Shown here piece by piece: positions 1 through 64,000 of a DNA stretch of 64,000 bases; positions within the stretch are counted from its first letter, which is position 1, and each line of letters starts with the position of its first letter. Origin of the DNA: Anaerosomatales bacterium (lineage in GTDB: Bacteria > Actinomycetota > Coriobacteriia > Anaerosomatales > SLCP01); NCBI GenBank assembly GCA_029210645.1, contig JARGFT010000007.1:55297-119296 (forward strand), given 5' to 3'. The notes beneath the pieces are model-generated. The model worked only from the letters and a program-made list of their open reading frames with translations, had not been told where the DNA came from and made no database searches. The position numbers and the translations under genes were made by a program.

Positions 1-500
1 GCGAGCCGCAGGCCCGCGCCCTCGACAGCGGCAACCGTCGCCTCGACCGTATCCCGCTGGGCCGCGACGAGGAGCACCTCCATCATGTGCTCGTCGGAGG
101 GCGTCATGTAGTCACCGATGATGTGGAAGTCGAGGATGGCGTCCTCGATGGGTATCGGGATGTAGTCCTGCGCCTGGTACTGGATCGCGCCCTGCAGCTC
201 ATCGCGCTCCATGAACGGCAGATCGATGAGGCGCACGACGACCTTCTGGTTGGAGATGCCGGTCACCACGTCACGGCCCTTGATGCCGGGCTGGCGCCAC
301 AGCTCGCGGATCGCGGAGGCGACCGCCGAGGGATCGACGATGTCTCCATCGACGACAGCGCCCATCGGAACGTCAACGCGTCCGTACGACGCAAGCGTCG
401 GGGAGCCGGAGGATGACTTGAGCACGGCGGCGCGAACGTGGTCAGTCCCGATGTCGAGACCCACCGGCGGTGCGCCCGAGCCCATGGAGATGAAGCCCAC
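1..500 (-). CDS. pilM: Type IV pilus assembly protein PilM (actin-like ATPase), N-terminal part. The gene continues past the window start.
   Basis: Minus-strand translation from GTG at 500 (GGAGGA 5 nt upstream; in-frame stop at 531-533) reads VGFISMGSGAPPVGLDIGTDHVRAAVLK...ISNQKVVVRLIDLPFMERDELQGAIQYQAQDYIPIPIEDAILDFHI, the PilM pattern. It is absent from the ORF track because no stop lies inside the window. Confidence 0.8.
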   Translation of the reverse strand, partial: MGFISMGSGAPPVGLDIGTDHVRAAVLKSSSGSPTLASYGRVDVPMGAVVDGDIVDPSAVASAIRELWRQPGIKGRDVVTGISNQKVVVRLIDLPFMERDELQGAIQYQAQDYIPIPIEDAILDFHIIGDYMTPSDEHMMEVLLVAAQRDTVEATVAAVEGAGLRL

Positions 501-659
501 GGAGTCCTCCCTACCTGTCTGCTCTGTATGCTACGTCAAGGCTGCTGATTCGTGCTGCATCGGCTCCGCGGAGACACGACGGCGTCGGATGACGCCCGTC
601 ACAGATGATTCCCCGCATCCATGAAACCGCATATGCCCTCGGTGTGCAACAAATCCGTG

Positions 660-2171
660 TCATTGGCGCGCCCACGCACCCTTGGTCAGCAGCGGGGAGT
701 TTCGTCCCGGCAGACTGTCCGGCAGGAAGTCCGGCAGATCCGGGTCGGTCACGAGGTGCACGTTGTTGACTCCCATGTTGATGTGGCCGGCGACGATCGA
801 GCCGACGAACAGTTCGTTGTTGTTGAAGCGGATCGAGCCGCCGGCGTAGAGCGCCAGCGAGTGCTCGGGCAGGTCGCCGGGTCCGCTGTTTGAGTCCGTG
901 CCCGAGATCGACATGTCGACCGGCGTTGCGATCCCGATCGCGTGCCGGGCGTCCATCTTACGACCGGTCGTGTTGGGGTAGATGTCGCCCAGCACCGTCA
1001 CCGGGCCGTTGACGATAAGCGTACCGTTACCCTCGTACTTGATGGCGCGGTCGATAGTGAGCGGTCCGTCGACAAAGACGGTGCCGTCGAGGTAGAGGAC
1101 CTGGTTGATGTGGTCGTAGGCGAAGTCATCCCGCATGTTCGGGTCGGTGTATCCGTAGCCGTACCATGCACCGAAGCTTGCGGGGCCGATGGTGAGGCCC
1201 GTCGTGCCCTGTCCGGCCGGTGAGGGCTCGCTGCCGGCGCCGACGTACTTGTAGCCGAAGCGGTGCACGTCCGGGGTCGCGTTTCGGGCATAGCTGCGTG
1301 TGAACGTACCTGTGTTGGGTGGATCGACGGTCCGGTAATCGAGCGGAGTCGGGTTGGTTCTATCCGTCTCGTAGTTGTTCCCGGCAACCTCGCCCTCACG
1401 CATGCCCAGAAAGTTGTCGACCGATTCCTCCTGGGCCTTCTGGGCCGCCTCGAGCAGCTCGTAATCGAGCAGTCGCGGCAGCTCGATCCGGGGTACGGAC
1501 TGCGAGACCGAGCGGTAGAACGCGTTGGCGCCCGGCTCGGGATACGCACCCGAGACGTAGAGCTGGATCGGCATAGACTCCTGACCGAGTTCGGCGCTGC
1601 CCTGCCGGGTCAGCGCGCCGTCGACGAAGAGCGGGCCCTTGTGGACGTATGAGTAGCCCGACATCTCGACGGCACCGCGGACGTAGAACGGCCCGGTGAC
1701 GTTGCTGTTGCCGTTGATTCCGCCACCACCTGCGGTCAGGGACTCCTGGTTGCCGGCTGCGAAGATCATCTCCCACAGGTTGATGTAGAAGAAGCGCACG
1801 ACGACCGTCTCGGTGAAGCCGGTCCTGTCCGTCCCGGTCGACCTGAGTTCGTACTCGGAGTTCTCTAGACGCGTCACCATTACCTCGTAGGTGCCGTCAG
1901 AGATCGTGCCGGTCGCAGGGAAGTTGCCTGTCGAGAAACCGGTCCGGTAGACCTGCTCGAGGGCGGCATCGACCCCGGCGTTCGCGATCTGGAACGCAAT
2001 CGTCTCGCCCTGGGTGCGGGTCGTCTCCTGGAGCGCGTTACTCGCCAGCGCGAAACTTGCGATCGAGATCACGGTGAGCACCGAGATGACGCCCATAACG
2101 AGCGGCATGGCAATGCCCTCGTCGCGCCGCATCATCGCCCGCAGTGTCTGCATGTACCCCACCCCTACCAC
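660..2171 (-). CDS. PilX-like pilus-associated protein (large, possible tip or adhesin component)
   Basis: N-terminus MRRDEG-IAMPLVMGVISVLTVISIASFAL resembles the PilX N-terminal hydrophobic segment (no Glu5). The remainder is Gly/Asn-rich and beta-helix-like. It overlaps the upstream pseudopilin gene by 7 nt and lies between the minor pilins and pilM. Start is ambiguous (2171, 2153 or 2135). Confidence 0.55.
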   Translation of the reverse strand: MVGVGYMQTLRAMMRRDEGIAMPLVMGVISVLTVISIASFALASNALQETTRTQGETIAFQIANAGVDAALEQVYRTGFSTGNFPATGTISDGTYEVMVTRLENSEYELRSTGTDRTGFTETVVVRFFYINLWEMIFAAGNQESLTAGGGGINGNSNVTGPFYVRGAVEMSGYSYVHKGPLFVDGALTRQGSAELGQESMPIQLYVSGAYPEPGANAFYRSVSQSVPRIELPRLLDYELLEAAQKAQEESVDNFLGMREGEVAGNNYETDRTNPTPLDYRTVDPPNTGTFTRSYARNATPDVHRFGYKYVGAGSEPSPAGQGTTGLTIGPASFGAWYGYGYTDPNMRDDFAYDHINQVLYLDGTVFVDGPLTIDRAIKYEGNGTLIVNGPVTVLGDIYPNTTGRKMDARHAIGIATPVDMSISGTDSNSGPGDLPEHSLALYAGGSIRFNNNELFVGSIVAGHINMGVNNVHLVTDPDLPDFLPDSLPGRNSPLLTKGAWARQ

Positions 2172-2737
2172 TGCCTCAGTCGGAACTGGATGCGACGGGA
2201 GTCCGAGAGCACCCGTTCACCATGCGAGCTCACCACGTTCACGATCACTGACCTGGCGTCGGAGGCGACCGAGCCCATCGAGGTGATCTCCTCGTTGAGG
2301 TCCTCGGTGAAGTACCGGAAGAGCGGTTCTGCCTCGGCCACGTTCACGTTGTTCTCGGAGATGGTCCAGTCCTGGATGACGCGCTCCACCAGGGTGCGCT
2401 GGGCATTGAGCTCCTCGACCCGGTAGTGAAGCGTGCCGTCTGTAGTGGCCTCGATGCGGACCCGCTCCATCTTGTTGTTGAGATCACGATCGGTCAGCAC
2501 CACCACGTGGTAGGGCGAGGCATCCTCGATCGACGAGTTCTGCACCAGGATCGTGTCGATCACGAGTAGCGGCGAGGCGACCTCGTTGGTGAAGCGCGCC
2601 TGGCGGTCGCTCGCCCGGCTCGCCTGGACCATGGCGAACATCGAGCCGTACACCACACCGATCACCACGCCGATGAGGCCCATGACCACGATCAGCTCGG
2701 AGAGCGTGAACCCCTTGTCGTCCCGGTAGGCTCTCAT
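2165..2737 (-). CDS. Minor pilin / pseudopilin with prepilin-type N-terminal cleavage-methylation motif
   Basis: MRAYRDDKG|FTLSELIVVMGLIGVVIGVVYG is the classic G|FTLxE class III signal. ATG at 2737 lies 1 nt after the stop of the upstream gene. Confidence 0.75.
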   Translation of the reverse strand: MRAYRDDKGFTLSELIVVMGLIGVVIGVVYGSMFAMVQASRASDRQARFTNEVASPLLVIDTILVQNSSIEDASPYHVVVLTDRDLNNKMERVRIEATTDGTLHYRVEELNAQRTLVERVIQDWTISENNVNVAEAEPLFRYFTEDLNEEITSMGSVASDARSVIVNVVSSHGERVLSDSRRIQFRLRQW

Positions 2738-2738
2738 C

Positions 2739-4274
2739 TCACCACACCCCCGGCGATGCGAACTCGCGTGCGCCGGTCGTCGGCACGCTCAGGGGGCCGA
2801 GTGTGTTGGTCTCCAGCATGAGGTACTCGCTGTAGGGCTCCTCGGTGTAGTAGACGACGGCCTTGTAGCGGTAATCGACAGTAAGCGCGTTAGCGTTGTT
2901 GGCCGGAACGGTGATGTCGAAGTCGAAGATGCCGGTGGTGTTGCGCTGGAGCTCGGCCCAGGCACCGGCGCCGATCTTCTGCATGAGGATGTAGGTGACG
3001 TTGTACTCGGTGAAGGTCGGACGGCCGACCTCCAGGTCGATGTTGACGTCCCACGCTTTGACCTTGGCGGCACGTTCGTACTGGCCGTCGTAGGTACCGG
3101 AGAGGAGTGGGCGCGTCGTGAACCTGACCGGATCCTCTCCGACGTCCTCGGACGGATGCCAGTAGGAACGACGCGCAGGATCGCTCGCACTGCCCCGGCT
3201 CTCGGCCGCCACCCGCGTCGCATACCTGGTGAACGGCTGGGTTGCCAGCGTGTGTAGTCCGGCAGGGCCGGAGGTGACGATCTCATTCTCGGTCCACGAG
3301 CCATCCCTGGCCTGGGCGCCGACGAGAAGCACGTAGTGATCGCTCTCGCTGCGGCCGTCCATCGAGGTCGTCCACGTCATCGGCACCTGCGTGCCGGAGA
3401 GCAGTGCGTTGGCAACCAGGTTCGTCGGCGGGTCGGGAGGATCGTTGTCGATGAACACGCGCCGTGTCTGGTAGACGCGCTTCTGGTTGCTGTCGACGAC
3501 CTCCACGGTGATCGTGTACTCGCCGTCTTCAACGAAGGGCAATCCGTCCTCGTTGAGCGCCATCGTATCCCAGTAGAACTGCTTGGTCGCGGTGGTGGAG
3601 TCGAGCTCCCAGATCGCGCTGTTGCCCGCCTGGTCCCTCAGGTAGATACCACCGGGGCTCACCTGGAACGACATGCTCACGAGCCGCGCTCCCGGCATGG
3701 TGCTCTCGGCGATAGCATCGATCAGAACGGTCCGGCCGCGCACGAGGGCGGGTGGACTTTCCTCTGCAGGCGACTGGGGCCCGAACCTGATTGTCGGGCG
3801 CGTGTACTCGCCGGGAGGAGCTTCCTGGCGGATGTAGGTGGACATCGAGAGCGAGTAGACGACCTCTCCCCGCCTCGAGATCGTACCGTCGACGGTGAGC
3901 TGCTTGTAGTCCTGGGTACCCGGGGTGATGTCGGGATCGTCGACCCAGGTGACCGTCGGACGCAGGGCGATCGCGTATCCCCCGCTGGTCTGGGTGGACT
4001 CGACGGAGAGCGTCCCGGGTACCGGCGCAGCGACGACGTCGACGCCTACGTCGGTGTAGGACATCGCGCGGACTTCCTCGATGTAGGAGTTGATCGCGTT
4101 GACCAGCAGGGCTCGCTCGTTGGAAAGCACGCTCATGCTGGTGGTGGCGCCCAGAAGACCGAAGATCGCGGTGAGCACGAAGAAGAAGATGGCGATGGCA
4201 ACGACGACTTCGATGAGCGTCATTCCCTCGTCGTGTGCGGGGTATCGAGTCTGGCCCCTGTGCACCCTCACCAC
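2739..4274 (-). CDS. Large (about 510 aa) pseudopilin with Ig-like and fibronectin-III-like domains
   Basis: Prepilin motif HDEG|MTLIEVVVAIAIFFFVLTAIFGLLG. Residues about 279-362 (DPPDPPTNLVANALLSGTQVPMTWTT...HYVLLV...TRYATRVAAES) show an FN3-like pattern. GTG start at 4274, or 9 nt downstream (GGGAG SD abuts 4274). Confidence 0.7.
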   Translation of the reverse strand: MVRVHRGQTRYPAHDEGMTLIEVVVAIAIFFFVLTAIFGLLGATTSMSVLSNERALLVNAINSYIEEVRAMSYTDVGVDVVAAPVPGTLSVESTQTSGGYAIALRPTVTWVDDPDITPGTQDYKQLTVDGTISRRGEVVYSLSMSTYIRQEAPPGEYTRPTIRFGPQSPAEESPPALVRGRTVLIDAIAESTMPGARLVSMSFQVSPGGIYLRDQAGNSAIWELDSTTATKQFYWDTMALNEDGLPFVEDGEYTITVEVVDSNQKRVYQTRRVFIDNDPPDPPTNLVANALLSGTQVPMTWTTSMDGRSESDHYVLLVGAQARDGSWTENEIVTSGPAGLHTLATQPFTRYATRVAAESRGSASDPARRSYWHPSEDVGEDPVRFTTRPLLSGTYDGQYERAAKVKAWDVNIDLEVGRPTFTEYNVTYILMQKIGAGAWAELQRNTTGIFDFDITVPANNANALTVDYRYKAVVYYTEEPYSEYLMLETNTLGPLSVPTTGAREFASPGVW

Positions 4275-4288
4275 TCCCGATCGCGTAT

Positions 4289-4315
4289 GTGCATGCCGCA
4301 GAGCGCGGCATGCAC
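4289..4315 (-). promoter_or_regulatory. Perfect 11-bp inverted repeat (GTGCATGCCGC-N5-GCGGCATGCAC) in the leader of the pseudopilin operon
   Basis: Arms 4289-4299 and 4305-4315 are exact reverse complements. The repeat lies between the predicted -10 (4331-4338) and the SD/start (4274). No U-tract follows, so it is more likely an operator or 5-UTR hairpin than a terminator. Confidence 0.5.
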
Positions 4316-4330
4316 GCTTACCTCTCTACG

Positions 4331-4358
4331 CTATCGGCATCCGCGGGTCGCATCTTGA
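4331..4358 (-). promoter_or_regulatory. Sigma-28 (FliA/WhiG)-type promoter upstream of the pseudopilin operon
   Basis: Minus strand reads TCAAGATG-N12-GCCGATAG, versus the consensus TAAAGTTT-N11-GCCGATAA. It lies about 56 nt upstream of the 4274 start, just after the pilD stop. Confidence 0.5.
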
Positions 4359-4366
4359 ACGCTGTC

Positions 4367-5185
4367 TCACCCCGTGACCAGCGCAAGGTACATGCGGACG
4401 ACATCGGGTCCGACGAGCGCCGCGACGATACCCCCGAGGGCGAGGAACGGGCCGAACGGGATCTTGGTTCCAAGACCGTTTCCCGAGCGGGCCGCGGTGA
4501 TGATCCCGACCACCGCACCGAAGAGACTCCCGATGAAGAGCGAGAGCAGAACGTACGGGCCGAGGAACAGGCCCATCGCTCCGAGGAGCTTCACGTCCCC
4601 CATCCCGAAGCCGGAGCGCCCCCGCACGCCGGCGTAGAGCGCCGCGATCCCACCGCTGAGCCCTGCGCCCAGAACTGCGCCGAGAAGCGCCACGAGGAGC
4701 GGTGAGGCCTGCGCGCCGGTCAGCGGGACCCACTGCACCGATGCGAACTGCGAGACGGTCGCCCCGATCAGGCCGAGGACAGCCAGTACCGCCACGATCG
4801 GATTGGGAAGACGCATCGTGTCCAGATCGATGAAGGTGAGGATGAGCAGCGTCCAGAAGAACAAGCCTGCGATGACCGCCTGAACGCCGACCCCGTAGGT
4901 CAACGCCGCCGTCAGCCACAGCAGGGCCGAGAGCAGCTCGACGGCCGGGTAGCGGCTCGCGATGGGCTCACCGCACGAGCGGCAGCGAGCGCGCAGGAGG
5001 ATCCAGGAGATCACGGGGACGTTGTCGTACCAGCGGACGGGAGCGCCGCAGGACGGGCAGTGGGAGCCGGGTGTATTCAGCGACTCCCCTCTCGGGAAAC
5101 GCCAGATGACGACGTTCGCGAAGCTACCCACGAGCAGTCCGAACACGAACATCGCCACGGCGAAGAATGTGAGATCGGTGATCAT
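4367..5185 (-). CDS. pilD: Prepilin peptidase / N-methyltransferase (A24 family)
   Basis: FFAVAMFVFGLLVGSFANVVIWRFP...CPSCGAPVRWYDNVPVISWILLRARCRSCGEPI (CxxC...CxxC) followed by a polytopic membrane domain with GMGDVKL. Confidence 0.9.
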   Translation of the reverse strand: MITDLTFFAVAMFVFGLLVGSFANVVIWRFPRGESLNTPGSHCPSCGAPVRWYDNVPVISWILLRARCRSCGEPIASRYPAVELLSALLWLTAALTYGVGVQAVIAGLFFWTLLILTFIDLDTMRLPNPIVAVLAVLGLIGATVSQFASVQWVPLTGAQASPLLVALLGAVLGAGLSGGIAALYAGVRGRSGFGMGDVKLLGAMGLFLGPYVLLSLFIGSLFGAVVGIITAARSGNGLGTKIPFGPFLALGGIVAALVGPDVVRMYLALVTG

Positions 5186-5261
5186 GCGCCCCCTCCCGGA
5201 TATGATGGGACGAGTCTAGCGGAGAGGCGCAGTACTGTCGCGAGCGAGCTCAGACTATTGC

Positions 5262-5300
5262 GCGCAAGAACAACAAGCCAGCGCCCCTCGGCGCCGGCTT
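5262..5300 (-). terminator. Intrinsic terminator/attenuator after the second pilin gene
   Basis: Minus-strand RNA AAGCCGGCGCC-GAGG-GGCGCUGGCUU (11 bp including one G-U; 5275-5300) followed by GUUGUUCUUG, 26 nt past the stop at 5327. Confidence 0.55.
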
Positions 5301-5326
5301 GTCCCCGCGTAGCACGAGTACGCCCC

Positions 5327-5716
5327 TCAGAAGTGATCGTGTGGACCGCCGGAGGCAGCAGGGTTCGTGCAACTCACGAAACCAGTTGCCGAATCGTAGG
5401 TGTACCGCGCGTCGGCAACGGGGCACAGCGGCTCGTGAGCCATGTACCTGTCCGTCCCCACCAGGACGGTGGCCCAGGCGATGTCCTCACAGTCCACAAG
5501 TTGGTGACTGGGGTCTGCGGCGAGGTAGTGCTGTACGGCGCCTTCGATCATTCGCATGTTCGCATGACAGGCCCGCTCCTGCGTGAGCGCGCGGGCTGCG
5601 TTGAAGACCGGGATCGCGATCGCGACGAGGATACCGATGATGAGAACAACAACCATGAGTTCGACGAGCGTGAACCCCTGCTGATTGCTTCTGTATCGCA
5701 GCGGCGTACCTTCCAT
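5327..5716 (-). CDS. pilA: Type IV pilin (second tandem paralog)
   Basis: Internal ATG at 5716 with GGAGG SD. MEGTPLRYRSNQQG|FTLVELMVVVLIIGILVAIAIPVFNAARA..., 4 Cys, C-terminus GGPHDHF. The ORF-track start 5809 is an over-extension. Confidence 0.8.
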   Translation of the reverse strand: MEGTPLRYRSNQQGFTLVELMVVVLIIGILVAIAIPVFNAARALTQERACHANMRMIEGAVQHYLAADPSHQLVDCEDIAWATVLVGTDRYMAHEPLCPVADARYTYDSATGFVSCTNPAASGGPHDHF

Positions 5717-5762
5717 CAAGACCACCTCCTCGCAGGCTGCACGCGCGTTACCCCTACGCGTC

Positions 5763-5790
5763 CTATCGGCATGTTGAGCATCTGACTTGA
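5763..5790 (-). promoter_or_regulatory. Sigma-28-type promoter upstream of the second pilin gene
   Basis: Minus strand reads TCAAGTCA-N12-GCCGATAG, about 46 nt upstream of ATG 5716. Confidence 0.55.
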
Positions 5791-5855
5791 CGGCTGACCG
5801 TTCGGCCACGGGTCCCGCGGCGCCCTGGGAACGCGCACCTCTCAGGACCCTGCCA

Positions 5856-5901
5856 TCAGAGAACAGACAGAAGGGCCGGCAGCCTGCGCTGCCGGCCCTT
5901 C
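5856..5901 (-). terminator. Strong intrinsic terminator after the first pilin gene
   Basis: Perfect 14-bp stem GAAGGGCCGGCAGC-GCAG-GCUGCCGGCCCUUC (5870-5901) followed by UGUCUGUUCUCUG on the minus strand, 21 nt past the stop at 5923. Confidence 0.7.
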
Positions 5902-5922
5902 GACTTGGACCTATCGTGAATC

Positions 5923-6303
5923 CTAGTAGTGAGCGTGCACACCGGCGGGGCAGACCGTGAGGCCGCCGCCCGTGCCGTCCGCAGCAGGCGCGGTGATCAG
6001 GTACGTACCGGCACCGGGATTGAACGGGCAGGTCGGGGCGTCGACGAGCAGGCTTGCGCTGACGAGGTCACCCGCACTCGCCATGGCGGTGCCGAGCGCG
6101 TGGGTGGTATCGGCAGCAAGCCACTGCTGCACAGCGCCCTCGATCGTGCGCTGGTTGGCCTGGCAGGAACGCTCCTGGGCGGTCGCACGAGCTGCGTTGA
6201 AGACGGGGATGGCGATCGCAACAAGGATACCGATAATAAGAACGACGACCATCAGCTCTACGAGGGTGAAGCCCTCATCACTCTTCCGGAACATCTTGAA
6301 CAT
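5923..6303 (-). CDS. pilA: Type IV pilin (first tandem paralog, likely major pilin)
   Basis: Internal ATG at 6303 with AAGGAGG SD. MFKMFRKSDEG|FTLVELMVVVLIIGILVAIAIPVFNAARA..., 3 Cys, C-terminus AGVHAHY. The ORF-track start 6501 overlaps pilC and is an over-extension. Confidence 0.85.
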   Translation of the reverse strand: MFKMFRKSDEGFTLVELMVVVLIIGILVAIAIPVFNAARATAQERSCQANQRTIEGAVQQWLAADTTHALGTAMASAGDLVSASLLVDAPTCPFNPGAGTYLITAPAADGTGGGLTVCPAGVHAHY

Positions 6304-6379
6304 GTCCCGCACCTCCTTCTCCCTTTCGGGCGATCCGGTGGCCCCCCTCATGGCGGCCACTCGCTTGCTAACACAGGTG

Positions 6380-6406
6380 TTATCGGCAGCGCATCGGTGG
6401 ACTTGA
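6380..6406 (-). promoter_or_regulatory. Sigma-28-type promoter upstream of the first pilin gene
   Basis: Minus strand reads TCAAGTCC-N11-GCCGATAA. The -10 octamer is identical to the FliA consensus and the spacer length is identical. It lies about 76 nt upstream of ATG 6303. Confidence 0.6.
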
Positions 6407-6430
6407 GGGGATTTCTCAGAATCTTCCGCG

Positions 6431-7651
6431 CTACTGCACCAACGTGATGACTTGGAACATCGGAAGGTAGAGCGCGACCACCATGGTGCCGACGATCGCA
6501 CCGAGGGTGGCCATCATGAGCGGCTCGATGAGCGAGGTCAGACCGTCAACGGCGGTGGCAACCTCTTCGTCGTAGAAGTCGGCGATCTTGTTGAGCATCT
6601 GATCCAGGGCGCCGGTCTCCTCGCCCACCGCGATCATCTGCACGAGCATCGAGGGGAAGACTTTCGACTCGGAGAGCGGCTTGGCGATCGTCTCGCCTTC
6701 CTTGATAGCCGAGCGCGTCTTCTTCACGGCCTGCGCGACCACCTCATTACCCGAGGTGTCGGCCACGATGTCGAGTGCCCCGAGGATCGGCACACCCGCC
6801 GACACCAACGTCCCGAACGTCCGGGTGAACTTGGCGAGCGCGATCTTACGGATCATGCTGCCGAACACCGGCATCTTGAGTTTGGTGCCGTCCCAGATGA
6901 GCTTGCCGCTGACCGTACCCTTCCACCAGCGGAACGCGAAGATGAACGCGACGAAGCCCACGATCAGGAAGAGCCCACCGATGCCGGACACGAAGTCAGA
7001 GGCATCGACAAGCATCTGCGTCATGAACGGCAGCTCTCCGCCCATCGAGGAGAACATCTCCTCGAAGGTCGGCACGACGAAGATCATCATCGCGGCGAGG
7101 ATGATCAGCACGAGCGCACCCATCGCCACCGGGTAAGTCATGGCAGACTTGATCTTGCCCTTGAGGGTGAGTTCGGCTTCGAAGTGGTCCGCGACGCGCA
7201 CCAGGACCTCGTCGAGCACACCACCGGTCTCGCCGGCGCGCACCATGTTCACGAAGATCGGCGGGAACACCTTGGGGTGCTTGCTCATGGAATCGGAGAG
7301 TGACTGGCCGGCCTCGACGTCGTTGGCGACCTGCTGGATGATCTCCTGCAGCCCCTTGCTCTCGGTCTGCTCGGCAAGGATGGTCAGGCACTTGGTGAGC
7401 GAGAGGCCCGCGTTGATCATCGTGGCGAACTGCCGGGCGAAGATGGCAACGTCTTTGACCTTGACCCCGGTCCCGAACTTGATCTGACCGATGGCAGCGA
7501 GTTGGGACTGCTGATCGAGCTCGAGGATGATGTAGCCCATCTCACGGAGCTTGCCGCCGACCGCCTCCCGGCTGGCACCCTCGAGCGAGCCCTTGACGAT
7601 CTTGCCGGTACGGTCGCGCACGGAGTAGTTGTAGACGGCCATCGAACGCAC
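6431..7651 (-). CDS. pilC: Type IV pilus platform protein PilC (GspF family)
   Basis: 406 aa with two GspF repeats (FARQFATMINAGLSL..., FTRTFGTLVSAGVPIL...), three TM segments, C-terminus LYLPMFQV. Confidence 0.9.
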   Translation of the reverse strand: MRSMAVYNYSVRDRTGKIVKGSLEGASREAVGGKLREMGYIILELDQQSQLAAIGQIKFGTGVKVKDVAIFARQFATMINAGLSLTKCLTILAEQTESKGLQEIIQQVANDVEAGQSLSDSMSKHPKVFPPIFVNMVRAGETGGVLDEVLVRVADHFEAELTLKGKIKSAMTYPVAMGALVLIILAAMMIFVVPTFEEMFSSMGGELPFMTQMLVDASDFVSGIGGLFLIVGFVAFIFAFRWWKGTVSGKLIWDGTKLKMPVFGSMIRKIALAKFTRTFGTLVSAGVPILGALDIVADTSGNEVVAQAVKKTRSAIKEGETIAKPLSESKVFPSMLVQMIAVGEETGALDQMLNKIADFYDEEVATAVDGLTSLIEPLMMATLGAIVGTMVVALYLPMFQVITLVQ

Positions 7652-7712
7652 TCCTCGTCATCGTGTGTCCCGCCCTCGGGCGGTCATCTCCTCGGCCTCC
7701 CGAGGAGAGCTC

Positions 7713-9389
7713 CTACACGATGACGCGCAGGATCTCCTCGACGGAGGTGGTCCCCATCCGGACCTTCTCGAGCCCATCCTGTTTGAGGGTGAGCATCCCT
7801 TCGGCGACGGCGGTTCTCTTGATCTCCTCGGCGGTAGCCCCTGCGACTGCGAGCCGGCCTATCTCCTCGGACACGAGAAGCACCTCGTGCACTCCCAGTC
7901 GTCCGAGGTAGCCGGTTCCGCCGCACTTCTTGCAGCCGACCGCCTTGAAGATCCTCTCAGGCAGGTTATCGGCAGGAAAGCCGGCGTCTATAAGCGTTTG
8001 CGGCTTGGGCACGTACTCTTCCTTGCACGAGGGGCACAGCCTGCGCGCGAGTCGCTGCGCGAGCACGCAGTCGACCGCGGATGCCACGAGGAAGGGCTCC
8101 ACACCCATCTCCACCAGGCGCGTCACCGCTCCGGACGAGTCATTGGTGTGCAGGGTCGAGAGCACGAGGTGGCCGGTGAGCGCGGACTCGATTCCGATGC
8201 GCGCCGTCTCCTGGTCCCGGATCTCTCCGACGAGGATGATGTCGGGCGAGCACCGCAGGAACGACCGCAGCGCGCGGGCGAAGGTCAGACCGGCCCTCAC
8301 GTTGACCTGGCACTGGTTGACGCCCGGGACCCGGTACTCGACCGGGTCCTCCGCAGTGAGGATGTGCTTGTCGGGTGAGTTCAGCACGTTGATGGCTGCG
8401 TAGAGCGAGGTCGACTTGCCCGAGCCGGTGGGACCGGTCACCAGGATCGCCCCGTACGGCTTGCGGAACGACGACTCGAAGCGCGCGAGCGACTCGGGCA
8501 GGAAGCCAAGATCGCTCAGCTGCATCAGAATCGCGTCCTTGCGCAGGATCCTGAGTACGATGCGCTCACCGTACACCGTGGGCAGCGAGGAGACGCGGAA
8601 GTCGATCTTGTGACCCGAGACGGTCACCTCGCAGTGGCCGTCCTGCGGCTTGCGCGTCTCCGCTATGTCCATCTCGGCCATGATTTTGAAGCGGCTGACG
8701 ATGGATGCCTGCACGCTGCGGGGGCTGCGCATGACCTCGTGGAGCACGCCGTCAACCCTGAAGCGCACCCGCAGGTCGCTCTCTTGCGGCTCGATGTGGA
8801 TATCGCTCGCCCGCTCGCTCACGGCCTTGGTGATGATGTAGTTCACGAGCTTGACGATGGGCGCGTCCGTCGAAACACCACTCAGACTCTCCAGCTCGGC
8901 CTGGTCGAGCTCATCGGTGCCGATGATGTCGCTCGGGTCGCTGCGCTCGGCGATCTTGTAGTACGTGTCGATGGCGCCCAGGATGTCATCTTTGGTCGAT
9001 ATGCCGGCGCGGATCTCGTGTCCCGTGATGATGCGCAGGTCATCGAGTGCGAGCACGTTCTGCGGGTCGGCCATCGCGACCACGAGCGTGTCGTCGGTCA
9101 TCGAGATGGGCATGAGCGTGTAGCGTTCGGCAAGTTCACGTGGCACCGAGGCCACGGCGTTGGGATCTGGTTTGACCACCGCGAAATCGAAGTGCTCGAT
9201 GCCGATCTGCGCGGCCATCACCGACAGGATCGCGCTCTGCGTCGCGTAGCCGAGATCGACGATGACGCGTCCGAGGCGCTCGCCCGTCGCTTTGTGGACT
9301 TCGAGCGCATCGGCCAGTTGGCGCTCGGTGATGACCCCCGACCGCATCAACAACTGACCGAGCCGATGTCCCGCCCCTGCCACAGTCAT
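7713..9389 (-). CDS. pilB: Type IV pilus assembly ATPase PilB (GspE family), paralog 1
   Basis: 558 aa. N-terminal tandem RLGxxLLxxGxI...Q repeats, Walker A GPTGSGKST, Asp box DPVEYR, Walker B ILVGEIRD, His box GHLVLSTLHTN, tetracysteine CPSC...CKKC. Confidence 0.9.
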   Translation of the reverse strand: MTVAGAGHRLGQLLMRSGVITERQLADALEVHKATGERLGRVIVDLGYATQSAILSVMAAQIGIEHFDFAVVKPDPNAVASVPRELAERYTLMPISMTDDTLVVAMADPQNVLALDDLRIITGHEIRAGISTKDDILGAIDTYYKIAERSDPSDIIGTDELDQAELESLSGVSTDAPIVKLVNYIITKAVSERASDIHIEPQESDLRVRFRVDGVLHEVMRSPRSVQASIVSRFKIMAEMDIAETRKPQDGHCEVTVSGHKIDFRVSSLPTVYGERIVLRILRKDAILMQLSDLGFLPESLARFESSFRKPYGAILVTGPTGSGKSTSLYAAINVLNSPDKHILTAEDPVEYRVPGVNQCQVNVRAGLTFARALRSFLRCSPDIILVGEIRDQETARIGIESALTGHLVLSTLHTNDSSGAVTRLVEMGVEPFLVASAVDCVLAQRLARRLCPSCKEEYVPKPQTLIDAGFPADNLPERIFKAVGCKKCGGTGYLGRLGVHEVLLVSEEIGRLAVAGATAEEIKRTAVAEGMLTLKQDGLEKVRMGTTSVEEILRVIV

Positions 9390-9482
9390 GCCCTTCCCGG
9401 GCGGATACGCATCACTCCGCCCGCACCGTCTAACACTGCCTCAGCGCCATGGTACGACATCCTCCGCGCAGGCAGCCCACGC

Positions 9483-10091
9483 TCACCGCTTCCGCCGGGA
9501 GGACCTCAAGTCGTCGAGGAGCACCGCCGCGAAGCGCTGGAAGCGCGCATCCGTATCCGAACCCGGTCGCACCGCAACGCACGAGTCCCCGAACCAGAGC
9601 TCGACGGCTGCCGTCATCTCGTACCGCGGCCCCTCTGTCGCAGCAACCGTTGCAGGGGGCGCTACCGGCGCCGGCTCTGGCTCAGGCTTAGGTCGGGGCG
9701 GCGCGGGAGACTCCCTGCGACGGCGGGGCGGGGGTACAGGAACCGGGATCGGTGGCTGTGGGACCGGGGTTCGCGGCCGCGGGACCGGAATCGGCACCTC
9801 CGAGACCGGCAGGTTTGCTTCGAGGCTCTGCAGCTCCTCCTCGAGTTTGAGCTCCGGCCACCGCTGGGCCACAGCGTCTTGCGTCTGCACCGGCGCGGGC
9901 GGCGGTGCAGCGGTGTAGTCGTCCAGGTGGGCCGTCCACCACGGCTCTGCCTTGACCGCCTCGGCAGGCTCGGGATTCAGTTCGCTGAGACCGTACCGCT
10001 TGATGAGCGCACGTACCCGAACAAACGCGACAAGACCCACGAGAACAAGCAGTACGAGCGATGCAGCCGGCGCGTAGGTCTCCAGGTTCAC
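9483..10091 (-). CDS. Membrane-anchored proline-rich protein of unknown function (part of the GTPase module)
   Basis: GTG start 3 nt after the GTPase stop. One N-terminal TM helix (AASLVLLVLVGLVAFV) followed by RVRALIKR (C-terminus predicted cytoplasmic), a roughly 100-aa Pro-rich linker and a roughly 50-aa C-terminal domain (GPRYEMTAAVELWFGDSCVAVRPG...). Confidence 0.55.
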   Translation of the reverse strand: MNLETYAPAASLVLLVLVGLVAFVRVRALIKRYGLSELNPEPAEAVKAEPWWTAHLDDYTAAPPPAPVQTQDAVAQRWPELKLEEELQSLEANLPVSEVPIPVPRPRTPVPQPPIPVPVPPPRRRRESPAPPRPKPEPEPAPVAPPATVAATEGPRYEMTAAVELWFGDSCVAVRPGSDTDARFQRFAAVLLDDLRSSRRKR

Positions 10092-10094
10092 CGG

Positions 10095-10610
10095 CTACTC
10101 CATGCTCTCCATGATGCGGTAGAGAAGCGCGAGGAGCACCTGCTTGACCGACTCCCTGTCTCGGGCGTCGACGGCGAGCACCTCGACGGATTCCTCGATG
10201 CCGAGCCGTTGGCGGAGCGCCGCGAGCCGGTCCGGCGAATCCACGCGGTTCGCGGCGATCACGAACGGTACCGACGACATGTTCCGGAAGAAGCTCACGA
10301 TCGCGGTCGCGTCCCCGATCGAGCTGTCGTCTGCGGCGTCGACAAGGACCACAAAACCGAGCATACCCTCGGAGAGCGTCTCCCACATGAACGAGAACCG
10401 CTCCTGGCCCGGCGTGCCGAAGATGTAGAGCACCACCTCATCCGAGATGGTGATGCGTCCGAAGTCCATCGCGACCGTAGTCTCGCCGCCTGCAGACGAG
10501 TCGGTGACGTCTCGCTCCGTGGAGAGCACGGTGATCTCGCTGACAGACTTGATGAACGTCGTCTTCCCCGCATTGAACGGACCGGTGACGACTATCTTCA
10601 CAGACTGCAT
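10095..10610 (-). CDS. Small Ras-like GTPase of the CvnD / MglA-like (COG2229-type) group
   Basis: 171 aa. P-loop GPFNAGKTT, switch-I TTVAMDFGRI, G3 FGTPGQERF (Thr instead of Asp, as in MglA/CvnD), G4 NRVD. Close overall pattern match to Streptomyces conservon CvnD proteins as I recall them. Confidence 0.8.
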   Translation of the reverse strand: MQSVKIVVTGPFNAGKTTFIKSVSEITVLSTERDVTDSSAGGETTVAMDFGRITISDEVVLYIFGTPGQERFSFMWETLSEGMLGFVVLVDAADDSSIGDATAIVSFFRNMSSVPFVIAANRVDSPDRLAALRQRLGIEESVEVLAVDARDRESVKQVLLALLYRIMESME

Positions 10611-10629
10611 GCGGCTGTCCTGTCCCCTG

Positions 10630-12387
10630 TTACAGCTTCTTCAGACCGTCGATGACCTTCATGACGAGCGCCTTGCTGACCGCCTCGTCCCTGCGAAGAC
10701 CGGCGATCTTCCCGGAATCGGGAATGATACCCACGTTGACCGCAGGCCGGCTTCCGCGCGCGCCCGTCAACGCGCCCATCTCGTCACTCATCGCACTCGA
10801 CAGGTCCGGCTCGAACTCGTCCTCGTCGGTCTCCTCAGCGGGCACGATCTCCGCCTGAGGCTCGAGCTCGTCGAGCGATTCGAGCAGGTCGCTGAGGTCC
10901 ACGACCCCCGTCGTCTCCTGTTCGAGCGTGATGGTGAGCTCGTATCCGGGCAGCTGGTCGGGTTCCGGTTCGGGCTCGGGCGCGTGCTCGGGCTCCGGTT
11001 CCGGTTCGTGCGCGGGTTCCGGTTCGGGCGCGGGTTCCGGTTCCGGCGCGGGCTGCCACTCGAACTCAGGCTCCGGCGCCGGCTCTTCTTCCACAAGCCC
11101 CTCTGCGGACTCGACAAACCGCTCCGGAAGCTCACCGATACCGAGCGACATGAGATCGCGCTCGAAGTCGGGCTGTGCTGTCTGCGGCTCGACGACATCG
11201 GCCGTCTCGGCAACGGGCTCCTCGGCAACGGGCTCCTCGGATGGGATGTCGACGTCCTCCGCACGTTCGAGGTCAGGCTCTGCCGGCACGTACTCGACGT
11301 GCGGGGTGACTATCGTGTCCAGCATCTCGGCAAACGAGGTGACATCGTCGGTGGTCGCGGTGGCCGAAGGGCCGGTCAGGAAGGTGGGCGCCTCGGGAGC
11401 GGGCCGGGCATCGGCCGGCGGCTCGGGCTCCGGTTCGGGTTCCGGCTCCGGCACGGGTTGCCACTCGAACTCGGGCTCTGGTTCGGGTTCTGGTTCGGGT
11501 TCCGGCTCGGGCTCCGGCCCGGGCTCGACCTCGGGTTCCGGCTTGGGCTCCGGCCCAGGCTCGACCTCGGGTTCCGGCTCGGGCTCGGGTTCGGGCTCGA
11601 CCTCGGGTTCCGGCTCGGCGGCGTACTCCCCGGCAGGAACCTCTGTCGGAAGCTTCATGAAGTCCTCTTCGACCGCGAACTCCAGCAGGCCGGCCGAGAA
11701 CAGACCGTAGAGGATGCGGGCAACTTCGAAGTCGGTGCGACCGGTGTCCCGGGCAAGCTCGGCGACCGAGCGAGTGCCGTCGACCAGCAGGAGCAGGCTC
11801 CACTCGACCGGCTTGAGCGAGATCTCGAACGTGCCCTCACCGGGGGCGGTCGCCATCTTGAAGATGACGTCCATCGAGGGGACCTTCTTGCGGATTCGCG
11901 CCCACTCGTCGAGACGGCGGCTCCCCTCCATGATCACGTTCTCTATCGAGACCGTGAGCCCGATGTCCTCGTCGACCACCTCGGGAAGGAGTTCGAAGTC
12001 GAACTCGCCATCCTCCCAGCGCATGAGATCGAAGATGGTGTCCTGTATCTGCTCCTGCACGAAGGCCTCGAGGACCTTCTCGGTGATGTAGCCCTCGTCG
12101 ACGAGCACCTGCCCGAGCCGTCGGCCGCCCTCGGGCTCTGCCGAGCGGATCTCAAGAGCCTTGCCGAGCGCGCTCGGCGTGATCTTGCGTGCCGCCACGA
12201 GCCGCTCGCCCAGCAGTTCGTGATGCCAGTTGGACTGCGCGAAGAACACCTCTCCGTCGCGGAACCACACTGCCCCAGCCGCATCTCCGGGTCCGGAGAT
12301 GCGCAGCACACCGGTCTTCCTGCTGAACGTGATCAGCTGGAAGACGTCGGGTAGGCTGAAATCCTTGAGACTGCCTCTGAGGGCCAT
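10630..12387 (-). CDS. PATAN (DUF4388) domain protein with T2SSE_N/MshEN-like repeat, winged-helix-like segment and long Pro-Glu repeat linkers
   Basis: N-terminus [32 protein letters not shown]...[13 protein letters not shown] is the DUF4388/PATAN signature. Residues 58-113 form two GspE-N-like repeats (second is [24 protein letters not shown]). Residues about 195-238 ([40 protein letters not shown]) are wHTH-like, as in DUF742/CvnC. Two PE-repeat tracts. Confidence 0.75.
10957..11085 (-). repeat. In-frame Pro-Glu low-complexity repeat (copy 2) containing [15 protein letters not shown]
   Basis: Encodes [42 protein letters not shown]. The DNA is degenerate GGYTCSGG-type hexamer repeats. Confidence 0.85.
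11416..11619 (-). repeat. In-frame Pro-Glu low-complexity repeat (copy 1) containing [15 protein letters not shown]
   Basis: Encodes [66 protein letters not shown]. It shares the FEWQP core with copy 2. Confidence 0.85.
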
Positions 12388-12435
12388 CGGTTCCGTCGGT
12401 GCCCTTCCCGGCCGGCTGGTGCGGCCGTTCGATTG

Positions 12436-13110
12436 CTAGCGAAGTATCTCAGCGATGGTATCGGCAGCAGCACGCATGTCGTAGAGCACAAGGCCGAGTT
12501 TGGCCTCCCGGCGCGCGAGGACGGTAAGCACCGCTCGACCGCCGACCTCGACAAGCAACACGTACCCATCCGCACCCTCGATGAACACCTGCGTCAGAGA
12601 GCTCCGACCGAGTTCGGCGGCAGCCCGCTCGCCGAGAGCGAGGATCGCTGCCGACATCGCACCGACCCGGTCCTCATGCATACCCTCGGGCAGCGCCGAG
12701 GCGATGATGAAGCCGTCCAGGCTGACCAGCGCTGCTGCCTCGATATCCGAAGCGTCCTCCATGAGCTCCTCGAGGGCGGTGCGTAGACGCGCCTCCCGGT
12801 TCGAGACTCTGCGGGGAGCGGCAGCAGGTGCTTCCGCGGGTGGCGGCGAGGCCTGGGCCTGAGGCGCAGGCGCTGGTGGCGTCGGCGCCGGAGCCTCGGG
12901 AGCTGGTGGCGCCGGAGCGGGCTCGGGCTGCACAGCAGATGGCTGCGGCGCCGAAGGCGGCGTGTCGGCCACCGGCGCGGCCTGCGGAGCAGGAGCCGGC
13001 GGCACTATCACTGGCGGGGCGGCCCCTTCGCCACCCTCATCGAGCATCTCATCGTCGATGTCGCCAAGCAGGTACTTGTCGATCCCCTCATCGGACACTG
13101 TCGATGCCAC
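12436..13110 (-). CDS. Roadblock/LC7 (MglB/CvnB-like) domain protein with N-terminal Pro/Ala-rich region
   Basis: The C-terminal roughly 115 aa, LEELMEDASDIEAAALVSLDGFIIASALPEGMHEDRVGAMSAAILALGERAAAELG...GYVLLVEVGGRAVLTVLARREAKLGLVLYDM, match the Roadblock/LC7 pattern. Residues about 28-100 are PAPAPQ-type low complexity. Start is uncertain (GTG 13110 abuts the SD; GTG 13098 or ATG 13047 are possible). Confidence 0.75.
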   Translation of the reverse strand: MASTVSDEGIDKYLLGDIDDEMLDEGGEGAAPPVIVPPAPAPQAAPVADTPPSAPQPSAVQPEPAPAPPAPEAPAPTPPAPAPQAQASPPPAEAPAAAPRRVSNREARLRTALEELMEDASDIEAAALVSLDGFIIASALPEGMHEDRVGAMSAAILALGERAAAELGRSSLTQVFIEGADGYVLLVEVGGRAVLTVLARREAKLGLVLYDMRAAADTIAEILR

Positions 13111-13246
13111 CTCCCCTTTCCCGTGAACCGCGCCTCGTCAACGGCGAATCCGAGCACGTGACGAACCGCGTCCCCTCCCCGCAAGTCTCTCACGAAGCAG
13201 TGGTCCCTACAACCGAGAAGCACCTCTACGCTGCGAAAACGCTGGT

Positions 13247-14923
13247 TCACACGACGACGCGCATGATCTCCTCGATCGACGTCAGCCCCATGCGCACCTT
13301 CTCGAACCCGTCGACCTTCAGCGTCTTCATGCCCTCCTCGATCGCCTGGGCCATCAGCTCGTCGGTCGACGCGTTCTCAACCGTCATGCGCTCCATCGTC
13401 TCGGACATCGTCATCACCTCATGGATACCCATGCGGCCGCGGTACCCGATATCGTTACACTTCCTGCACCCCTTGGCGCGATAGAGACGGGGCGGATTGC
13501 CCGGTTCGAACGGAAAACCGATACGGGCGAGTGCTTCCTCCTCGGGCACGTACTCCTCCTTGCAGTCCGGGCAGAGCCGCCTGGCCAGACGCTGCGCAAG
13601 GACGCACGTGATCGCCGATGCGGTCAGGAACGGTTCGATCCCCATCTCGGTGAGGCGCGTGACGGCCGAGGGGGCGTCGTTCGTGTGGAGCGTCGAAAGT
13701 ACGAGGTGGCCGGTGAGCGCCGCCTCGATGGCGATCGTCCCGGTCTCGGCGTCGCGGATCTCACCGATCATGACGGTATCGGGATCCTGTCGCAGGATCG
13801 AACGGAGTGCCGCCGCGAAGGACAGGCCCGCCTTCTCGTGCACCTGCACCTGGGAGAGCCCGTTGAGCCGGTACTCGACCGGGTCCTCGACGGTGATGAG
13901 GTTCGTTCGCACGTCGTTGGTCCGGTTGATCGCGGCGTAGAGCGTCGTCGACTTACCCGAGCCCGTCGGCCCGGTCACGAGGATCGCTCCGTACGGGAGG
14001 GAGAGCGCATCGAGCAGCCTCTGGAGCGGCTGCTCCAGGAAGCCGAGGTCCTCGAGGGACATCATGATGGAGTCCTTACGCAGCAGGCGCATGACCGCCA
14101 TCTCGCCGTGAACGAGCGGCAGCACCGCGACGCGGAAGTCGACCGCATGTCCGTCGAGCACCACGCCGAAGCGCCCGTCCTGCGGGATACGCTTCTCGGC
14201 GATGTCCATGCCGGCGGAGATCTTGAGCCGGCTGATCAGCTGCCGCTGCATCTTCTTGGGGCTCCGGAAGACCTCCTGGCACACGCCGTCGATGCGGAAC
14301 CGCACCCTGAGTTCGTGCTCGTGCGGCTCCAGGTAGATATCACCGGCACCCTGGCGGATGCCTTCGGTGACGATGAGGTTCATGAGCTTTGCGACAGGAG
14401 CGCTCTCGTCCTCGATATCCTCCTCGGCGGTCTCCTCCGACACTGTGACCGAGTCTTCGAGGTCGCCCACCATGCCGTCGACGTTGGCGTGAGCTGCTGC
14501 GAACTTGTCGATCGCCTGGACAAGGTCGCTCTCGGTGACCACGACCGGTCGGATCTCAAAGCCCGTGACGATCCTCAGGTCGTCGATGGCGATCATGTTC
14601 GCCGGGTCCGACATCGCAACCAGCAACTCGTCGTCCTCGATCTTGATCGGAAGGACGCTGTGTCGCCGAGCGAGGTCCGAGGAGAGATTGACGGCCGCGT
14701 TCGGGTCGATGTCGTAGCCGGGCAGGTCGACGAAGTCAAAGCCCAACTGCTCCGCGATGGCGCGCGCAACGGCAGTCTCGGATGCGTGACCGAGATCGTC
14801 GAGTGCGGCGGTCAGGCTCTTGCCCCCGCCAGCGGCTTCGATCGCCTCGGTGAGCTGCTCGGGTGTGATGACCCCTGCGCCGACCAACAGACGCCCGAGC
14901 CGTGCACTGCCCGCTGCACTCAT
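13247..14923 (-). CDS. pilB: Type IV pilus assembly ATPase PilB (GspE family), paralog 2
   Basis: 558 aa, roughly half the residues identical to paralog 1 by eye. GPTGSGKST, DPVEYR, VMIGEIRD, GHLVLSTLHTN, CPDC...CRKC. ATG overlaps the aroE stop (ATGA, 14920-14923). Confidence 0.9.
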   Translation of the reverse strand: MSAAGSARLGRLLVGAGVITPEQLTEAIEAAGGGKSLTAALDDLGHASETAVARAIAEQLGFDFVDLPGYDIDPNAAVNLSSDLARRHSVLPIKIEDDELLVAMSDPANMIAIDDLRIVTGFEIRPVVVTESDLVQAIDKFAAAHANVDGMVGDLEDSVTVSEETAEEDIEDESAPVAKLMNLIVTEGIRQGAGDIYLEPHEHELRVRFRIDGVCQEVFRSPKKMQRQLISRLKISAGMDIAEKRIPQDGRFGVVLDGHAVDFRVAVLPLVHGEMAVMRLLRKDSIMMSLEDLGFLEQPLQRLLDALSLPYGAILVTGPTGSGKSTTLYAAINRTNDVRTNLITVEDPVEYRLNGLSQVQVHEKAGLSFAAALRSILRQDPDTVMIGEIRDAETGTIAIEAALTGHLVLSTLHTNDAPSAVTRLTEMGIEPFLTASAITCVLAQRLARRLCPDCKEEYVPEEEALARIGFPFEPGNPPRLYRAKGCRKCNDIGYRGRMGIHEVMTMSETMERMTVENASTDELMAQAIEEGMKTLKVDGFEKVRMGLTSIEEIMRVVV

Positions 14924-15822
14924 GAACGCTCACCTCCTCCCGCGGAACGCAGTACGAGCTCCTCTTCGGCTGCACGGCGCATGACCTCGCGCGAGGATGT
15001 GCCGTGCGATTCTCCACACCAGATCTCCATCGCGGTCGCACCCTGAGCGACGAGCATCCCCAATCCGTCGACCGCGGTGGCTCCGACCGAGCGCGCCGCG
15101 ACCACGAGCGGGGTCGGCTCGGCACGGTAGATCATGTCGGCCACGATCTGGTTCGCACTCATCCAAGCAGCGGGGACCGGCGACGGGTCGCCCTCCTTCA
15201 TGCCGAGCGGAGTCGCGTTGACCACCAGGTCAGCCGCTGCGATCACCTCGCCGGCATCCTCGTCCAGAACCACGACGTCGACCGCTGTCTCCCGTGCGTG
15301 CGGGCGGGTGCGCTCTGCAAGCGCCTCGGCACTCGCCGGCGTCCGATTCACGATCGTCACCCTGCTTGCCTTGCCGAGCACCAGCGACACGAGCGCCGCA
15401 CCTGCGGCGCCTCCGGCCCCCACAAGCGCGACCGTCGCCCCCGCAGGATCGAAGTCCACGTCGGCTTTGAGTGAGTCCACGAGCCCGCGGCCGTCGGTGT
15501 TGTAGCCGATCAGGCGGCCGTCCACGCAGTGCACGGTGTTCACAGCGCCTGCCATCTGGGCGAGCATCGCGACCTCATCGCACAGATCGAGCATCACCTG
15601 CTTGTAGGGCATCGTCACGTTGAAGCCAACGAACGGAAGTACCCGTATCGCGCCGACCGCGCGGAGCAGGTCGGTCTCGTCGGCAACGGGGAGCGGGACA
15701 TAGACACAGTCGAAATCCGCCGACTCGTAGGCAGCGTTGTGCATCACCGGCGAGAGGCTCTGCTCCACCGGCCAGCCGATAATCCCCGCCAGACGTGTCC
15801 GTCCTGTGATGCGGCCGTTCAT
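14920..15822 (-). CDS. aroE: Shikimate dehydrogenase
   Basis: LAGIIGWPVEQSLSPVMHNAAYE...FVGFNVTMPYKQ...GAVNTV...GYNTDG...LVGAGGAAGA. Internal ATG at 15822 is preferred over the ORF-track start 15900. Confidence 0.9.
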   Translation of the reverse strand: MNGRITGRTRLAGIIGWPVEQSLSPVMHNAAYESADFDCVYVPLPVADETDLLRAVGAIRVLPFVGFNVTMPYKQVMLDLCDEVAMLAQMAGAVNTVHCVDGRLIGYNTDGRGLVDSLKADVDFDPAGATVALVGAGGAAGAALVSLVLGKASRVTIVNRTPASAEALAERTRPHARETAVDVVVLDEDAGEVIAAADLVVNATPLGMKEGDPSPVPAAWMSANQIVADMIYRAEPTPLVVAARSVGATAVDGLGMLVAQGATAMEIWCGESHGTSSREVMRRAAEEELVLRSAGGGERS

Positions 15823-15868
15823 CTCATATGCTCCCGACAGAGGGCATCGATGGCATCCTGGCCCGAGT

Positions 15869-16378
15869 CTACGCGAGCGGTTCCCGGCCGGCCAACACAA
15901 GCCGCTCGGCGCGCCTGAGCAGCAGGGTGTGTGGCAGGTCCGACTTCGACTGAGGCTTTACCAGCACGGTGGTCATGCCGAGGAGGTTGCCGCCGAGCAC
16001 GTCGGTGAAGATCTGGTCGCCGATGACCGCGGCATCACGCGGCGTTGCGCCGAGCGCGGCAAGCCCTTTCCGGAAGGCCGACGGGAACGGCTTGAGCGCT
16101 TTGGCGACGATCGGCAGGCCGATCAGATCGGCGACGCCCTGGACGTGCGCGTGCCAGTTGTTGGAGACCAGACAGGCATCCATGCCGAGTCCCGGAAGCG
16201 CATCGAGCCACTCCCGGACCTCGTCCGGGACGTCGCTGCGGTCCCTCGGCATGAGCGTGTTGTCGAGATCCATCAGAAGATGGCGCACTCCGGCCTCCGT
16301 GAGCATGGCGAGATCGATCTCCGTCACGCTCGAGTAGTACAGATCGGGAGCAAGCATGCCCACCCGTATCTCTCTCAT
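15869..16378 (-). CDS. YqeG-family HAD-IIIA phosphatase
   Basis: HLLMDLDNTLMPRD...LVSNN...KPFPSAF...VIGDQIFTDVLGGNLLGMTTVLVKP aligns by eye with B. subtilis YqeG. Internal ATG at 16378. Confidence 0.75.
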   Translation of the reverse strand: MREIRVGMLAPDLYYSSVTEIDLAMLTEAGVRHLLMDLDNTLMPRDRSDVPDEVREWLDALPGLGMDACLVSNNWHAHVQGVADLIGLPIVAKALKPFPSAFRKGLAALGATPRDAAVIGDQIFTDVLGGNLLGMTTVLVKPQSKSDLPHTLLLRRAERLVLAGREPLA

Positions 16379-16403
16379 GTCGTCGGCTCGGCAGCGGTTC
16401 GGG

Positions 16404-17501
16404 CTACTCCCCGAACACCTCTTTGGAGCGCTCCTTGGCGCGGAGGAACTCCTCGTACGTCTCGGTGAACGTGTGCGACCCGTCCTGGTCGGTGAGCACG
16501 TAGAATACGTAGTCTGTGTCGGCCGGCGAGGCCGCTGCCTTGAGAGATGCGAGCCCCGGGCTGCAGATCGGGCCCGGCGGAAGACCCGCGTTTCGGTACG
16601 TGTTGTACGGGCTGTCGATCTGCAGGTCATCGTAGGTGAGACGGAAGCGCGTGCCGGGCAGTAGATACTCTATCGTCGCATCGATCTCGAGCCGCATGCC
16701 GCGCTCGAGACGGTTATGGATGACCGAGGAGACGGTCGGACGCTCGTCAGCCACGCGTGTCTCCCGTTCGATGATCGAGGCCATCGTGACGAGTTCGTGC
16801 AGCGTGAAGCCGCGGGCCTCGGCCGCGGCGACATCGACCTCCTCAAGCTCGGTCTCGAACTGGTCGAGCATCATCTCGATGACGTCGCGTGCGCCGCTCC
16901 CCTCCTCCACCCGGTATGTCTTCGGAAACAGGTAACCCTCGAGCGAACCCTCCGGGACCTCTCTGAGGTATTCGCGGGGGAACTCATCGTACCCACCGGT
17001 CGCGAGCGCCTCGAACTCGGCGGCCGGGATCCCCGTGTCGCGCTCGACGCGCTCGGCGATCTCGCCGACTACCCACCCCTCGGGAATGGTGACGGTCGTG
17101 TAGGCGATCGGCGGACCGGCGCGCAGCTGGGCGATCGCGTCGGTGTAGGACATGCCCGTCGTCAAGTCGTAGATGCCGGCGCGCAGCTGCCCGTCGGCAC
17201 CCGCACGCCGTGCCTCCAATCGGAACATGTTGGCGTTGCTGACCACGCCGGCCATCGAGAGACGCTCGGCGATCGCCGCCGTCGACGCGCCCTGCGCGAT
17301 CTCCACCTGGACTTCCTGACCCGGCTCGACCCCGGCGGCATCCGGCCGGAGGAAGAGATACCACCAGGCACCCGCTGCGCCGGCGGCGAGAAGCACGAGG
17401 ACGATCCCGACGAGCGCGAACGCCACCCCGACGCGCGTCGACTGGCGGCGGCGTCTGCGGCCTGGCTCGAGAAGGTCGTCCGTGTCGTACCTACGTCCCA
17501 T
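16404..17501 (-). CDS. mltG: Endolytic murein transglycosylase MltG (YceG family)
   Basis: N-terminal TM helix, LysM-like segment, EGYLFPKTY, ASIIERE, YNTYRNAGLPPGPICSPG. Internal ATG at 17501; the ORF-track extension overlaps ruvX out of frame. Confidence 0.9.
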   Translation of the reverse strand: MGRRYDTDDLLEPGRRRRRQSTRVGVAFALVGIVLVLLAAGAAGAWWYLFLRPDAAGVEPGQEVQVEIAQGASTAAIAERLSMAGVVSNANMFRLEARRAGADGQLRAGIYDLTTGMSYTDAIAQLRAGPPIAYTTVTIPEGWVVGEIAERVERDTGIPAAEFEALATGGYDEFPREYLREVPEGSLEGYLFPKTYRVEEGSGARDVIEMMLDQFETELEEVDVAAAEARGFTLHELVTMASIIERETRVADERPTVSSVIHNRLERGMRLEIDATIEYLLPGTRFRLTYDDLQIDSPYNTYRNAGLPPGPICSPGLASLKAAASPADTDYVFYVLTDQDGSHTFTETYEEFLRAKERSKEVFGE

Positions 17502-17934
17502 CAGCACTCCCGTTTTCAGGCTCAAACTCGGCAGCCCCGCCTGCGTCAAGAAACGACTGCAGGAAGATGGCGGCCGCCACCTTGTCGACCGTGCCGCGCC
17601 GCTTCTTCGACGATGTGCCCCCGGCCATGGCGCGGTTGGCCTGTGCGCTCGACAGCCTCTCGTCATGATAAACGAGCGGGACCTCGAGACGGCCGGCGAT
17701 GCGCTCGGCGACGGTGCGCACGTTGCTGGCTTGCGGACCTTCGTCTCCGCCGAGGGTGAGCGGCAGCCCCGCCACCACGAGCCCGACGCCGTACTCCTCG
17801 ACCATCGCGGCCACGCGGTCCTCCAGGCGCCCGGTCGCGTCGAGTACCTCGAGCGGAGAGGCGATCGTGCCTCCGGGATCGGAGAGAGCGACACCTACCC
17901 GCCGCTCCCCGATGTCGAGAGCGAGCACCCGCAC
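17491..17934 (-). CDS. ruvX: Pre-16S rRNA nuclease / Holliday-junction-resolvase-like RuvX (YqgF)
   Basis: MRVLALDIGERRVGVALSD...GLPLTLGG...DERLSS...VDKVAAAIFLQSFLD. Confidence 0.9.
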   Translation of the reverse strand: MRVLALDIGERRVGVALSDPGGTIASPLEVLDATGRLEDRVAAMVEEYGVGLVVAGLPLTLGGDEGPQASNVRTVAERIAGRLEVPLVYHDERLSSAQANRAMAGGTSSKKRRGTVDKVAAAIFLQSFLDAGGAAEFEPENGSADGT

Positions 17935-17936
17935 GA

Positions 17937-20567
17937 CTACTCCGGGGCGCCGAGCATGCGACGAGCCTCGGCGAGTGCGCCATCGATGCCCGACGCGTCC
18001 TTGCCACCCGCCTGCGCCATGCCCGGCTTGCCACCGCCGCCACCCCTTATCTGCGGCGAGATGGCCTTGATGACCGCTCCCGCGTCGAACCCGGCGGCTA
18101 CTGCTGCGTCCGAACCGGCTGCCAGCAATAGCGGGCCGCCGTCCGGCGAGACGGTCGCAAGTACGACCGCGCCGCCACCCAGGCGCCCGCGCAGGACGTC
18201 AGCGGTGGTACGTAGCCCCTTCGCCTGCATCTCGGGCAAGCGTGCGATCAGCAGCGGGTAGCCTACGTCGACTGCTGCGCCGAGCATCTCGTCGATACTG
18301 CCTGACGACAGCGTCGTCGTGACACGCTCGGCCGCCGTCTCGAGCTCCTTCACGCGCTTGACCAGCGTCCCGACGCGCTCCGAGACATCGAAGCGCTGGA
18401 TCTTGAGCACGGCTGCGGCCTCGGCGAGCTCGGACTCCTCACGCTGGATGTACTCGAGGGCATCGAACGAGGTCACGGCCTCGATGCGCCGCAGGTTCGC
18501 ACCAACGCTCCCCTCGGAAACGACCTTGACCAGACCGATCTCGGTAGTCCGCGCGACATGCGTACCACCGCACAGCTCCTTGCTGAAGTTGCCGACCTCG
18601 AGCACGCGGACGAACTCCCCGTACTTCTCGCCGAAGAGCGCGGTGACGCCCGCCTCCTTGGCCGAGCGAAGCGAGGTCTCGTAGCTGCGCACCGGATGGT
18701 TCTCCATCACCTTGGCGTTGACCATGCGCTCGACCTTCTCGAGCTGATCGGCGCCGGGCGCCTCGAAGTGGGTGAAGTCGAAGCGGAAGCGATCGGGCGC
18801 GACGAGCGAGCCCGACTGGTGCACATGATCGCCGAGCACGAGGCGCAGTGCCCAGTGCATCAGGTGGGTGGCGGTATGGTTGCGACGGATGCGCTCGCGA
18901 CGCATGACGTCGATGGTGGCCGTGACGGTGTCTCCGAGCCTCAGCGAGCCGGAAGCGAGCGTCCCCCGGTGGGACACCAGTCCGGCAAGCGGGAAGATGG
19001 TGTCGGCGACCTCGAAGACCGCCCCGCCCTCGCTCGCGATCACACCGTGGTCCCCGACCTGCCCGCCCTGCTCCGCGTAGAACGGTGTCCGATCGAGCAC
19101 GACCTCGGCAGCAGTGCCCTCGGCGACCTCATCGGCCGGCGCCCCGTCGACGACAAGCCCGACTACCGTCGCAACGGCATCGTCGCTCTCGTAGCCGACG
19201 AACTCCGTCTGACCGACCCGCGATGCGATGTCGTTGAACGCGCTCGCAAACGACGTCCAGGATTCGTCCTTGACGGCCGCCCGGGCACGGTCGCGCTGCG
19301 CGGCCATCTCGACCTCGAAGAGCGCCATGTCCACGCCCAGGCCAGCCTCGGCAACGATCTCAGCCGTCAGCTCGACCGGGAATCCATAGGTGTCGTGCAG
19401 CGTGAATGCGGTCGCACCGTCAAGCTCGGCGACGCCTGCTTCTTTCAGTCGATCGATTTCGGCATCGAGAAACCCGAGGCCCTGACGTAGCGTCGTCGAG
19501 AAGCGCTGCTCCTCGGACTCGGAGATGCGCCTCACGAGATCGTGGTGCTCGACGACCTCGGGGTACGCATCGCCCATCGTCTCCACGACGACATCGATCA
19601 TCTCTGCAAGCAGCGGATCGGTACGCCCCAACAGCCGCCCGTGGCGGATGGCCCGGCGCAGCAAGCGGCGCAGCACGTAGCCGCGACCCTCGTTGGAGGG
19701 CAGCACGCCGTCGGCGATCAGGAAGGTCACCGCCCGCGCGTGATCGGTGAGGATGCGCAGTGAGGTATCGATCTTCTCCGAGGTGCCGTAGGTCGCGCCG
19801 GTGAGCTCCTCGGCACGCGCCATGATGCGGCGTAGCTCGTCGGTCTCGAAGTTCGAGTGCACGCCTTGCATGATCGTCGCGATCCGCTCGAGACCCATGC
19901 CGGTGTCGATGTTCTGCTTGGGTAGTGGAGTCAGTGTGCCGTCCTCGGCGCGATCGAACTGCATGAAGACGAGGTTCCAGTACTCGAGGAAGCGGTCGCA
20001 ATCACACCCCGGAGCACACGAATCGAGCCCGCAGCCGACCTCGGGACCCTGGTCGTAGTAGAGCTCCGAGCACGGACCGCAGGGTCCGGTGGGCCCTGCC
20101 GACCAGAAGTTGTCCTTGGCGCCCATGCGCACGATGCGCTCGCGCGGGACACCGACCTCCTCGGCCCAGATGCGCTCGGCCTCGTCGTCGTCCTCGTAGA
20201 TCGAGTACCACAGGCGGTCGGGATCGAGCCCGAGCACGTCGACCGAGTACTCCTGCGCCCACGCGCACGCCTCGCTCTTGAAGTAGTCGCCGAAGCTGAA
20301 GTTGCCGAGCATCTCGAAGAAGCTGTGATGGCGGTTGGTGGTACCGATGATGTCGATGTCGGTGGTGCGCACGCACTTCTGACACGTGGTCGCCCGGGTG
20401 AACCCGAGGTTCTTCACGCCGAGGAAGACCGGCTTGAACTGGACCATCCCTGCCGACGTGAGCAGAAGCGAGGGATCGTCGGGCACGAGCGAGGAACTCG
20501 GCAGCCTGCGCGCTCCCTTGCTCTCGAAATAGGAAAGGAAGCTCTCCCTGATGTCGGCTGTCTTCAC
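17937..20567 (-). CDS. alaS: Alanine--tRNA ligase
   Basis: 876 aa. FFEMLGNFSFGDYFK, WNLVFMQF, HTATHLMHWALR, C-terminal DHHA1-like GGGGKPGMAQAGG. Confidence 0.95.
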   Translation of the reverse strand: MKTADIRESFLSYFESKGARRLPSSSLVPDDPSLLLTSAGMVQFKPVFLGVKNLGFTRATTCQKCVRTTDIDIIGTTNRHHSFFEMLGNFSFGDYFKSEACAWAQEYSVDVLGLDPDRLWYSIYEDDDEAERIWAEEVGVPRERIVRMGAKDNFWSAGPTGPCGPCSELYYDQGPEVGCGLDSCAPGCDCDRFLEYWNLVFMQFDRAEDGTLTPLPKQNIDTGMGLERIATIMQGVHSNFETDELRRIMARAEELTGATYGTSEKIDTSLRILTDHARAVTFLIADGVLPSNEGRGYVLRRLLRRAIRHGRLLGRTDPLLAEMIDVVVETMGDAYPEVVEHHDLVRRISESEEQRFSTTLRQGLGFLDAEIDRLKEAGVAELDGATAFTLHDTYGFPVELTAEIVAEAGLGVDMALFEVEMAAQRDRARAAVKDESWTSFASAFNDIASRVGQTEFVGYESDDAVATVVGLVVDGAPADEVAEGTAAEVVLDRTPFYAEQGGQVGDHGVIASEGGAVFEVADTIFPLAGLVSHRGTLASGSLRLGDTVTATIDVMRRERIRRNHTATHLMHWALRLVLGDHVHQSGSLVAPDRFRFDFTHFEAPGADQLEKVERMVNAKVMENHPVRSYETSLRSAKEAGVTALFGEKYGEFVRVLEVGNFSKELCGGTHVARTTEIGLVKVVSEGSVGANLRRIEAVTSFDALEYIQREESELAEAAAVLKIQRFDVSERVGTLVKRVKELETAAERVTTTLSSGSIDEMLGAAVDVGYPLLIARLPEMQAKGLRTTADVLRGRLGGGAVVLATVSPDGGPLLLAAGSDAAVAAGFDAGAVIKAISPQIRGGGGGKPGMAQAGGKDASGIDGALAEARRMLGAPE

Positions 20568-20577
20568 TCAACTCTCC

Positions 20578-21816
20578 TTAGGGTATGTCCGGGTCACACG
20601 GCGTATCGCCTGGGCGTCCCTCGTCTCCGGGCGCACTGTCTTCATCGACGGGGACGCACTCGTCGTCGCGCATCACGCCGCGCCGCTTCGGCTTGCGGAA
20701 CAGCGCACCCTTCTCGTGCGAGATGCTCGACGCGGTCCACTTCTCGTAGTAGTGGACGAACATCACCTTCGCCACTCCGGCGATCGGAACCGCGAGCAAC
20801 ATGCCAATCAGGCCAAAGAGGGTCGCGCCGACGAGCAACGAGAGTATCACTAAGACAGGATGCAGGTGTACCTGGTCCGACATGACCCGCGGCTGAAGGA
20901 AGGTCGACTCGAGCTGCTGAATGACGACGATGTAGACGACGGTCCAGAGCACGAGCTGGGGGCTGACGAACGCCGCGGAGATCGCCGCTATCGCCCCGCC
21001 CACAAGCGGCCCGAGATACGGGATCAGGTTGGTAATCCCGGCAATGAGTCCGATGAGCAGCGCATAGGGCACGCCGAGGACAAACAAGCCGACTGCGGTC
21101 AGTACGCCCACGATGAGCGCTATGATGCCCTGTCCTCGTATGAACCCTTCGACGACGTCGGTCACCTCCGTCGCAAGGTTGAAGGATTCCTCCTGACGGG
21201 CGGGTCCGGGAAGCGACAAGAGCTCGGACTTCAGCGTGGGTAGGTCGCGGAGCACGAAGAACGCCAGAGCGAGTGCGAGGAAGACGTTAAGGAAGAAGCC
21301 GAGGATCTGACCCCCGATGCTGATAGCCGCCTGCGCCAGATTGCGCGACGCGCCTGTCAGCCACGAGATGATGCTGTCCCGCGCGGCCTCGCCTGCATCG
21401 GTGATCCAGCCCGGGAGTTCGATGGCCAGGTACTCGCCCTCGATCTGACTCCATATCCCGAAGGCGGAGTCGTAGTAGCGGGGGAAGTCCTCCGAGAAGG
21501 AGCGGAACTCGGCACCTACGGCCGGTATCACGAAGACCCCGAAGACAGTCAGAGCGGCCGCACCGATGAGGTAGCACGCGACGACCGCGAGCGAGCGCGA
21601 CAGACCTGCCGCCTCAAGGCGTTTGACCGGGCGGCGCAGGACGAAGACAACGACGAGCGCGAGAAGAAGCGGGGTGAGTGCTCCCGCGATCCGGCTGAAG
21701 GCCCACAATCCGGCAGCAACGAGCACGAACACGCCGATCAGCGCCCAGCTGATCGTCGAGAGCCGTCGCCAGCTCTCCAGCCGCCGCTCCGTCAGCTGCT
21801 CGGACATACCCCTCAA
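20578..21816 (-). CDS. AI-2E family (PerM/UPF0118) membrane transporter
   Basis: Polytopic, with GLIAGITNLIPYLGPLVGGAIAAI. Overlaps the sigma gene stop by 4 nt. Confidence 0.8.
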   Translation of the reverse strand: MRGMSEQLTERRLESWRRLSTISWALIGVFVLVAAGLWAFSRIAGALTPLLLALVVVFVLRRPVKRLEAAGLSRSLAVVACYLIGAAALTVFGVFVIPAVGAEFRSFSEDFPRYYDSAFGIWSQIEGEYLAIELPGWITDAGEAARDSIISWLTGASRNLAQAAISIGGQILGFFLNVFLALALAFFVLRDLPTLKSELLSLPGPARQEESFNLATEVTDVVEGFIRGQGIIALIVGVLTAVGLFVLGVPYALLIGLIAGITNLIPYLGPLVGGAIAAISAAFVSPQLVLWTVVYIVVIQQLESTFLQPRVMSDQVHLHPVLVILSLLVGATLFGLIGMLLAVPIAGVAKVMFVHYYEKWTASSISHEKGALFRKPKRRGVMRDDECVPVDEDSAPGDEGRPGDTPCDPDIP

Positions 21817-22601
21817 TCCCTCACGATGTTCTCGCGCAGCACCTTCAGGGTCTTGCGCAGCAACCGGGACACCTGCATCTGAGAGATCTCCAGTTGCCTG
21901 GCGATCTCGGTCTGGGTAAGGCCCTCGAAGAACCTCAGGTACAGCACGCGCTGTTCCAGCGGCGTCAGGAACTTCAGCGCTGCAGCGAGCGTCGTCCGAT
22001 CGTCAACAACAGCCATCAGTGCGTCGTCCTTACCGATGTACTCGAGGATAGAGAAGGTATCGGAGCCGTCCCCTCCCCGGTCGCTCTCGAGCGAGACGAA
22101 GTTGTAGGCCTCGCTCGTCTCCATCGCCTCGAGGACCTCCTCGGTGGTCACGCCGATGTGCTCGGCGATCTCCGGGATCGAGGGCGAGCGCTGGAGCTTC
22201 TGGGTCAGTGCGTCCATCGCCTGGTTCACCCGGAAGGAGAGCTCCTGGAGGCGGCGAGGAACCTTGATCGCCCACCCCTTGTCGCGAAAGTAGCGCTTGA
22301 GCTCACCGACGATGGTCGGCGTCGCGTACGTGGTGAACTCGACCTGGCGGTCGGTGTCGAAGCGGTCGATCGCCTTGATGAGCCCGATCGTGCCCACCTG
22401 GATGAGATCGTCGATGGGTTCTCCGCGGTTGCGGAACCGGCTGGCCAGGTACTTCACCAGGTTGAGATACATCGTGATGAGCTCGTCGCGTGCCGCCTCG
22501 TCGCCTTCGAGACGATACCGGCGAAAGAGCTCGCGGGTGAGCTGTTTGTCCCAGGTGAGTTTGCGGGACTTGTTGCCGGTGTTGTTCCTAGCTACCGGCA
22601 T
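21813..22601 (-). CDS. Group-3 RNA polymerase sigma factor, SigB/SigF-like
   Basis: DLIQVGTIGLIKAIDRFD, YATPTIVGELKRYFRDKGWAIKVPRRLQEL, QRSPSIPEIAEHIGVTTEEVLEAME, TQTEIARQLEISQMQVSRLLRK; aligns by eye with B. subtilis SigB. Confidence 0.85.
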   Translation of the reverse strand: MPVARNNTGNKSRKLTWDKQLTRELFRRYRLEGDEAARDELITMYLNLVKYLASRFRNRGEPIDDLIQVGTIGLIKAIDRFDTDRQVEFTTYATPTIVGELKRYFRDKGWAIKVPRRLQELSFRVNQAMDALTQKLQRSPSIPEIAEHIGVTTEEVLEAMETSEAYNFVSLESDRGGDGSDTFSILEYIGKDDALMAVVDDRTTLAAALKFLTPLEQRVLYLRFFEGLTQTEIARQLEISQMQVSRLLRKTLKVLRENIVRD

Positions 22602-22992
22602 CGGCAGGCTCCGGCGCCAGGTGCTTGGTGATCTTCAGATACTGCCCTTCAAGGTCGGAGGAGAGCTCGTAGTGGTCGCACACGGACTGCAGTATGAAGG
22701 TCGCGTAGGCCGCCCTGCGCTCGGCATCCTCGTCGGTTGCCCGCTGCCCCTGAGGAAGACGCACCGCCATGTGCACCATCTCGTCGTCGAGCACGAACTC
22801 GATGGTCACCTCGCTGTCGTCATCGGCATGATCGCACGCGTAGACGAAGAGCTCCTCTGCGGCGATGCGCACATCGTCGAGGTCGTCGTAGGTCGCGCCC
22901 ATGCGACTGACCAGCGCGGAGGCGGTCATGCGCACGGCCTTCGCGTACTCCGCACGCGATGGTACGCACAAGGTTATCCGGTCTGCTGACAT
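22588..22992 (-). CDS. RsbW/UsfX-like anti-sigma factor (HATPase-like fold, ATP-lid G-boxes not evident)
   Basis: 134 aa, 14-nt overlap with the sigma gene. ITLCVPSRAEYAKAVRMTASALVSRMG...DDVRIAAEELFVYA resembles the N-terminal half of anti-sigma Ser kinases. No DxGxG motif found. Confidence 0.55.
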   Translation of the reverse strand: MSADRITLCVPSRAEYAKAVRMTASALVSRMGATYDDLDDVRIAAEELFVYACDHADDDSEVTIEFVLDDEMVHMAVRLPQGQRATDEDAERRAAYATFILQSVCDHYELSSDLEGQYLKITKHLAPEPADAGS

Positions 22993-23009
22993 CGTTCCTC
23001 CGGTCGGAT

Positions 23010-23390
23010 CTAGTGGTCGTCGGTCGGGCCGGTCTGCGCAGCCCGGTGTCGCTTCGCCCTGTGCCAGGCCGTACGGATGCGCTCGCCCGCCGTGCTGACC
23101 GCAGTTGCGGGAAGGTTCACCGCGTCCTGGACCACGTTCACGGTGTGGCTCACCTTCGAGGAGAGCACCTCGACCTCACCGATGATCGTGTCGACTCTCA
23201 GCAGTTCCACGTTGAGGGCATCGACGGTCACGTCGGCCTTGGCGATCAGCGGCGGCACCGAGCGCTTCAACTCATCGGCAAGGGTGCGCACGGATCTCAG
23301 CGTGCGCACCAGCTCCACCAGGGCGAACACCACGAAGCCGCACACGATCAGAGCGGCCACGATGAGTGCGATGAGGAGTCCCTCAGACAC
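23010..23390 (-). CDS. DUF948-like membrane-anchored coiled-coil protein
   Basis: N-terminal TM helix (LLIALIVAALIVCGFVVFAL) followed by heptad-like helices; conserved position next to rarA/alaS in Actinomycetota. Confidence 0.6.
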   Translation of the reverse strand: MSEGLLIALIVAALIVCGFVVFALVELVRTLRSVRTLADELKRSVPPLIAKADVTVDALNVELLRVDTIIGEVEVLSSKVSHTVNVVQDAVNLPATAVSTAGERIRTAWHRAKRHRAAQTGPTDDH

Positions 23391-23452
23391 GTCTGCTTCT
23401 AGCCTCTCAACCGCCCGTCAGGCACCCGTCAAGTGTAGCAGAGCAGGGCCGC

Positions 23453-24793
23453 TCACCTGCGTCCCGAAGGTCTCTCCTCCGTATCTTCGGGGTTACCTCC
23501 GGCTGCATGCCCTTCGGCGCCCGCATGACCCGGTCGCCAGAACGCTCCCCGCTCGATCCCATCGGGCAGGTACTGTTGCGCACGCCCCTCAGCGGGGCGG
23601 TCGTGCGGGTAGACGTAGCCGACTCCCCTACCCAGCGGCTTGGCCCCGGGATAGTGGCCGTCGCGCAGGTGGTTCGGCACCGCGCGAGCAGGGCCCTCGC
23701 GGACCTCGGCAAGCGCCCGGTCGATGGCGATGATCGAGGCATTGGACTTGGGAGCAAGCGCCATGTAGATGGCGGCCTGCACGAGGTTGATTCGGCACTC
23801 GGGCCACCCCACGAACTCGGCTGCCTTGACGGCTGCATGCGCGACAAGCAGTGCACGCGGGTCGGCATTGCCGACGTCCTCGGAGGCGAAGATGAGTATC
23901 CGCCTGGCGATGAACTTCGGGTCCTCTCCCCCGTGGATCATCCGTGCGAGCCAGTACACCGCAGCGTCGGGATCCGAGCCCCGCATCGACTTGATGAACG
24001 CCGAGATCACATCGTAGTGGACGTCGCCGGTCTTGTCGTAGGACAGCGTGCGCGTCGGGACGGCCGCACGTACCGCTTCCAGGTCGACCTTACGAGGAGC
24101 ACCCTCGGACGCAGGCGCTTCCGCTCCGGCAGCTGCGAACTCGAGGGTCGCGAGCGCGACCCGGGCATCGCCGCCGGCGAGCGTCACGAGCGCGTCCTCG
24201 GCAGGCCCGTCTAGCTCGACCGTCCCGCCCAGTCCCCGCTCGTCATGGACCGCCCTGCGGACGATCTCGCGGATGGCGTCATCGGCGAGCGGCGTGAGCT
24301 CGATGACGCGCGAGCGGCTAATGAGCGGCGCGTTCACCTCGAAGAACGGGTTTTCCGTGGTCGCACCAACGAGAACGACCAGGTTGTCCTCGACCGCATG
24401 AAGAAGCGCGTCCTGCTGGGACTTCGAGAAACGGTGGATCTCGTCGACGAACAGGATCGTGCGCTGGCCCGATTCGCCGAGACGGTGCCGCGCGCCCTCG
24501 ATAGCGGCGCGTATATCGGCCACCCCGGAGGTCACCGCCGAGACCTCGGCGAAGTACGCCCTGGTTGCGCCGGCGATGATGCGAGCGAGCGTGGTCTTAC
24601 CCGTGCCGGGCGGACCGTAGAGGATAAACGGCGAGAGGTCGTCGCGTTCGATGGCGCTGCGCAGCAACGTGCCGGGACCGACGGCGGCCTGCTGGCCGAC
24701 GAACTCGTCGAGCGAGCGGGGACGCATCCTCACCGCCAGCGGAGCACTCTGGTCCCGGGCGCGGTCGGCCTGCTCGTCGAAGAGCGAGTCCAC
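23453..24793 (-). CDS. rarA: Replication-associated recombination protein A (MgsA/RarA AAA+ ATPase)
   Basis: LAVRMRPRSLDEFVGQQ, LYGPPGTGKTTLARIIA, LFVDEIHRF, GATTENP, MgsA C-terminal HYDVISAFIKSMRGSDPDAA. Confidence 0.9.
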   Translation of the reverse strand: MDSLFDEQADRARDQSAPLAVRMRPRSLDEFVGQQAAVGPGTLLRSAIERDDLSPFILYGPPGTGKTTLARIIAGATRAYFAEVSAVTSGVADIRAAIEGARHRLGESGQRTILFVDEIHRFSKSQQDALLHAVEDNLVVLVGATTENPFFEVNAPLISRSRVIELTPLADDAIREIVRRAVHDERGLGGTVELDGPAEDALVTLAGGDARVALATLEFAAAGAEAPASEGAPRKVDLEAVRAAVPTRTLSYDKTGDVHYDVISAFIKSMRGSDPDAAVYWLARMIHGGEDPKFIARRILIFASEDVGNADPRALLVAHAAVKAAEFVGWPECRINLVQAAIYMALAPKSNASIIAIDRALAEVREGPARAVPNHLRDGHYPGAKPLGRGVGYVYPHDRPAEGRAQQYLPDGIERGAFWRPGHAGAEGHAAGGNPEDTEERPSGRR

Positions 24794-24796
24794 ACG

Positions 24797-25384
24797 CTAC
24801 TCCGTGACCCTGAGCACCTCGCGCTCGAGCGTCTTGTCATCGGAGATGCCGCGATGGCGCCAGGTGACGTAGCCCTGGTCATCGACGATCAGCACGAAGG
24901 GCGTGAACCGGATGTCGAGGTGATCGGCATCGATCATGCGCGTGACCTGCTTGGCGGTCTCATCGTCAGCCAAGCCCGGCTGGACGGTTATCGTTCCCCG
25001 GGCATCCTGCGTGACGTAGGCGCCGAGGTTGAACGAGACGACGTCGATCAGGCCCCGGTACGTCTCGGTCACGCTCCGGATGATGTCTTCCTGATCGTCG
25101 GTGGTCTTCTGCGAGTCATCGTAGAAGACGATGATCATCGGCTGACCGGCTTCCAGGCGGCTCAGTATCGCATCGGGTGCGCCGAGCTCGGAGTCGACCG
25201 GGAACGGCTCGTAGACCTGCTCCTCGAGCGGGGAAAGATCGACGGCCTCGTCCACAGGAGGTGGCGGGGGTGCGGCAGCGCCCGTGTCGGGGGCGGCTTC
25301 GGGCTCGTCGGACGCCCCTCCGCCACACGCTACCAGGGTGAGTGCGAGAAGTGCGACGATGAGTACTGCGACTGTCCTGCGCAT
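24797..25384 (-). CDS. Lipoprotein, possibly thioredoxin-like fold without CxxC
   Basis: Signal peptide plus lipobox LALTLVAC|GG. No recognisable catalytic motif. Confidence 0.55.
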   Translation of the reverse strand: MRRTVAVLIVALLALTLVACGGGASDEPEAAPDTGAAAPPPPPVDEAVDLSPLEEQVYEPFPVDSELGAPDAILSRLEAGQPMIIVFYDDSQKTTDDQEDIIRSVTETYRGLIDVVSFNLGAYVTQDARGTITVQPGLADDETAKQVTRMIDADHLDIRFTPFVLIVDDQGYVTWRHRGISDDKTLEREVLRVTE

Positions 25385-25446
25385 GCTCTTCTTCCTCCGC
25401 TCAGGCGCTGAACGCGACCTCGCCTTGCCGTGTCTCCGACTCGGTG

Positions 25447-25519
25447 AACCTGCCTCGGCAGGTGGGTGCCCGCACCTTCAACTTCCAGCTTCCCCTTACG
25501 GGGATACCCTTCCGCGAAG
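25447..25519 (-). promoter_or_regulatory. Cluster of four tight hairpins in a long leader (unassigned structured RNA)
   Basis: Minus-strand RNA contains CCUUC-GCG-GAAGG, UCCCC-GUAA-GGGGA (GNRA loop), GGUGC-GG-GCACC and ACCUGCC-GAG-GCAGGU back to back inside the largest non-coding gap (25385-25646). Confidence 0.3.
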
Positions 25520-25597
25520 GAATGATGAGGCTCCCGTCCAAAAAGTGTTGGTTCAACCGTTATGTGTCGAAGCCACGAGCAAGGCGAAGTACATTGT

Positions 25598-25626
25598 CAG
25601 TGTAGCGCGTGGGGGACGGGGTCACA
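25598..25626 (-). promoter_or_regulatory. Candidate sigma-70 promoter (TTGTGA-N17-TACACT) for the lipoprotein-rarA transcript
   Basis: Read on the minus strand; it would give a leader of about 200 nt. By-eye match only. Confidence 0.35.
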
Positions 25627-25646
25627 AACCTCCGTCTCTACCACCT

Positions 25647-27413
25647 TTAGTCGGCCGAAAGGTGCACTTCCTTGAGCTGTCTGGCCGAAACCGCGTCGGG
25701 CGCTCCGGTCAGGGGACACGCACCCGAACTGGTCTTCGGAAATGCGATCACGTCACGGATCGACGTGCCGCCGGTCAGCACCATCACGAGACGGTCGAAG
25801 CCGAACGCGATCCCGCCGTGGGGCGGAGCGCCGTGCGCAAGCGCGTCGAGCAGGAAGCCAAACTTGTCTGCCGCCTCCTCCGCACCGATACCCATGATGC
25901 CGAGCAGCCGTTCCTGCAGCGCCCGATCGTGCACTCTGAGAGTGCCTCCCCCGATCTCCAGCCCGTTGATGACCAGGTCGTAGGAGAACGACAGAGCGCT
26001 GCCCGGGTCGGTGTCGAGTAGGTCGAGGTGGTCGTCGAACGGACGCGTGAACGGGTGGTGTACCGCGGTCCACCGCTTATCGTCCTCGTCCCACTTGAGC
26101 AGCGGGAAGTCGACAACCCACAGGGGATGCAGCCCCTCGGTGAGCAGACCGAGCTCGGCGCCGAGGTGGGTCCTGAGCACGCCGAGTACCTCGTTGGCCA
26201 CATCGTGCGCGTCGGCCACCATCAACACGAGGTCGCCGGGCTCGACCGCGAGCGTATCGCGCACGCCGGCCATCTCGTCTTCGGTGAAGAACTTGGCTAC
26301 CGGTGAGCGGACCTCTCCGTCGCTGGTGAACGCCACCCACGCAAGCCCCTTGGCCCCCGCGTCGATGGCGATCTGGTTCAGCGCATCGATCTTGCCCCGG
26401 CTCCAGTCGCCGCAGCCCTGTGCGTTGATGCCCTTGACGCGTCCGCCCGATGCGAGAGCTCCGGCAAAGACCTTGAACTCCGAGGCAGAGAAGACCGAGC
26501 TCAGGCAGGCGAGCTCCATGCTGAAGCGGGTGTCCGGACGGTCGGAGCCGTAGCGATCCATCGCCTCGGCGTACGTCATCCGTGGAATCTCGGAGGGCCA
26601 AGGCGCGTCCACACCCTCCATGACCTCGGCCATGACCTCCTCCATCAGGCCGAGGACGTGCTCCTGCGTGCAGAAGGACATCTCGATGTCGACCTGCGTG
26701 AACTCAGGCTGGCGATCGGCGCGCAGGTCCTCGTCGCGGAAGCAGCGTGCGATCTGGTAGTAGCGGTCCACCCCGGCGACCATGAGCAGCTGCTTGAAGA
26801 GCTGCGGCGACTGCGGGAGCGCGTAGAACTTGCCCGGATTCATGCGGCTGGGGACGATGAAGTCCCGCGCGCCCTCGGGCGTGGACTTGGTCAGTATCGG
26901 CGTTTCCACCTCGATGAAGCCGCGGTCCTCGAGTGCGCGCCGGAAGCTCTGGGTCACGCGGTCACGCATCAGGAGCGCGCCCAGCATCTCGGGACGGCGG
27001 ATGTCGATGTAGCGGTAGCGCATGCGGGTGGTCTCGTCGGTCTCGATCCCGTCCTCGACCTCGAACGGAGGTGTCAATGCTGCATTGAGCACATTGACCG
27101 AGGAGACCACGACCTCGACGGCGCCCGTGGGCATGTCGGGGTTCTCGGTCCCCTCCGGACGCGTGCGGACCTCGCCGGCAAGCTCCAAGACCCACTCGGG
27201 GCGCAGCCGCTCGGCCGTTGCGAACGCCTCTGCGACCTCAGGGTTGAAGGTGCACTGCACGATGCCGGAGCGGTCGCGCAGGTCCACGAAGATGAGTCCT
27301 CCGTGGTCGCGGCGGCGATGCACCCAGCCGGCAAGCGTCACCGCGACTCCCGCGTCGGGCGCTCCAAGCGAGCCGCAGGTGTGGGTCCTGATGGAGTGTC
27401 GTGCGTCGAGCAT
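25647..27413 (-). CDS. aspS: Aspartate--tRNA ligase
   Basis: 588 aa. HRRRDHGGLIFVDLRD, FYALPQSPQLFKQ, QIARCFRDEDLRADRQPEFTQ, GGIAFGFDRL. Confidence 0.95.
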   Translation of the reverse strand: MLDARHSIRTHTCGSLGAPDAGVAVTLAGWVHRRRDHGGLIFVDLRDRSGIVQCTFNPEVAEAFATAERLRPEWVLELAGEVRTRPEGTENPDMPTGAVEVVVSSVNVLNAALTPPFEVEDGIETDETTRMRYRYIDIRRPEMLGALLMRDRVTQSFRRALEDRGFIEVETPILTKSTPEGARDFIVPSRMNPGKFYALPQSPQLFKQLLMVAGVDRYYQIARCFRDEDLRADRQPEFTQVDIEMSFCTQEHVLGLMEEVMAEVMEGVDAPWPSEIPRMTYAEAMDRYGSDRPDTRFSMELACLSSVFSASEFKVFAGALASGGRVKGINAQGCGDWSRGKIDALNQIAIDAGAKGLAWVAFTSDGEVRSPVAKFFTEDEMAGVRDTLAVEPGDLVLMVADAHDVANEVLGVLRTHLGAELGLLTEGLHPLWVVDFPLLKWDEDDKRWTAVHHPFTRPFDDHLDLLDTDPGSALSFSYDLVINGLEIGGGTLRVHDRALQERLLGIMGIGAEEAADKFGFLLDALAHGAPPHGGIAFGFDRLVMVLTGGTSIRDVIAFPKTSSGACPLTGAPDAVSARQLKEVHLSAD

Positions 27414-27428
27414 GCGTGTGCCGCCTTC

Positions 27429-28700
27429 CTAGCCGAGCAACCGTCGCACCGCACCCGCCACATCGGCGAGCGCGACGCGCGTTTCTTCCTTGGTTCCCAT
27501 GTCGCGCAGCGTGACCTCGCCTGCGGCAAGCTCGTCGGGTCCGACGATCACGACCAGGCGAGCGCCGAGCTTGTCGGCCTGCTTGAACTGCGACTTGAGC
27601 GAGCGCCCGACGTGGTCGAGCTCCGCTGCAACTCCAGCGTCGCGCAGCGCACTTGCCACCGCGAACGCCTCGCCTGCCACCGTGGCATCCACGCGCGCCA
27701 CGTACACCTCGGCAAGCAGTGGTGCCGGCACCTCTGCCCCGGCGGCTTCCATCGCAAGCAGCGTGCGCTCGAAGCCCAGCGCAAACCCGAGTCCGGGAGT
27801 CGGCTTGCCGCCGTAGGCCTCCATGAGACGGTCGTAACGTCCTCCGCCGCCGATGGCGTTCTGCGAGCCAAGACCCGCATCGGCCTGTACTTCGAAGACG
27901 GTGCGGGTGTAGTAGTCGAGCCCACGGACGAGCTTGGGCTCTTCGGTATAGGGGATGCCGAGCTCGTCCAGGCGTGTCTTCACCTCGGCGTAGTGCGCTG
28001 CGCACGGCTCACACAGCTCGTCGCGCAGGAGCGGGGCTTCCGCCATCACGCCTGCGCACGCGGGATTCTTGCAGTCGAAGGCGCGCAGCGGGTTGGTGTC
28101 CGCTCGCCGGTTGCACTCGCCGCACAGGTCCCCGGCGCGCGAGCGGATGTAGCCGGCGACCTTCTCGCGGTACGCCGGCCTGCACGCCTCATCGCCCATC
28201 GAGTTGACCAGCAAACGCATGTTGCTCGCGGGGATGCCGACTGCCTCGTAGAAGCGCCAGAGCGCGACGATGACCTCGGCGTCGGCGCTCGGCTCGGCCG
28301 CACCGAGGATCTCGATGCCGATCTGCCAGAACTGGCGCATGCGCCCCTTCTGCGGGCGCTCGTAGCGGAACATCGGGCCGGCGTAGTAGAGCTTGATCGA
28401 CGATCCCTGCGGCACGAGAGTGTGCTCGAGCGCCGAGCGGACCACACTTGCGGTACCCTCCGGCCGCAGCGTGAGACTGCGCCCCGAGCGGTCCTCGAAG
28501 GTGTACATCTCCTTGCTGACGATGTCCGTGGCCTCGCCGATACCGCGCGTGAACACCTCGGTGTGTTCGAATAGCGGGGTGTATACGGGCTCGTAGCCGT
28601 AGCGCGCGAACATCTCCTGCGCGGTCCGGGTCAGGTACTCCCACGCACGTGCAGTGGCGGGCAGCATGTCGGTGGTGCCTTTGGGCGCGCGCGCGTTCAT
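27429..28700 (-). CDS. hisS: Histidine--tRNA ligase
   Basis: PKGTTDMLP, LRPEGTA, MFRYERPQKGRMRQFWQ, GGGRYD, C-terminal anticodon-binding domain. Internal ATG at 28700 preferred. Confidence 0.9.
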   Translation of the reverse strand: MNARAPKGTTDMLPATARAWEYLTRTAQEMFARYGYEPVYTPLFEHTEVFTRGIGEATDIVSKEMYTFEDRSGRSLTLRPEGTASVVRSALEHTLVPQGSSIKLYYAGPMFRYERPQKGRMRQFWQIGIEILGAAEPSADAEVIVALWRFYEAVGIPASNMRLLVNSMGDEACRPAYREKVAGYIRSRAGDLCGECNRRADTNPLRAFDCKNPACAGVMAEAPLLRDELCEPCAAHYAEVKTRLDELGIPYTEEPKLVRGLDYYTRTVFEVQADAGLGSQNAIGGGGRYDRLMEAYGGKPTPGLGFALGFERTLLAMEAAGAEVPAPLLAEVYVARVDATVAGEAFAVASALRDAGVAAELDHVGRSLKSQFKQADKLGARLVVIVGPDELAAGEVTLRDMGTKEETRVALADVAGAVRRLLG

Positions 28701-28796
28701 CGGGGCGAACTCCACCGTCCTCGGATCCGGGGATTGTGCGGGCTTACGATTATGCAGGAAGCGCGCGACGATGACCACGCGGCCAGCCCGCTACGC

Positions 28797-29183
28797 TCAG
28801 GCGACCGCCCGGCCAAACAGGATCCCTCCGAGTGCGCCCGTGATCGCAGCAAGACCGGACAGCCCGAGATAGAGCGCCGCCGTCGCGATGCTGCCACGCA
28901 ACATCAGGTTTGCCGCTTCCAGCGAGAGTGCCGAGAACGTTGTGTAGCCGCCGAGCAGCCCGACGCCCAACAGCGGCCGCCACCATCCGGGCCAGCCGTG
29001 TCGGGAAGCGATCACGAGAAGCAACCCGAGCGCGAACGCTCCCGTGACGTTGACGAGCAGGGTGTGCCATGGGATACCGCCCTCGCCTGACGGTCCAACC
29101 AGGCGCCCTACGCTGTGCCGGGCGACGGCTCCCGCCGCGCCACCAGCCGCAATCAGGAGTATGTCGCGGGTGTGCTCGGTCAT
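28797..29183 (-). CDS. crcB: Fluoride channel CrcB/FluC (single copy)
   Basis: GGAAGAVARH, HTLLVNVTGAFALG, GLLGGYTTFSA. Internal ATG at 29183, 2 nt after the upstream stop. Confidence 0.8.
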   Translation of the reverse strand: MTEHTRDILLIAAGGAAGAVARHSVGRLVGPSGEGGIPWHTLLVNVTGAFALGLLLVIASRHGWPGWWRPLLGVGLLGGYTTFSALSLEAANLMLRGSIATAALYLGLSGLAAITGALGGILFGRAVA

Positions 29184-29185
29184 CG

Positions 29186-29806
29186 CTACGCTCGCGGGAA
29201 GAAGGGGTTGATGCGGCGCTCCCGCCCGATCGTCGTGTCGGGACCGTGACCCGGGTGCACGGCGGTGTCGTCGGGCAGCGGGGCGATCCATGATGCGATC
29301 GAATCGCGCAAGGCCCGTCCATCGCCGCGCGGGAAGTCCGTCCTGCCGACGCTGCCTGCGAACAGTGTGTCCCCGCTGAAGAGGTGGCCGGGAGTGTAGA
29401 GGCAGATGCCACCGGGGGTGTGGCCCGGCGTGTGCAGGACCTCAAGAGCAAGGCTCCCCGCTTCCACGACGTCACCAGCCACAAGCACGCGGTCCGTCTC
29501 GGGTGCCACATGGTCGAAACCGAAGAGCGCTCCTCCGGTACCTTCGGGGTGAGTAATGAAGGGGGCATCGGCCTCGTGAACCATCAGCGGTGCTCCGGTC
29601 GCCTCGAGAAGTGCAGCCGCACCGGCGAGGTGGTCGAAGTGGCAGTGGGTCAGAACGACCGCAGCCACGCGCGTGCCCGCCAGCGCATCGAGCACCGCGC
29701 CTGCGTCGTCGGCCGGATCGATCACTACCGCCGGCCCATCCGCACCGTCAGCTGCGATCCAGCAGTTCGTGTCGAGCGGGCCCAGCACCACTCGCTGCGC
29801 CCTCAT
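29186..29806 (-). CDS. MBL-fold metallo-hydrolase (glyoxalase-II-like)
   Basis: THCHFDHLAG, HTPGHTPG, GDTLFAGSVGRTD. ATG 29806 overlaps the relA stop (ATGA). Same position as the MBL gene between relA and hisS in mycobacteria. Confidence 0.85.
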   Translation of the reverse strand: MRAQRVVLGPLDTNCWIAADGADGPAVVIDPADDAGAVLDALAGTRVAAVVLTHCHFDHLAGAAALLEATGAPLMVHEADAPFITHPEGTGGALFGFDHVAPETDRVLVAGDVVEAGSLALEVLHTPGHTPGGICLYTPGHLFSGDTLFAGSVGRTDFPRGDGRALRDSIASWIAPLPDDTAVHPGHGPDTTIGRERRINPFFPRA

Positions 29807-32022
29807 CGGTGACGCTCCTTGCGCTTCTGGCTCGCCTCTCCCGGCAGCGCACGCGCCACTTCGAAGACGCCGTCGATGGCGCGAGCCCCGCTGATGATCG
29901 ACTTGAGCTGGTCCATGTTGCCGAGCTCGAAGAGGAATCGCATCGTCGAGATGCCCCCGCGATCGGTCGAGACATGTGCGGACAGCACGTTCACTCCCGC
30001 CTCGGCCAGCGTCGAGGACACCTCCTGCAACAGGCGCATCCGGTCGACTGCCTCGATGACGATCTCGACCTGGTACGTGGTCTCCGAGCCCTTGTCCCAC
30101 TCCACGTCGATGATGCGCTCCGGCGTGCGCAACAGGTCTGCGGCGTTGGCACAGTCCCGTCGATGCACCGACACGCCGCGCCCGCGCGTGACGAACCCGA
30201 CGATGTCATCACCGGGCACCGGATTGCAGCAGCGCGCGAGGCGCACGAGAACGTCGTCGATGCCTTTGACCTTCACGCCTCCGCCCTGGCGACGGCGCTT
30301 GGAGCGGGGTGGCGTCATCGGCGTGGTGAGTGGGAGGGTCTCCGGCTCGGGCTCCGGCGCGGCCTTCGGTGTCTCGGCAGCCATGAGCTTGAGGAGCTTG
30401 CCGGCGATCTGTTTCGCGGAGACCTTGCCGGCGCCGATGTGCGCGAGCAGGTCGTCGGATTCCTGGAAGTTCATCTCGGAGGCAACGGCATCGAGTGCGC
30501 GGTTCGCCGCCGGCGAGCTCATGCCGAGGCCGTGCTTGCGCATCACCTTGACGAGCACGTCGCGACCGCGCTGCAGATCGTCCTCCCGGCTCGCCTTGCT
30601 GAAGTAGCTGCGTATCTTGCTACGTGCCGAGGAGGTCTTGACGATGTTGAGCCAGTCCCGGCTCGGCCAGGCATTCTTGTTGGTCATAATCTCGACACGG
30701 TCGCCCATGTTGAGCTCGTAGCCGAGCGGGACGATGGAGCCGTTCACCTTCGCGCCGACGCAGTGGTGGCCCACCTCGGTATGGATCGCGTAGGCGAAGT
30801 CGATCGGGGTCGAGCCGCGGCGCAGCGACCGGACGTCGCCCTTGGGCGTGAAGACGAAGACCTCGTCTTCGAACAGGTCGATCTTGAGCGCCTCCATGAA
30901 CTCGCGCGGATCCTTGAGTTCGGTCTGCCACTCCAGCATCTGCCGCAGCCATGCAAGGCGCTCGTCGAAGCTCTCTTCGCCGCGCCCGCCCTCTTTGTAG
31001 CGCCAGTGCGCTGCGATCCCGTACTCGGCGGTGCGGTGCATCTCCTCGGTCCGTATCTGGATCTCGAGGGGACGGCCCGCCGGCCCGATGACGGTGGTGT
31101 GGAGCGACTGATACATGTTGAACTTGGGCATCGCCACGTAGTCTTTGAAGCGCCCGGGCACCGGCTTCCAGATGCTGTGCACCGTGCCGAGCGCGCCGTA
31201 GACGTCCTTGACCGAGTCCACGATGACGCGCAGCGCGATGAGGTCGTAGATCTCGCTGAAGTCCTTACCCTTCTGCGACATCTTCTGGTAGATGCTGTAA
31301 AGGTGTTTCGGCCGCCCCGAGATCTCGGCCTCGACACCGATCTCACGAAGCTCACTCTGAAGCTGGTCGATGACCTGGGCCAGATACGCTTCACGAGCCG
31401 CTCTGCTCTCAGCCACCATCTTCTGCACCTGGTGGAACTTGCGCGGCTCGAGGTAGTAGAAGGCGAGGTCTTCGAGTTCCCACTTGATGCTCGAGATGCC
31501 GAGGCGATGCGCGAGCGGCGCATAGATCTCCATGGTCTCGATCGCCTTGTCGCGACGGCGCTCCGGCGGTAGGGCCGAGAGCGTACGCATGTTGTGGAGC
31601 CGGTCGGCGAGCTTGATGAGGATCACCCGGATGTCTTTAGCCATCGCGATGAGCATCTTGCGCAGGTTCTGGCTCTGTGCCTCGGAGAGCGTCTCGAACT
31701 CGATTCGGCCGAGTTTCGTGACACCGTCGACCAGCTCGGCAACCTCGTCCCCGAACCGCTCTCGCACCTCGGCCAGCTCGTGCGGCGAGTCCTCGACGAC
31801 ATCGTGCAGGAGCGCGGCCTTGAGCGTTGAGGTGTCGAGGTGCAGCTCGGCGAGGATGAGGCAGACCTCGATGGGATGCTTGACGAAGGGCTCGCCCGAC
31901 TTGCGCGCCTGGCCCTCGTGGGCCGCCACAGCGAAGTCGTACGCCTCGTCCAGACCGGTCAGATCGGCGTCAGGGTTGTACTCCCTGACCTGTGCTTCGA
32001 TCTGTTGGATGGTAGCTGGCAC
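29803..32022 (-). CDS. relA: Bifunctional (p)ppGpp synthetase/hydrolase (RelA/SpoT homolog)
   Basis: 739 aa. HD domain (HPIEV...LHDVVED), synthetase (RFKDYVAMPKFNMYQSLHTTV), TGS, ACT-like C-terminus. Confidence 0.95.
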   Translation of the reverse strand: MPATIQQIEAQVREYNPDADLTGLDEAYDFAVAAHEGQARKSGEPFVKHPIEVCLILAELHLDTSTLKAALLHDVVEDSPHELAEVRERFGDEVAELVDGVTKLGRIEFETLSEAQSQNLRKMLIAMAKDIRVILIKLADRLHNMRTLSALPPERRRDKAIETMEIYAPLAHRLGISSIKWELEDLAFYYLEPRKFHQVQKMVAESRAAREAYLAQVIDQLQSELREIGVEAEISGRPKHLYSIYQKMSQKGKDFSEIYDLIALRVIVDSVKDVYGALGTVHSIWKPVPGRFKDYVAMPKFNMYQSLHTTVIGPAGRPLEIQIRTEEMHRTAEYGIAAHWRYKEGGRGEESFDERLAWLRQMLEWQTELKDPREFMEALKIDLFEDEVFVFTPKGDVRSLRRGSTPIDFAYAIHTEVGHHCVGAKVNGSIVPLGYELNMGDRVEIMTNKNAWPSRDWLNIVKTSSARSKIRSYFSKASREDDLQRGRDVLVKVMRKHGLGMSSPAANRALDAVASEMNFQESDDLLAHIGAGKVSAKQIAGKLLKLMAAETPKAAPEPEPETLPLTTPMTPPRSKRRRQGGGVKVKGIDDVLVRLARCCNPVPGDDIVGFVTRGRGVSVHRRDCANAADLLRTPERIIDVEWDKGSETTYQVEIVIEAVDRMRLLQEVSSTLAEAGVNVLSAHVSTDRGGISTMRFLFELGNMDQLKSIISGARAIDGVFEVARALPGEASQKRKERHR

Positions 32023-32041
32023 CGGCGCTCTCTCCTCGCCC

Positions 32042-35000
32042 TTAGGCCTGTGATGGCAGGATAGGGCGGTTGAACCGGGCGAGCAACTGGGCGGGAGTCG
32101 CGCTGAGCACCCACTCGCGGAACTCCTCGAACTCCGCGATCTCCTCCAGCCCCTCTGCGTAGCGTACCGAGGAGGACAGCTCGACCTTACCGTTCGACTC
32201 GAGGACCGTCAGTCTCCGGTACGCCCCGTGCCCCTCGCCCTCCACAAGGCCCAGCTCTCTGAACACACCGATGCCGGCGGAGACACCGCGGTCGTTCATC
32301 GCCGAGGAGTGCCGCCGCGCCACCACGCGCTCGGCGAGCTCCGCATTGGTGATCTCGAATCCCGGACCCGCCGTCTGCTGCAGCTCCCTCAGTGCCCGGT
32401 AGAGCGCCGCCAGGTCCTCTCTCGAGGGCGCCACGCTTGCCAGCACCATCTCGTTGACCTTGCCGTCCCGCGGACCAAACAGCAGGTGGATGCGCGCCAG
32501 CGCGCCGTCGCGACCCGAACGACCACACATCTGGTTGAACTCGATGTCGTTGAAGGGCAGGTGGTAGAGGACGACGTGGCGGATGTCCGGGATGTTGACC
32601 CCCTCGCCGAACGCGCTCGTCGCAACGACGACGCTGACCTCACCGGCCCGAAACGCACGCTCGACCGCATTGCGTGCCGAGCGCGTCAGCCCGCCGTTGT
32701 AGAACGCGACGCGCATCGCGATAGCGGGCGACTTCTTGCGCAGCATGCGCGCGAGGCGGACCGACTGGTCGCGAGAGTTCACGTAGACGATGATCTTCTC
32801 GCCTCGCGAAGCGAGGGACGCGAGGTACGCATCCTTGTCGCCCAGACCGCGCCGGTCCTCGACCACAAGGTTCTCGCGCACCGTCGGGTCGGTCACCACC
32901 GAGGTGATCCCCAAGCTCTCGACGATCGCCGCGGCCGTCGCGTCGCCTGCGGTCGCGGTCACCGCAAGCACAGCCGGGTCACCGAGCGCCGCGAAGGTCT
33001 CGCCCAGGCGAGCGTACGCAGGCCGGTGCCCCGCCCGGGCGGTCCCGACGTGGTGTGCCTCATCGACCACGGCGAAGCGCACGCGACCCGACTCGGCGAA
33101 CCGGCCCGCGTGGAACGCGAGGAACTCCGGGGTGGTGAGCACGATGTCGACCCGACCGTCTGCTAGTCCGGCGAACGCGTCGTCGCGCACGGCGGGCGCG
33201 GACTCGCCGGTGAGCGTGCACACGCCGACGCCGACCCGGGCCATCACCTCTTCGAGGTGGAACGCCTGATCGGCGACGAGTGCCCGCAGCGGGAAGACGA
33301 AGACCGAGGCACCGCCCCCCTTGAGCGCGGTGCGTGCAGCGTGCAGGTGGAAGATGAGCGACTTGCCGCGCCCGGTCGCCATGACGGTCAGGCAGCGATG
33401 GCCGGCCGCCAGCTCATCGAGCGCGCGCTGCTGCGCGTCGTGCAACGTGCCCTCCCCGATGAACTCACGCACGAGCTCGCGGTCGAGGTCATGGTCGGAG
33501 AGCGCGACAAGCTCCTGCTTGCGGACCGCGATCGACTCCTCCTCAGCGACCGCGGTGGCATCCGCGCGGCGGGTCACGAGTACGTTCACGCCGTAGGAGC
33601 GTCCGCCCTCGCCCCCGGTCACGTCTGCGACCTCGACGTCGTACTCGACGCCCGCGTCGATCACCGGGGCGAGCGCTCCGGCCAGCCGGCGGTTGAAGAA
33701 GCCGACCTGTCCCCCGTGCGCCTCGTGCAGGGCGATCGCGTTGGCGTCGTGAGGGTTGTCGGGCTGCCGCACCACCCGCAACGGCGTGCCGGGCGAGAGC
33801 CGCGCGACAACGTCCTGCCGGCCCTCGAAGGTCACACCCGCAAGCTTGGTGTGGAAGTAGTCGGCCTCCTCGATGCCCGCGTACTCCTCGCGCGCGAGAA
33901 TCTCGTCGGCCCGTGCGAAAAGGTCCTCCACGAGCTCCTCGGCGGGCGAGTAACCCGCGTGCTCGTGGACGGCGACCTCCCGTACGAGCATCTGGACGCG
34001 CTTGCGGCCCCTCCACTCGTCGGCCTGCACCTCGAACGCGAGATCGACGGCCGCATCGCAGAGCGCGAGGCGCTCGATGTCGGGGCAGCGAAACGCGATC
34101 GCCGGGACGGAGTCGGCTCCGTCGTACGCCGCGAAGCGGAGGTGGTTCGAGGCCGCACCGACTCGCTCGCGGCCGGACATGAAGACCCCGGCCACGCTGA
34201 AGAGCGGCCGCGAATTACCTGCACCGAACGGCTCGAGCGCCGCGACCTCGGCCGCCAGGTCCAGACCGACGTCACCCAGTTCGATGTCGGCATCGACGAG
34301 ACGCTCGACAGTGAAGAGCTCGGCTGGAAGGCCGGCAAGATGGCCGAGGAACGCGCTCCTGAACTCGCCGATACGGTCGGCGGCGATGGTCAGGCCGACC
34401 GCCGCCGCGTGACCCCCGAACCGGACGAGCATCTCCGAGGTCGAAGAAACAGCGCGGTAGAGATCCACCGCTCCCACCGAGCGACCCGAACCCCTCGCCT
34501 CCCCGTCTTCGACGGTGAGCAGGATCACGGGTATCCCGAAGCGCTGCACGAGCCGGGAGGCAACGATGCCCTTCACGCCTTCGTGCCAGCCCTCCCCCGC
34601 CAAGACGAGGCCGCGGTCGCCCTCGGCATACTCGCGCTCGGCCAGCGCGAGCGCAGCCACGGTGAGGTCTTGCTCGACCGACTGCCGCATACGGTTGTGG
34701 AGGTCGAGTTCGCGCGCGAGCGCATCGGCTCGGACCGGGTCCTCAGTCATCAGCAGCTCGAGCGCGATCGCGGGGTCGGCCATGCGCCCTGCGGCGTTCA
34801 AACGCGGTGCGAGCTGGAATGCGACTGAGTCCGAGTCGGCGACGGGAAGCTTGGTCGAGGACACCGCGGCGAGAGCGGCAATCCCGGCCCTGGGTTCGCG
34901 GCGGACGCGGGCAAGGCCGTCGGCCACAAGCGCACGATTCTCGCCGAACAGTGGCACGATATCGGCGACGGTTCCCAGCATCGCGAGGTCGGTGAGTTCG

Positions 35001-35686
35001 CGCCAGACATCCGGCCTACCGAGGAGGGCGCCCGTCGCCTGCACGAGCTTGAGCGCCACACCGGCTCCCGAGAGGTCGCAGGAGAGGCATCGAAGGTCGA
35101 GCTTGGGATTGGCGACGGGGACGCCCTGCGGGACGGCGTCGCCGGGCTCGTGATGGTCGGTGATGATGACGTCGATGCCTGCGAGTTTGAGGTCGGCCAC
35201 CTCGGGACCTCCCGAAATGCCGCAGTCCACGGTGACGACGAGATCGGGAGCCATCCCGCGCAGCCGCTCCACCGACGCAGGGGTCAGACCGTAGCCCTCG
35301 CGGAAGCGGTGTGGCACCGTGGCCGTCACCCGCCCCTCGAGAAGCCGGATCCCGGTCGCCGCGAGAGCCGCCGAGGAGATGCCGTCGAGGTCGAAGTCCC
35401 CGAACACCACGATCTGCTCGCCCGAACCGATCGCATCGGCAAGCCGTCTCGCGGCATCCGACATCCCCGGGATGACGTCCGGAGAGAGCCAGTCCCGCGC
35501 GAGATCCGGTTCGAGGAAGCGTCTCGCGTCGTCGGCAGTGGTGATACCCCGACCCAGAAGGATGCGCGCGACGACAGGTGACACCCCGACCTCTGCCACC
35601 AGGCGGTCGAGGGCGGCGGCGTCTACCGGAACGGGCCGCCAGGCACGCGAGCGACAACTCCATCCCCTGTCCTGTTCTGCCATCAT
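32042..35686 (-). CDS. recJ: RecJ 5-3 ssDNA exonuclease fused to a HIRAN domain and a RecQ-like superfamily-2 helicase
   Basis: aa 1-570: DHH motifs (FGDFDLDG, TVDCG, IITDHH), DHHA1 (GGHAAAVG), OB-like domain. aa about 610-700: HIRAN-like (KLAGVTFEGRQ...NPHDANAIAL). aa about 745-1075: helicase motifs ATGRGKS, VVDEAHHV, VTATA, QMCGRSGRDG. Confidence 0.85.
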   Translation of the reverse strand: MMAEQDRGWSCRSRAWRPVPVDAAALDRLVAEVGVSPVVARILLGRGITTADDARRFLEPDLARDWLSPDVIPGMSDAARRLADAIGSGEQIVVFGDFDLDGISSAALAATGIRLLEGRVTATVPHRFREGYGLTPASVERLRGMAPDLVVTVDCGISGGPEVADLKLAGIDVIITDHHEPGDAVPQGVPVANPKLDLRCLSCDLSGAGVALKLVQATGALLGRPDVWRELTDLAMLGTVADIVPLFGENRALVADGLARVRREPRAGIAALAAVSSTKLPVADSDSVAFQLAPRLNAAGRMADPAIALELLMTEDPVRADALARELDLHNRMRQSVEQDLTVAALALAEREYAEGDRGLVLAGEGWHEGVKGIVASRLVQRFGIPVILLTVEDGEARGSGRSVGAVDLYRAVSSTSEMLVRFGGHAAAVGLTIAADRIGEFRSAFLGHLAGLPAELFTVERLVDADIELGDVGLDLAAEVAALEPFGAGNSRPLFSVAGVFMSGRERVGAASNHLRFAAYDGADSVPAIAFRCPDIERLALCDAAVDLAFEVQADEWRGRKRVQMLVREVAVHEHAGYSPAEELVEDLFARADEILAREEYAGIEEADYFHTKLAGVTFEGRQDVVARLSPGTPLRVVRQPDNPHDANAIALHEAHGGQVGFFNRRLAGALAPVIDAGVEYDVEVADVTGGEGGRSYGVNVLVTRRADATAVAEEESIAVRKQELVALSDHDLDRELVREFIGEGTLHDAQQRALDELAAGHRCLTVMATGRGKSLIFHLHAARTALKGGGASVFVFPLRALVADQAFHLEEVMARVGVGVCTLTGESAPAVRDDAFAGLADGRVDIVLTTPEFLAFHAGRFAESGRVRFAVVDEAHHVGTARAGHRPAYARLGETFAALGDPAVLAVTATAGDATAAAIVESLGITSVVTDPTVRENLVVEDRRGLGDKDAYLASLASRGEKIIVYVNSRDQSVRLARMLRKKSPAIAMRVAFYNGGLTRSARNAVERAFRAGEVSVVVATSAFGEGVNIPDIRHVVLYHLPFNDIEFNQMCGRSGRDGALARIHLLFGPRDGKVNEMVLASVAPSREDLAALYRALRELQQTAGPGFEITNAELAERVVARRHSSAMNDRGVSAGIGVFRELGLVEGEGHGAYRRLTVLESNGKVELSSSVRYAEGLEEIAEFEEFREWVLSATPAQLLARFNRPILPSQA

Positions 35687-35758
35687 CTCCGCATCCTAGC
35701 AGGGAGGGCCGACACGCACGTGTCGGCCCTCCGGGTCTCACTTCAGGTGTGGGCGGCG

Positions 35759-36667
35759 TTACGCGGCCCCGAACTTCTTGGCAAGAGCCCTGAACTTGGG
35801 CTCCCGCTCCTTCCATGCGGTGTAGAGCGGCGTCGCCACTCCGATCGAGGAGTACGCGCCGAGCACGATGCCTACCACGAGCGCGAACGCGAAGTCCCCG
35901 AGCGTCTCTCCGCCGAAGAACAGCAGCATCAGCGGCGGTATGATCGACGTGATCGACGTGTTGATCGAACGGGCGATGACCTGGTTGAGCGAGTGGTTCG
36001 CCATCACCGTAAACGTGCTGCGGGTCAGTCCCATGCTGTTCTCTCGGATGCGGTGGAACACGACAATGGTGTCGTAGAGCGAGTAACCCATGATGGTCAG
36101 CAGCGCCGCAATAGTGTTCGGGGTCACCTCGCGTCCCACGAGCGCGTAGATGCCGAGCACGATCAGCACGTCGTGCACGAGCGTGAGGACCGCGACGACG
36201 GACATCTTGTACTCGTAGCGCACCGATATGTAGAGCAGGATCGCCAGCACGGCAGCAGCGAGCGCGAGCAGCGCCGCCCTCGTGATGTTACGGCCCCAGC
36301 CCGGGCCGATCGTGCTGACATCGCCTATATCGGTAGAGAGCCCGAGCGAGCCGAACACCTCGCGGAAGATGTCGTTGGCGACGTCCGCGTCGGACTCGGT
36401 GCTGCGGACGATGTAGCCCCCGCCCTCGGTGGACTGTACGACCAGCCCGGGCGCGCCGGCGTCAGCGAAAGCGCCCCGCACCTCGTCGATGGAGACACCC
36501 TCAGCGTGGCTGATGTTGATGACCGTCCCACCCTGGAACTCGATGCCGAAGGTCAGCCCTCTCGCGAGGAGCGAGCCGACGGCTACGACAACCAGGGTGA
36601 TCGAGAGGATCAGGAAGAGGCGGTGATTGCCGAGGAAGTCGATCTCGCGCCTAAGCATCGGCCCCAC
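35759..36667 (-). CDS. secF: Protein translocase subunit SecF
   Basis: 302 aa. GIEFQGGT, polytopic C-terminal half, DTIVVFHRIREN. Confidence 0.9.
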   Translation of the reverse strand: MGPMLRREIDFLGNHRLFLILSITLVVVAVGSLLARGLTFGIEFQGGTVINISHAEGVSIDEVRGAFADAGAPGLVVQSTEGGGYIVRSTESDADVANDIFREVFGSLGLSTDIGDVSTIGPGWGRNITRAALLALAAAVLAILLYISVRYEYKMSVVAVLTLVHDVLIVLGIYALVGREVTPNTIAALLTIMGYSLYDTIVVFHRIRENSMGLTRSTFTVMANHSLNQVIARSINTSITSIIPPLMLLFFGGETLGDFAFALVVGIVLGAYSSIGVATPLYTAWKEREPKFRALAKKFGAA

Positions 36668-37928
36668 CCCCCTTCACCCCGAAGAGCCATGGGACCCTGG
36701 GAACCACCGTCTCGGCAAGCGTGATGATCACAGAGCGCGACCAGAAGACCATGTTGAGAATGTCGATGGCCAGGCCGAGCATCAGGGTCAGCGCGAATCC
36801 GCGCACCGGACCGATGGCGAAGGTGTAGAGCATCAGCGCCGAGACGAAGGTCACGAGGTCGGCATCGAGACTCGTACCGATCGCGTGCCGGGTCCCGTGA
36901 CGCGCCGCCGAGCGGTAGGTCTTGCCGCCCCGCACCTCCTCCTTGAAACGTTCGATCATGAGGATCTCGGAGTCAGCCGCGAGACCGATCGTGAGCACGA
37001 TGCCCGCGATGCCGGGAAGGCTCAGCGCGAACCACCCGAAGTTCGAGAGCAGCGAGAGCACGCCAAGGAAGAGCGAGCCGAAGATGGAGAGCGCAAACCA
37101 GCTGGCAACACCGAATCCCCGGTAGTACGCGGCAAGGTAGAGCGCCACCAGTCCGAGGCCGGCAAGTGCGGCGAAGACCCCCTTGCGCAGCGAATCCTGA
37201 CCCAGCGTGGGGCCAACCACCCGGGACTCGGAGAACTCGAGCGAGACGGGCAGGGCACCGGTCTCGAGCACGGTCTTCAAGCGCCGCGCCTCTTCCGGTG
37301 TGAAGTTGCCGGAGATCGTCGTCTGGCCACCGGTGATACGGTCGCGTACCACGGGAGCTGACTCGATGTTCCCGTCGAGCACGATGGCGATCTGCTGCCC
37401 GATGCGGGCTCCGGTGATCTCGGACCACGCTGCCGCGCCCTCGGAATCGAACGTCACGTTGACCTCGATCTCGTTGGTCTGCGGGTTCGTGCCGATGGAC
37501 GCAGCCGTGATCACGTCGCCGGTGAGGAGGACCTCGCCGAGTACGACCTCGCCCGTGGTGGGGTCGCTGCTCACGACATCGCGTATCTCGAGCTGACCTG
37601 TCGAGCCGAGCGCGTCGAGCGCCTCCTGCGCGTTCGCGATGCCGGGAAGTTGAACCAGGATCGAGTCGGAGCCCTGACGCTGGATGGTGACCTCGGAGGC
37701 GCCGAGGCGGTCGACGCGGTTGCGCACGATCAGCTCGGCACGATCCATCACGTCATCGGTCACCGGCGTCTCCGGCGTCTCGACGGCGGTAAGGATCACG
37801 GAGAGGCCGCCCTGGATATCGAGGCCCTGGGTGATCTTCTCGCCGGGCGGCCAGAACTGCCACCACGCGAGCGCAGCGAGGACCAGCACGGCGGCCATCG
37901 AGAGCAGATTTCGTTGCCTTGGGTCCAT
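36651..37928 (-). CDS. secD: Protein translocase subunit SecD
   Basis: 425 aa. LGLDIQGG-like QGLDIQGGLSV, LPGI, periplasmic-type P1 domain, six-TM C-terminus. 17-nt overlap with secF. Confidence 0.9.
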   Translation of the reverse strand: MDPRQRNLLSMAAVLVLAALAWWQFWPPGEKITQGLDIQGGLSVILTAVETPETPVTDDVMDRAELIVRNRVDRLGASEVTIQRQGSDSILVQLPGIANAQEALDALGSTGQLEIRDVVSSDPTTGEVVLGEVLLTGDVITAASIGTNPQTNEIEVNVTFDSEGAAAWSEITGARIGQQIAIVLDGNIESAPVVRDRITGGQTTISGNFTPEEARRLKTVLETGALPVSLEFSESRVVGPTLGQDSLRKGVFAALAGLGLVALYLAAYYRGFGVASWFALSIFGSLFLGVLSLLSNFGWFALSLPGIAGIVLTIGLAADSEILMIERFKEEVRGGKTYRSAARHGTRHAIGTSLDADLVTFVSALMLYTFAIGPVRGFALTLMLGLAIDILNMVFWSRSVIITLAETVVPRVPWLFGVKGGGADA

Positions 37929-38052
37929 ACTCTTGCCTTCCTGGGGTCAGCGGCGCGCGGAATCGGAGCAACTCGACACGGTGTACCACTCTCAGGGCAT
38001 GCGCGTCGAGAGGGTAACCCTACTGAATTCGGTAACCACGAACGGTATCCGC

Positions 38053-38364
38053 CTACTGCTCGGGCGGTGTCGGAAGATCCTCGTCTACACTTTCGGGGTC
38101 CGCCTCGGCCGTGTCCGTGCGGGCGATGGCGGTCTTCTCGTAGCGAAGCTCGACACCGTCGGCCACGCGCAGTGTGACCGCGCTACCCTCCATGCCGACG
38201 ATGGTTCCGTGCAGCCCGCCGATGGTGATGACCTTATCGCCGACGGCAAGCGATGCCATCAATGCCTTCATCTGCTTGGTGCGCTGCATCTGCGGCCTGA
38301 TGATCAGCAGGTAGAAGGCGACGACCAACACGCCGAGGTAGAGCAGTCCTGCGGATTCCCCCAT
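38053..38364 (-). CDS. yajC: Preprotein translocase subunit YajC
   Basis: LVVAFYLLIIRPQMQRTKQ...GDKVITIGGLHGTIV. Internal ATG 38364 with GGAGGG SD. Confidence 0.85.
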   Translation of the reverse strand: MGESAGLLYLGVLVVAFYLLIIRPQMQRTKQMKALMASLAVGDKVITIGGLHGTIVGMEGSAVTLRVADGVELRYEKTAIARTDTAEADPESVDEDLPTPPEQ

Positions 38365-38456
38365 GGGTACCCTCCGTCGCACGTCGTGACGTACAGATCA
38401 GAGCGGCTCTCGATCGCGCCGCAACGACGTATCATGATAACACCCACGGCACGCCA

Positions 38457-39608
<1,152 letters not shown>

Positions 39609-39625
39609 CTATGCTGCACTAAGAC

Positions 39626-39651
39626 GAACTCCTCACGGCTGACGCCCGTCT
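39626..39651 (+). promoter_or_regulatory. Candidate ECF-type autoregulatory promoter (GAAC-N17-CGTCT)
   Basis: GAAC at 39626-39629, 17-nt spacer, CGTCT at 39647-39651, immediately upstream of the ECF sigma gene. This implies the real start is ATG 39665 (GGAG 6 nt upstream) or 39671, not 39653. Confidence 0.4.
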
Positions 39652-39652
39652 T

Positions 39653-40219
39653 ATGGAGCAAGAGATGACCATGCCCGCACGCTCGGACGACTCCGCGCTC
39701 GTCGCGGCGGCACAGAACGGCGACACCGCCGCGTTCGAGGCACTCGTCAGGGCTCACTCGGGACCGGTCTACGCCCATGCACTGCGCTTCTTCGGCGATC
39801 CGCAAGCTGCCGAGGACGCGGCCCAGGAGGTCTTCATCAAGGTGTACCGCTCCATTGCAACCTTCGACGGCACGGCGGCGTTCTCGACGTGGCTCTACCG
39901 GGTCACGCGCAACGTCTGCCTCGACATGCTCAGGAGCGGACGGCGCACACCGGTTCCCGTCGACCTCGTCGACGTGTCGCTCACCGCCCCCGACGATCCC
40001 GCCGCCGAGGCGATCACCACGGCAACGGTAGAACACGCGGTGCGGGCGCTGCCCCCGGAGGAACGCGACGCCCTGAGCGCGATCGGGCTGTTCGGCATGG
40101 GCTACGCCGAGGCGGCCAGCGTGCTCGGCGTGCCCGAGGGAACCGTCAAGTCCCGTGTGTTCCGGGCTCGCAAGGCGCTCGTGAACGCACTGCGTGTGGG
40201 AGGAGGTGACCCGAGATGA
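39653..40219 (+). CDS. ECF-family RNA polymerase sigma factor
   Basis: Region 2 (AEDAAQEVFIKVYRSIATFDG...FSTWLYRVTRNVCLDMLR) and region 4 (YAEAASVLGVPEGTVKSRVFRARKAL). Start probably 39665. Confidence 0.85.
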   Translation: MEQEMTMPARSDDSALVAAAQNGDTAAFEALVRAHSGPVYAHALRFFGDPQAAEDAAQEVFIKVYRSIATFDGTAAFSTWLYRVTRNVCLDMLRSGRRTPVPVDLVDVSLTAPDDPAAEAITTATVEHAVRALPPEERDALSAIGLFGMGYAEAASVLGVPEGTVKSRVFRARKALVNALRVGGGDPR

Positions 40220-41214
40220 TAGAGTGCACCGAGGCGCAGCAGGTGATCTCCGCCGCCTTCGACGGCGAGTTTGCCGACGCACCGGCGCTCGAGGTCGCCA
40301 AGGAGCACTGCCGGACCTGTTCAGGGTGTGCCGTCTTCGTCACCACGCTCGCAGCGATGAACCGGCTTCCCGCACCCGAGATGCCCGGGGCCGCCCTCGA
40401 GCGGATACTTGCCACGGTGAGCGACGAATACGCGACGCAGGCCGAGGAGCCGCTCGCGGTGATGCAGGAGGTGCAGGAGGTTCGCGAGGTAGCGCGCCTG
40501 CGGGTCCCCGTGTGGGCACCCTGGGCCGCAGCCGCAGCCGTCCTGCTTGTCGCCGCAGGTGTCGTCACCACGCAGGGCGTTCGCTACCTGCTCAAGCCAT
40601 TGGCCGGCGTCGACACCGCCGCAGAGGTCTCGGTGACGGACACCGCCGACGATCGACAGGCGGAGTTCGGCGCCGAGAGCGACCTTTCCGCCGCAGAGCC
40701 GCCCGCACAGGACGGACTCCTGATCGCGGCCGAAGGACCCTCCTACGTTGTCTTCGGTGACGCTGTCTACCGCCTGGTGGGCACGGCAGCCGGTGAGCCG
40801 GCCGGTACGCGCGTCGGCTCGGTGACCAGCGCGCTCGACACGGGCGGCGCGGCCTCCGACCGGCCCGTGTACGCTGACCCGTCCTCGGATGGGATCGTCG
40901 TCATCGGCGATGACGATGCGCTGCTGCGCTTCGAGCCCGTGGTGCGGATGCTGCGCGGGACTGCATACGCGCAACGCTCGGGAACCATCGGGGGCTTCGG
41001 GCAGTGGCCGAGTCTGCCGCAGGGCATACCCGAGCCTGCCGCTCCCGACGGCTCCCCGGCCTTCATCGCCGCGGGCACTGACGACGCCGGCGCGACGGTC
41101 TACGTCCGCCCGGGCACCGATCCGTCGGACGGGTTTGCCATCGCTCCGGGGACCTCCCCGTCGGACCCCGCCGCCGGGAACAGCGCGTGGACCTGGTGGG
41201 AACCGCGACGCTGA
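40216..41214 (+). CDS. Anti-sigma factor (zf-HC2 type), single-pass membrane protein
   Basis: 4-nt overlap with the sigma gene. HCRTCSGC is the H-x3-C-x2-C motif. TM helix WAAAAAVLLVAAGVV. Roughly 220-aa extracytoplasmic domain with no recognisable family. Confidence 0.75.
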   Translation: MIECTEAQQVISAAFDGEFADAPALEVAKEHCRTCSGCAVFVTTLAAMNRLPAPEMPGAALERILATVSDEYATQAEEPLAVMQEVQEVREVARLRVPVWAPWAAAAAVLLVAAGVVTTQGVRYLLKPLAGVDTAAEVSVTDTADDRQAEFGAESDLSAAEPPAQDGLLIAAEGPSYVVFGDAVYRLVGTAAGEPAGTRVGSVTSALDTGGAASDRPVYADPSSDGIVVIGDDDALLRFEPVVRMLRGTAYAQRSGTIGGFGQWPSLPQGIPEPAAPDGSPAFIAAGTDDAGATVYVRPGTDPSDGFAIAPGTSPSDPAAGNSAWTWWEPRR

Positions 41215-41229
41215 CCGTGACGGCCACGC

Positions 41230-42264
41230 CTACACGATGAGCATCGCGTCCCCGAACGAGAGCATCCGGTAACGCTCCTCGATCGCCGTGCGGTACGCGC
41301 GCATCACGAGCTCGCGACCGGCAAAGGCGCTCACCATCATCAATAACGTCGATCGGGGCGTGTGGAAGTTCGTCACCATGGCGTCGACGACCTCGAAGCG
41401 GTGTCCGGGAAGGATGTAGAGATCGGTCTGCCCTTCACGGGCAACCACCTCACCGCTGTCCGCATCGAACGCGCTCTCGAGCGCGCGCACCGCTGTCGTG
41501 CCGACAGCGACAACGCGGCTGCCACGCTCGCGGGCGTCGTTGACGGTCGACGCCGCACGCTCGGACACCCGGTAGTGCTCGGTGTGGATGTGATGCTCGC
41601 GCGGGTCGTCCTCGGCGACGGGGCGAAACGTGTCGATGCCGACATCGAGCTCGACCGGCGCGATGTGGACACCCATCCGTGTGACCTGTTCGGCGAGAGC
41701 GGGAGTGAAGTGCAGCCCCGCGGTGGGCGCGGCGGCCGACCGCTCGTCCCGGGCGAACATCGTCTGATACTGCTCCGGGTCCTTCAGAGGGCGCGTGATG
41801 TACGGAGGCAGAGGGACCTCACCGATGCGTCTGGCGGCGTCGAGAACCCGTCCTTCCCGCGCCGACAAGCGAACGAGGCGTCCTCCCGACTCCTCGATGA
41901 CGTCGACCACGAGTCCTGTGAGCACACCGTCCCCGAAGACGACCCGTGCGCCCGGCTTGAGACGGCGGCCCGGCTTGACGAGGCATTCCCACGTGTCCTC
42001 GTAGCGCTCGCGGAGCAACAGAACCTCCACGGCCCCACCGGTCTCGTCCTTCGCTCCCGTCAAGCGTGCGGGAAGCACCCTGGTCTCGTTGACGACGAGG
42101 ACGTCGCCCCGACCAAGGTACTCGGGCAAGTCGGAGAAGGTGCGGTGATCTATCTGTCCGCTCGCCCTATCGACGACGAGCAGACGGCATGAGTCGCGAG
42201 GTTCGGCCGGTGTCTGCGCGATGAGCCCGGTCGGAAGGTCGTAGTCGTAGTCATCGGTTCGCAC
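41230..42264 (-). CDS. queA: S-adenosylmethionine:tRNA ribosyltransferase-isomerase
   Basis: YDYDLPTGLIAQTPAEPRDSCRLLV, VVNETRVLPARL, TAGLHFT, AVGTTAVRALES. Confidence 0.95.
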   Translation of the reverse strand: MRTDDYDYDLPTGLIAQTPAEPRDSCRLLVVDRASGQIDHRTFSDLPEYLGRGDVLVVNETRVLPARLTGAKDETGGAVEVLLLRERYEDTWECLVKPGRRLKPGARVVFGDGVLTGLVVDVIEESGGRLVRLSAREGRVLDAARRIGEVPLPPYITRPLKDPEQYQTMFARDERSAAAPTAGLHFTPALAEQVTRMGVHIAPVELDVGIDTFRPVAEDDPREHHIHTEHYRVSERAASTVNDARERGSRVVAVGTTAVRALESAFDADSGEVVAREGQTDLYILPGHRFEVVDAMVTNFHTPRSTLLMMVSAFAGRELVMRAYRTAIEERYRMLSFGDAMLIV

Positions 42265-42346
42265 GTGTCTCTCCCGGTCCGCTGATCGAAGGTGTCCTGC
42301 GCAGTTCGATGCCGGAAGTGTAGCGCACCGTCCGGGGCACGCCGGT

Positions 42347-42910
42347 TCACGTCCGGCGCCGCTCGGCTCTCCTGCGCGCCCTCTCCTCGTCGGCCTCCCT
42401 CTTGGAGGGCAGGCAGCCGCAGTAGTTCTGCCGGTACATCCCGGCCTCGCGCGAGCGGCGGGTCGCCTCGGGATAGCGTGGGCGGTAGTCCTCGAAGAGC
42501 CACACGAGACCGTGCTCGGAGGCAGCGGCCCGGCCCGCGGCGTCGATGGCCTCCGCTTCCTGGTACGGACTCACGCTCAGCGTGGTCGAGAGTGCGTCAC
42601 AGCCGTGACGGGCTCCCTCCGCAGCGGCCTGGTTCAGCCTAAGCGAGTAGCAGCGTCGGCAGCGAACGCCGGGGGCCTCGCGCACCCCCGCAACCGCTCT
42701 CTCCCAGAGCGCGGGCTCGTAGGCGACCTCGGCCGTTTGCAGGCCATGTGCATCGGCCCACTGCCGGAGCGTGTCGTAGCGCAGCTCGTACTCATCGGCA
42801 GGCTGGATATTGGGGTTGGCGTAGATCACCACGACTTCGTGCTGCGCGGCAAGCGCGTCGAGCGGCTCGATGAGGCAGGGGCCGCAGCAGGCATGGAGTG
42901 CGACTCTCAC
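42347..42910 (-). CDS. queH: Epoxyqueuosine reductase QueH (DUF208)
   Basis: LHACCGPC...NPNIQP..EY..R...CRRCYSLRL...STTLSVSPYQ...YRQNYCGC. Confidence 0.85.
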   Translation of the reverse strand: MRVALHACCGPCLIEPLDALAAQHEVVVIYANPNIQPADEYELRYDTLRQWADAHGLQTAEVAYEPALWERAVAGVREAPGVRCRRCYSLRLNQAAAEGARHGCDALSTTLSVSPYQEAEAIDAAGRAAASEHGLVWLFEDYRPRYPEATRRSREAGMYRQNYCGCLPSKREADEERARRRAERRRT

Positions 42911-42967
42911 GGGATCCTCCCGTCGGAGTGGGTGCTCACACCCACAGTGTACCCCGCGCCGCCTCGA

Positions 42968-43603
42968 TCAGAGATAGGCCCCGACTAGTGCTACGAGGCC
43001 GAAAAGGATGAAGATCACGCCCGAGACCCGGGCGATGACCGTGCGGGGCAACCGTCGTCCCACCGCACTGCCGGCGAGTATGGCGATCCCGTTCACCAGC
43101 ATCATGCCGATGACCGATCCGACCCACACGCCGAGGAAGACGCCTCTCCCGCCGCTCGGCAACACGAACTCCATGCCCAGGGGAGCGAGGACCCGTGCAG
43201 CGGCTCCCGGGTCGGCGGCTACGGCCAGCGTGAGAACTTGGGTCTTGTCGCCGAGTTCGGCCAGGAAGAACGCTCCTGCGACTGCGGCGACCGGACCCCA
43301 CCCACGACGTACCTCGACATCCTCGTCGTCATCCCCACGCGACGCGTCGCGAAGCGACCAGACGCCGAAACCGATGAACAGAGCAGCAGTGACGAAGGCA
43401 AGCACGCGCTCGGGGATGAGGTCCCCGGCCACGCGACCGGCCGTCGTCGCGATGAGTTGCAGGCCCAGGACCGCGATGAACACGCCGAGGAGCACGTGGC
43501 GGGCAGGGTAGCGCGAGGCCAGAAGAAGCGAGAGCATCTGCGTCTTGTCGCCGAACTCCGCGATGGCAACGAGTACCGCCGCGATGGCGAGCACCTCTAT
43601 CAT
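42968..43603 (-). CDS. UPF0016 / GDT1-TMEM165 family cation (Mn2+/Ca2+) transporter
   Basis: Two copies of the E-x-G-D-K-T motif (AEFGDKTQ, AELGDKTQ) in a two-repeat membrane protein. Confidence 0.8.
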   Translation of the reverse strand: MIEVLAIAAVLVAIAEFGDKTQMLSLLLASRYPARHVLLGVFIAVLGLQLIATTAGRVAGDLIPERVLAFVTAALFIGFGVWSLRDASRGDDDEDVEVRRGWGPVAAVAGAFFLAELGDKTQVLTLAVAADPGAAARVLAPLGMEFVLPSGGRGVFLGVWVGSVIGMMLVNGIAILAGSAVGRRLPRTVIARVSGVIFILFGLVALVGAYL

Positions 43604-43626
43604 CGACCCTCCTGCCCGGAATGCGA

Positions 43627-43655
43627 GGAGGCGGCCCCTGCACGGAGCCGCCTCC
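43627..43655 (-). terminator. Hairpin downstream of csp (probable terminator)
   Basis: 9-bp perfect stem GGAGGCGGC...GCCGCCUCC with an 11-nt loop, about 27 nt past the csp stop. The U-tract is weak. Confidence 0.4.
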
Positions 43656-43681
43656 CGTTAGCCGTATCGACGCTCCAGAAG

Positions 43682-43885
43682 CTACGCCCCGCGGACGTTG
43701 CTCGCCTGAAGCTTGCCGTTCTGGCCGGTCGTCACCTCGAACACCACGGCCTGACCCTCCTCGAGGGTCTTGAAGCCCTCCATCTGGATCTCGCTGAAGT
43801 GGACGAAGAGATCGTCGCCGTCCTCACGAGAGATGAAGCCGTAGCCCTTGTCCGGGTTGAACCACTTGACGACACCTTCTGCCAT
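43682..43885 (-). CDS. cspA: Cold-shock protein (CspA family)
   Basis: [33 protein letters not shown] (RNP1/RNP2). Roughly 200-nt untranslated region upstream (43886-44092), as is typical for csp genes. Confidence 0.95.
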
Positions 43886-44092
43886 TCGAACTCATCCTCC
43901 CACCCGTGACGGGTCACACCGTGCGACGCGCTTGCCGTCGAACGCCTACCGTGACTCCCCCACAGCGTGGAATGGTTCTCGGTGCCGGTGGTCTCTGACA
44001 AACAGTCGCTACCTATCGCGGCCCGGCCGGACCGCCGTCACAGATTCTATCCCTTACCTGCGAGAGGCGGCAACATCCTCTCTGACCTCGCG

Positions 44093-44830
44093 TCACGCTG
44101 ACATGCGGCGCTGCCGTGCGACAACGAGCGGCAGTGCCGCCGCGGCGACGACCAGCGCACCCACCAGCCCCCACAACAGCGGGAACCCCGAGCCGTTCGA
44201 ACCGCCCGCCCCCGGGGGGCCGAATGCGGCAGTTACCGTGAACGACTGGCCCTCGGAGAGCACCGCGGGACGCAGGGTGTAGAGCCGCTCCCCCGCATCG
44301 TTGGTGCGGGGCGACCCGACCGGCATGGGATCGATCTCGACCGAGCCTGCCGACGCCGGGATCCGTACCGAGAACACGACGTCGCCGGTTGGCACCGTCT
44401 GGACCCACTCGAACACACTCGTGGTCATCCCGTCGATCACGGACAGAGCGGGGCCGACGGCTTCGTACTGCACCGTGCGCGTGGACTCGGCGGTCATCTC
44501 GAGGGCCTGCCCGCCGGTCGCCTCGACGATCGTATGCTCCCGTTGCGGGTCCTCTCCGACGGGACCGCCAAGAATCTCCCCCGACCACACGACCTCAGAT
44601 CCCGCAGGCAACGGGAGGCGGACCATGGCAGGCAGCGGCGTACCCTCCGGGATGTGGCCTGTCACGATGAAGAGCGTGGAACCGAGTTCCCCGCCCGGCC
44701 ACACCTGGACCTCGACCGGCGTTCCGGTCAGGGACACCGGCTGAGCCGCGAGCGCGACAGGGGTCAGGAGTGCGACGCCTGTCAGGGCGAGAGCGAGCAT
44801 GGTGGCAGACGCGGCTGCGCGGCGCCTCAT
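44093..44830 (-). CDS. Exported protein with signal peptide and C-terminal Gly-rich/TM/basic anchor
   Basis: N-terminus [28 protein letters not shown]|AQ. C-terminus [39 protein letters not shown]. Start overlaps the folD stop by 4 nt. Confidence 0.6.
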
Positions 44831-45708
44831 CGGCCGGCCGCCTGAACAGCGGCAGCAACTGTGTTGGAGACGAGCATCGCCCGCGTCATCGGGCCCACAC
44901 CTCCGGGCACCGGGGTGATCGCCGATGCCACCGGTTCGACCGACTCGAAGTCCACGTCGCCCACCAGTCCTCCCGCCTCACCGCGGTTGATGCCCACGTC
45001 GATGACGACAGCGCCCGGCTTGACGTACTCGGCGGTGATCATCTTCGGGCGACCAACGGCGGCGACCAGGACGTCCGCCTCCCGACACACGGCAGGCAGA
45101 TCGCGGGTCCGGCTGTGGCACACGGTGACCGTGGCGTTCTCCTCCAGGAGCATCAGCGCCATCGGCTTGCCGACGATCGTCGAGCGGCCGACGACGACGG
45201 CACGCGCGCCGTTCAGGTCGATGCCGTAGTGGCGCAGCATCCGCATGACTCCCCACGGCGTGCAAGCGCGGGGCCCCTCGATCCCGCGGACGAGCCTGCC
45301 GAGACTCGCGGGATGGAACCCGTCGACGTCCTTCTCGGGGTTGATGCGGGCGATCGCCTCCTCGGCGTCGAGGTGGTCCGGAAGCGGCATCTGGACGAGG
45401 ATGCCGTGAACGCGGGGGTCGGCATTGCACTCGTCGATGATCGCGTTGAGTTCCTCTTGCGTGATGTCGGCCGGACGACGGTGGTCCAAGGCGAGCACTC
45501 CGGCCTCCTCGCAGTCCCGCTCTTTCATCGCGACGTACGTCGCCGAGGCGGGATCGTCCCCCACCAGCACGACGGCCAGGCCGGGGGTGACGCCCTGCTC
45601 GGCGAGGCGGGACACGTCCTCGGCGACCTCCGCTTTGACCGCGGCCGCAACCGCGTTTCCGTCGATGATGAGTGCCATGCGCCGTGTGGTCCTTTCGCCC
45701 GGGGACAA
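44827..45708 (-). CDS. folD: Bifunctional methylenetetrahydrofolate dehydrogenase/cyclohydrolase
   Basis: [46 protein letters not shown]. Confidence 0.95.
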
Positions 45709-45720
45709 GCGTGTAGTGTA

Positions 45721-46302
45721 CTACTCCTTGACGATCGCGAGCAGTCGCCGGAACTCATCGGTGCCGGCGCGTCCGACCGCTTCGTACATCACCGACTCGC
45801 CGGTGGTGACGCTCACTCCGGCATGGCGGAGCCGGTCCAGTGCCACGTCATGATGGGTCGCCAGCCTCGAGCAGCAACCGTCGGCCGCTACGTGGACCGC
45901 CCGGTCCTCCGAGGCGAGCACGAGCGCTGTCTGGGCCACGCAGATGTGTGTCTCCATGCCGGCGAGCACGACCTGGCTCCTCCCGGTCGCCGCAAGGGCG
46001 TCCATGAAGTCGGTCTCTGCGGCACAGCAGAACGCCGTCTTGTCCACGCCGACCACACGCGATCCCTTCTCTGCGAGCTCCGTCAGGACCTCCTGCAGCT
46101 CGGTGACGGTCGGGCCCAGACCTTTCGGATACTGCCGGGTAACGATGATCGGTGCATCGAGCATGGCGGCGGTTCGCGCGAGCCGTGCCGCCACCCGGAC
46201 CACGTCGTCCCTGCGCTCCATCGCGCCAGCGAGGCGCTCCTGGATATCGATGATCACGAGCACGAAGTCGTCGCGCGCAACGAGGGGGGGTGACGGGTGC
46301 AT
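45721..46302 (-). CDS. Isochorismatase-family hydrolase
   Basis: VLVIIDIQE, DKTAFC, LAGMETHICV (D-K-C triad pattern). Internal ATG 46302 with GGAGGA SD. Confidence 0.8.
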   Translation of the reverse strand: MHPSPPLVARDDFVLVIIDIQERLAGAMERRDDVVRVAARLARTAAMLDAPIIVTRQYPKGLGPTVTELQEVLTELAEKGSRVVGVDKTAFCCAAETDFMDALAATGRSQVVLAGMETHICVAQTALVLASEDRAVHVAADGCCSRLATHHDVALDRLRHAGVSVTTGESVMYEAVGRAGTDEFRRLLAIVKE

Positions 46303-46431
46303 GGGCTTCCTCCAGTCAGCGGTTCTCCCGATTCTAACGGGGGCGCGGCGACGGGTCGACACGACGGGGTATACACAGTGTGTCCGATGGCCCGGGCGGC
46401 TCCGGGCCAAAACGAAGTGGAGGTCCCAACG

Positions 46432-46779
46432 ATGAGCGACGCACCCATTCTCGGCCCGATGAATCACGTCACTGACCTGGAGAGCGCAGGTGACTTCGAG
46501 CGCAAGCACACGCCGTACATCAGCGCAGAGCGTGACGGCGACAAAGTCCGCGTGACCCTCAAGGTCGGACACTACGTGTCCCATCCGAACCAGCCCGACC
46601 ACTACATCCAGTGGATCACGCTCTACGCAGGCGACGCACCCATCGCGCGCTTCGACCTCGTTCCGGTCGCCAGCGATCCTGACGTATGCGTCACCGTCGC
46701 CGTCGACGCCGGGACCACGCTACGCGCAGTCGAGTACTGCAACCTCCACGGATTGTGGGCGGCCGAAGTCGAGGTCTGA
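46432..46779 (+). CDS. Superoxide reductase (1Fe-SOR / neelaredoxin type)
   Basis: FERKHTPYI, VSHPNQPDHYIQWI, EYCNLHGLW are the SOR iron ligand motifs. Internal ATG 46432 with GTGGAGG SD. Confidence 0.85.
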   Translation: MSDAPILGPMNHVTDLESAGDFERKHTPYISAERDGDKVRVTLKVGHYVSHPNQPDHYIQWITLYAGDAPIARFDLVPVASDPDVCVTVAVDAGTTLRAVEYCNLHGLWAAEVEV

Positions 46780-46809
46780 GACCCGCGTCGGGTGGCAGCC
46801 GACGGGTGG

Positions 46810-47949
46810 CTAGACGCGAGTGAGGTCGTCGAACCACACCGCGTCATCGTCGCGCTCGCACACCACGATACGGTCGTGATCCGCCGGGTCCTTCGCGCGA
46901 TGGTACCTGAGGTAGATGTGGTCATCGTCCACTCCCACCACCTCGATCTTCCCGGTTTCGTGAGACATGCAGTACCTGACCCGGCGCGCCAGCCCCGATG
47001 CTCCCTCACGCGCACGGGAGAACAACTCCCACGCGCGGACGATGGGCACCGCGAACGATTCGTTGCCCCTGGTAGGTCGGCACTGGAAGAGGTAGTACTG
47101 GGGACAGCCGACGCTGGCTGCGGTCTCGAAGAGCTCCCGGAGGACGTCGGCGTCGTCGTTCACTCCGGCGATGATCGGGCACTGGTTAGCGCAGACCACG
47201 CCGAGCCTCAGGGCCAGATCGACCGCCTCGATCGCCAGCTCGGTGAATTCGCGCGGGTGGTCGAAGTGGCACATGAGATAGACCCGGCCGCCGGGCCCGG
47301 ACTGCTCGGCGAGTAGTTCCTGCAGGTCTGTATCGTCGAGCAGGCGGTACGGATTGAACGCAGGCATCTTCGTGCCGATGCGCACGGTCCGAACGTGAGG
47401 GATGTCGCGTATCGCGCGGAGTAGGCCGGCAAGGCGCGGAGTCGACAGCAGCAGGGGGTCGCCGCCGGTCAGCAGGACGTCGGTGACCTCCGTGTGATCG
47501 GCGATGTAGGCGAGCGCCGGCCCGAAGTCACGTGCCACCTCGTCGGCGTCACGCATGAAGATACGTTTGCGGAAGCAGTACCTGCAGTAGCCGGCACAGG
47601 CCTCGACGCACAGCACCAGGGCGGTATCGGCGTACTTGTGCTGCAGTCCCGGGATCACCGTGTTGGATGCCTCGTTCGATGCGTCCAGCGCGCCGAACTC
47701 GGAGAGTTCCGCCTCGCTCGGAATGATGAGAGCACGGATCGGATCGTGAGGATCGGACCAATCGATCAGTCCCAGGTAGTAATCACTCGCCTTGAAGTTG
47801 AAGTGCGCGGCGACACGCTCCAGACGGGCGCGCTCGTCGGCCGGGATGCGATCAAGAAGTGACACATCACGGACGTAACCGATGCGCCGCGTTTCGCATC
47901 CGCCGTCGGCAGATGCGGGGGGTCGACCATGGTACATGCTACAGCTCAT
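46810..47949 (-). CDS. KamA-family radical SAM protein (lysine-2,3-aminomutase-like)
   Basis: PGLQHKYADTALVLCVEACAGYCRYCFRKR (CxxxCxxC), VLLTGGDPL, VRIGTK. Start codon uncertain. Confidence 0.8.
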   Translation of the reverse strand: MSCSMYHGRPPASADGGCETRRIGYVRDVSLLDRIPADERARLERVAAHFNFKASDYYLGLIDWSDPHDPIRALIIPSEAELSEFGALDASNEASNTVIPGLQHKYADTALVLCVEACAGYCRYCFRKRIFMRDADEVARDFGPALAYIADHTEVTDVLLTGGDPLLLSTPRLAGLLRAIRDIPHVRTVRIGTKMPAFNPYRLLDDTDLQELLAEQSGPGGRVYLMCHFDHPREFTELAIEAVDLALRLGVVCANQCPIIAGVNDDADVLRELFETAASVGCPQYYLFQCRPTRGNESFAVPIVRAWELFSRAREGASGLARRVRYCMSHETGKIEVVGVDDDHIYLRYHRAKDPADHDRIVVCERDDDAVWFDDLTRV

Positions 47950-48061
47950 GATCTCCGGTGGGTCGGATACAGTACTGCCGGACGGTCGCCGCAGTGAACG
48001 ACCCGGCCATCTTCATACTACCCGATTAACGCAGCTCCGATGCTTCCGGAGACCCGCCCGC

Positions 48062-48436
48062 TCACTCCGGGAGCCTCACGACCACCCGTTCGTCGACAAC
48101 CTCGGCGTCGTAGACACGCAGCGTGCGCGGACCCCTTACCGCGCTCGCGATGCTCAGGGCAGCTCCGCGCAGATCGGTCCACCTGACCACAGAACCGTCT
48201 CGCAGGTCGAACTGCGAGTTGTGCAGCGGGCACGTGACCACCGTACCCTCGAGAGTGCCCTTCGACAGGTTGCCCTTCAGGTGCGGGCAGCGCTTGTCCG
48301 AAACGAAGTACTTCTCTCCGACGCGCGCCACGAGGAAGTCGTGCCCTCCGGACTTCACCGCCGTCATCTGGCCGTCCTGCAGATCGTCCGTCCCCAGCAC
48401 ATCGATCGAATCGCTCACAGCCGCCCCTTCCGACAT
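48062..48436 (-). CDS. Small Rieske [2Fe-2S] domain protein (NirD-like)
   Basis: CPHLKGNLSKGTLEGTVVTCPLH is the C-x-H...C-x2-H Rieske motif. Confidence 0.8.
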   Translation of the reverse strand: MSEGAAVSDSIDVLGTDDLQDGQMTAVKSGGHDFLVARVGEKYFVSDKRCPHLKGNLSKGTLEGTVVTCPLHNSQFDLRDGSVVRWTDLRGAALSIASAVRGPRTLRVYDAEVVDERVVVRLPE

Positions 48437-48530
48437 CGTGCATGCGCCACCAGGCTCTCCGGTAGTTCATTCCCGTCGCACCGAGCCCGGGCACGTAGCC
48501 CTGATGCGGGCACCCGGCAGCAGTCGGTGG

Positions 48531-49601
48531 CTAGAACAGCCCGTCCTGTCCGGCAGGCTCCGCCGCCGGGGGTCGCAGGCCGAGGTGCTCGTAGGCGCGC
48601 GGTGTCGCCTGACGACCCTTCGGTGTCCGGGCGAGGAAGCCCAGTTGCAGCAGGTACGGCTCGTAGACGTCTTCCAGCGTGTCGGTCTCCTCGCCCACGG
48701 CCGCCCCGAGCGTGTTCAGGCCGACGGGACGGCCGGCGAACTTGTGGATGAGCGTGTCAAGGATGGCAAGGTCCATCTTGTCCAGACCGATGTGGTCGAC
48801 CTCGAAGAACGCGAGCGCCTCGGCCGCTATGTCCTCGTTGACATGCCCCTCATGCTTGACCTGAGCGTAGTCTCGGACACGCTTGAGCAGACGGTTGGCC
48901 AGTCGTGGTGTGCCACGGGAACGGCGTGCGATCTCGGCTGCACCCTCACGATCGATGGCCACGCCGAGGATGCCTGCCGAGCGGTCGACGATCGCCGCAA
49001 GCTCGTCGGGCGTGTAGTAGTCGAGCCGGAATGCCATCCCGAAACGGTCCCTCAGCGGGCCCGTAAGCAGGCCGGTACGCGTGGTCGCGCCCACGAGCGT
49101 GAATCGGGACAGATCGAGCCGCAGACTGCGCGCCGCCGGGCCCTTGCCGATCACGATGTCGAGCGCGAAGTCCTCCATCGCGGGATAGAGGACCTCCTCG
49201 ACCGCGCGGTTGAGTCGATGAATCTCGTCGATGAAGAGCACATCGCGCTCCTCGAGGTTGGTCAGGATCGCGGCGAGATCTCCCGCCCGCTCGATGGCCG
49301 GCCCGCTGGTCGTCTTCAGCTGCACGCCGAGTTCGGCCGCGATAACCGCCGCGAGCGTGGTCTTGCCCAGCCCCGGCGGGCCCGAGAGCAGGATGTGGTC
49401 GAGCGCCTCGTCGCGGCCTCGTGCGGCGTCGATGAGTACTCCGAGGTTCTCCTTGACGCGCTGCTGACCGAGATACTCGTCGAGGCGTCGCGGACGCAAG
49501 GAGCGATCGATCTCCGGATCGTCGTCGGTGTGCTCCGCACTGACCAGCCGCTCGGACTCGTCGGGCCAGGGCTCGTCGCTGTTCTCCCACACGGTGCTCA
49601 T
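48531..49601 (-). CDS. ruvB: Holliday junction branch migration ATPase RuvB
   Basis: [43 protein letters not shown] 49601 overlaps the ruvA stop (ATGA). The ORF-track start 50492 is an artefact. Confidence 0.95.
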
Positions 49602-50185
49602 CGTCGGGCTCCGCCCAGACGCTTGAGCGCGTGCTTTACGAGGAGACCCGCGCTCGCATCGGCGGGCGCTCCCTTCAGCGCGGTGGCGGCCTCGGCAGCC
49701 GAGAAGCCCATGCCGAGAAGTGCGTCCCTGGCCTCGGCAACCACTCCCGTAGATGCAACGGCACGCCCGCCCACGCTTCCGCCACCGGCGAGCTTGTCCT
49801 TCAGCTCGAGGATGATGCGCTGAGCTGTCTTCGCTCCGATACCCGGGATGCTGGATACTACCGCGACATCTTCGCCGGTGATCGCATCGGTGAGGAAGGC
49901 CGGCTCGTAGGAGGAAAGGGCTGCAAGAGCGACCTTCGGACCCACACCGCTCACGGTGATCAGCCGCTCGAACAGGTCTTTCTCGGCTGCGGACTCGAAG
50001 CCGAAGAGCGACAGTTCGTCCTCCCGCACGTGCAAGTGAGTGAAGACCGTGACGGTATCGCCCACGTGTGGAAGCGCCGCGAGAGAGCCGGTGGACATCG
50101 CAAGCCGCAGGCCGACGCCGCCGACCTCGAGCACGCAGTGCGCGGGCCCCTTGTCGGCGATCCTTCCGGTCACGAAGTCGATCAC
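49598..50185 (-). CDS. ruvA: Holliday junction DNA-binding protein RuvA
   Basis: GTG 50185 (2 nt after the ruvC stop): [26 protein letters not shown]...[25 protein letters not shown]...[12 protein letters not shown]. Confidence 0.9.
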
Positions 50186-50187
50186 CG

Positions 50188-50682
50188 TCAGACCCTCCCG
50201 AGAGCAGCGCGGGCGTGGCGCGAGTGCGCGTGGCAGATCGCGGCGGCCAGTGCATCGGCAGCGTGGTCCGGAGACGGGTCGCGATCGAGCCCGAGGATCG
50301 TGCGCACCATGTACTGCACCTGACCCTTGTCGGCCGAGCCGCTGCCCACCACCGCCATCTTGATCTCGCCGGGTCCGTACTCGCCGAGCGGCAGACCACA
50401 GTCTGCGGCGGCCAGCACCGCAACTCCGCGCGCCTGACCGGTGGCGAACGCGGTCTTCGCATTCGTTCCGAAGTACACGCTCTCGACCGCACATGCGACG
50501 GGCGTGTAGCGTTCTACCACCGCCCGCAATTGGTCGTGGATGCACGACAGCCGCTCGGGCAGCGAGTCGGAGGAAGGAGTCGCGATGCAGCCGTATGCGA
50601 GGCAGCGAAGACGCGACCCGGCCTGCTCGACCACACCCCAGCCGGTGTTGGCCAGACCGGGATCGATGCCGAGGATGATCAC
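50188..50682 (-). CDS. ruvC: Crossover junction endodeoxyribonuclease RuvC
   Basis: [18 protein letters not shown]...AVESVYF...[13 protein letters not shown]. Confidence 0.95.
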
Positions 50683-50769
50683 ACTGCTCCCCTCGCCGCC
50701 GCTGAATCGAACATATGTTCAGGATAGCGATATGGCGGGCACCGCGCAACGCACGGACCGGGGCCCTGC

Positions 50770-51525
50770 CTATCCCTCGAGCGCGGCCGCGATCTCGTCC
50801 GTGAACGCCATGGTGTGGTAGACGTTCTGGATGTCGTCGTGCTCCTCGAGCTGGTCGACCAGACGCAGGACCTTCGCGGCGTCCCCGGCGGCTACCACGG
50901 TCTCGTTGACCGGTTCCATCACGAGCTCGGCACCCTTGACTGGCAGGCCTGCATCCTCGAGAGCGACCTTGACCTGCATCACATCGGCCGGCGCCGTTGT
51001 AACGACCCACTCGTCCTCGCCCTGTTCGAGATCCTCGCCGCCTGCATCGGCGACGAGAAGCATCAGCTCCTCCTCGTCGGGGGCGTTCCCGGCCTCGATA
51101 GTGATCTGACCCTTGCGCTCGAACTGGAACGCGACCGATCCCGTCGCGCCGAGGTTGCCCCCCGCGCGGGTGAAGGCGCTGCGCACGTCGGCAGCGGTCC
51201 GGTTACGGTTGTCGGTGAGCGCCTCGACGTAGACCGCTACACCCGCGGGCCCATATCCCTCGTAGACGACATCTTCGAACGCCTCTGAATCGCCAGCGCC
51301 GAACGCCTTGGCGATCGCCGTCTCGATCTTGTCCTTCGGCAGAGAGTAGCTCTTCGCCTTAGCGATGGCGGCCGCAAGTGAGGCGTTGTTCTCGGGATTG
51401 GGGTCTCCCCCCGTCTTGGCAGCCACCGTGATCACGCGGGAGAGCTTACTGAAGAGAGCGGATCGCTTCTTGTCCTGTGCCGCCTTGCGATGCTTGGTCG
51501 TCGCCCACTTGGAGTGGCCTGACAT
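50770..51525 (-). CDS. yebC: YebC/PmpR family DNA-binding regulator
   Basis: MSGHSKWATTKHRKAAQDKKRSALFSKL... Confidence 0.95.
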   Translation of the reverse strand: MSGHSKWATTKHRKAAQDKKRSALFSKLSRVITVAAKTGGDPNPENNASLAAAIAKAKSYSLPKDKIETAIAKAFGAGDSEAFEDVVYEGYGPAGVAVYVEALTDNRNRTAADVRSAFTRAGGNLGATGSVAFQFERKGQITIEAGNAPDEEELMLLVADAGGEDLEQGEDEWVVTTAPADVMQVKVALEDAGLPVKGAELVMEPVNETVVAAGDAAKVLRLVDQLEEHDDIQNVYHTMAFTDEIAAALEG

Positions 51526-51546
51526 GCGCTCCCCTTCCCGGCGTCG

Positions 51547-52128
51547 CTAGGCGGCGACGACCTGCTCGATGAAGAAACGGTGGACCCGCGGATCCCCGGT
51601 GAGCTCCGGATGGAACGCGGTCGCCATGAGGTCCCCCTGCCGTGCGGCGACGACCTTCCCGTCATGATGCGCCAGGGTTTCGACGCCCGGCCCGGTCTGC
51701 TCGATCCATGGTGCCCTGATGAACACACCTCTGAACGGGCCGTCCTCGAGATGCGCGAAGTCCAAGTCGGCCTCGAACGAATCGACCTGCCGGCCGAATG
51801 CGTTGCGTTGGACCGCGATGTCCATGAGGCCAAGGCTCTCCTGGCCGGGAAGCGCGTCGATGATCTCGCGTGCGATCAGTATCGCTCCCGCACACGTTCC
51901 CCACACTGCCATGCCGGCCGAATCGTGATGCTGACGTATCGGGTCGTAGAAGCCGTACGAGACCATGAGCTTTGCAATCGCAGTGGACTCCCCACCCGGG
52001 ATCACGAGCCCGTTGAGCTGGGCGAGCTGTGACGGCATCCGGATCGCCGTCGCCCTCACGCCGAGCGATTCCAGAGTCACGATGTGCTCGCGGAACGCTC
52101 CCTGCAGAGCGAGCACGCCGATATGCAC
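51547..52128 (-). CDS. pdxT: Pyridoxal 5-phosphate synthase glutaminase subunit PdxT
   Basis: GTG 52128 (1 nt after the pdxS stop): VHIGVLALQGAFREH, GLVIPGGEST, GTCAG, AFHPELT. Confidence 0.9.
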   Translation of the reverse strand: MHIGVLALQGAFREHIVTLESLGVRATAIRMPSQLAQLNGLVIPGGESTAIAKLMVSYGFYDPIRQHHDSAGMAVWGTCAGAILIAREIIDALPGQESLGLMDIAVQRNAFGRQVDSFEADLDFAHLEDGPFRGVFIRAPWIEQTGPGVETLAHHDGKVVAARQGDLMATAFHPELTGDPRVHRFFIEQVVAA

Positions 52129-52129
52129 G

Positions 52130-53026
52130 CTACCAGCCCCGTTCCTGCATCCGCTCGGCCTCGGGGATCTCGGAGATGTTGATGCCGACCATCGCCTCGC
52201 CGAGGTTCTCGGAGACTCGCGCAATGACCGCGGGATCGTCGAAGTGCGTCGTCGCCTCGACGATCGCCCGCGCCCGCTTGTCGGGATCGCCGCTCTTGAA
52301 GATGCCGCTTCCGACGAATACGCCGTCGCACCCCAGCTGCATCATCAGAGCAGCGTCTGCGGGGGTCGCGATGCCGCCCGCCGAGAAGTTGACGACCGGG
52401 AGCTTGCCGTTGTCGTGAACCCATTTGACCAGCTCGTAAGGAGCGCCGAGCTGCTTGGCGGCATCGTAGAGCTGATCGGCGCGAAGCCCCGAGACCCAGG
52501 CGATACCATCGGTCATCGTGCGCATGTGCCTGACCGCCTCCACCACGTTGCCGGTACCCGGCTCGCCCTTGGTGCGGATCATCGCTGCGCCCTCGGCGAT
52601 GCGCCGCAGCGCCTCGCCCAGATCGCGCGCGCCACACACGAAGGGCACCGTGAAGTCGCGCTTGTTCACGTGGTACTGCTCGTCGGCCGGGGTCAGCACC
52701 TCGGACTCGTCGATGTAGTCAACGCCGAGACTCTGAATGATCTGGGCCTCGACGAAGTGTCCGATCCGGCACTTCGCCATCACCGGGATGGTGACAGCCT
52801 CCATGATCTCTACGATCTTGGTCGGATCGGCCATCCGGGCCACGCCACCGGTGGCACGGATGTCGGCGGGGACACGCTCGAGCGCCATGACGGCCACAGC
52901 ACCAGCATCCTCGGCGATCTTGGCCTGCACGGCGTTGACCACGTCCATGATCACGCCGCCCTTGAGCATCTCGGCCAGACCGGTCTTGACCAGCAGCGTG
53001 CCGGTCTCCTTGGCTGCATCACTCAC
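52130..53026 (-). CDS. pdxS: Pyridoxal 5-phosphate synthase lyase subunit PdxS
   Basis: [35 protein letters not shown]...DESEVLT...TKGEPGTG. Confidence 0.95.
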
Positions 53027-53093
53027 TGTCGGGGCTCCTTCGCATCAGATCGGACGGGTCCGGCACGGCGGACCCGGGGATGGACAGTCTTAG

Positions 53094-53123
53094 ATTGTAC
53101 TCGCGCGGGAGCACGCCGTACAA
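53094..53123 (-). promoter_or_regulatory. Candidate sigma-70 promoter for pdxST (TTGTAC-N18-TACAAT)
   Basis: Read on the minus strand about 70 nt upstream of the pdxS ATG. By-eye match only. Confidence 0.4.
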
Positions 53124-53159
53124 GCAGCGGCATGGTGCGGAATCACCCTCGCTTGGCGT

Positions 53160-54245
53160 TTACTGCATGGAGATGTTCACATCGAGCGGGACCACCTGGA
53201 ACCAGGTGCTGCCCGGGGCCAGACGCACGATAACGCCCTGGTCGTCCTTGAAGACCGGAGGCGCGCTGCCGTCCGTCTCCCAGGTACCGTCGATGCGGAC
53301 GCCGTTGCGGAAGATCGATGCGCGACCCTCTCCGTTCACCGCAATCTCCAACGTCGCCCCCCCGATGCCCGGAGGTCCGGTCCGGCTGGTTCTGGTCCAC
53401 ATCACGACGACGTTGGTCGCGGTGTACTGCTCGCCCGACTCGCGGTCGGTGTGCGCCCGTCCGTTGTTCGAGCGACGGTACGCATCGATGTCAGCATCGT
53501 ACTCCCAGACCGAGGTGTTCGCGTTGGAGAACGGGACCGAGACGCGGGAAACGGCAACGTCCGAATCGACCGACGGCGAGAAGCTGAGCGGGCGCAACTC
53601 CTGGGTGGCCGGGTAGCCCCGCGACACCCCGATCTCCCGGACACGCTGCAGGTCGAGATAGAGGTTGTGAGGTGCGCTCTTGAACGAGACCCTCCGGTAG
53701 GCGGCGCTGGCGCTCGAGTGATCGACGATCTCGATCCCCGCAGAGCGGACGGCACTGAGGACGCCCGCGTTCGCGCCCGAGTGAGCGAAGAGTGCATCGT
53801 ACTGCGGGACAATTTGCGTATCCGACATCCGGGCGCTGCGAACCGGACCTAGATCGGCGGGGGTCCGTGAGTGGAAGAGCGCGTTGAAGCGGGTGATCCC
53901 GCCCTCGGTGAGCGACTCGTAGACGATGTCGGCGTGGTCGAGCCCCGTTTGCGGACGTGCCGCCGGCGAGTTCTCGATCTTCACCGACACGATGCGCACG
54001 TCAGCCGGTGACTCCCCGGGCTCGACTTCGAGCCCTGTAAGCGGCCAGCGCACGGGCTCGGGCGGCGCCGGCACCGCGCGCTCGCGCTCCGCCACCGGCC
54101 AAGCCGAGGTGACCTCCTGGGGCTCATCGGGTGACTGCTGTCCCAGTTGCCAGAGGGCCACTCCGGCCCCTACGAGCAGAAGGGCCGCGACAACGCCGGC
54201 CACGATGAGGATCGTCTTCTTGTAGTTGACCCAGAACTCTTTCAC
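53160..54245 (-). CDS. DUF3048 (YerB-like) membrane-anchored protein
   Basis: N-terminal TM helix. PLTGLEV...VSVKIENSPAARPQTGLDHADIVYESLTEGGITRFNALFHS is the DUF3048 pattern. Confidence 0.75.
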   Translation of the reverse strand: MKEFWVNYKKTILIVAGVVAALLLVGAGVALWQLGQQSPDEPQEVTSAWPVAERERAVPAPPEPVRWPLTGLEVEPGESPADVRIVSVKIENSPAARPQTGLDHADIVYESLTEGGITRFNALFHSRTPADLGPVRSARMSDTQIVPQYDALFAHSGANAGVLSAVRSAGIEIVDHSSASAAYRRVSFKSAPHNLYLDLQRVREIGVSRGYPATQELRPLSFSPSVDSDVAVSRVSVPFSNANTSVWEYDADIDAYRRSNNGRAHTDRESGEQYTATNVVVMWTRTSRTGPPGIGGATLEIAVNGEGRASIFRNGVRIDGTWETDGSAPPVFKDDQGVIVRLAPGSTWFQVVPLDVNISMQ

Positions 54246-54350
54246 GCTACCTCCTCGGCGTCTCCCGCCGAAGCATACGGGCGGGCGGTCGAGCGGTCAA
54301 CGAAGGGCGGGCGCATTGCGCACCGCCCCGCACGGGACTACAGTTGTGCC

Positions 54351-54557
54351 ATGCCATGCTACCTGCTGCACATCGTCGAACAGCCCGACGCGTCGCCCTA
54401 CGACGATCCCGATCTCAAGGACCTGGTCGGATCGTTGCCGAGGTTCTTCTGTGCGCAGTGCCAGCCACCGGCACCGCTCAAGCCGGGCGAGAGCGTCCGG
54501 TGTCTCGATCGTGAGGAGCCGTGCTGGAGGTCTCCGCAGGGCATCTGCGGAGACTGA
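54351..54557 (+). CDS. Small (68 aa) cysteine-rich hypothetical protein
   Basis: Only plus-strand ORF in the 310-nt gap between two minus-strand genes. Third-position G/C bias matches neighbouring genes. 6 Cys including CAQC. No clear SD. Confidence 0.35.
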   Translation: MPCYLLHIVEQPDASPYDDPDLKDLVGSLPRFFCAQCQPPAPLKPGESVRCLDREEPCWRSPQGICGD

Positions 54558-55361
54558 TCACGCCCGCTTCTCACCTGTCCCCGACGCGGCCCGGGCGCGC
54601 CAGAGAAGCCATGCTCCCGCCGCGAACACGGGCACGGTCAGCAGCTGCCCCATGGACAGCGGCCCCAGTACCGCTCCGAGATGCGCATCGGGCTCGCGCA
54701 CGAACTCGACCAGGAAGCGCATGATGCCGTAGAGCACGAGCAGCCACCCCGTCACGTAGCCGTCCGGTCTCCGGCGCCGTGCGACCACGAGCATCACCGC
54801 GAAGAGGAGTACCCCTTCGAGGAGCGCCTCGTAGAGCTGCGACGGGTGCCGTGGTAGCGGGCCGGCTCGGGGAAAGACCATCCCCCACGGCACCTCGGTC
54901 ACACGGCCCCACAGCTCGCCGTTGATGAAGTTGGCGACCCGGCCGAAGAAGATACCGATTGGGGCACCGACCGCAACCAGGTCGGCAAGCCGGAGCATCG
55001 GCACGCTGATGCGACGGGACAACAGGTAGCCGGCGAACAGGATGCCGGCCAGCCCGCCGTGAAACGACATTCCTCCCTCGGCCACCCTGAAGAGCGAGAG
55101 CGGGTCGGACACGAGCGCGGGAAGCGCGTAGAAGAGCATGTAGCCCACACGAGCTCCGATAACCAGGCCGAGCGACCCGTAGATGAACATGCTGAAGAGA
55201 TCGTCCTCGGACAGCCCGACCTCCCAGCGGCGGTTGAGCCGGGCGACGATGAGGATCGCGACGATGAAGCCGGCCACGTACGCCACGCCGTACCACCTCA
55301 CGGCGAATGGGCCGACGGCAAAGATCACCGGGTCGATCTGCGGGTAAGTCAGCGCTGCCAC
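54558..55361 (-). CDS. lgt: Prolipoprotein diacylglyceryl transferase
   Basis: VRWYGVAYVAGF, HGGLAG, GRVANFINGELWGR, HPSQLYEALLEG. Confidence 0.95.
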   Translation of the reverse strand: MAALTYPQIDPVIFAVGPFAVRWYGVAYVAGFIVAILIVARLNRRWEVGLSEDDLFSMFIYGSLGLVIGARVGYMLFYALPALVSDPLSLFRVAEGGMSFHGGLAGILFAGYLLSRRISVPMLRLADLVAVGAPIGIFFGRVANFINGELWGRVTEVPWGMVFPRAGPLPRHPSQLYEALLEGVLLFAVMLVVARRRRPDGYVTGWLLVLYGIMRFLVEFVREPDAHLGAVLGPLSMGQLLTVPVFAAGAWLLWRARAASGTGEKRA

Positions 55362-55362
55362 C

Positions 55363-56256
55363 TCACATCGCCTCGAGACGCTTGATGCGCTCGTCGATGG
55401 GCGGGTGCGTGTTGAAAAGCGCGTTCAGCCCTCCGCCGTAGTCGCGCAAGGGGTTGTATATGTAGAGAGCCTCGGTGGCTTTGTTCGCCACTGTGAGCTT
55501 CTCGTGATCGCCCGCGATCTTGCGCAGGGCGCTCGCGAGTCCGGGCGGGTAGCGGGTCAGCAGGGCACCGTTCGCATCGGCCAGGTACTCGCGCTTGCGG
55601 GAGATCGCCATCTGGATGAGTGCCGCGAAGAGCGGGGCAAGGACCGCGAGCACGATACCGATGAGCATGAAGATCGCCTGGGCCTGTCCCCCGCCCTCGT
55701 TGCTACTCCGCCGACGAGCACTACCCCAGAAAAACGAGCGGATCATCCAGTCGGAGAGAAGCACCACGGTTCCGGCAAGGACCGCCGTGAGAGTCTGCAC
55801 GAGCGTGTCGTAGTTCTTCACGTGAGCGAGCTCGTGCGCGACGACGCCTTCGAGCTCGAGACGGTCGAGCTTCTCCATAAGACCGCGGGTCACCGCGATG
55901 GCGGCGTTGTCCGGGTTGCGACCGGTGGCGAACGCGTTGGGCGCCGGATCGTCGATGACGTAGGCCTTAGGGACCGGCAGCCCAGCGGCGATCGAGAGCC
56001 CTTCGATGACGTTCACCAGATAGGGCTCGCTATCGCGGTCGACCGGGCGGGCCTTGCTCATGGAGAGCACGATTCGATCCGAGTACCAGTACGACCCCCA
56101 CGCCATGGCGAACGAGACGATGAGCGCGAGCACCAGACCGGCGGGCCCCCAGTCCGTCGCGTAGCCGAATGCCCACCCGATGGCGAGCACGAGCAGCACG
56201 AACACGCCGATCATCGCCGCGCTCTTGAACTTGTTGGTGGTTATCTGGTCGTACAT
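55363..56256 (-). CDS. htpX: Zinc metalloprotease HtpX (M48)
   Basis: HELAHVKN, EYLADANGA, THPPIDERI. Confidence 0.95.
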   Translation of the reverse strand: MYDQITTNKFKSAAMIGVFVLLVLAIGWAFGYATDWGPAGLVLALIVSFAMAWGSYWYSDRIVLSMSKARPVDRDSEPYLVNVIEGLSIAAGLPVPKAYVIDDPAPNAFATGRNPDNAAIAVTRGLMEKLDRLELEGVVAHELAHVKNYDTLVQTLTAVLAGTVVLLSDWMIRSFFWGSARRRSSNEGGGQAQAIFMLIGIVLAVLAPLFAALIQMAISRKREYLADANGALLTRYPPGLASALRKIAGDHEKLTVANKATEALYIYNPLRDYGGGLNALFNTHPPIDERIKRLEAM

Positions 56257-56328
56257 ACTGGCCGGCTCCCCGGAGTACGTGAACGGATCAGACGGCCGGG
56301 CGTACCCGGGGTACCCGCGCGAACGGCC

Positions 56329-56901
56329 CTAGAACTCTACCTTGACCGCCTCGCGTGCCTCGACCTCGATCTCGAAGTAGTCCTGCTGGACGAAGCCGAG
56401 GATCCCTGCGATCAGATTGGCCGGGAACGACTGGATCGCGGTGTTGAAGCTCATCACCGAGTCGTTGTAGAACTGCCGAGCGTAGGCGATCTTGCTCTCG
56501 GTTCCGGAGAGTTCCTCCTGCAGCATCATGAAGTTCTGATTCGCCTTGAGGTCCGGGTACGCCTCGGCCACGGCAAACAGACTCTTCAGCGTCGAGGAGA
56601 GCATGTTCTCGGCGGCGCCCTGCTCCTTGACGGTGCCGGCGTTGATCGCCATGTTGCGCGCCTCGGTGACCTTCTGCAGCGTTTCGGCCTCGTGGGTCAT
56701 GTAGCCTTTGACAGTCTCGACGAGGTTCGGGATCAGGTCGTAGCGGCGTCGGAGCTGCACATCGATCTGGGACCAGGCGTTCTGGACCCGGTTGCGCAGC
56801 ACCACGAGCCGGTTGTAGAGCACGATGACCGCGAGGGCGACCACGAGCAGGATGGCGACCCCCCCGCACAGCAGAAACCCAAGCCCGCCGGCGATCTCCA
56901 T
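56329..56901 (-). CDS. lemA: LemA family protein
   Basis: YNRLVVLRNRVQNAWSQIDVQLRRRYDLIPNLVETVKGY. Internal ATG 56901 with GAGGAGG SD. Confidence 0.9.
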   Translation of the reverse strand: MEIAGGLGFLLCGGVAILLVVALAVIVLYNRLVVLRNRVQNAWSQIDVQLRRRYDLIPNLVETVKGYMTHEAETLQKVTEARNMAINAGTVKEQGAAENMLSSTLKSLFAVAEAYPDLKANQNFMMLQEELSGTESKIAYARQFYNDSVMSFNTAIQSFPANLIAGILGFVQQDYFEIEVEAREAVKVEF

Positions 56902-56975
56902 GTGGAACCTCCTCGTACTCAGTGTGTTCTCTGCGCTACACTCGCGCTCACGATGGTAACAGAAGGTACTCACCG

Positions 56976-57677
56976 ATGATTCCCATCAGGGACGACAATC
57001 CCACGCGCCGCTTTCCCCTCGTGACGGCGGCACTCCTCGTGGCGAACGCGGCAGTGTTCGCCTATGAGGTGTCACTCCCCGATGCCGAGTTCGTGGCGTT
57101 TCTCAACACGTGGGCCCTCACTCCCGCCCGCCTTGCCGCCGAACCCTTCTCGCCCGCGGTGCTCATCACGCTCGTGACCGCCATGTTCCTCCACGGAGGG
57201 TGGCTGCACCTCGGCGGGAACATGCTCTACCTGTGGATCTTCGGCAACAACGTCGAGGATACGCTCGGTCGCCTCAAGTTCCTGGCGTTCTACCTGGCCA
57301 CAGGTGTCATCGCCACCCTCGCCCACGTCGTTGTCAGCGGCCCCTCGGAGGTGCCACTCGTGGGGGCCAGTGGGGCCATCGCGGGCATCCTCGCCGCGTA
57401 TCTGCTGCTCTTCCCGAAGGCCCACGTCCTCGTGCTGATCCCGGTGTTCTTCATCATCGAGCTCGCCCGCGTCCCGGCAACGTTTGTGATCGGATTCTGG
57501 TTCGTCCTGCAACTCGTGCAGGGCATCGGATCCATCTCACCGGCGGGTTCGGGGGGCGTGGCGTGGTGGGCGCACATCGGAGGCTTCGCTGCCGGGCTTC
57601 TCCTGACACTGCCGGCCTGGCTGGCCAGGCGCCGACTTGAGAAACGCCGGAAGACGCGGTTCACCACCTGGCGATAG
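56976..57677 (+). CDS. Rhomboid-family intramembrane serine protease
   Basis: MFLHGGWLHLGGNMLYLWIFG, GASGAIAG (catalytic Ser), WWAHIGGF (His). Internal ATG 56976. Confidence 0.9.
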   Translation: MIPIRDDNPTRRFPLVTAALLVANAAVFAYEVSLPDAEFVAFLNTWALTPARLAAEPFSPAVLITLVTAMFLHGGWLHLGGNMLYLWIFGNNVEDTLGRLKFLAFYLATGVIATLAHVVVSGPSEVPLVGASGAIAGILAAYLLLFPKAHVLVLIPVFFIIELARVPATFVIGFWFVLQLVQGIGSISPAGSGGVAWWAHIGGFAAGLLLTLPAWLARRRLEKRRKTRFTTWR

Positions 57678-57682
57678 GAGCT

Positions 57683-58057
57683 CTACGCCTCGGAGTCGAT
57701 CTCGTGGAGCACGTCATCGACGCACTCGACACTGTCGAGCTGCCGGCGGAAGTACTCACAGTAGGCGTCCATGTTCTCCTGACCGTCCTCGCCAGGGGTA
57801 TCGATACCCTCGACTTCGACAGTAAGTGCCACCATGCCGGCAAGCGGGGCCGAGTAGCCGCCTGTCTCCTCGGCGAGTGACTCGATGGCGGAAAGCAGGA
57901 ACGCCGGGATCCTGACGCTGACACCGATCTCGGTGCCGCAGCTGGGGCAGGTGAAGACGATGTCCGCCTGCTCGGGCTCGCGCAGGACGACCGTGTCGAT
58001 ATCCTCGAGAGAGACCTCGACCGGACCGTCGACCGGACAATCGATGACGAACTGCAT
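57683..58057 (-). CDS. Small acidic hypothetical protein with possible zinc-ribbon (C7...C37xxC40)
   Basis: 124 aa, strongly acidic. DCPVDG...FTCPSCG. No family recognised. Confidence 0.45.
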   Translation of the reverse strand: MQFVIDCPVDGPVEVSLEDIDTVVLREPEQADIVFTCPSCGTEIGVSVRIPAFLLSAIESLAEETGGYSAPLAGMVALTVEVEGIDTPGEDGQENMDAYCEYFRRQLDSVECVDDVLHEIDSEA

Positions 58058-58198
58058 CGTACTCTCGCCTCCTCGGGGAGGTCCTGCGCTCCCACCATTG
58101 TAGCGCGCCGGTGGCCTGTGTGAACCGCGCCCCCGTCTGTTTCACGGACTCGCAAGAACCACGCCACATCTGCGCGGCGTGGTGCTACCATCTCCACC

Positions 58199-58921
58199 GT
58201 GTCTGTTCCCGCGCCCACACCCTCTCAGCCCACGCAGCACTCCCGCTTCATGCGCGGAGTCCGTCTCGGCCTTCCCATCTTCCTGGGATACGTTCCCGTG
58301 GGTGCTGCCTTCGGCGTGATCGCCACGACGATCGGGTTCTCCGCACTGCAGGCGGTCGTCTGCTCGGCGACCGCGCTCGCCGGTGCCGGTCAGTTCATCG
58401 CACTCAACCTGATGAAGGAGGGTGCCGGAGTGGTGGCGGTGGTTGCAGCGACCACCGTCGTCAACCTGCGCTACGTCCTGTTCGGCGCCACACTCTCGCC
58501 CCACCTCAAGGGGATGCCGCTCGCAAGCCAGGCGCTGCTCGCCTTCACCCTGACCGACGAGACGTTCGCCGTGAACGTAAGCGACCGCCGCACGGGCGCG
58601 TCCTCGGGAGCGTCGATGGCCGGGGTCGGTGCGATCGCATGGACCGGCTGGGTCGCGGGGACCGCTGCCGGAGCTCTGGCCGCATCACTCATCGGAGACC
58701 CATCACGCTGGGGTGTCGACTTCGCGATGCCGGCCATGTTCACCGCGTTGCTCATAGCGCTCGCCGAGGATCGTAAGCAGATGGTCGTCGCGGCCTGTGC
58801 GGCGCTGCTCGCGGTCGGACTGCCCGCACTCGCGTCGGTCGGGATCGCGATCCCGTCGAGTTGGCTGATCGTGATCGCATCGATGGGCGCCGCAACGCTC
58901 GGTGCGGTGGTGCTCCGGTGA
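58199..58921 (+). CDS. azlC: AzlC-family branched-chain amino acid exporter subunit
   Basis: GLPIFLGYVPVGAAFGV...AGAGQFIAL...VVNLRYVLFGATL. Confidence 0.85.
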   Translation: MSVPAPTPSQPTQHSRFMRGVRLGLPIFLGYVPVGAAFGVIATTIGFSALQAVVCSATALAGAGQFIALNLMKEGAGVVAVVAATTVVNLRYVLFGATLSPHLKGMPLASQALLAFTLTDETFAVNVSDRRTGASSGASMAGVGAIAWTGWVAGTAAGALAASLIGDPSRWGVDFAMPAMFTALLIALAEDRKQMVVAACAALLAVGLPALASVGIAIPSSWLIVIASMGAATLGAVVLR

Positions 58922-59244
58922 GCAGCTCATACATCTGGGCGGTCGTTGCATTCATGGCCGTGGCGAACTACGCCGTACGCTTCCCGCCCATCGCGATCGT
59001 CTCCCGGCTCCGCCTCCCCGAGCAGGTCGTCAGGTGGCTGTCCTACGTCCCTGCGGCAGTGATGGGATCGCTCGTCGCCGGCGAGGTCCTGCGGCCCGCC
59101 GGGGAGTATCTGCTCACGCTGCGTAACCCGTACCTGCTCGCCGCGGTCCCGACCGCGTTCATCTATCACCGGACGCGGAGCTTCCTCGGAGCCACCGTCG
59201 CCGGTATGCTCATCTTCGTCGGCATCCGGGCTCTGCTGGGCTGA
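58918..59244 (+). CDS. azlD: AzlD-family small membrane subunit
   Basis: GTG 58918 overlaps the azlC stop (GTGA). VANYAVRFPPIAI...YVPAAVMGSLV. Confidence 0.8.
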   Translation: MSSSYIWAVVAFMAVANYAVRFPPIAIVSRLRLPEQVVRWLSYVPAAVMGSLVAGEVLRPAGEYLLTLRNPYLLAAVPTAFIYHRTRSFLGATVAGMLIFVGIRALLG

Positions 59245-59362
59245 CCTGGATTCCTGGTGAGGGCACGGCCCATCGGGTAGACTGACTGCCCGGGCACCCG
59301 TTCGAAGCGTCTGGCTTCGGACGCCCGCCGCCGGATAACCCGCACGAGCGAGAGGACCCCAC

Positions 59363-60664
59363 GTGGCCCGCTTCAGGCCCTTCAAGGCGTACACGTACGC
59401 GCGCACCACCCCGGACATCTCGGACCTCACGGCTCCCCCCTACGACGTCATCTCAGAGAAGCAGCGCAGTGCGTTGCTGTCGCGAAGCCCCAGCAACGTC
59501 GTTGCTCTCGAGCTGCCCGAGGGTTCCCTCGACCCCGCCGCCGAGGGGAACCGGTACGCGACGGGACGATACCGCTGGCGGGAGTGGCGGGACTCGGGCG
59601 TGCTCGTTCGCGACCGGGTGCCCACGGTCTACGTGCTCGAGCAGCGATACCTGCTCGACGGACGTGAGGTACGACGTCGTGCCTTCATCGGCGAGGTGGA
59701 GCTGCGGGCCTTCTCGGAAGGCGTCGTGCTTCCCCACGAGCGCACGCTCCCCAAGGCCCTCGGCGACCGATTCAATCTCACCAAGGCATGCGCTGCCAAC
59801 TTCAGCCAGGTCTTCGGGTTGTACAGCGATCCGGAGCGGGTCACCGATCGCTACTTCGAGCAGGCCATGTCGGGCCGGATCGTCATGACCGCGACCGATG
59901 ACGACGGCGTGGTGAGCGACGTGTGGGCGCTGACCGACCCGGAGGCGCTGGCCGGCCTTGCCGCGGCGCTGGATCCGAAGCAGGTATTCATCGCCGACGG
60001 ACACCACCGGTATACGACCGCGCTCGCCTACCGCGACGAGAGGCGCGCGGCGGCGGCAAACACCGGAGTCACTCCGACCGATCCGGCCTATGACTTCGTG
60101 ATGATGGCGCTCGTGAACATGGACGACCCGGGGCTCGTGGTCCTGCCGACCCACCGCGTCGCAGATGCACCCCGTGACTTCGACGCGAGCCGCTTCCGCG
60201 CATCGCTCGCCGAGACATTCGAACTCGCCGACATCCCCGCAGGCAGCACTCCTGAGGATGCGCTCGGCTCGCTCGAGACACCCGGGTTCGTCGTTGCCCT
60301 GCGCGGAGGCGGGAGCCCCTTCCTGGCCTCGATCAGGCCGGACGCCGATCTCGATGAGCTCATACCGCTCGAGCACTCGCGCGCATGGAAGGAGCTCGAC
60401 GTCGCCGTGTTGCAGGAGCTGGTTCTCGACCGGCTGCTCGACATCAGCACCGACCGTCCGCACACGCTCGAGCGGCTCTCCTTCGTCAAGGACACCGGCG
60501 AGGCGATCGCGGCCGTGGCCGAGCGCGATACAGCCTTCATCCTGCGCCCGACCCGCATGGACCAGATGCGCGCCGTCGCGCTCGCCGGCGAGACGATGCC
60601 GCAGAAGTCGACGTACTTCTACCCGAAACTGCTCTCCGGACTGGTGCTGCGAACGATGGACTAG
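59363..60664 (+). CDS. DUF1015 family protein
   Basis: FRPFKAYTY...APPYDVIS...VVLPHERTL...FIADGHHRYTTAL...LPTHR...MPQKSTYFYPKL. Confidence 0.85.
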   Translation: MARFRPFKAYTYARTTPDISDLTAPPYDVISEKQRSALLSRSPSNVVALELPEGSLDPAAEGNRYATGRYRWREWRDSGVLVRDRVPTVYVLEQRYLLDGREVRRRAFIGEVELRAFSEGVVLPHERTLPKALGDRFNLTKACAANFSQVFGLYSDPERVTDRYFEQAMSGRIVMTATDDDGVVSDVWALTDPEALAGLAAALDPKQVFIADGHHRYTTALAYRDERRAAAANTGVTPTDPAYDFVMMALVNMDDPGLVVLPTHRVADAPRDFDASRFRASLAETFELADIPAGSTPEDALGSLETPGFVVALRGGGSPFLASIRPDADLDELIPLEHSRAWKELDVAVLQELVLDRLLDISTDRPHTLERLSFVKDTGEAIAAVAERDTAFILRPTRMDQMRAVALAGETMPQKSTYFYPKLLSGLVLRTMD

Positions 60665-61467
60665 GCGCGCCTCGCGCCCACACCCTGCACGTCGATGCCG
60701 ATGCGTCGCGGGCAGACCGCCCCGAGGCGGCAGCGGTCGCACAGAGGACGCCTCGGCCGACACGTCTCGCGCCCGATGAGCCATGCTGCCAGATCCAGGG
60801 TTCCGGGTGCTTCCGGGCAGATACGCGCTGCGGCCCTCTCGATCTCCTCGAGCGTGTCGCGCGCGACCAGCCCTGTGCGCAAGAAGACCCGGCGTACCTG
60901 GACGTCGTAGGCGACCTGCCCGCACTCCTGCCCTCGCAGCTGCACTCCGTAGTGGCGCGTAAGGATCTCGACGGCCATCACTGCCTTCTTGCGACCGATA
61001 CCGTCGAAGGCCGCCAGGCGCCCGGTGACGTCGAGGACGTGCGCGCCATCGCGCCAGATCCGCGTAGCATCGCCACCGTATTCGTCGAGAAGTCTGCGTG
61101 CCGCCGAGGATATCCACGTCGGGAGCGTGTTCTTGAAACGGTGCAACATCGGCGGCTGTTGGACGGCGAAGGCCACCGCCTCACGCTCGACCGCGAGCCG
61201 CTCGAGGTCGAGGTGCCCGAGCCTCTGCAGAAGTAACCACGGTCCGGCCCATGCCCTCTCGGCAGGGATCCCCTGCGTGAAGAGCACGCCGATGAGGAAC
61301 GCCTCGGGCGATGATGCGAGCAGTTCATCGGCGTCGGTGTCACCGGTGAACGACGAGCCCACCTGCGCGGCTCCAGAGGCCTGCAGTTCCCACCCGTAGC
61401 GAACGAGCTCCTCACCCACCGCGACACGGACAGCCGCGCTCGAACGACGTCGCGCCACCCGGGCCAC
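60661..61467 (-). CDS. HhH-GPD superfamily base-excision-repair-type protein with [4Fe-4S] cluster loop
   Basis: HhH segment LAAFDGIGRKKAVMAV. C-terminal C-x6-C-x2-C-x5-C (CRPRRPLCDRCRLGAVC), as in endonuclease III/MutY. Confidence 0.7.
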   Translation of the reverse strand: MARVARRRSSAAVRVAVGEELVRYGWELQASGAAQVGSSFTGDTDADELLASSPEAFLIGVLFTQGIPAERAWAGPWLLLQRLGHLDLERLAVEREAVAFAVQQPPMLHRFKNTLPTWISSAARRLLDEYGGDATRIWRDGAHVLDVTGRLAAFDGIGRKKAVMAVEILTRHYGVQLRGQECGQVAYDVQVRRVFLRTGLVARDTLEEIERAAARICPEAPGTLDLAAWLIGRETCRPRRPLCDRCRLGAVCPRRIGIDVQGVGARRA

Positions 61468-61473
61468 CGCCGC

Positions 61474-61707
61474 CTACCGGCCGAGCGAGCCGCGCTTGAT
61501 CGAATGGATGAGGACCTCGCGCTCTTCGGGTGTGTACGCTTCGCCGACCTCACGAAGCGCCGTGATGCGTGCCCCGAGGAGTACGCCCCCCGCGATCTGG
61601 TGGACGATGTAGAGCAGCCACCCCACTGCGATGGCGCAGAACACATCTCTCACCAGGTTCCACAGGAGGAGGTCGCCGGTATCGCGGGTGCATCTGAACG
61701 GGCACAT
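61474..61707 (-). CDS. Small (77 aa) membrane protein, unknown function
   Basis: Strong SD AAGGAGGA 5 nt upstream of the ATG. One TM helix (FCAIAVGWLLYIVHQIAGGVLLGA). N-terminal CPFRC. Confidence 0.55.
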   Translation of the reverse strand: MCPFRCTRDTGDLLLWNLVRDVFCAIAVGWLLYIVHQIAGGVLLGARITALREVGEAYTPEEREVLIHSIKRGSLGR

Positions 61708-61779
61708 GAAGGTCCTCCTTGTTGTGCGATCACGGGACGTACGCGCAGGCGCTCGCAGCGAGGCACGCGGGTGCGGGTG

Positions 61780-62019
61780 TCAGAGTCGCGGGCCCTTCGT
61801 GAGAAAGAGGGCGCAGTGAAGGCACGAGTCCTTGACCGCCTTCTCTCGATCGGGCTCGATGGCAAACACGAGCGCCGGGTCGGTGGTCAGCTCGTTTTGC
61901 GGGAGCCGGCAGAAGCCCCAGGCGCACTTGGTGGGACAGCGATCGTGCAGCGTGGTCGCGTGCAAGCACTCCGCCTGCATCTCCTCGTCACAGCCGCGCA
62001 TCTCCCAGCACCGTGCCAT
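61780..62019 (-). CDS. Small (79 aa) cysteine-rich protein with CWExxxC start (two-CW-like)
   Basis: MARCWEMRGCDEEMQAECLHATTLHDRCPTKCAWGFC...CLHC, 8 Cys. GGGAGG SD. Confidence 0.55.
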   Translation of the reverse strand: MARCWEMRGCDEEMQAECLHATTLHDRCPTKCAWGFCRLPQNELTTDPALVFAIEPDREKAVKDSCLHCALFLTKGPRL

Positions 62020-62117
62020 TGCGTCCGCCTCCCGTAAGCCAGCCGTATCAGCGCATCATACACCGGCCCCGCGGGCAGTGTCAGACAGGGATGAGCCCTC
62101 GGTGGTCGTAGTCATCA

Positions 62118-63347
62118 ATGAAGCACATGCGAGCCCACCACCAATCGACTATCCTGATGCGTTATGGAGGCTCTGTCAGCGGGTCTTCTGGGGGCCCGCC
62201 GTCCATCGCATACCATGCCGACCGCCGATGCGGCCGGACGACCTTCGGGAGTACCGTGACTCACAGCACCGCACCGGGCACAGAGTACGACACTGTTGTC
62301 GTCGGGGCCGGACCCGCCGGCCTGATGGCAGCTATGAAGGCGGCCGAGCGGGGCACCGTGCTCGTGGTCGAGGCATCATCCATGCCGAGGGACAAGAGCT
62401 GCGGCGGCATGCTCAACGAGTACGCGCAAGCATTCCTTGCCGGAATCGCACCGCTTCCGCAGTCGATGGTGCGCCCGCCCGCCTGCATCAACTTCCGATA
62501 CGTCGACTGGGATCGCGGCATCCGCAAGCCGACGTCGCTGCGCTTCCTCAACGTCGACCGTCGCGAGTTCGACGACTGGCTCGTCTCGCTGCTGCCCGAC
62601 AACGTCGACGTCGCCGCTTCGAGTCCCGTCAAGGGCATGGCGCAAGACGACGCCGGCGTGTCCGTGACCGTACGGGTCGACGGTGAGGACCGCATGGTGC
62701 GCTGCAACAACCTCGTGGGAGCGGACGGTGCGCGTTCGGCGGTTCGACGAACCCTCGGCGAAGGCAGCGTCTCCACCTACGTCACCCTGCAGGATTTCTG
62801 CAAGCTTGAGGGTGAACTCGAGCCTTACTTCGATTGCATCTACATGCGTGACATCGGGGACAGCTACGCCTACTCCTATATCGTCCCCAAGGGCGAGTGG
62901 GGCTTGGTCGGGTCTGTCTACTACCCGAAGACGAAGCGCCCGCACGAGAAACAAGACCAGACCATGCAGATCCTGCGCACGTCCCTCCCCCAGCTCGGAG
63001 AGACGGTCAAGCGCGAGGCCTCCGTTGCACTTCACGTGCGATCGGCCGCGGACGTGGTGCCCGGCCGCGGACGGGTGCTGCTCGTCGGAGAGGCCGGCGG
63101 TTTCATGTCGCCGACGTCGGGAGAGGGCATCTCCTACGCGATGAACTCCGGGGCCGCGGCGGGTGCCGCGATCGCCTCCTCGGCGCCCGATGATGCGCTG
63201 GCGGCGTACGCGCACTCGGTCGACCACATCGCTGCGAACATCCGCCGCAAGCTGCGCTGGCTCCCGTTCATGGAGTCCGCATGGGGCAAGTATCTCGCCG
63301 GCTTCGTACCCACGCCCATCGTCAGCAAGGTGACCGAGGGACTCTAG
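62118..63347 (+). CDS. FAD-dependent oxidoreductase, geranylgeranyl-reductase-like family
   Basis: YDTVVVGAGPAGLMAA (dinucleotide fold), KSCGGML, LVGADGARSAVRR, GEAGGFMSPTSGEGISYAM. Start possibly GTG 62256 (GGGAG 4 nt upstream). Confidence 0.75.
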   Translation: MKHMRAHHQSTILMRYGGSVSGSSGGPPSIAYHADRRCGRTTFGSTVTHSTAPGTEYDTVVVGAGPAGLMAAMKAAERGTVLVVEASSMPRDKSCGGMLNEYAQAFLAGIAPLPQSMVRPPACINFRYVDWDRGIRKPTSLRFLNVDRREFDDWLVSLLPDNVDVAASSPVKGMAQDDAGVSVTVRVDGEDRMVRCNNLVGADGARSAVRRTLGEGSVSTYVTLQDFCKLEGELEPYFDCIYMRDIGDSYAYSYIVPKGEWGLVGSVYYPKTKRPHEKQDQTMQILRTSLPQLGETVKREASVALHVRSAADVVPGRGRVLLVGEAGGFMSPTSGEGISYAMNSGAAAGAAIASSAPDDALAAYAHSVDHIAANIRRKLRWLPFMESAWGKYLAGFVPTPIVSKVTEGL

Positions 63348-63923
63348 CTATCCCTGGCGCTGGTCGAAGTTCTCGAACATCTTGCTGGAGGTGACGTCCG
63401 TCTGCCCCTGATACTTGCTGCCCAGCCCTGGCGTGCCGTAGGGCCGCTCGACCCGCGTGGTCATCTGGAAGAAGGATATCTGGCCTATGGGCATCCCCGG
63501 CATCAGCACGATCGGCAGGTTTGCGACGTTGGAGAGCTCGAGTGTCAACCGTCCGTCCCAGCCGGGATCGACGTAGCCCGCCGTCGAGTGAATCAGCAGT
63601 CCCAGCCTGCCAAGCGAGGACTTCCCCTCCAATCGTGCGACCAGGTCGTCGGCGAGCGCCACGCGCTCGATGGTCGTCCCGAGCACGAACTCTCCCGGAT
63701 GGAGAACGAAGGGCTCCTCGGCGGTGGCCCTCACGAGCTCCATAAGGCCCGCCTGTTCGCGCGAGGGATCGATGTACGGATAGCGCGAGTTGCGAAAGAC
63801 CTGGAAGCTCGAGCCGAGGTGAAGATCGACGCTCGAAGGTTGGATATCATCGGGGTCGCAGGGCTCGATGCGTATGCGGCCCGCGACCATCTGCTCCTTG
63901 ATCGTTCTGTCTGACAGCACCAT
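63348..63923 (-). CDS. dcd: dCTP deaminase
   Basis: QPSSVDLHLG, GKSSLGRLGLLIH, AGYVDPGWDGRLTLEL. Confidence 0.95.
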   Translation of the reverse strand: MVLSDRTIKEQMVAGRIRIEPCDPDDIQPSSVDLHLGSSFQVFRNSRYPYIDPSREQAGLMELVRATAEEPFVLHPGEFVLGTTIERVALADDLVARLEGKSSLGRLGLLIHSTAGYVDPGWDGRLTLELSNVANLPIVLMPGMPIGQISFFQMTTRVERPYGTPGLGSKYQGQTDVTSSKMFENFDQRQG

Positions 63924-64000
63924 ACGTGCGCCTCCTTCACCGGAAGCGGCCGCACCTCCGAAAGAGGCACGGCCGCTCGGTACTCGACTCCTACGATTCC

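Follow-up and report, generated by a model that had tools for sequence, protein, structure and literature searches.

The type IV pilus locus in this stretch of Anaerosomatales DNA (64 kb, analysed as a whole and referred to below as the window) harbors three sites, here called P1, P2 and P3, that are most probably promoters for RNA polymerase carrying a sigma factor of the sigma-28 family (FliA/SigD/WhiG type) encoded elsewhere in the genome. We put the probability of this reading at roughly 80%; it rests on the exact fit of the sites to the consensus T(A/C)AA-N16-GCCGATAA, from their conservation in related loci and from the precedents in Rubrobacter and Actinoplanes.

All three sites had been proposed as sigma-28-type promoters in a preliminary description of this DNA, and sequence reading and pattern matching located each of them, on the minus strand, where that description had placed it. 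P1, in front of pilin 1, reads TCAAGTCC-N11-GCCGATAA (6406..6380) and consists of a -35 element TCAA(G) at 6406..6402, a spacer of 15 nt and a -10 element GCCGATAA at 6387..6380, the end of which lies 76 nt before the ATG of pilin 1 (6303). P2, in front of pilin 2, reads TCAAGTCA-N12-GCCGATAG (5790..5763), or TCAA(G)-N16-GCCGATAG, with the -10 element at 5770..5763, 46 nt before the ATG of pilin 2 (5716). P3 (TCAAGATG-N12-GCCGATAG, 4358..4331) begins 9 nt past the stop codon of pilD and can likewise be written TCAA(G)-N16-GCCGATAG, its -10 element occupying 4338..4331, 56 nt upstream of the GTG (4274) that opens the first minor-pilin gene. The common form is TCAA-N15/16-GCCGATA(A/G), with spacers of 15, 16 and 16 nt between the 4-nt -35 and the 8-nt -10 elements, all in the range of 15-16 nt, and with the CGA core of the -10 element intact in every case. 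The sites are intergenic, on the coding strand and 46-76 nt 5' of the start codons, within a limit of 200 nt. For actinobacterial WhiG2, the published consensus is T(A/C)AA-N16-GCCGATAA, in which the CGA core does not vary and TCAA is one form of the -35 element (PMC12871210), and the flagellar class has the consensus TAAA / GCCGATAA (PMC8325347). The -35 element TCAA of P1, P2 and P3 is inside the published T(A/C)AA consensus, and both half-sites and their spacing fit, in agreement with the sigma-28-type match claimed for them.

Orthologous pil loci have kept the half-sites, and the sequence around them has diverged. In a comparison set of 15 related loci, whose PilC proteins are 67-86% identical, every major-pilin gene and every minor-pilin operon present is preceded at the same position by T(A/C)AAG-N15/16-(G/C)CCGAT(A/G), the G following T(A/C)AA being kept here as well (TAAAG/TCAAG). 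The major-pilin site, T(A/C)AAG..(G/C)CCGATA, is found in all 13 of the related loci containing that region, mostly with the canonical TAAAG. An unbiased k-mer count over positions -200 to -40 ranked the same elements at the top, namely CCGATA (13/13), GCCGAT (11/13) and CTAAAG (11/13) for the major pilins, and GCCGAT and TCAAG (7/7 each) for the minor-pilin operons. The sequences of spacers and leaders differ completely from locus to locus, and the spacers among the relatives measure 15-16 nt, rarely 17. The L001 ortholog of P2 reads TCAAG-N16-GCCGATAG and lies 47 nt 5' of the homolog of pilin 2, and homologs of the first minor-pilin gene are preceded by a site orthologous to P3 in L001, L002, L003, L006, L008, L010, L011 and L015. 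Related loci that span the whole pilus cluster carry two to three WhiG-type sites each, the window carrying three, and the same motif stands before the pilin genes of Actinomycetota loci that are more distant (L018, L020, L023, L028 and L030).

The organization of the locus suggests how the three promoters would be used. Pilin 1 (126 aa, 5923..6303, minus strand) has a class III signal peptide, ...DEG|FTLVELMVV, and matches N_methyl PF07963 and TIGR02532; the exact protein is present on NCBI record JAVVDZ010000001.1. Its 76-nt leader (6304..6379, minus strand) contains the Shine-Dalgarno sequence GAAGGAGGTG, and the gene is followed by an intrinsic terminator (5870..5901, minus strand) that was recovered by both terminator scan and folding, with a 14-bp stem including 11 GC pairs and a T-rich tail; the fold energy of the region 5922..5860 is -34.9 kcal/mol. 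Pilin 2 (129 aa, ...QQG|FTLVELMVV, 5327..5716, minus strand) is followed by a terminator-like hairpin (5265..5302, minus strand) with a 13-bp stem, ACAAGCCGGCGCC/GGCGCTGGCTTGT, and then the T-rich TGTTCTTG; this hairpin comes from folding only and was not listed by the consensus scan. The two terminators of the preliminary description thus correspond to the stems at 5901..5870 and 5302..5265. Between the pilin 2 terminator and P3 lies pilD (4367..5185, minus strand), encoding a prepilin peptidase with A24_N_bact and Peptidase_A24 domains, for which the motif scan found no sigma-28 motif of its own. Beyond P3, the minor-pilin operon (660..4274, minus strand) encodes proteins of 511 aa (2739..4274), 190 aa (2165..2737) and 503 aa (660..2171), the first two with prepilin N-termini; its starts and stops are closely packed, and a 160-nt gap separates it from pilM, pilO and their neighbours. 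From P1, pilin 1 would be transcribed as a monocistronic mRNA with a structured 76-nt leader and a strong terminator at its end; from P2, pilin 2 would be transcribed as a monocistronic mRNA ended at the second hairpin; and P3 would give the transcript of the minor-pilin operon. Each promoter would start its own transcript, and the filament subunits would be switched on together when the sigma factor is active.

The motor genes may be expressed by other means. Neither pilB (7713..9389, minus strand) nor pilC (6431..7651, minus strand) is preceded by a sigma-28 motif in this genome, and a conserved TACCAT, resembling a housekeeping -10 element, is found at 9454..9449 before pilB; in this genome, pilB, pilC and pilD would be transcribed from housekeeping-type promoters. 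PilC is 406 aa long here and 403 aa in the gene call of the record, which uses another start codon. Among the relatives, a sigma-28-like site is located 66-99 nt upstream of pilB in six loci and about 110 nt upstream of pilC in four. The earlier proposal that subunit and motor genes are transcribed differently therefore agrees with this genome and fails as a conserved rule. The assignment of the subunits to a late regulon was borrowed from the flagellar hierarchy; such a temporal class is unsupported, and cultured relatives are non-motile (PMC9686372).

If P1 to P3 are promoters, the question of which sigma factor reads them becomes central. The window encodes two sigma factors, and neither is FliA-like, as the preliminary description had noted, although it had overlooked the ECF sigma gene at 39653..40219 (plus strand). 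The other, at 21813..22601, is a group-3 sigma of the SigB/F/G type, as also proposed earlier: it scores 286.6 bits against TIGR02980 (cut-off 234) and 130 against FliA_WhiG TIGR02479, below the cut-off of 189.6. It is conceivable, though in our view unlikely, that one of these, or another sigma outside the FliA/WhiG family, has converged on the specificity required to read the three promoters. Both genes are at hand in the window, whereas no sigma-28 gene was found: no FliA/WhiG-family sigma is encoded in the window, in the 4 kb beyond it in L081 or in 80 related loci, and a phmmer comparison of the window's group-3 sigma with all open reading frames of the window and the 80 loci recovered only SigB/F/G-like or divergent group-3 sigmas. 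In addition, the window and the loci L049, L053, L065 and L080 each have a SigB/F/G-type sigma gene 8-14 kb upstream of pilC, and L053 and L065 carry a divergent group-3 sigma directly after pilC. The -10 elements of ECF and sigma-28 promoters also share a core centred on CG(A/T). These observations are countered by several others. A conserved order of housekeeping genes, alaS-ruvX-mltG-aroE-[pil]-aroC, accounts for the synteny of sigma and pil genes. Region 2 of the window's group-3 sigma bears the SigB/F hallmark (GELKRYFRDKGWAIKVPRR) and not that of FliA/WhiG; its best solved relatives are 8x6g_H (175 bits), whose alignment runs through this SigB/F-type region 2, and the 1l0o sigma (164 bits), which we take to be SigF, as compared with 102 bits for WhiG; and the gene adjoins one for an RsbW-like kinase, the usual arrangement for SigB/F. 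Known SigB/F promoters have the form GTTT-N-GGGTA, which P1 to P3 do not resemble, and GTTT-N13-17-GGGTA has no match in the window, a result that is silent on the specificity of the window's own sigma. ECF -35 elements contain AAC as a rule, and T(A/C)AAG lacks it.

The order-wide version of this alternative, in which Anaerosomatales possess no FliA/WhiG sigma at all and another family, such as the nearby SigB/F/G type, reads the pilin promoters throughout the order, we regard as slightly less probable again; were it true, a different sigma lineage would have acquired sigma-28 specificity, by takeover or by separate evolution. When WhiG sequences served as queries in protein searches, none of the best 120 matches listed could be attributed to Anaerosomatales: with Streptomyces venezuelae WhiG, rebuilt from PDB alignments, the matches listed were only from Streptomyces, and with regions sigma-2 and sigma-4 of Rubrobacter WhiG they included Rubrobacteraceae, Conexibacter and metagenome proteins. 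A representative-library search gave at least 150 matches of at least 216 bits, and ranking these by similarity to Rubrobacter WhiG was uninformative. The contigs of three WhiG matches (P0363, P0305 and P0396), none of them from related assemblies, were inspected; two show the gene order xerC-whiG-EF-G, and the third begins just before the sigma gene, with EF-G downstream. Returning to the preferred reading, we infer that a sigma-28-type sigma is present in the genome, that it recognizes P1 to P3 and that transcription starts from each of them. We may speculate, by analogy with Rubrobacter, that this sigma is restrained by a c-di-GMP-responsive anti-sigma factor. The RsiG signature E(X)3S(X)2R(X)3Q(X)3D was present in no open reading frame of the window, L001-L036, L049, L053, L065 or L080, and no GGDEF or EAL domain, which would mark DGC/PDE genes and with them the c-di-GMP feedback part of a Rubrobacter-like regulon, was detected among the roughly 55 window proteins scanned.

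An alternative hypothesis, to which we give very little credence, is that the two-part motif is the operator of a regulator or some other cis element and that the true promoter lies elsewhere in the intergenic DNA. Conservation alone cannot tell a promoter from a regulator site, and a semi-conserved block (..GGTGTAGG..) does occur 6-12 nt downstream of the -10 element in the major-pilin regions. However, the two halves are asymmetric, forming neither a palindrome nor a direct repeat, and their fixed distance of 15-16 nt is the geometry of -35 and -10 elements. Moreover, a leader of 46-76 nt lies downstream of each site, no match to a sigma-70/sigma-A-like consensus (TTGACA-N16-18-TATAAT) was found in positions 1..13500, and the sequence is identical to that of an experimentally defined promoter class.

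Within the window, TCAAG-N14-16-GCCGATA has three matches against 0.02 expected, a number reached by none of 100 shuffled sequences, and the literature-defined TCAA-N15-17-GCCGATA recovers the same three sites against 0.07 expected; TAAA-N15-17-GCCGATA has no match there. GCCGATA by itself occurs 14 times (6.3 expected), and the -35 half is absent beside the remaining 11 copies. Pattern scans of the window gave no further site with both halves, as had been claimed. In the 15 related loci, the strict consensus has 18 matches on the pil strand, all before pil genes, and none on the other strand, against 0.18 expected. The notion that P1 to P3 are chance matches without function is thus effectively refuted and retains a negligible probability: the first pattern was defined after the sites had been seen, which makes the window statistic partly circular, but neither the literature-defined consensus nor the independent loci share this weakness. 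Two other candidates in the window were rejected, namely TCTA-N16-GCCGATAC (12485..12458) 5' of a DUF4388 gene, which has a mismatch in the -35 element and no counterpart in relatives, and a copy of GCCGATAA at 7973..7966, which lies inside pilB, encodes ...PADN... and is conserved as coding sequence.

Among classical flagellar sigma-28 promoters, the consensus is TAAAGTTT-N11-GCCGATAA for Escherichia coli FliA and TAAA-N15-GCCGATAT for Bacillus subtilis SigD. The two half-sites and the spacing of P1 to P3 are alike, whereas the targets here are pilin genes rather than flagellin, motor or chemotaxis genes, and the window contains no flagellar genes. Descriptions of cultured Anaerosomatales call them non-motile and make no mention of flagella (PMC9686372). 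Since these organisms are non-motile and non-sporulating, a sigma-28 specificity would serve pili and not flagella.

Promoters of the WhiG type have been documented before in type IV pilus clusters, and Anaerosomatales would represent a new order for this scheme. The pilus cluster of Rubrobacter radiotolerans is divided into three transcription units by three WhiG-type promoters with verified start sites, and two such promoters are predicted in that of R. xylanophilus (PMC8325347, Schumacher et al. 2021). P1 to P3 share the consensus of the Rubrobacter WhiG targets (-35 TAAA/TCAA, -10 GCCGATAA), and the occurrence of several such promoters in one pilus cluster, even their number, is the same as in R. 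radiotolerans. For Rubrobacter, both WhiG and the anti-sigma RsiG have been identified, as have the transcription starts, whereas the Anaerosomatales sites are known here from sequence, and in the window they serve the major pilins and the minor-pilin operon only. Anaerosomatales, a lineage of the Coriobacteriia that is not mentioned in the Rubrobacter work (PMC8325347), are anaerobic. For Actinoplanes missouriensis, sites of a FliA-family regulon in the type IV pilus cluster have been confirmed, and a survey of WhiG1/WhiG2 regulons in 673 reference genomes across Actinomycetota, in the main text of which Coriobacteriia are not mentioned, found the type IV pilus to be a recurrent predicted target in Rubrobacteraceae, Cellulomonadaceae, Jonesiaceae, Sanguibacteraceae, Cryptosporangiaceae and Actinoplanes (PMC12871210, Denis et al. 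2026 preprint). Actinoplanes has flagella and produces sporangia, whereas Anaerosomatales are a deep-branching group of anaerobes.

Our analyses would extend WhiG-type pilus control, so far known from Rubrobacter and Actinoplanes and, as a prediction, from a few families of Actinomycetes, to a subsurface order of Coriobacteriia that is widespread and represented mostly by metagenome-assembled genomes. Such an extension fits the idea that the control of pili is an old and recurrent task of actinobacterial sigma-28. Parvivirga hydrogeniphila, a cultured member of the order, forms pili only on solid ferrihydrite, which points to conditional regulation of pilus production (PMC9686372). Should its pilin genes share these promoters, the signal that activates the sigma factor would be one of surface or mineral contact. 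The pattern T(A/C)AAG-N15/16-GCCGATA could be used for regulon prediction in Anaerosomatales genomes.

The leaders behind the promoters also contain potential structures. A search of positions 4100..6600 against Rfam turned up nothing beyond one snoRNA match below threshold, taken as chance, and RNAalifold returned no consensus for the major-pilin leaders, since MAFFT cannot align hairpins of unrelated sequence. Single-sequence folding predicted a GC-rich hairpin in the pilin 1 leader (6360..6338) and an 11-bp hairpin in the P3 leader (4289..4315, minus strand), and the major-pilin leaders of the relatives each have a hairpin of 7-10 bp in the same place but of different sequence.

The three promoter-like sites of the preliminary description were confirmed by reading the minus strand of the window: TCAAGTCC-N11-GCCGATAA at 6406..6380, whose -10 half ends 76 nt before the ATG (6303) of pilin 1; TCAAGTCA-N12-GCCGATAG at 5790..5763, with a gap of 46 nt to the pilin 2 ATG (5716); and TCAAGATG-N12-GCCGATAG at 4358..4331, which begins 9 nt past the pilD stop codon and leaves 56 nt to the GTG (4274) that opens the first gene of the minor-pilin operon. 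In this DNA of 66% G + C (matching NCBI record JAVVDZ010000001.1, assembly GCA_032251415.1, labelled 'MAG: Anaerosomatales bacterium'), the pattern as originally described was observed three times against 0.02 expected from shuffled sequence over the whole window, and the literature-defined TCAA-N15-17-GCCGATA returned the same three sites (0.07 expected). GCCGATA by itself is present in 14 copies (6.3 expected), and the -35 half is absent at the other 11. In agreement with the earlier statement that the window holds no further site with both halves, a relaxed scan tolerating one mismatch, with the CGA core kept intact, added only intragenic matches and a weak TCTA-N16-GCCGATAC site at 12485..12458, whose counterpart is missing in relatives.

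Related loci were collected in a PilC-based scan with one genome per species, comprising 15 close loci (L001-L015; PilC identity 67-86%, several labelled Coriobacteriia) and more distant Actinomycetota. In the close loci, the strict motif T(A/C)AA-N15-17-GCCGATA was matched 18 times, always on the pil strand and never on the opposite one, against 0.18 expected; the half-sites are thus conserved in orthologous pil loci, a point on which the original proposal depended. Every close locus with a major-pilin upstream region carries T(A/C)AAG-N15/16-(G/C)CCGATA, located 79-107 nt ahead of the prepilin glycine codon and in most cases with the canonical TAAAG as -35. Wherever the 511-aa first minor pilin has a homolog, TCAAG-N16-GCCGAT(A/G), or the variant TAAG-N16-GCCGATAA in L008, is present 56-108 nt upstream. 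Motif-free k-mer counts ranked CCGATA (13/13), GCCGAT (11/13) and CTAAAG (11/13) at the top upstream of major pilins, and GCCGAT and TCAAG (7/7 each) upstream of minor-pilin operons, while no sequence was common to the spacers or leaders across loci. Among the distant loci, L018, L020, L023, L028 and L030 likewise have the motif ahead of pilin genes, and others, e.g., L016, L017, L019 and L032-L033, lack it. The major-pilin genes of three acAMD-2-like Actinomycetota (L032, L033 and L034), which lack the motif, share another upstream block, GCACACCCG..N..CGGGGTCGCAAAGCC, about 155 nt ahead of the glycine codon.

Taken together, the feature is real, and its reading as a sigma-28 promoter is well supported, with a probability of roughly 0.8. 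The actinobacterial WhiG2 consensus consists of T(A/C)AA, N16 and GCCGATAA with an invariant CGA (2026 preprint, PMC12871210), a definition that admits TCAA at the -35 position. In Rubrobacter radiotolerans, searched with TAAA/GCCGATAA by Schumacher et al. in 2021, 12 sites were verified by 5'-triphosphate end capture, three of which lie in the type IV pilus cluster and serve nine pil genes in three units; two sites were predicted in the pilus cluster of R. xylanophilus (PMC8325347). Actinoplanes missouriensis likewise has confirmed pilus-cluster sites, five further families have predicted ones, and the main text of this survey does not mention Coriobacteriia (PMC12871210). Compared to the Rubrobacter and Actinoplanes clusters, the window shows the same promoter design in a new order.

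The gene order on the minus strand begins with alaS, ruvX, mltG, a HAD-family hydrolase gene and aroE, followed by a first PilB-like ATPase gene (13247..14923), genes for a Roadblock protein, a DUF4388 protein, a small GTPase and a 202-aa protein without family match, pilB (7713..9389), pilC (6431..7651), pilin 1, pilin 2, pilD (4367..5185) and three minor-pilin genes (4274..660); pilM, pilO, two unnamed neighbours and then aroC and aroK lie past the left end of the window. Both PilB-like ATPases carry c-di-GMP-type MshEN domains, and between them (region 10095..14923) are the three genes for the Roadblock/LC7 protein, the DUF4388 protein and the small Ras-like GTPase, which look like an MglA/MglB-like module joined to the pilus cluster. 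The DUF4388 protein, of 585 aa, contains long Pro/Glu repeats as well as an MshE-related c-di-GMP-binding motif.

As had been proposed, there are two terminators, one with a 14-bp GC-rich stem 3' of pilin 1 (5901..5870, minus strand) and one predicted by folding 3' of pilin 2, where a T-rich tail adjoins a 13-bp hairpin (5302..5265, minus strand), so that the three sites are located where separate transcripts would need to begin. Folding also placed hairpins in the pilin 1 leader (6304..6379) at 6360..6338 and in the minor-pilin operon leader at 4315..4289, and a 6-bp stem close to the 5' end of the pilin 2 leader. In the major-pilin leaders of the window and the close loci, a GC-rich hairpin of 7-10 bp, about 20 nt past the -10, is kept in position and unrelated in sequence; alignment-based folding of these leaders gave no consensus structure. 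This hairpin may act as a stem-loop that stabilises the mRNA at its 5' end. The block ..GGTGTAGG.., found 6-12 nt past the -10, is semi-conserved, and CCCC..GGGG and GAAGGAGGTG follow the hairpin. A sigma-28-family holoenzyme would initiate three transcripts, two of them short pilin mRNAs, each with a structured leader and ended by a terminator, and the third the minor-pilin operon with its leader hairpin. Cultured Anaerosomatales are non-motile and piliated, one of them only on ferrihydrite (PMC9686372), which shows pilus production to be under conditional regulation in this order; the designation of the regulon as 'late' found no support as a temporal class.

The proposed division between subunit and motor genes is true in this genome but is not a conserved rule, since sigma-28-like sites precede pilB in six relatives or pilC in four. 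The 93-nt region upstream of pilB in the window has no sigma-28 motif, and a housekeeping-like -10, TACCAT, is found about 60 nt before the gene (9454..9449, minus strand); this TAYCAT hexamer recurs in most of the close loci. A sigma-28-like site lies 66-99 nt upstream of pilB in L001, L005, L007, L009, L011 and L015, and in L001, L005, L009 and L011 it adjoins TAYCAT, an arrangement that suggests dual pilB promoters. The nearest relative, L001, has TCAA-N15-GCCGATGT where the window has ..GGAGGATGT, and from this comparison the pilB site looks to have decayed in this genome. In one subclade (L002, L003, L004 and L006; positions 5431, 2273, 1147 and 3052), TAAC/TAAG-N16-GCCGATA, followed by G/A/T, is present some 110 nt ahead of pilC, which may thus have its own sigma-28-like promoter.

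The statement that no FliA-like sigma is encoded in the window was borne out, as both sigma genes fall outside the FliA/WhiG family. The product of 21813..22601 is SigB/F-like as described (TIGR02980, 286.6 bits, cut-off 234; FliA_WhiG, 130 bits, cut-off 189.6), and an RsbW-like kinase gene adjoins it (21813..22992). Its best matches among solved structures were 8x6g_H at 175 bits, with the alignment running through a SigB/F-type region 2 like its own, and the sigma factor of 1l0o, which we take to be SigF, at 164 bits, compared with 102 bits for WhiG. The second, an overlooked ECF sigma gene (39653..40219, plus strand), is most similar to SigM/SigE, with scores below the equivalog cut-offs; the next ORF, of 332 aa and without family match, has its start overlapping the stop of the sigma gene (39653..41214 together, plus strand) and may encode the anti-sigma. 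No sigma-28 gene was found in the window or any related locus examined, and among the best 120-150 matches listed for Streptomyces and Rubrobacter WhiG queries, none was assignable to Anaerosomatales. The RsiG signature was absent from the window and the related loci scanned, and c-di-GMP control through an RsiG-like anti-sigma would be only an analogy.

In Thermoleophilia and Rubrobacteraceae (L049, L053, L065 and L080), a SigB/F/G-type sigma gene lies 8-9 kb upstream of pilC, which probably reflects conserved housekeeping gene order around aroE. A Thermoleophilia MAG (L053, 11219..12046) and another Actinomycetota MAG (L065, 11136..12083) also have a divergent group-3 sigma gene immediately 3' of pilC (SigBFG 174-179 bits, under the cut-off; FliA_WhiG about 90 bits), near which no standard prepilin gene was detected. 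The Rubrobacter WhiG query retrieved WhiG/FliA-type genes in L082, L083 and L084/L085. The conserved order ilvD, hydrolase, xerC-like integrase, whiG and EF-G-like gene, seen in L082 and L084/L085, could help to locate whiG in other deep-branching Actinomycetota; L083 begins just ahead of the sigma gene, with only the EF-G-like gene visible downstream. Elsewhere in the window, residues 36-570 of a 1214-aa ORF (32042..35686, minus strand) match RecJ exonuclease above the TIGR00644 cut-off, and residues 737-1104 of the same ORF form a RecQ-family helicase region.

Follow-up and report, generated by a model that had tools for sequence, protein, structure and literature searches.

A Roadblock–PATAN–GTPase module between two PilB genes in Anaerosomatales, most likely a regulator of type IV pilus assembly

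Roadblock proteins such as MglB and MfpD act as GAPs, and the CvnC homologue MfpC acts as a GEF. The PATAN domain of cyanobacterial PixE binds the N-terminal domains of both PilB1 and PilC and is sufficient for phototaxis switching. Within the MglA family, GTPGQ is the signature of Groups 2–5, while MglA proper carries TVPGQ (PMC4316618). Triads in which a PATAN-associated MglA-family GTPase accompanies a Roadblock protein have been noted before (Makarova et al., 2006; Wuichet and Sogaard-Andersen, 2014, as 'Group 5'; Han et al.). We analysed a 64-kb stretch of DNA, referred to here as the window, from an uncultured Anaerosomatales actinobacterium. It encodes these known regulator parts between two PilB motors, an arrangement that we did not find described in the literature.

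Four co-directional minus-strand genes separate pilB2 from pilB1 (Table 1). An ORF check returned the same reading frames, coordinates, strand, flanking pilB genes and intergenic gaps (48, 19 and 3 nt) as the initial annotation, and Pfam profile searches upheld its Roadblock, PATAN and small-GTPase assignments. The start of pilB2 overlaps the stop of aroE by 4 nt, and no strong terminator was seen in the module and downstream pil genes before the end of the first pilin gene. Given the short gaps, this overlap and the position of the first strong terminator after the first pilin, the module and the two pilB genes are co-transcribed as one transcription unit. Among the locus genes scanned against Pfam, aroE through the minor pilins, neither a sensor kinase nor a receiver domain was found, in line with the initial annotation.

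Table 1. Features of the pilus locus, in window coordinates.
Feature	Position (nt)	Strand	Evidence
pilB2	13247-14923	-	558 aa; T2SSE E=2e-134, MshEN E=4e-22 (Pfam), TIGR02538 615 bits
Roadblock/LC7 protein gene	12436-13110	-	224 aa; Robl_LC7 E=4e-16, residues 114-199 = nt 12514-12771
PATAN/DUF4388 protein gene	10630-12387	-	585 aa; DUF4388 E=1e-33, residues 4-163
PATAN core	11899-12378		aa 4-163
Alpha-clip/MshEN-like four-helix insertion in PATAN	12049-12216		aa 58-113
wHTH of PATAN protein	11668-11820		~aa 190-240
Acidic PE-rich disordered linker of PATAN protein	10768-11640		~aa 250-540
Conserved C-terminal helix of PATAN protein	10633-10695		aa 565-585
Small GTPase gene	10095-10610	-	171 aa; ATP_bind_1 E=1e-18, Ras 5e-8, Arf 2e-7
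Membrane-anchored Pro-rich protein gene	9483-10091	-	202 aa; TM helix, 0 Pfam/NCBIfam matches
pilB1	7713-9389	-	558 aa; T2SSE E=6e-136, MshEN 9.5e-20, TIGR02538 635 bits
pilC platform gene	6431-7651	-	T2SSF E=2e-68, two repeats
Pilin, N-methylation motif, probably major pilin	5923-6303	-	N_methyl E=2e-8
Terminator-like hairpin, strong	5870-5901	-	14-bp stem, 11 GC pairs; after first pilin
Second pilin gene	5327-5809	-	N_methyl E=3e-10
Prepilin peptidase pilD	4367-5185	-	A24_N_bact E=8e-35, Peptidase_A24 3e-15
Minor pilin gene, fn3-like segment	2739-4274	-	N_methyl match
Minor pilin gene	2165-2737	-	N_methyl match
503-aa gene, identity uncertain, adjoins minor pilins	660-2171	-	Weak DUF7305, E=0.011, below cutoff
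pilM 5' part, cut by window edge	3-500	-	tblastn with L082 PilM: 66% identity/167 aa, E=4e-66

Both flanking ATPases have type_IV_pilB as their best NCBIfam model and contain T2SSE and MshEN domains, and the two share 52% identity. In PilB1 both MshEN c-di-GMP motifs are canonical, and the c-di-GMP motif model NF053729 scores 59.6 bits against a cutoff of 38 bits. In PilB2 motif I is intact while motif II is degenerate, as it is clade-wide, and the score of 35.2 bits falls below the cutoff. pilC is present in the locus as a single copy, so the two motors would share one platform.

Judged by sequence, the small GTPase is a Ras-superfamily protein of the MglA family, GTPGQ type (G1 GPFNAGKTT, G2 ETTVAMDFG, G3 FGTPGQ, G4 NRVD, G5 DAR). 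Its G3 motif had been taken for the Thr-for-Asp type of MglA; alignment with IF2 corrects this, as Gly, not Thr, aligns with the Asp of DxxGQ. G1, G2 and G3 are near-invariant within the clade, and the GTPase is thus under strong constraint. The Roadblock protein (median length 213 aa) comprises an acidic N-terminal peptide (~aa 1-30), conserved as 'GIGDYFISDVDDELLDE..', a Pro/Ala-rich tether (~aa 31-105) and the domain itself (aa 114-199), with PDB matches to 7f8m (E=1.6e-25), CvnB5 (3leq, 1.8e-8) and MglB (1.5e-4). The fourth protein does have the N-terminal TM helix and Pro-rich body of the membrane anchor that it had been described as. Basic residues after the helix suggest that the C-terminus is cytoplasmic; the linker that follows is Pro-rich and variable, and a conserved element of ~50 aa forms the C-terminal part (consensus APVELWF..G..R.GV..G..T...F...A..L). 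An AF2 model of the anchor shows the TM helix (3-34), a disordered middle and a beta-hairpin plus helix (163-201). Its gene starts 3 nt past the GTPase stop. Only 13 homologues were found among 5.8e9 proteins; in most relatives the anchor slot holds a homologous gene, whose product combines a TM helix with a Pro-rich linker (125-533 aa).

The alpha-clip, an insertion within the PATAN domain, shares homology with MshEN, the c-di-GMP-binding motif found in PilB: residues 59-113 score 42.7 bits against NF053729, above the cutoff, and the PATAN family profile matches the N-termini of solved PilB, PilF and MshE structures (E 1.4e-8 to 6e-6). All key positions of motif II are kept at a frequency of at least 90% in the clade. 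In the window's clade motif I has degenerated, with the Arg at position 1 and the Gly at position 10 lost, which makes high-affinity c-di-GMP binding doubtful; it is closer to consensus in lineages with a pseudo-GTPase. The four-helix insertion and the wHTH both appear in an AF2 model of the protein (pLDDT 78), for which Foldseek returned generic wHTH matches only. A wHTH-like segment resembling DUF742 had been proposed, and the wHTH itself was borne out, matching CvnC with 87-88% probability in hhalign. The DUF742 assignment was not: the score was 13.8 bits (E=0.054) against a Pfam cutoff of 27, and stayed sub-threshold after deletion of the linker (17.2 bits).

The gene order aroE-pilB2-Robl-PATAN-GTPase-(anchor)-pilB1-(pilT)-pilC-pilin-pilD was found in 80/80 of the best species-level genome loci, as far as contigs reached, and again in metagenome loci, a recurrence that places it beyond chance. 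The order pilB2-(Roadblock)-PATAN-GTPase-(anchor)-pilB1 shows almost no variation across 162 related loci. A pilB 3' end lies just upstream of the module in 135 of them, and among the loci whose upstream sequence extends far enough a single one is without it; the unit, checked for occurrence away from pil genes, is therefore tightly and persistently tied to them. Its core, pilB2-PATAN-GTPase-pilB1, is kept in lineages with a PATAN protein only 49-55% identical. The module does not stand in for pilT, as had been supposed, since 16 of the 42 full-module relatives have a canonical pilT as well, placed between pilB1 and pilC.

Intact G1 Lys and G3 Gln were found in all 87 loci with a Roadblock gene (roughly one clade). 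All 10 Roadblock-less loci (roughly six lineages) have a degenerate GTPase, with at least six distinct states of its motifs. This clustering implies few independent co-variation events. No mixed Roadblock/GTPase states occurred among these 87 + 10 loci, and the anchor gene is likewise missing from Roadblock-less loci that reach pilB1. These data show that Roadblock, anchor and catalytic integrity of the GTPase co-vary, which points to functional coupling within the module. Since the Roadblock-less lineages retain a catalytically dead GTPase fold, at least part of its role is independent of nucleotide cycling.

Actinobacterial conservons (AGPS; CvnA-CvnB-CvnC-CvnD, and the Mfp system) share with the window the order of Roadblock, wHTH protein and GTPase, which corresponds to CvnB-CvnC-CvnD. 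The likeness to CvnD seen in the initial annotation is real: the GTPase is 45-47% identical to annotated-conservon proteins (E 1e-42 to 1e-44) and has G2 TT, G3 GTPGQ and G5 DAR in common with them. The window Roadblock protein is 30% identical to CvnB, and the wHTH and C-terminal helix are collinear with CvnC (88% hhalign probability). In contrast, the window module is without a CvnA sensor kinase, its middle protein is a PATAN protein without the N-terminal GGRTRP-type signature of CvnC, G4 in its clade reads NK/RVD rather than NxFD, and it lies in a pilus operon, whereas conservons are found with cytochrome P450 genes, CvnF or MfpA. Conservon membership is not supported, given the absence of the defining CvnA kinase and a DUF742 score below threshold.

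The GTPase and Roadblock proteins are about equally close to conservons and to the plasmid-borne PATAN-GTPase-Roadblock triad of Thermus and Deinococcus, which occurs away from pili, for example on Thermus brockianus pTB1 and on a Deinococcus plasmid. All three protein types stand side by side there; the Thermus GTPase, also of GTPGQ type, shares 47% identity with that of the window across 125 aa, the Roadblock protein is 33% identical, and the PATAN protein has the same layout of PATAN, wHTH and C-terminal helix. However, the Deinococcota triads have no nearby pil genes, alpha-clip insertion, membrane-anchor gene or long tethers, while the triad of the window has a fixed place between the genes of two PilB paralogues. 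The T. brockianus triad (DUF4388-GTPase-Roadblock) sits among GGDEF/EAL, EAL and HD-GYP genes. This equal nearness of a pilus-free triad indicates that the triad is an older unit, already in the literature. As triads also occur without pil genes, the pilus link is a property of the lineage rather than of the triad.

Cyanobacterial PixE, PixG and LsiR, which act on PilB1 and PilC, resemble the window protein in carrying an alpha-clip inside their PATAN domain and in being genetically linked to the PilB extension motor. PatA-type proteins are, however, PATAN-REC response regulators driven by a phosphorelay or photoreceptor, whereas the window protein has no receiver and is paired instead with a GTPase and a Roadblock protein. 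MglA–MglB of Myxococcus and Thermus likewise combines a small GTPase with a Roadblock GAP (putative in the window) and regulates type IV pili, but it is encoded outside the pil operon, the TVPGQ motif and intrinsic Arg finger of Group-1 MglA are both absent from the window GTPase, and similarity is weak (GTPase E=2e-4 versus Thermus MglA; Roadblock 1.5e-4). The alpha-clip can be aligned to the MshEN_N bundle of MshE, PilB and PilF, which has 53 residues and two motifs, and its motif II is canonical; it differs in being inserted in a PATAN domain, where MshEN heads an ATPase, and in the absence of Arg1 and Gly10 from motif I in the window's clade, its c-di-GMP binding being putative.

Most likely, the module is a dedicated type IV pilus regulatory module that controls when pili are built or which motor builds them. 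By analogy with the systems above we lean, by a little, towards a kinase-less G-protein switch that gates a PATAN adaptor binding PilB and PilC. The scheme that we infer for its physical interactions, GAP role, c-di-GMP binding and direction of effect on pili runs as follows. The PATAN protein would be the output adaptor, its PATAN domain docking on the PilB N-terminal domain and/or the PilC cytoplasmic domain as in cyanobacteria, and its alpha-clip, a copy of PilB's own MshEN motif, would either sense c-di-GMP or mimic the PilB N-terminus. The GTPGQ-type GTPase would bind the PATAN protein, probably through the CvnC-like half formed by wHTH and C-terminal helix, with its nucleotide state setting whether the adaptor engages the motors. 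The Roadblock protein may reset the switch as a GAP, like MglB and MfpD, and the membrane-anchored protein may keep the complex at the membrane beside the pilus base. The net effect would be to gate pilus extension and possibly to pick which PilB paralogue uses the single PilC platform; the earlier proposal, in which one of the two PilBs would be selected, gated or localised by the module, is a reasonable hypothesis. Pilus gating fits the conditional piliation published for cultured Anaerosomatales, Parvivirga being piliated only on ferrihydrite, and the c-di-GMP genes around the T. brockianus triad speak for the scheme, while a motif scan of the 64-kb window, which saw no c-di-GMP enzymes, counts against the scheme.

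The same features could be read with the PATAN protein as mainly a second-messenger sensor or PilB N-terminus mimic, its alpha-clip binding c-di-GMP or the protein competing with the PilB1 MshEN domain for a docking site, and with the GTPase structural and GTP cycling secondary. In its favour, the alpha-clip scores above the cutoff of the curated c-di-GMP motif model and shares homology with the MshE–c-di-GMP domain of solved structure, PilB1 MshEN is canonical where PilB2 motif II is degenerate, pseudo-GTPase lineages retain the PATAN protein and a GTPase fold without catalysis and have a motif I nearer consensus, and the locus around the Thermus triad is a c-di-GMP one. We nevertheless regard this as unlikely: in the window's clade the near-invariant GTPase motifs and the constant Roadblock partner point to selection on the GTP cycle, motif I is degenerate, and the Thermus PATAN protein is without any alpha-clip. 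A lower probability attaches to spatial polarity of the MglA/MglB kind, in which GTPase and Roadblock would sort PilB motors to cell sites, e.g. poles, with no activity gating. MglA/MglB and SofG do position PilB and PilT in Myxococcus, PATAN proteins occur near MglA/MglB homologues, and in one locus (L083) a Che system and a true Group-1 MglA accompany a PATAN protein. The window GTPase, however, is without the Group-1 signature (no TVPGQ, no Arg finger beside the G2 Thr), its similarity to Thermus MglA reaches only E=2e-4, the locus showed no RomR- or SgmX-like partners, and cultured Anaerosomatales are non-motile, with pili across the whole surface (published).

The invariant core pilB2-PATAN-GTPase-pilB1, which in several lineages persists although the GTPase is dead and Roadblock and anchor are missing, would also suit a constitutive part of the motor, for example one bridging PilB2 and PilB1 hexamers or linking to PilC or PilM, with Roadblock and anchor as later additions. 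This seems improbable, as other type IV pilus machines function without such subunits, PilM is present, long disordered tethers are commoner in regulators, and the largest clade strictly keeps the catalytic residues alongside a GAP-type partner, which argues for switching. As for conservon-like signalling with a non-pilus output, e.g. gene expression via the wHTH, from a hitch-hiker in the pil operon, the likeness of GTPase and Roadblock to CvnD and CvnB, the wHTH itself and the related triads away from pil genes are all consistent with it. It is nonetheless very improbable in view of the absence of a CvnA kinase, a slot between two pilB genes that is invariant over deep divergence, an acidic and hydrophobic wHTH recognition helix in an extremely acidic protein, a poor fit to DNA binding, and an alpha-clip that is PilB-derived.

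The four genes between pilB2 and pilB1 had initially been described as co-directional, and the open reading frames reproduced their boundaries and the intergenic gaps of 48, 19 and 3 nt exactly. On the 3' side, pilB1 is followed by pilC, a pair of pilin genes, pilD and two genes for minor pilins, next to which lies a 503-aa gene; the 511-aa minor pilin could be an adhesive tip pilin.

Coordinates of the module, the flanking motor genes and associated pilus genes in the window
Feature	Position	Strand	Product and profile matches
Roadblock protein	12436-13110	-	224 aa ORF; Robl_LC7
PATAN protein	10630-12387	-	585 aa ORF; DUF4388
GTPase	10095-10610	-	171 aa ORF; ATP_bind_1/Ras/Arf
Membrane protein	9483-10091	-	202 aa ORF; Pfam: no match
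pilB2	13247-14923	-	558 aa ORF; T2SSE + MshEN
pilB1	7713-9389	-	558 aa ORF; T2SSE + MshEN
pilM, cut by window edge	500-3	-	
Minor pilin	2739-4274	-	511 aa; N-methylation motif; weak fibronectin type III-like segment (E=0.004)

The stop codon of aroE overlaps the start of pilB2 by 4 nt (14920-14923), and aroE was found immediately 5' of pilB2 in every related locus. The overlap and constant adjacency tie the pilus operon to the housekeeping block alaS-ruvX-mltG-…-HAD-aroE. A terminator-like hairpin (5901-5870, minus strand; 14-bp stem with 11 GC pairs) directly follows the first pilin gene, and no other convincing terminator was detected on that strand between aroE and the second pilin gene. 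The position of this sole strong hairpin indicates that the module most likely lies within a single long aroE-to-pilin transcription unit. Scanning 4000-16800 for sigma-70 promoters gave 0 sites against 1.4 expected, a result that is uninformative for an actinobacterium of 66% GC.

Both flanking ATPases have the features of PilB: a T2SSE core (448 bits for pilB2, 453 for pilB1), an N-terminal MshEN/GSPII_E_N domain (78 and 71 bits, respectively; Pfam), and the type IV-A PilB equivalog TIGR02538 as best NCBIfam model (615 and 635 bits, both slightly under its strict cutoff of 675). Their products are 52% identical, so the two are old paralogues, and the Walker and Zn-finger motifs are intact in both. 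Within the MshEN domain, both motifs of PilB1 are canonical (59.6 bits with the c-di-GMP motif model), and motif II of PilB2 is degenerate throughout the clade (35.2 bits, below the cutoff of 38).

Relatives of the PATAN protein formed 109 clusters among 5.8e9 proteins and were matched in 526 species-level genomes. The best 80 genome loci, 72-94% identical and all from uncultured Coriobacteriia-type MAGs, shared one gene order as far as the contigs extended: mltG … HAD - aroE - pilB2 - Roadblock - PATAN - GTPase - variable gene - pilB1 - (pilT) - pilC - pilin - pilD - minor pilins. When 80 metagenome loci were added to the genome loci, the 3' end of a pilB gene lay immediately upstream in 135 of the 162 related loci counted. 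Among loci with at least 2.5 kb of upstream sequence, a single one, the related locus L166, has no pilB there. The initial annotation had named occurrence of the same unit away from pil genes as an argument against its proposal, and the proposal withstood this check. The variant module of L166 (5702-11592) comprises three Roadblock genes in tandem, a PATAN protein of 1347 aa and a GTPase that is intact; it adjoins NiFe-hydrogenase genes, and the contig ends just after the GTPase gene.

The module had also been proposed to occupy the slot of pilT. pilT is absent from the whole 64-kb window, but 16 of 42 full-module loci have a canonical pilT in the interval from pilB1 to pilC, so that the module neither fills that slot nor replaces the gene. 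Replacement of PilMNO was rejected likewise, as pilM is present at the window edge (3-500) and pilM/N/O lie downstream in relatives. In a Roadblock-less relative, L081, a ParE/PhdYeFM toxin-antitoxin pair (11467-12086) is located between pilB1 and pilT.

Profile searches bore out the Roadblock and small-GTPase assignments. The Roadblock protein matched Robl_LC7 (PF03259) at residues 114-199 with 58.9 bits (cutoff 23, E=4e-16), and is 30-33% identical to CvnB and to Roadblock proteins of Thermus and Deinococcus. In a comparison covering 12436-12792, the nearest relative of the Roadblock domain in the PDB was 7F8M, a solved structure to which it was unexpectedly similar (E=1.6e-25), followed by CvnB5 (1.8e-8) and MglB (1.5e-4). 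The protein begins with a conserved acidic peptide, GIGDYFISDVDDELLDE…, followed by a Pro/Ala tether, whereas CvnB and MglB have neither; across the clade the protein has a median length of 213 aa.

The GTPase matched ATP_bind_1 (E=1e-18), Ras (5e-8) and Arf (2e-7), and its G1 (GPFNAGKTT), G2 (ETTVAMDFG) and G3 (FGTPGQ) motifs are near-invariant in the Roadblock-bearing clade (67 relatives for G2 and G3). G3 had been read in the initial annotation as the Thr-for-Asp motif of MglA. Alignment with 'DTPGHE' of IF2, however, places the Asp of DxxGQ opposite Gly in FGTPGQERF; the earlier reading was one residue off and named the wrong subgroup. GTPGQ together with 'TT' in G2, where Thr replaces the Arg finger, is the signature of MglA-family Groups 2-5, while Group 1, MglA proper, combines TVPGQ with a G2 that contains an intrinsic Arg finger (PMC4316618). 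TVPGQ was present in a true Group-1 MglA used for comparison, from the related locus L083. With FGTPGQERF and ETTVAMDFG, the window GTPase carries the GTPGQ-type features of Groups 2-5 of Wuichet & Sogaard-Andersen and, having GTPGQ and TT, is distinct from Group 1. The G5 motif DAR is found in Groups 2 and 3, and the G4 motif NxFD in Group 2 (PMC4316618); the window GTPase has DAR, but its G4 is without Phe (NRVD; NKVD in most clade members), so it departs from the NxFD plus DAR combination of CvnD (Group 2). Identity alone could not separate Group 2 from Group 5, the GTPase being equidistant from CvnD and the Thermus type: it shares 45-47% identity with the 'ATP/GTP-binding protein' encoded in bona fide conservons (E 1e-42 to 1e-44) and 47% over 125 aa with the Thermus brockianus pTB1 GTPase (E=9e-39), whose gene has a DUF4388 gene beside it and a Roadblock gene two genes downstream. 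Judged by the published motif criteria, the GTPase fits best in the PATAN-associated Group 5 and is outside the definition of a conservon CvnD.

The gene neighbourhood likewise differs from that of a conservon. In all eight bona fide conservons compared, the annotation of the gene upstream of Roadblock agrees with CvnA, reading either 'ATP-binding protein' or 'nitrate- and nitrite sensing domain-containing protein'. The conservon order is kinase-type gene, Roadblock, DUF742 and GTPase, whereas the module comes without a CvnA kinase and does not conform to it; a scan of the genes of the locus, aroE through the minor pilins, found no kinase among them.

A relationship between the Roadblock protein and the GTPase is visible in more distant lineages. 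Where the PATAN protein is 49-66% identical, the order pilB2 - PATAN - GTPase-fold protein - pilB1 is kept and there is no Roadblock gene; only 9-67 nt separate the GTPase gene from the start of pilB1, leaving no room for a fourth gene. Catalytic residues of the GTPase were lost exactly in these Roadblock-less lineages, with degenerate G1/G3 pairs GTTT/GTPGE, GTTT/GTPGD, GTTT/GIPAP, GTTS/GTSGA, GKTA/GTPAQ and GKTT/GAPGR. Among 97 loci in which both features were readable, 87 had a Roadblock gene with intact G1 Lys and G3 Gln, 10 had neither and none was mixed, counts that represent few independent events, as the 87 form one clade and the 10 about six lineages. That the degenerate states are so varied nevertheless argues that the GTPase decayed repeatedly after loss of its Roadblock partner, and the co-variation supports a GAP-type relationship between the two proteins.

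The PATAN protein was confirmed as a DUF4388 member: PF14332 matched residues 4-163 with 116.2 bits (cutoff 25, E=1e-33), and the alignment covered all 122 profile positions plus an insertion of about 40 residues, corresponding to the alpha-helical (alpha-clip) insertion of the family. An AF2 model of residues 1-246 (pLDDT 78) predicts a core of beta-sheet and helices, an inserted segment of four helices (residues 59-122) and a wHTH made of three. Foldseek comparison of this model with the PDB gave no global match, leaving the core without a solved counterpart, and returned generic winged helices only. No REC domain (Pfam Response_reg) was matched in the 585-aa protein, which is therefore not of the PATAN-REC type. 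Beyond the wHTH, the C-terminal part consists of a disordered linker and a short helix. The linker is acidic PE/PEPEPE low-complexity sequence (10768-11640, aa ~250-540) of highly variable length, relatives' proteins ranging from ~250 to 585 aa, and the terminal helix is conserved (…RD..V.R..L..I..GIK.L). Some deposited gene calls are frameshifted in the linker region (relatives P0106, P0085 and P0094). The apparent 'Roadblock + DUF4388' fusion of P0106 was accordingly rejected as Rosetta-stone evidence, being a frameshifted call full of out-of-frame Arg/Ala stretches.

The alpha-clip matched NF053729 ('c-di-GMP motif, MshE-related', NCBIfam) at residues 59-113 with 42.7 bits, above the cutoff of 38, a feature that the initial annotation had missed. 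MshEN is defined by tandem 24-residue motifs, RLGxx(L/V/I)(L/V/I)xxG(L/V/I)(L/V/I)xxxxLxxxLxxQ. Motif II of the alpha-clip is fully canonical, with key positions at least 90% conserved; in motif I, Arg1 and Gly10 are lost in the window's clade. A profile of the PATAN family matched N-terminal MshEN segments of the solved structures of PilB (E=1.4e-8), PilF (9e-7) and the MshE-c-di-GMP co-crystal 5HTL (6e-6), and resemblance of the alpha-clip to the start of the PilB/GspE N1 domain has been reported (Han et al.). These profile matches show that the alpha-clip is homologous to MshEN of PilB; c-di-GMP binding by it is a putative function.

The wHTH segment had been likened to DUF742/CvnC, a likeness that scored fairly well in profile-profile comparison and stayed below threshold in Pfam. 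The segment scored 13.8 bits with Pfam DUF742 (E=0.054), below the cutoff of 27. Of ten constructs with the linker deleted, eight matched generic wHTH families only, without DUF742; the window's construct reached 17.2 bits and that of the best relative 22.3 bits, end to end, none attaining the cutoff. BLAST of the PATAN protein against CvnC gave low-complexity PE-rich matches only, and the N-terminal signature of DUF742 is absent from it. Using hhalign, the family wHTH aligned with eight genuine CvnC proteins over 52 columns (86.8% probability, P=4e-6), compared with 0.2% for a CvnB control, and a linker-deleted construct aligned collinearly with CvnC over 73 columns to both C-termini (88% probability, P=3e-6). 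The terminal helices of DUF742 proteins and module PATAN proteins are also very similar. A relationship of the PATAN protein to CvnC is thus plausible but unproven. The layout of PATAN, wHTH and C-terminal helix recurs in the PATAN proteins of Thermus and Deinococcus, which suggests that the arrangement is ancestral to the triad.

The fourth protein has no Pfam match and is poorly conserved in sequence, with only 13 homologues found. One deposited copy, from an Anaerosomatales bacterium MAG, is 100% identical and places the window in that order. What is conserved is the architecture, in which an N-terminal TM helix and basic residues precede a Pro-rich linker (125-533 aa) and a ~50-aa C-terminal element (APVELWF..G..R.GV..G..T…F), the latter predicted by AF2 as a beta-hairpin and helix (whole-model pTM 0.22). 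Three of the four module proteins are therefore built alike: each has a folded part, a long tether that is disordered, and a short terminal element that is conserved.

On balance, we think it probable that the module is a kinase-less G-protein regulator that gates pilus extension, possibly choosing PilB1, with its canonical MshEN, or PilB2, with its degenerate one, on the single PilC. By analogy with PixE, the PATAN protein may act as an adaptor contacting PilB and/or PilC, and its alpha-clip, as an MshEN homologue, may sense c-di-GMP or mimic the PilB N-terminus. The GTPase would bind the CvnC-like half of the adaptor, its nucleotide state setting engagement. The Roadblock protein would be the GAP, as its co-variation with GTPase integrity and the precedent of MglB/MfpD suggest. 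The anchor would keep the complex at the membrane, a role suggested by how it is built and by the way it co-varies with the rest of the module. A more elaborate scheme for Anaerosomatales and related deep Actinomycetota is possible, if doubtful: GTP state, reset by the tethered Roadblock GAP at the membrane anchor, and c-di-GMP, acting through a PilB-derived alpha-clip, would lead the PATAN adaptor to allot the single PilC to either PilB, with sister lineages decayed to a pseudo-GTPase adaptor. If true, this would be a control of pilus assembly not described before, and the lineages would form a natural series in which an active GTPase gives way to a pseudo-GTPase.

Four other readings are less likely. 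The canonical motif II bears on the idea that the PATAN protein is mainly a receptor or decoy driven by c-di-GMP, which is unlikely; motif I is degenerate in the clade. A motif scan of the 64-kb window found no GGDEF, EAL or HD-GYP domain and no further copies of the module proteins. Homologues of MglA and MglB are often encoded near PATAN proteins (Han et al.), and such neighbourhoods were recorded by Wuichet & Sogaard-Andersen and by Makarova et al.; a spatial sorter resembling MglAB is nevertheless quite improbable, the GTPase here having GTPGQ and TT. That the module is a constitutive structural bridge of a two-PilB motor would suit its position and the lineages with degenerate GTPases, and is very unlikely alongside G motifs near-invariant throughout the Roadblock-bearing clade. 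A hitch-hiking conservon-like system with a non-pilus output can hardly be credited beside the linkage to pilB.

Each part of the module is from a known family, and the neighbourhood of PATAN, GTPase and Roadblock genes has been noted before. What appears to be new is that, in a large lineage of actinobacteria, the triad is inserted at a fixed place between two PilB paralogues; further apparent novelties are the additional membrane anchor and the tethered architecture, an MshEN-positive alpha-clip in a pilus-operon PATAN-GTPase-Roadblock context, the series from active GTPase with Roadblock to pseudo-GTPase without it, and the hint of a correspondence between CvnC and the C-terminal half of PATAN-wHTH proteins. 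We found no published description of the arrangement in the literature covered, which left out most subscription journals. Conservon papers up to 2026 describe a system of kinase, Roadblock GAP, CvnC GEF and GTPase, and make no mention of pili or PATAN.

The Anaerosomatales are an order in the class Coriobacteriia and were formerly known as OPB41. The first cultured Anaerosomatales are non-motile rods covered with pili, and their description does not discuss the pil locus; Parvivirga forms pili only on insoluble ferrihydrite. The module would supply concrete candidate regulators where T4P regulation in Gram-positives, and in actinobacteria especially, is poorly known. Its conservation extends over hundreds of species-level genomes from a subsurface lineage that is widespread and whose cultured members piliate conditionally, and these cultured relatives make it directly testable. 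It bridges three literatures, on cyanobacterial PilB-binding PATAN regulators, on the small GTPase/Roadblock switches of Myxococcus and of Streptomyces conservons, and on MshEN c-di-GMP receptors. The clean co-variation of Roadblock with GTPase integrity is a natural genetic experiment in which a small GTPase became a pseudo-GTPase and kept its place in the operon. The CvnC correspondence, if confirmed, would help to explain the least understood conservon component.

Two other loci carry PATAN proteins in different settings. In L083 (1974-11429), CheW-CheY-CheA-CheC and an 894-aa protein are followed by a PATAN protein, a TPR/Roadblock protein, two more Roadblocks and the Group-1 MglA, indicating that PATAN proteins pair with both MglA subtypes. 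In L173, the Thermus brockianus pTB1 locus (5354-11848), the order is DUF4388, GTPGQ-type GTPase, protoglobin, hypothetical, Roadblock, protoglobin, EAL and HD-GYP, with a GGDEF/EAL gene upstream, which places this PATAN-GTPase-Roadblock triad within a c-di-GMP and possibly gas-sensing locus.

What the first reader, a model, noticed from the sequence alone, without database searches (positions are those of the whole stretch)
32042..35686. Single 1214-aa polypeptide fusing RecJ exonuclease, a HIRAN domain and a RecQ-like helicase
Seen in sequence: one uninterrupted ORF sits at the conserved recJ position (secDF-recJ-relA).
- Residues 1-570 (35686..33977) carry the DHH/DHHA1 motifs of RecJ.
- Residues about 610-700 (33859..33587) have the HIRAN-like KLAGVTFEGRQ...NPHDANAI pattern.
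- Residues about 745-1075 (33454..32462) have helicase motifs I (ATGRGKS), II (DEAH), III (TAT) and VI (QMCGRSGRDG), closest to RecQ.

Established knowledge: RecQ helicase and RecJ nuclease act together in RecFOR-pathway end and gap processing. HIRAN domains bind 3-OH DNA ends at stalled forks (HLTF).

Inference: this is a covalent RecQ-RecJ resection machine with a fork or 3-end sensor. I do not know how widespread this architecture is, so its novelty is uncertain.
Basis: partly seen in the sequence, partly recalled or inferred. Interest (0 to 1): 0.65.

Follow-up and report, generated by a model that had tools for sequence, protein, structure and literature searches.

The report
RecJ nuclease fused to RecQ-like helicase
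The organism's housekeeping recJ gene really does encode one 1214-residue protein joining a RecJ DNA exonuclease, a HIRAN DNA-end-binding domain and a RecQ-like helicase, but this uncharacterised architecture is widespread in Coriobacteriia (including gut genera) and many Bacillota, where databases label it simply "RecJ".

Summary
ORF 32042..35686 (-) is uninterrupted and encodes DHH, DHHA1, RecJ_OB, HIRAN, DEAD, Helicase_C and a winged-helix tail. All six named domains score above Pfam's cutoffs, and all catalytic motifs are intact. It is not an assembly artefact: hundreds of independent assemblies carry the same fusion in the same secDF-recJ-relA position.

It is not rare. A scan of GTDB species genomes gave at least 591 hits to the family-specific helicase. 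All 80 loci inspected are RecJ-helicase fusions, including cultured Olsenella, Parafannyhessea, Collinsella and Gordonibacter. The full architecture also occurs in Thermincola potens JR, Phosphitispora and Peptococcaceae. HIRAN has been lost in Collinsella, Gordonibacter, Raoultibacter and an Eggerthella MAG.

The helicase is RecQ-like but fails RecQ membership: it scores below the family cutoffs, has no Zn finger or HRDC, and has a degenerate aromatic loop.

The RecJ and helicase halves co-diverge (r = 0.97), which fits one ancient fusion. No paper found describes it.

The most likely function, inferred and not shown, is a single-chain helicase-nuclease for RecFOR-type gap, end or fork processing, with HIRAN as a 3'-end targeting module.

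A by-product: Pfam PF10141, the C-terminal domain of long RecJ, looks like a decayed remnant of this helicase.

The parts
32042..35686 (-). Whole gene: RecJ-HIRAN-RecQ-like helicase-winged-helix tail, 1214 aa plus stop codon
33977..35581 (-). RecJ 5'-3' ssDNA exonuclease module, aa 36-570: DHH 91-239, DHHA1 359-446, RecJ_OB 464-569. Motifs DFDLD97-101, D154, DHH177-179, D242 and GGH424-426 are intact.
   Evidence: TIGR00644 scores 440 bits, above the 396.9 cutoff. Pfam domains. Motifs are conserved in every full-length member tabulated.
33851..33976 (-). Linker, aa 571-612. It is predicted helical with low confidence and is conserved among close relatives (PAAELVEDLFARADEILAREEYAGIEDA).
   Evidence: alignment; AF2 model pLDDT 54-69 in this stretch
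33563..33856 (-). HIRAN domain, aa about 611-708. The predicted fold is a beta-rich unit with one helix. F620, H646 and D647 correspond to HLTF Y72, Y93 and D94.
   Evidence: Pfam PF08797 scores 40.8 bits, above the 24.7 cutoff. It aligns to solved HLTF HIRAN structures with E 7.5e-7. F620 and D647 are invariant. Secondary structure.
32882..33478 (-). Helicase RecA lobe 1, aa about 737-935: motif 0 (Q752), Walker A TGRGKS 771-776, Ia PLRAL, II DEAH 875-878, III TAT 910-912. The aromatic-rich loop is degenerate (VGTARAGHRPAY).
32492..32881 (-). Helicase RecA lobe 2, aa about 936-1065: motif V TSAFGEGVN 1023-1031 and motif VI QMCGRSGRDG 1052-1061.
32045..32491 (-). Family-specific tail, aa 1066-1214: helical hairpin, winged helix, second helical hairpin, then the C-terminal motif RFNRPILP. 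It has no cysteines. It is remotely related to the C-terminal half of Pfam PF10141.
   Evidence: AF2 models. Only generic winged-helix fold matches. PF10141 hits. Cysteine count.

Best explanation
This is the organism's housekeeping recJ gene. In Coriobacteriia and in a large part of the Bacillota (Thermincola, Phosphitispora, Peptococcaceae and Peptococcia, other Clostridia) recJ encodes a single polypeptide. It has an active RecJ 5'-3' ssDNA exonuclease, usually a HIRAN domain, an ATP-driven RecQ-like SF2 helicase, and a winged-helix tail.

Shown: the architecture, the intact motifs, the conservation, and inheritance of the parts as one unit.

Inferred: the helicase, with the 3'-5' polarity typical of the RecQ clade, moves along one strand and peels off the complementary strand 5'-end first. 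That strand is fed to the tethered RecJ. Unwinding and 5'-strand degradation therefore advance together and leave 3' ssDNA for RecFOR and RecA. This is the job that separate RecQ and RecJ proteins do in E. coli at gaps, ends and blocked forks.

Also inferred: HIRAN binds a free 3'-OH ssDNA end, such as a primer terminus at a gap or stalled fork or the 3' tail being generated. It serves to target or anchor the enzyme and is accessory rather than essential.
For: Architecture and motif integrity.

RecQ-family cores are the nearest sequences and folds: 4tmu at E 8.5e-36, and Foldseek E about 1e-22 with roughly 500 aligned columns.

HIRAN pocket residues are conserved: and PMC4666394 read.

Housekeeping synteny, with a tightly packed secF-[fusion]-relA arrangement.

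Breadth:
- at least 591 species-genome hits, with all 80 inspected being fusions;
- Thermincola, Clostridia, Peptococcaceae and Phosphitispora.

The RecJ and helicase halves co-diverge (r = 0.968, n = 361). The helicase half is more conserved than RecJ between phyla (0.44 against 0.35), which points to purifying selection on an active helicase.

Apparent stand-alone HIRAN-helicase genes turned out to be broken fusions.

HIRAN is accessory:
- it is lost in Collinsella, Gordonibacter, Eggerthella sp. and Raoultibacter;
- it is retained, at 53% identity, in the one dead-helicase lineage measured (P0236), where the helicase is only 29% identical.

The polarity logic and the RecQ+RecJ partnership come from my own knowledge of the E. 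coli RecF pathway, not from a tool result.
Against: There is no biochemical, genetic or expression evidence for any member.

The helicase lacks features that RecQ uses for coupling and strand separation: the aromatic-rich loop residues, the Zn subdomain, and a demonstrable RQC-type hairpin. Its polarity, and whether it unwinds duplex or only translocates, are therefore unknown.

Several lineages have let the helicase decay while keeping RecJ, so the helicase activity is dispensable in some organisms.

The spatial arrangement of RecJ relative to the helicase was not modelled.

Whether these genomes also carry a separate recQ could not be checked.
Confidence: 0.62

Rival explanations
1. The helicase is a motor that serves RecJ rather than a duplex-unwinding enzyme. 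It would translocate on ssDNA to clear SSB or secondary structure, or to feed the 5' strand, and so raise RecJ processivity. It would not be a RecQ-type helicase that opens duplex DNA.
For: The aromatic-rich loop is degenerate, there is no Zn subdomain, and the tail gives only generic winged-helix matches. The helicase can decay in some lineages without loss of RecJ.
Against: All ATPase and helicase motifs are strictly conserved, and the helicase half is more conserved than RecJ. The overall fold, including a winged helix after the core, superposes on RecQ catalytic cores over about 500 columns.
Confidence: 0.2
2. It is an HLTF-like fork remodeller. HIRAN captures the nascent leading-strand 3' end, the motor drives fork regression, and RecJ trims the regressed or lagging strand. 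The primary role would then be fork reversal rather than resection.
For: HIRAN joined to an SF2 motor is the HLTF/Rad5 logic. The pocket residues are conserved. rarA/mgsA lies about 7 kb away in the window, which is weak support.
Against: The motor is RecQ-like, not a SNF2 dsDNA translocase. HIRAN has been lost in several genera while the RecJ-helicase fusion persists, so HIRAN-dependent remodelling cannot be the core function.
Confidence: 0.1
3. It is a defence or mobile-element helicase-nuclease, related to the RecQ-like DpdF or PsyrT proteins or to phage HIRAN modules, and not a repair enzyme.
For: PADLOC DpdF scores 190 bits and PsyrT 175 bits on the helicase core. The literature derives HIRAN from phage or selfish-element replication modules (PMC6222260).
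Against: The housekeeping position secDF-recJ-relA is conserved across two phyla. No Dpd or PsyrA partner genes were seen in the neighbourhood. Phage and plasmid collections hold no such cassette, only RecQ-core matches at 37% identity or less. Composition is uniform, and the two halves co-diverge in a vertical pattern.
Confidence: 0.03
4. It is an artefact: a frameshift, a mis-assembly or a chimeric contig has joined separate recJ and helicase genes.
For: A few related loci are split by a stop codon or a frameshift: L008, L033, L057, L082 and L083.
Against: Hundreds of independent assemblies, including genomes of cultured isolates, carry one ORF. The splits fall at different points, inside domains, in sequences that are 99.5% identical, so it is the splits that are the lesions. 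A related-strain contig crosses both junctions without gaps.
Confidence: 0.01

Closest known systems
Bacterial RecJ (TIGR00644; T. thermophilus and D. radiodurans structures)
   Same: The N-terminal 570 aa form a full-length RecJ core with the OB domain and all DHH and DHHA1 catalytic motifs. It scores above the equivalog cutoff and sits in the same genomic slot, secDF-recJ-relA.
   Different: It carries 640 extra C-terminal residues: HIRAN, an SF2 helicase and a winged-helix tail.
RecQ helicase (E. coli and C. sakazakii RecQ, 1oyw and 4tmu) with its RecF-pathway partner RecJ
   Same: RecQ is the best sequence and fold match for the two RecA lobes. Motifs 0 to VI are present and a winged helix follows the core. 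The functional pairing with RecJ is made covalent here.
   Different: The score is below the RecQ family cutoffs: 160.5 against 219.8, and 163.9 against 640.2. There is no Zn-binding cysteine cluster, and no RQC, RecQ_Zn_bind or HRDC hit. The tryptophan and phenylalanine of the aromatic-rich loop are replaced. About 30% identity.
HLTF / Rad5 (HIRAN domain plus SNF2 motor)
   Same: A HIRAN domain sits next to an SF2 ATPase motor. The pocket residues that correspond to HLTF Y72, Y93 and D94 are conserved as F620, H646 and D647.
   Different: The motor is RecQ-like rather than SNF2, there is no RING domain, the protein is bacterial, and it is attached to an exonuclease.
Helicase-nuclease fusions: WRN (DnaQ-type exonuclease plus RecQ helicase), Dna2, RecB/AddA/AdnAB, ExoDinG
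   Same: One polypeptide combines a DNA helicase with a nuclease for end or fork processing. WRN is the closest in logic, being an exonuclease joined to a RecQ-family core. ExoDinG also occurs in Coriobacteriales and Eggerthellales (PMC12345164).
   Different: The nuclease here is a DHH-family 5'-3' exonuclease. WRN and ExoDinG use a 3'-5' DnaQ fold, and RecB, AddA and Dna2 use a PD-(D/E)XK fold. The domain order and the HIRAN insertion are specific to this family.
Long RecJ with the ssDNA-exonuc_C domain (Pfam PF10141)
   Same: The tail, and in one member the end of helicase lobe 2 as well, matches PF10141 in a constant register. Two members score above the gathering cutoff: P0320 at 33.7 bits and P0319 at 29.9 bits, against 26.4.
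   Different: The window protein's own tail scores only 12.4 bits. Long RecJ proteins have no helicase lobes.
RecQ-like defence helicases DpdF and PsyrT
   Same: The helicase core scores 175-190 bits against their PADLOC models.
   Different: Only the core matches. There are no partner genes, the gene context is housekeeping, and the gene is inherited vertically.

Membership tests
RecJ (bacterial ssDNA-specific 5'-3' exonuclease) | Full-length match to the RecJ equivalog model above its curated cutoff | tested here: met
   TIGR00644 scores 440.1 bits against a cutoff of 396.9, aa 36-570 on model positions 2-545 of 546.
RecJ (bacterial ssDNA-specific 5'-3' exonuclease) | DHH-family catalytic motifs (DxD, D, DHH, D) and the DHHA1 GGH motif | tested here: met
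   DFDLD97-101, D154, DHH177-179, D242 and GGH424-426 are present and conserved in every full-length member tabulated.
RecJ (bacterial ssDNA-specific 5'-3' exonuclease) | OB-fold domain after DHHA1 | tested here: met
   PF17768 RecJ_OB scores 77.2 bits, aa 464-569.
RecJ (bacterial ssDNA-specific 5'-3' exonuclease) | 5'-3' exonuclease activity on ssDNA | not testable with these tools
   This needs a biochemical assay.
RecQ helicase family | SF2 core with motifs 0, I, Ia, II (DExH), III, V and VI | tested here: met
   Q752, TGRGKS, PLRAL, DEAH, TAT, TSAFGEGVN and QMCGRSGRDG are present. DEAD and Helicase_C score above their cutoffs.
RecQ helicase family | Score above the curated RecQ family or equivalog cutoffs | tested here: not met
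   TIGR00614 recQ_fam scores 160.5 against 219.8. TIGR01389 recQ scores 163.9 against 640.2. Only model positions 3-362 of 591 align.
RecQ helicase family | RecQ-C region with a four-cysteine Zn-binding subdomain | tested here: not met
   The window protein has no cysteines in aa 1062-1214. No column has cysteine in 20% or more of 409 members. There is no RecQ_Zn_bind or RQC Pfam hit, and none in the precomputed domain lists of about 235 homologs.
RecQ helicase family | Winged-helix domain after the core | tested here: inconclusive
   A winged helix is predicted. The whole module aligns to RecQ cores over about 500 columns. Modelled alone, though, the tail matches only generic winged-helix proteins, with a best E of 0.02.
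RecQ helicase family | Aromatic-rich loop between motifs II and III | tested here: not met
   The loop reads HHVGTARAGHRPAY, against RecQ's HCISQWGHDFRPEY. Only the R..Y pair is kept.
RecQ helicase family | 3'-5' DNA unwinding | not testable with these tools
   This needs a biochemical assay.
HIRAN domain (PF08797) | Match above the Pfam gathering score | tested here: met
   40.8 bits against 24.7. Cultured relatives score 50.5-58.7 bits.
HIRAN domain (PF08797) | Conserved pocket residues that bind a 3' ssDNA end (HLTF Y72, Y93, D94) | tested here: met
   The segment aligns to HLTF HIRAN at E 7.5e-7, with NPHD aligned to NPYD. F620 and D647 are invariant. The role of Y72 and Y93 is taken from PMC4666394. 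The role of D94, and the F620=Y72 match made by counting residues, rest on my own knowledge.
HIRAN domain (PF08797) | Beta-barrel fold with flanking helices | tested here: inconclusive
   The AF2 secondary structure shows about six strands and one long helix, at pLDDT about 85-90. No fold search was made on the isolated domain.
Dpd / PsyrTA defence systems | RecQ-like helicase encoded together with the system's partner genes (DpdA-K, or PsyrA) | tested here: not met
   Only the helicase core matches. The neighbours that were identified are secD, secF, relA, hisS, aspS, tgt and queA.

The most novel reading that the evidence does not exclude
A single-chain RecJ-(HIRAN)-RecQ-like helicase is an ancient, vertically inherited form of recJ shared by Coriobacteriia and part of the Bacillota. 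In those organisms it supplies both activities of the RecQ+RecJ presynaptic step.

The so far unexplained C-terminal domain of long Bacillus-type RecJ (Pfam PF10141) would then be the decayed remnant of the helicase's second RecA lobe plus its winged-helix tail. On this reading a large part of Bacillota RecJ proteins descend from a helicase-nuclease fusion.
Probability: 0.35. Interest if true: 0.7.

Novelty: new variant of a known kind. Interest (0 to 1): 0.5.

Why it matters
RecQ and RecJ are textbook partners, but how unwinding and 5'-strand degradation are physically coupled is still argued from mixtures of separate proteins. A natural covalent RecJ-helicase gives a defined single-chain system for biochemistry and cryo-EM. 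It occurs in cultured anaerobes (Olsenella, Parafannyhessea, Collinsella, Gordonibacter, Thermincola).

It is also a housekeeping bacterial context for HIRAN, a domain studied almost only in eukaryotic HLTF and Rad5. The HIRAN-plus and HIRAN-minus lineages, and the lineages with a dead helicase, act as natural deletion mutants.

On the practical side, genome annotation hides the helicase by calling these proteins 'RecJ'. That affects repair-pathway inventories of gut Coriobacteriia.

If the PF10141 link holds, it also explains the origin of the C-terminal domain of Bacillus-type RecJ.

Tried and rejected
1. Assembly or frameshift artefact. Rejected.

2. Ancestrally separate HIRAN-helicase genes next to recJ.
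- P0287 and P0286 looked like such genes.
- Their loci are 99.5% identical. One has an in-frame stop inside RecJ_OB and the other a frameshift inside HIRAN, so both are broken fusions.
- The other 'stand-alone' representatives are short, or sit on short contigs.

3. The tail as an RQC-type RecQ winged helix. Modelled alone, it gives only generic winged-helix matches, none at E of 0.001 or better.

4. A mobile-element origin for the cassette. Phage and plasmid collections give only RecQ-core matches.

5. A defence system. Only the helicase core matches, and there are no partner genes.

6. Literature. Seven full-text searches combined RecJ with HIRAN, RecQ, fusion protein, domain fusion, Rosetta, Coriobacteriia or Thermincola, or combined HIRAN with prokaryotic, bacterial or fused. 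None found a paper describing the fusion (and 43 for HIRAN residues). The Kile et al. 2015 paper was not held.

7. Read-level check. Only assembled contigs of related strains from volcano metagenomes were available, with no raw reads of this strain and no RNA runs.

8. A stand-alone recQ elsewhere in the genome. No other helicase was seen among the window ORFs that I annotated, but not every ORF was scanned.

9. A full-length model showing RecJ relative to the helicase was not made.

Full report
**Observation**

It runs from 32042 to 35686 on the minus strand, has an ATG start and encodes 1214 codons without a stop.

Pfam places six domains in order, all above their curated cutoffs:
- DHH, aa 91-239
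- DHHA1, aa 359-446
- RecJ_OB, aa 464-569
- HIRAN, aa 613-680 (40.8 bits against a cutoff of 24.7)
- DEAD, aa 751-914
- Helicase_C, aa 954-1061

The N-terminal 570 residues pass NCBI's RecJ equivalog cutoff: TIGR00644 scores 440 bits against 396.9. Base composition is uniform across the gene.

The identified neighbours are aspS, hisS, relA, then the fusion, then secF, secD, tgt and queA, all on the same strand. The fusion's stop codon lies 19 nt before the relA start, with a GAGGAG sequence in between. Its own start lies about 72 nt after the secF stop. So the gene sits in the classical recJ slot.

**Not an artefact**

- A whole-protein search found more than 120 protein clusters at 62-96% identity. 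Most are 1,200-1,243 aa long, a few are partial, and all but one list the same six Pfam domains. The named ones come from Anaerosomatales, Coriobacteriia or unclassified Actinomycetota MAGs, plus one labelled Clostridiales, and are called 'RecJ'.
- A 65%-identical relative on a 2.8 Mb contig has the same synteny.
- Public runs hold only related strains, from volcano metagenomes. One contig at about 93% identity spans 31900-34264 with 170 substitutions and no gaps, so the frame stays open across both domain junctions.

**How widespread the fusion is**

I searched the C-terminal 640 residues against 1.84 billion cluster representatives. This gave 658 representatives at E of 1e-30 or better.

I then built segment HMMs from the family alignment and classified the best 150 representatives:
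- about 50 are full RecJ-HIRAN-helicase-tail fusions, with the C-terminal module down to 33% identity;
- about 30 are RecJ-helicase-tail without HIRAN;
- the rest are mostly fragments.

A scan of one genome per GTDB species used two family-specific peptide patterns. I inspected the 80 best loci. Every gene not cut by a contig end lies in a single RecJ-...-helicase-tail ORF, except three with apparent frameshifts.

These loci include cultured Olsenella porci, Parafannyhessea umbonata, Gordonibacter pamelaeae, Collinsella massiliensis and other Collinsella isolates, as well as Raoultibacter and Eggerthella MAGs.

Pfam confirms that HIRAN is present in Olsenella and Parafannyhessea. It is absent in Gordonibacter, Collinsella and Eggerthella sp..

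The full architecture also occurs in Bacillota. It is found in Thermincola potens JR and T. ferriacetica (1233 aa; WP_013120088.1, UniProt D5XEJ8), in Clostridia MAGs, and in Phosphitispora sp. and Peptococcaceae and Peptococcia MAGs. Of 115 new proteins returned by the search with a Bacillota-labelled member, 102 have the full architecture.

Some loci carry labels such as Agathobacter, Bacteroidaceae or Treponemataceae. Their sequences are Collinsella-like, so they are probably mis-binned contigs.

**Stand-alone versions**

Two apparent stand-alone genes, P0287 (HIRAN-helicase) and P0286 (helicase), sit immediately after recJ and before relA. Their loci are 99.5% identical. One has an in-frame stop inside RecJ_OB and the other a frameshift inside HIRAN. 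Both are therefore lesions or assembly errors in a fused gene. I found no convincing ancestrally separate form.

**One unit, under selection**

Across 361 full-length members, identity to the window protein in the RecJ half and in the helicase half correlates at r = 0.968. Between phyla the helicase half is the more conserved of the two, at 0.44 against 0.35. This fits one ancient fusion inherited as a unit, with purifying selection on the helicase.

RecJ's catalytic motifs are intact in every full-length member tabulated. The helicase motifs TGRGKS, DEAHH, TAT, TSAFGEG and QxxGRxGRDG are intact in the window protein and in all the full-length species-locus genes tabulated.

Six distant representatives have lost the ATPase motifs while keeping RecJ, and four of those six also keep HIRAN. 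In P0236, HIRAN is 53% identical to the window's HIRAN while the helicase is only 29% identical.

**What the helicase is**

The nearest solved sequences are the catalytic cores of C. sakazakii and E. coli RecQ (E 8.5e-36 and 2.3e-34), followed by RECQ4, WRN, RECQ5, BLM and RECQ1. Only the two RecA lobes align.

An AlphaFold2 model of aa 575-1214 has pLDDT 85 and pTM 0.68. Its top fold matches are RecQ-family cores, at E about 1e-22 with roughly 500 aligned columns.

The helicase nevertheless fails RecQ membership:
- It scores below both curated cutoffs.
- It has no RecQ_Zn_bind, RQC or HRDC hit.
- The window protein has no cysteines after motif VI, and no cysteine column is conserved across 409 members.
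- The aromatic-rich loop is degenerate.

RecQ-like defence helicases score comparably on the core: DpdF at 190 bits and PsyrT at 175 bits. The accurate label is therefore a distinct RecQ-like clade. Phage and plasmid collections hold only RecQ-core matches, with no HIRAN-helicase-tail cassette.

**HIRAN**

The segment aligns to the solved HLTF HIRAN domains at E 7.5e-7, with NPHDANAI lined up against NPYDKNAI. HLTF's ssDNA cavity is bordered by Y72 and Y93 (PMC4666394). By the alignment and by counting residues, these correspond to F620 and H646, and D647 corresponds to D94. F620 and D647 are invariant in the family alignment. The 3'-OH-contacting role of D94 is from my own knowledge.

**Tail**

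Residues 1066-1214 are predicted to form a helical hairpin, a winged helix and a second helical hairpin. Modelled alone, the tail gives only generic winged-helix matches, with a best E of 0.02. It ends in a family-wide NRPIxP motif whose function is unknown.

**Mechanism (inferred)**

RecQ-clade helicases move 3'-5' and RecJ degrades ssDNA 5'-3'. Tethered together, a helicase tracking one strand would displace the complementary strand 5'-end first, straight into RecJ. Unwinding and degradation would then move in the same direction and leave a 3' ssDNA tail or an enlarged gap for RecFOR and RecA. This is the known division of labour between E. coli RecQ and RecJ (my own knowledge), made covalent here.

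HIRAN most plausibly targets or anchors the enzyme at a free 3' end, at a gap or at a stalled fork. It is lost in several genera and kept where the helicase is dead, which marks it as an accessory targeting module that works with RecJ independently of the ATPase.

None of this has been tested experimentally.

**By-product: PF10141**

The tail matches Pfam PF10141 (ssDNA-exonuc_C), the C-terminal domain of long RecJ proteins, repeatedly and in a constant register (profile positions about 93-191).
- The window protein and several relatives score below threshold.
- P0320, a full fusion, scores 33.7 bits, above the 26.4 gathering cutoff.
- P0319 scores 29.9 bits. There the match covers profile positions 37-199 and reaches back into helicase lobe 2.

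Bacillota also show a graded series:
- full fusions of about 1,200 aa;
- HIRAN-less forms of 1,063-1,095 aa;
- proteins of 877-895 aa that keep only lobe 2 and the tail, with the DEAD lobe deleted;
- proteins of 822-841 aa in which Pfam finds at most a sub-threshold Helicase_C trace, while the family HMM still detects lobe 2.

This suggests that PF10141 is a vestige of the helicase. Two caveats apply. I could not compare directly with a PF10141-only RecJ such as the B. subtilis protein. The PF10141 seed alignment may also itself contain decayed fusions.

**Novelty and verdict**

The sequences have been public for years and are auto-annotated as 'RecJ'. Seven full-text literature searches found no description of the fusion (one search was for HIRAN residues). 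The nearest item is a paper on ExoDinG, another helicase-exonuclease fusion, which also occurs in Coriobacteriales.

Helicase-nuclease fusions are a known kind (RecB, AddA, AdnAB, Dna2, WRN, ExoDinG). A DHH-family RecJ joined to a RecQ-like helicase with an inserted HIRAN domain is an uncharacterised variant of that kind. The window's protein is an ordinary member of a large family.

Interest is moderate. The finding is real, mechanistically attractive and experimentally tractable, but it is neither rare nor surprising in principle.

Noticed in passing
window 32045-32491 (tail); proteins P0319, P0320, P0310-P0317, P0363: Pfam PF10141 (ssDNA-exonuc_C, the C-terminal domain of long RecJ) matches the family's tail. 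In P0319 it also matches the end of helicase lobe 2. Two members score above the Pfam cutoff. Bacillota show a graded decay series running from the full fusion down to proteins in which Pfam finds little beyond RecJ. PF10141 may therefore be a vestigial helicase.
   Followed up: partly
proteins P0236, P0242, P0248, P0250, P0264, P0267: These distant lineages keep intact RecJ motifs but have destroyed Walker A, DEAH and motif VI, so the helicase is a pseudo-enzyme. Four of the six also keep a well-conserved HIRAN. The source organism of the HIRAN-keeping group, P0236 and its relatives, is unknown.
   Followed up: partly
loci L050, L053, L054, L059, L061, L063, L064, L074, L076 compared with L027, L041: HIRAN is absent from the fusion in Collinsella, Gordonibacter, Raoultibacter, Aveggerthella and Eggerthella sp. 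It is present in Olsenella and Parafannyhessea (Atopobiaceae) and in the environmental lineages. This amounts to a natural domain-deletion series.
   Followed up: yes
window 32054-32077 (aa 1204-1211): The extreme C-terminus carries a motif conserved across both phyla, [RK]xNRPIxP (RFNRPILP in the window protein). It has no known partner and could be a protein-interaction peptide.
   Followed up: no
window 35703-35732 (-): A perfect 13-bp GC-rich hairpin with a 4-nt loop lies between the secF stop and the fusion's start codon. The 72-nt stretch folds at -36.7 kcal/mol with z = -4.0, and no U-tract follows. It might be a terminator, an attenuator or an mRNA-processing element. Its conservation in relatives was not checked.
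   Followed up: partly
window 23456-24796 (-): A RarA/MgsA-type AAA+ ATPase gene (MgsA_C, AAA, RuvB_N), whose product is a replication-fork-associated recombination factor, lies about 7 kb from the fusion on the same strand, beyond relA, hisS and aspS.
   Followed up: no
window 7716-14929 (-): Two paralogous T2SSE/PilB-like secretion ATPase genes (575 and 560 aa, each with an MshEN domain) flank a 601-aa DUF4388 protein. This looks like a type IV pilus or secretion-related cluster.
   Followed up: no
protein P0318 (1856 aa, on a 6.15 Mb contig): This is an odd relative. The family HMMs find three tandem RecJ cores and the family tail, and the precomputed Pfam list adds a Toprim domain.
   Followed up: no
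loci L008, L033, L057, L082, L083: The fusion gene is split by a frameshift or an in-frame stop at different points, inside domains. These are probably assembly errors, given long-read or low-coverage assemblies, or recent pseudogenes. Automated gene calls then produce spurious 'stand-alone' helicases.
   Followed up: yes
loci L026, L035, L038, L058, L080: These contigs are labelled Acutalibacteraceae, Agathobacter rectalis, Bacteroidaceae, Acidaminococcaceae and Treponemataceae ('cleanbin' isolates). They carry Coriobacteriia-type fusion genes at about the same identity as Collinsella and its relatives, so they are probably mis-binned contigs.
   Followed up: no
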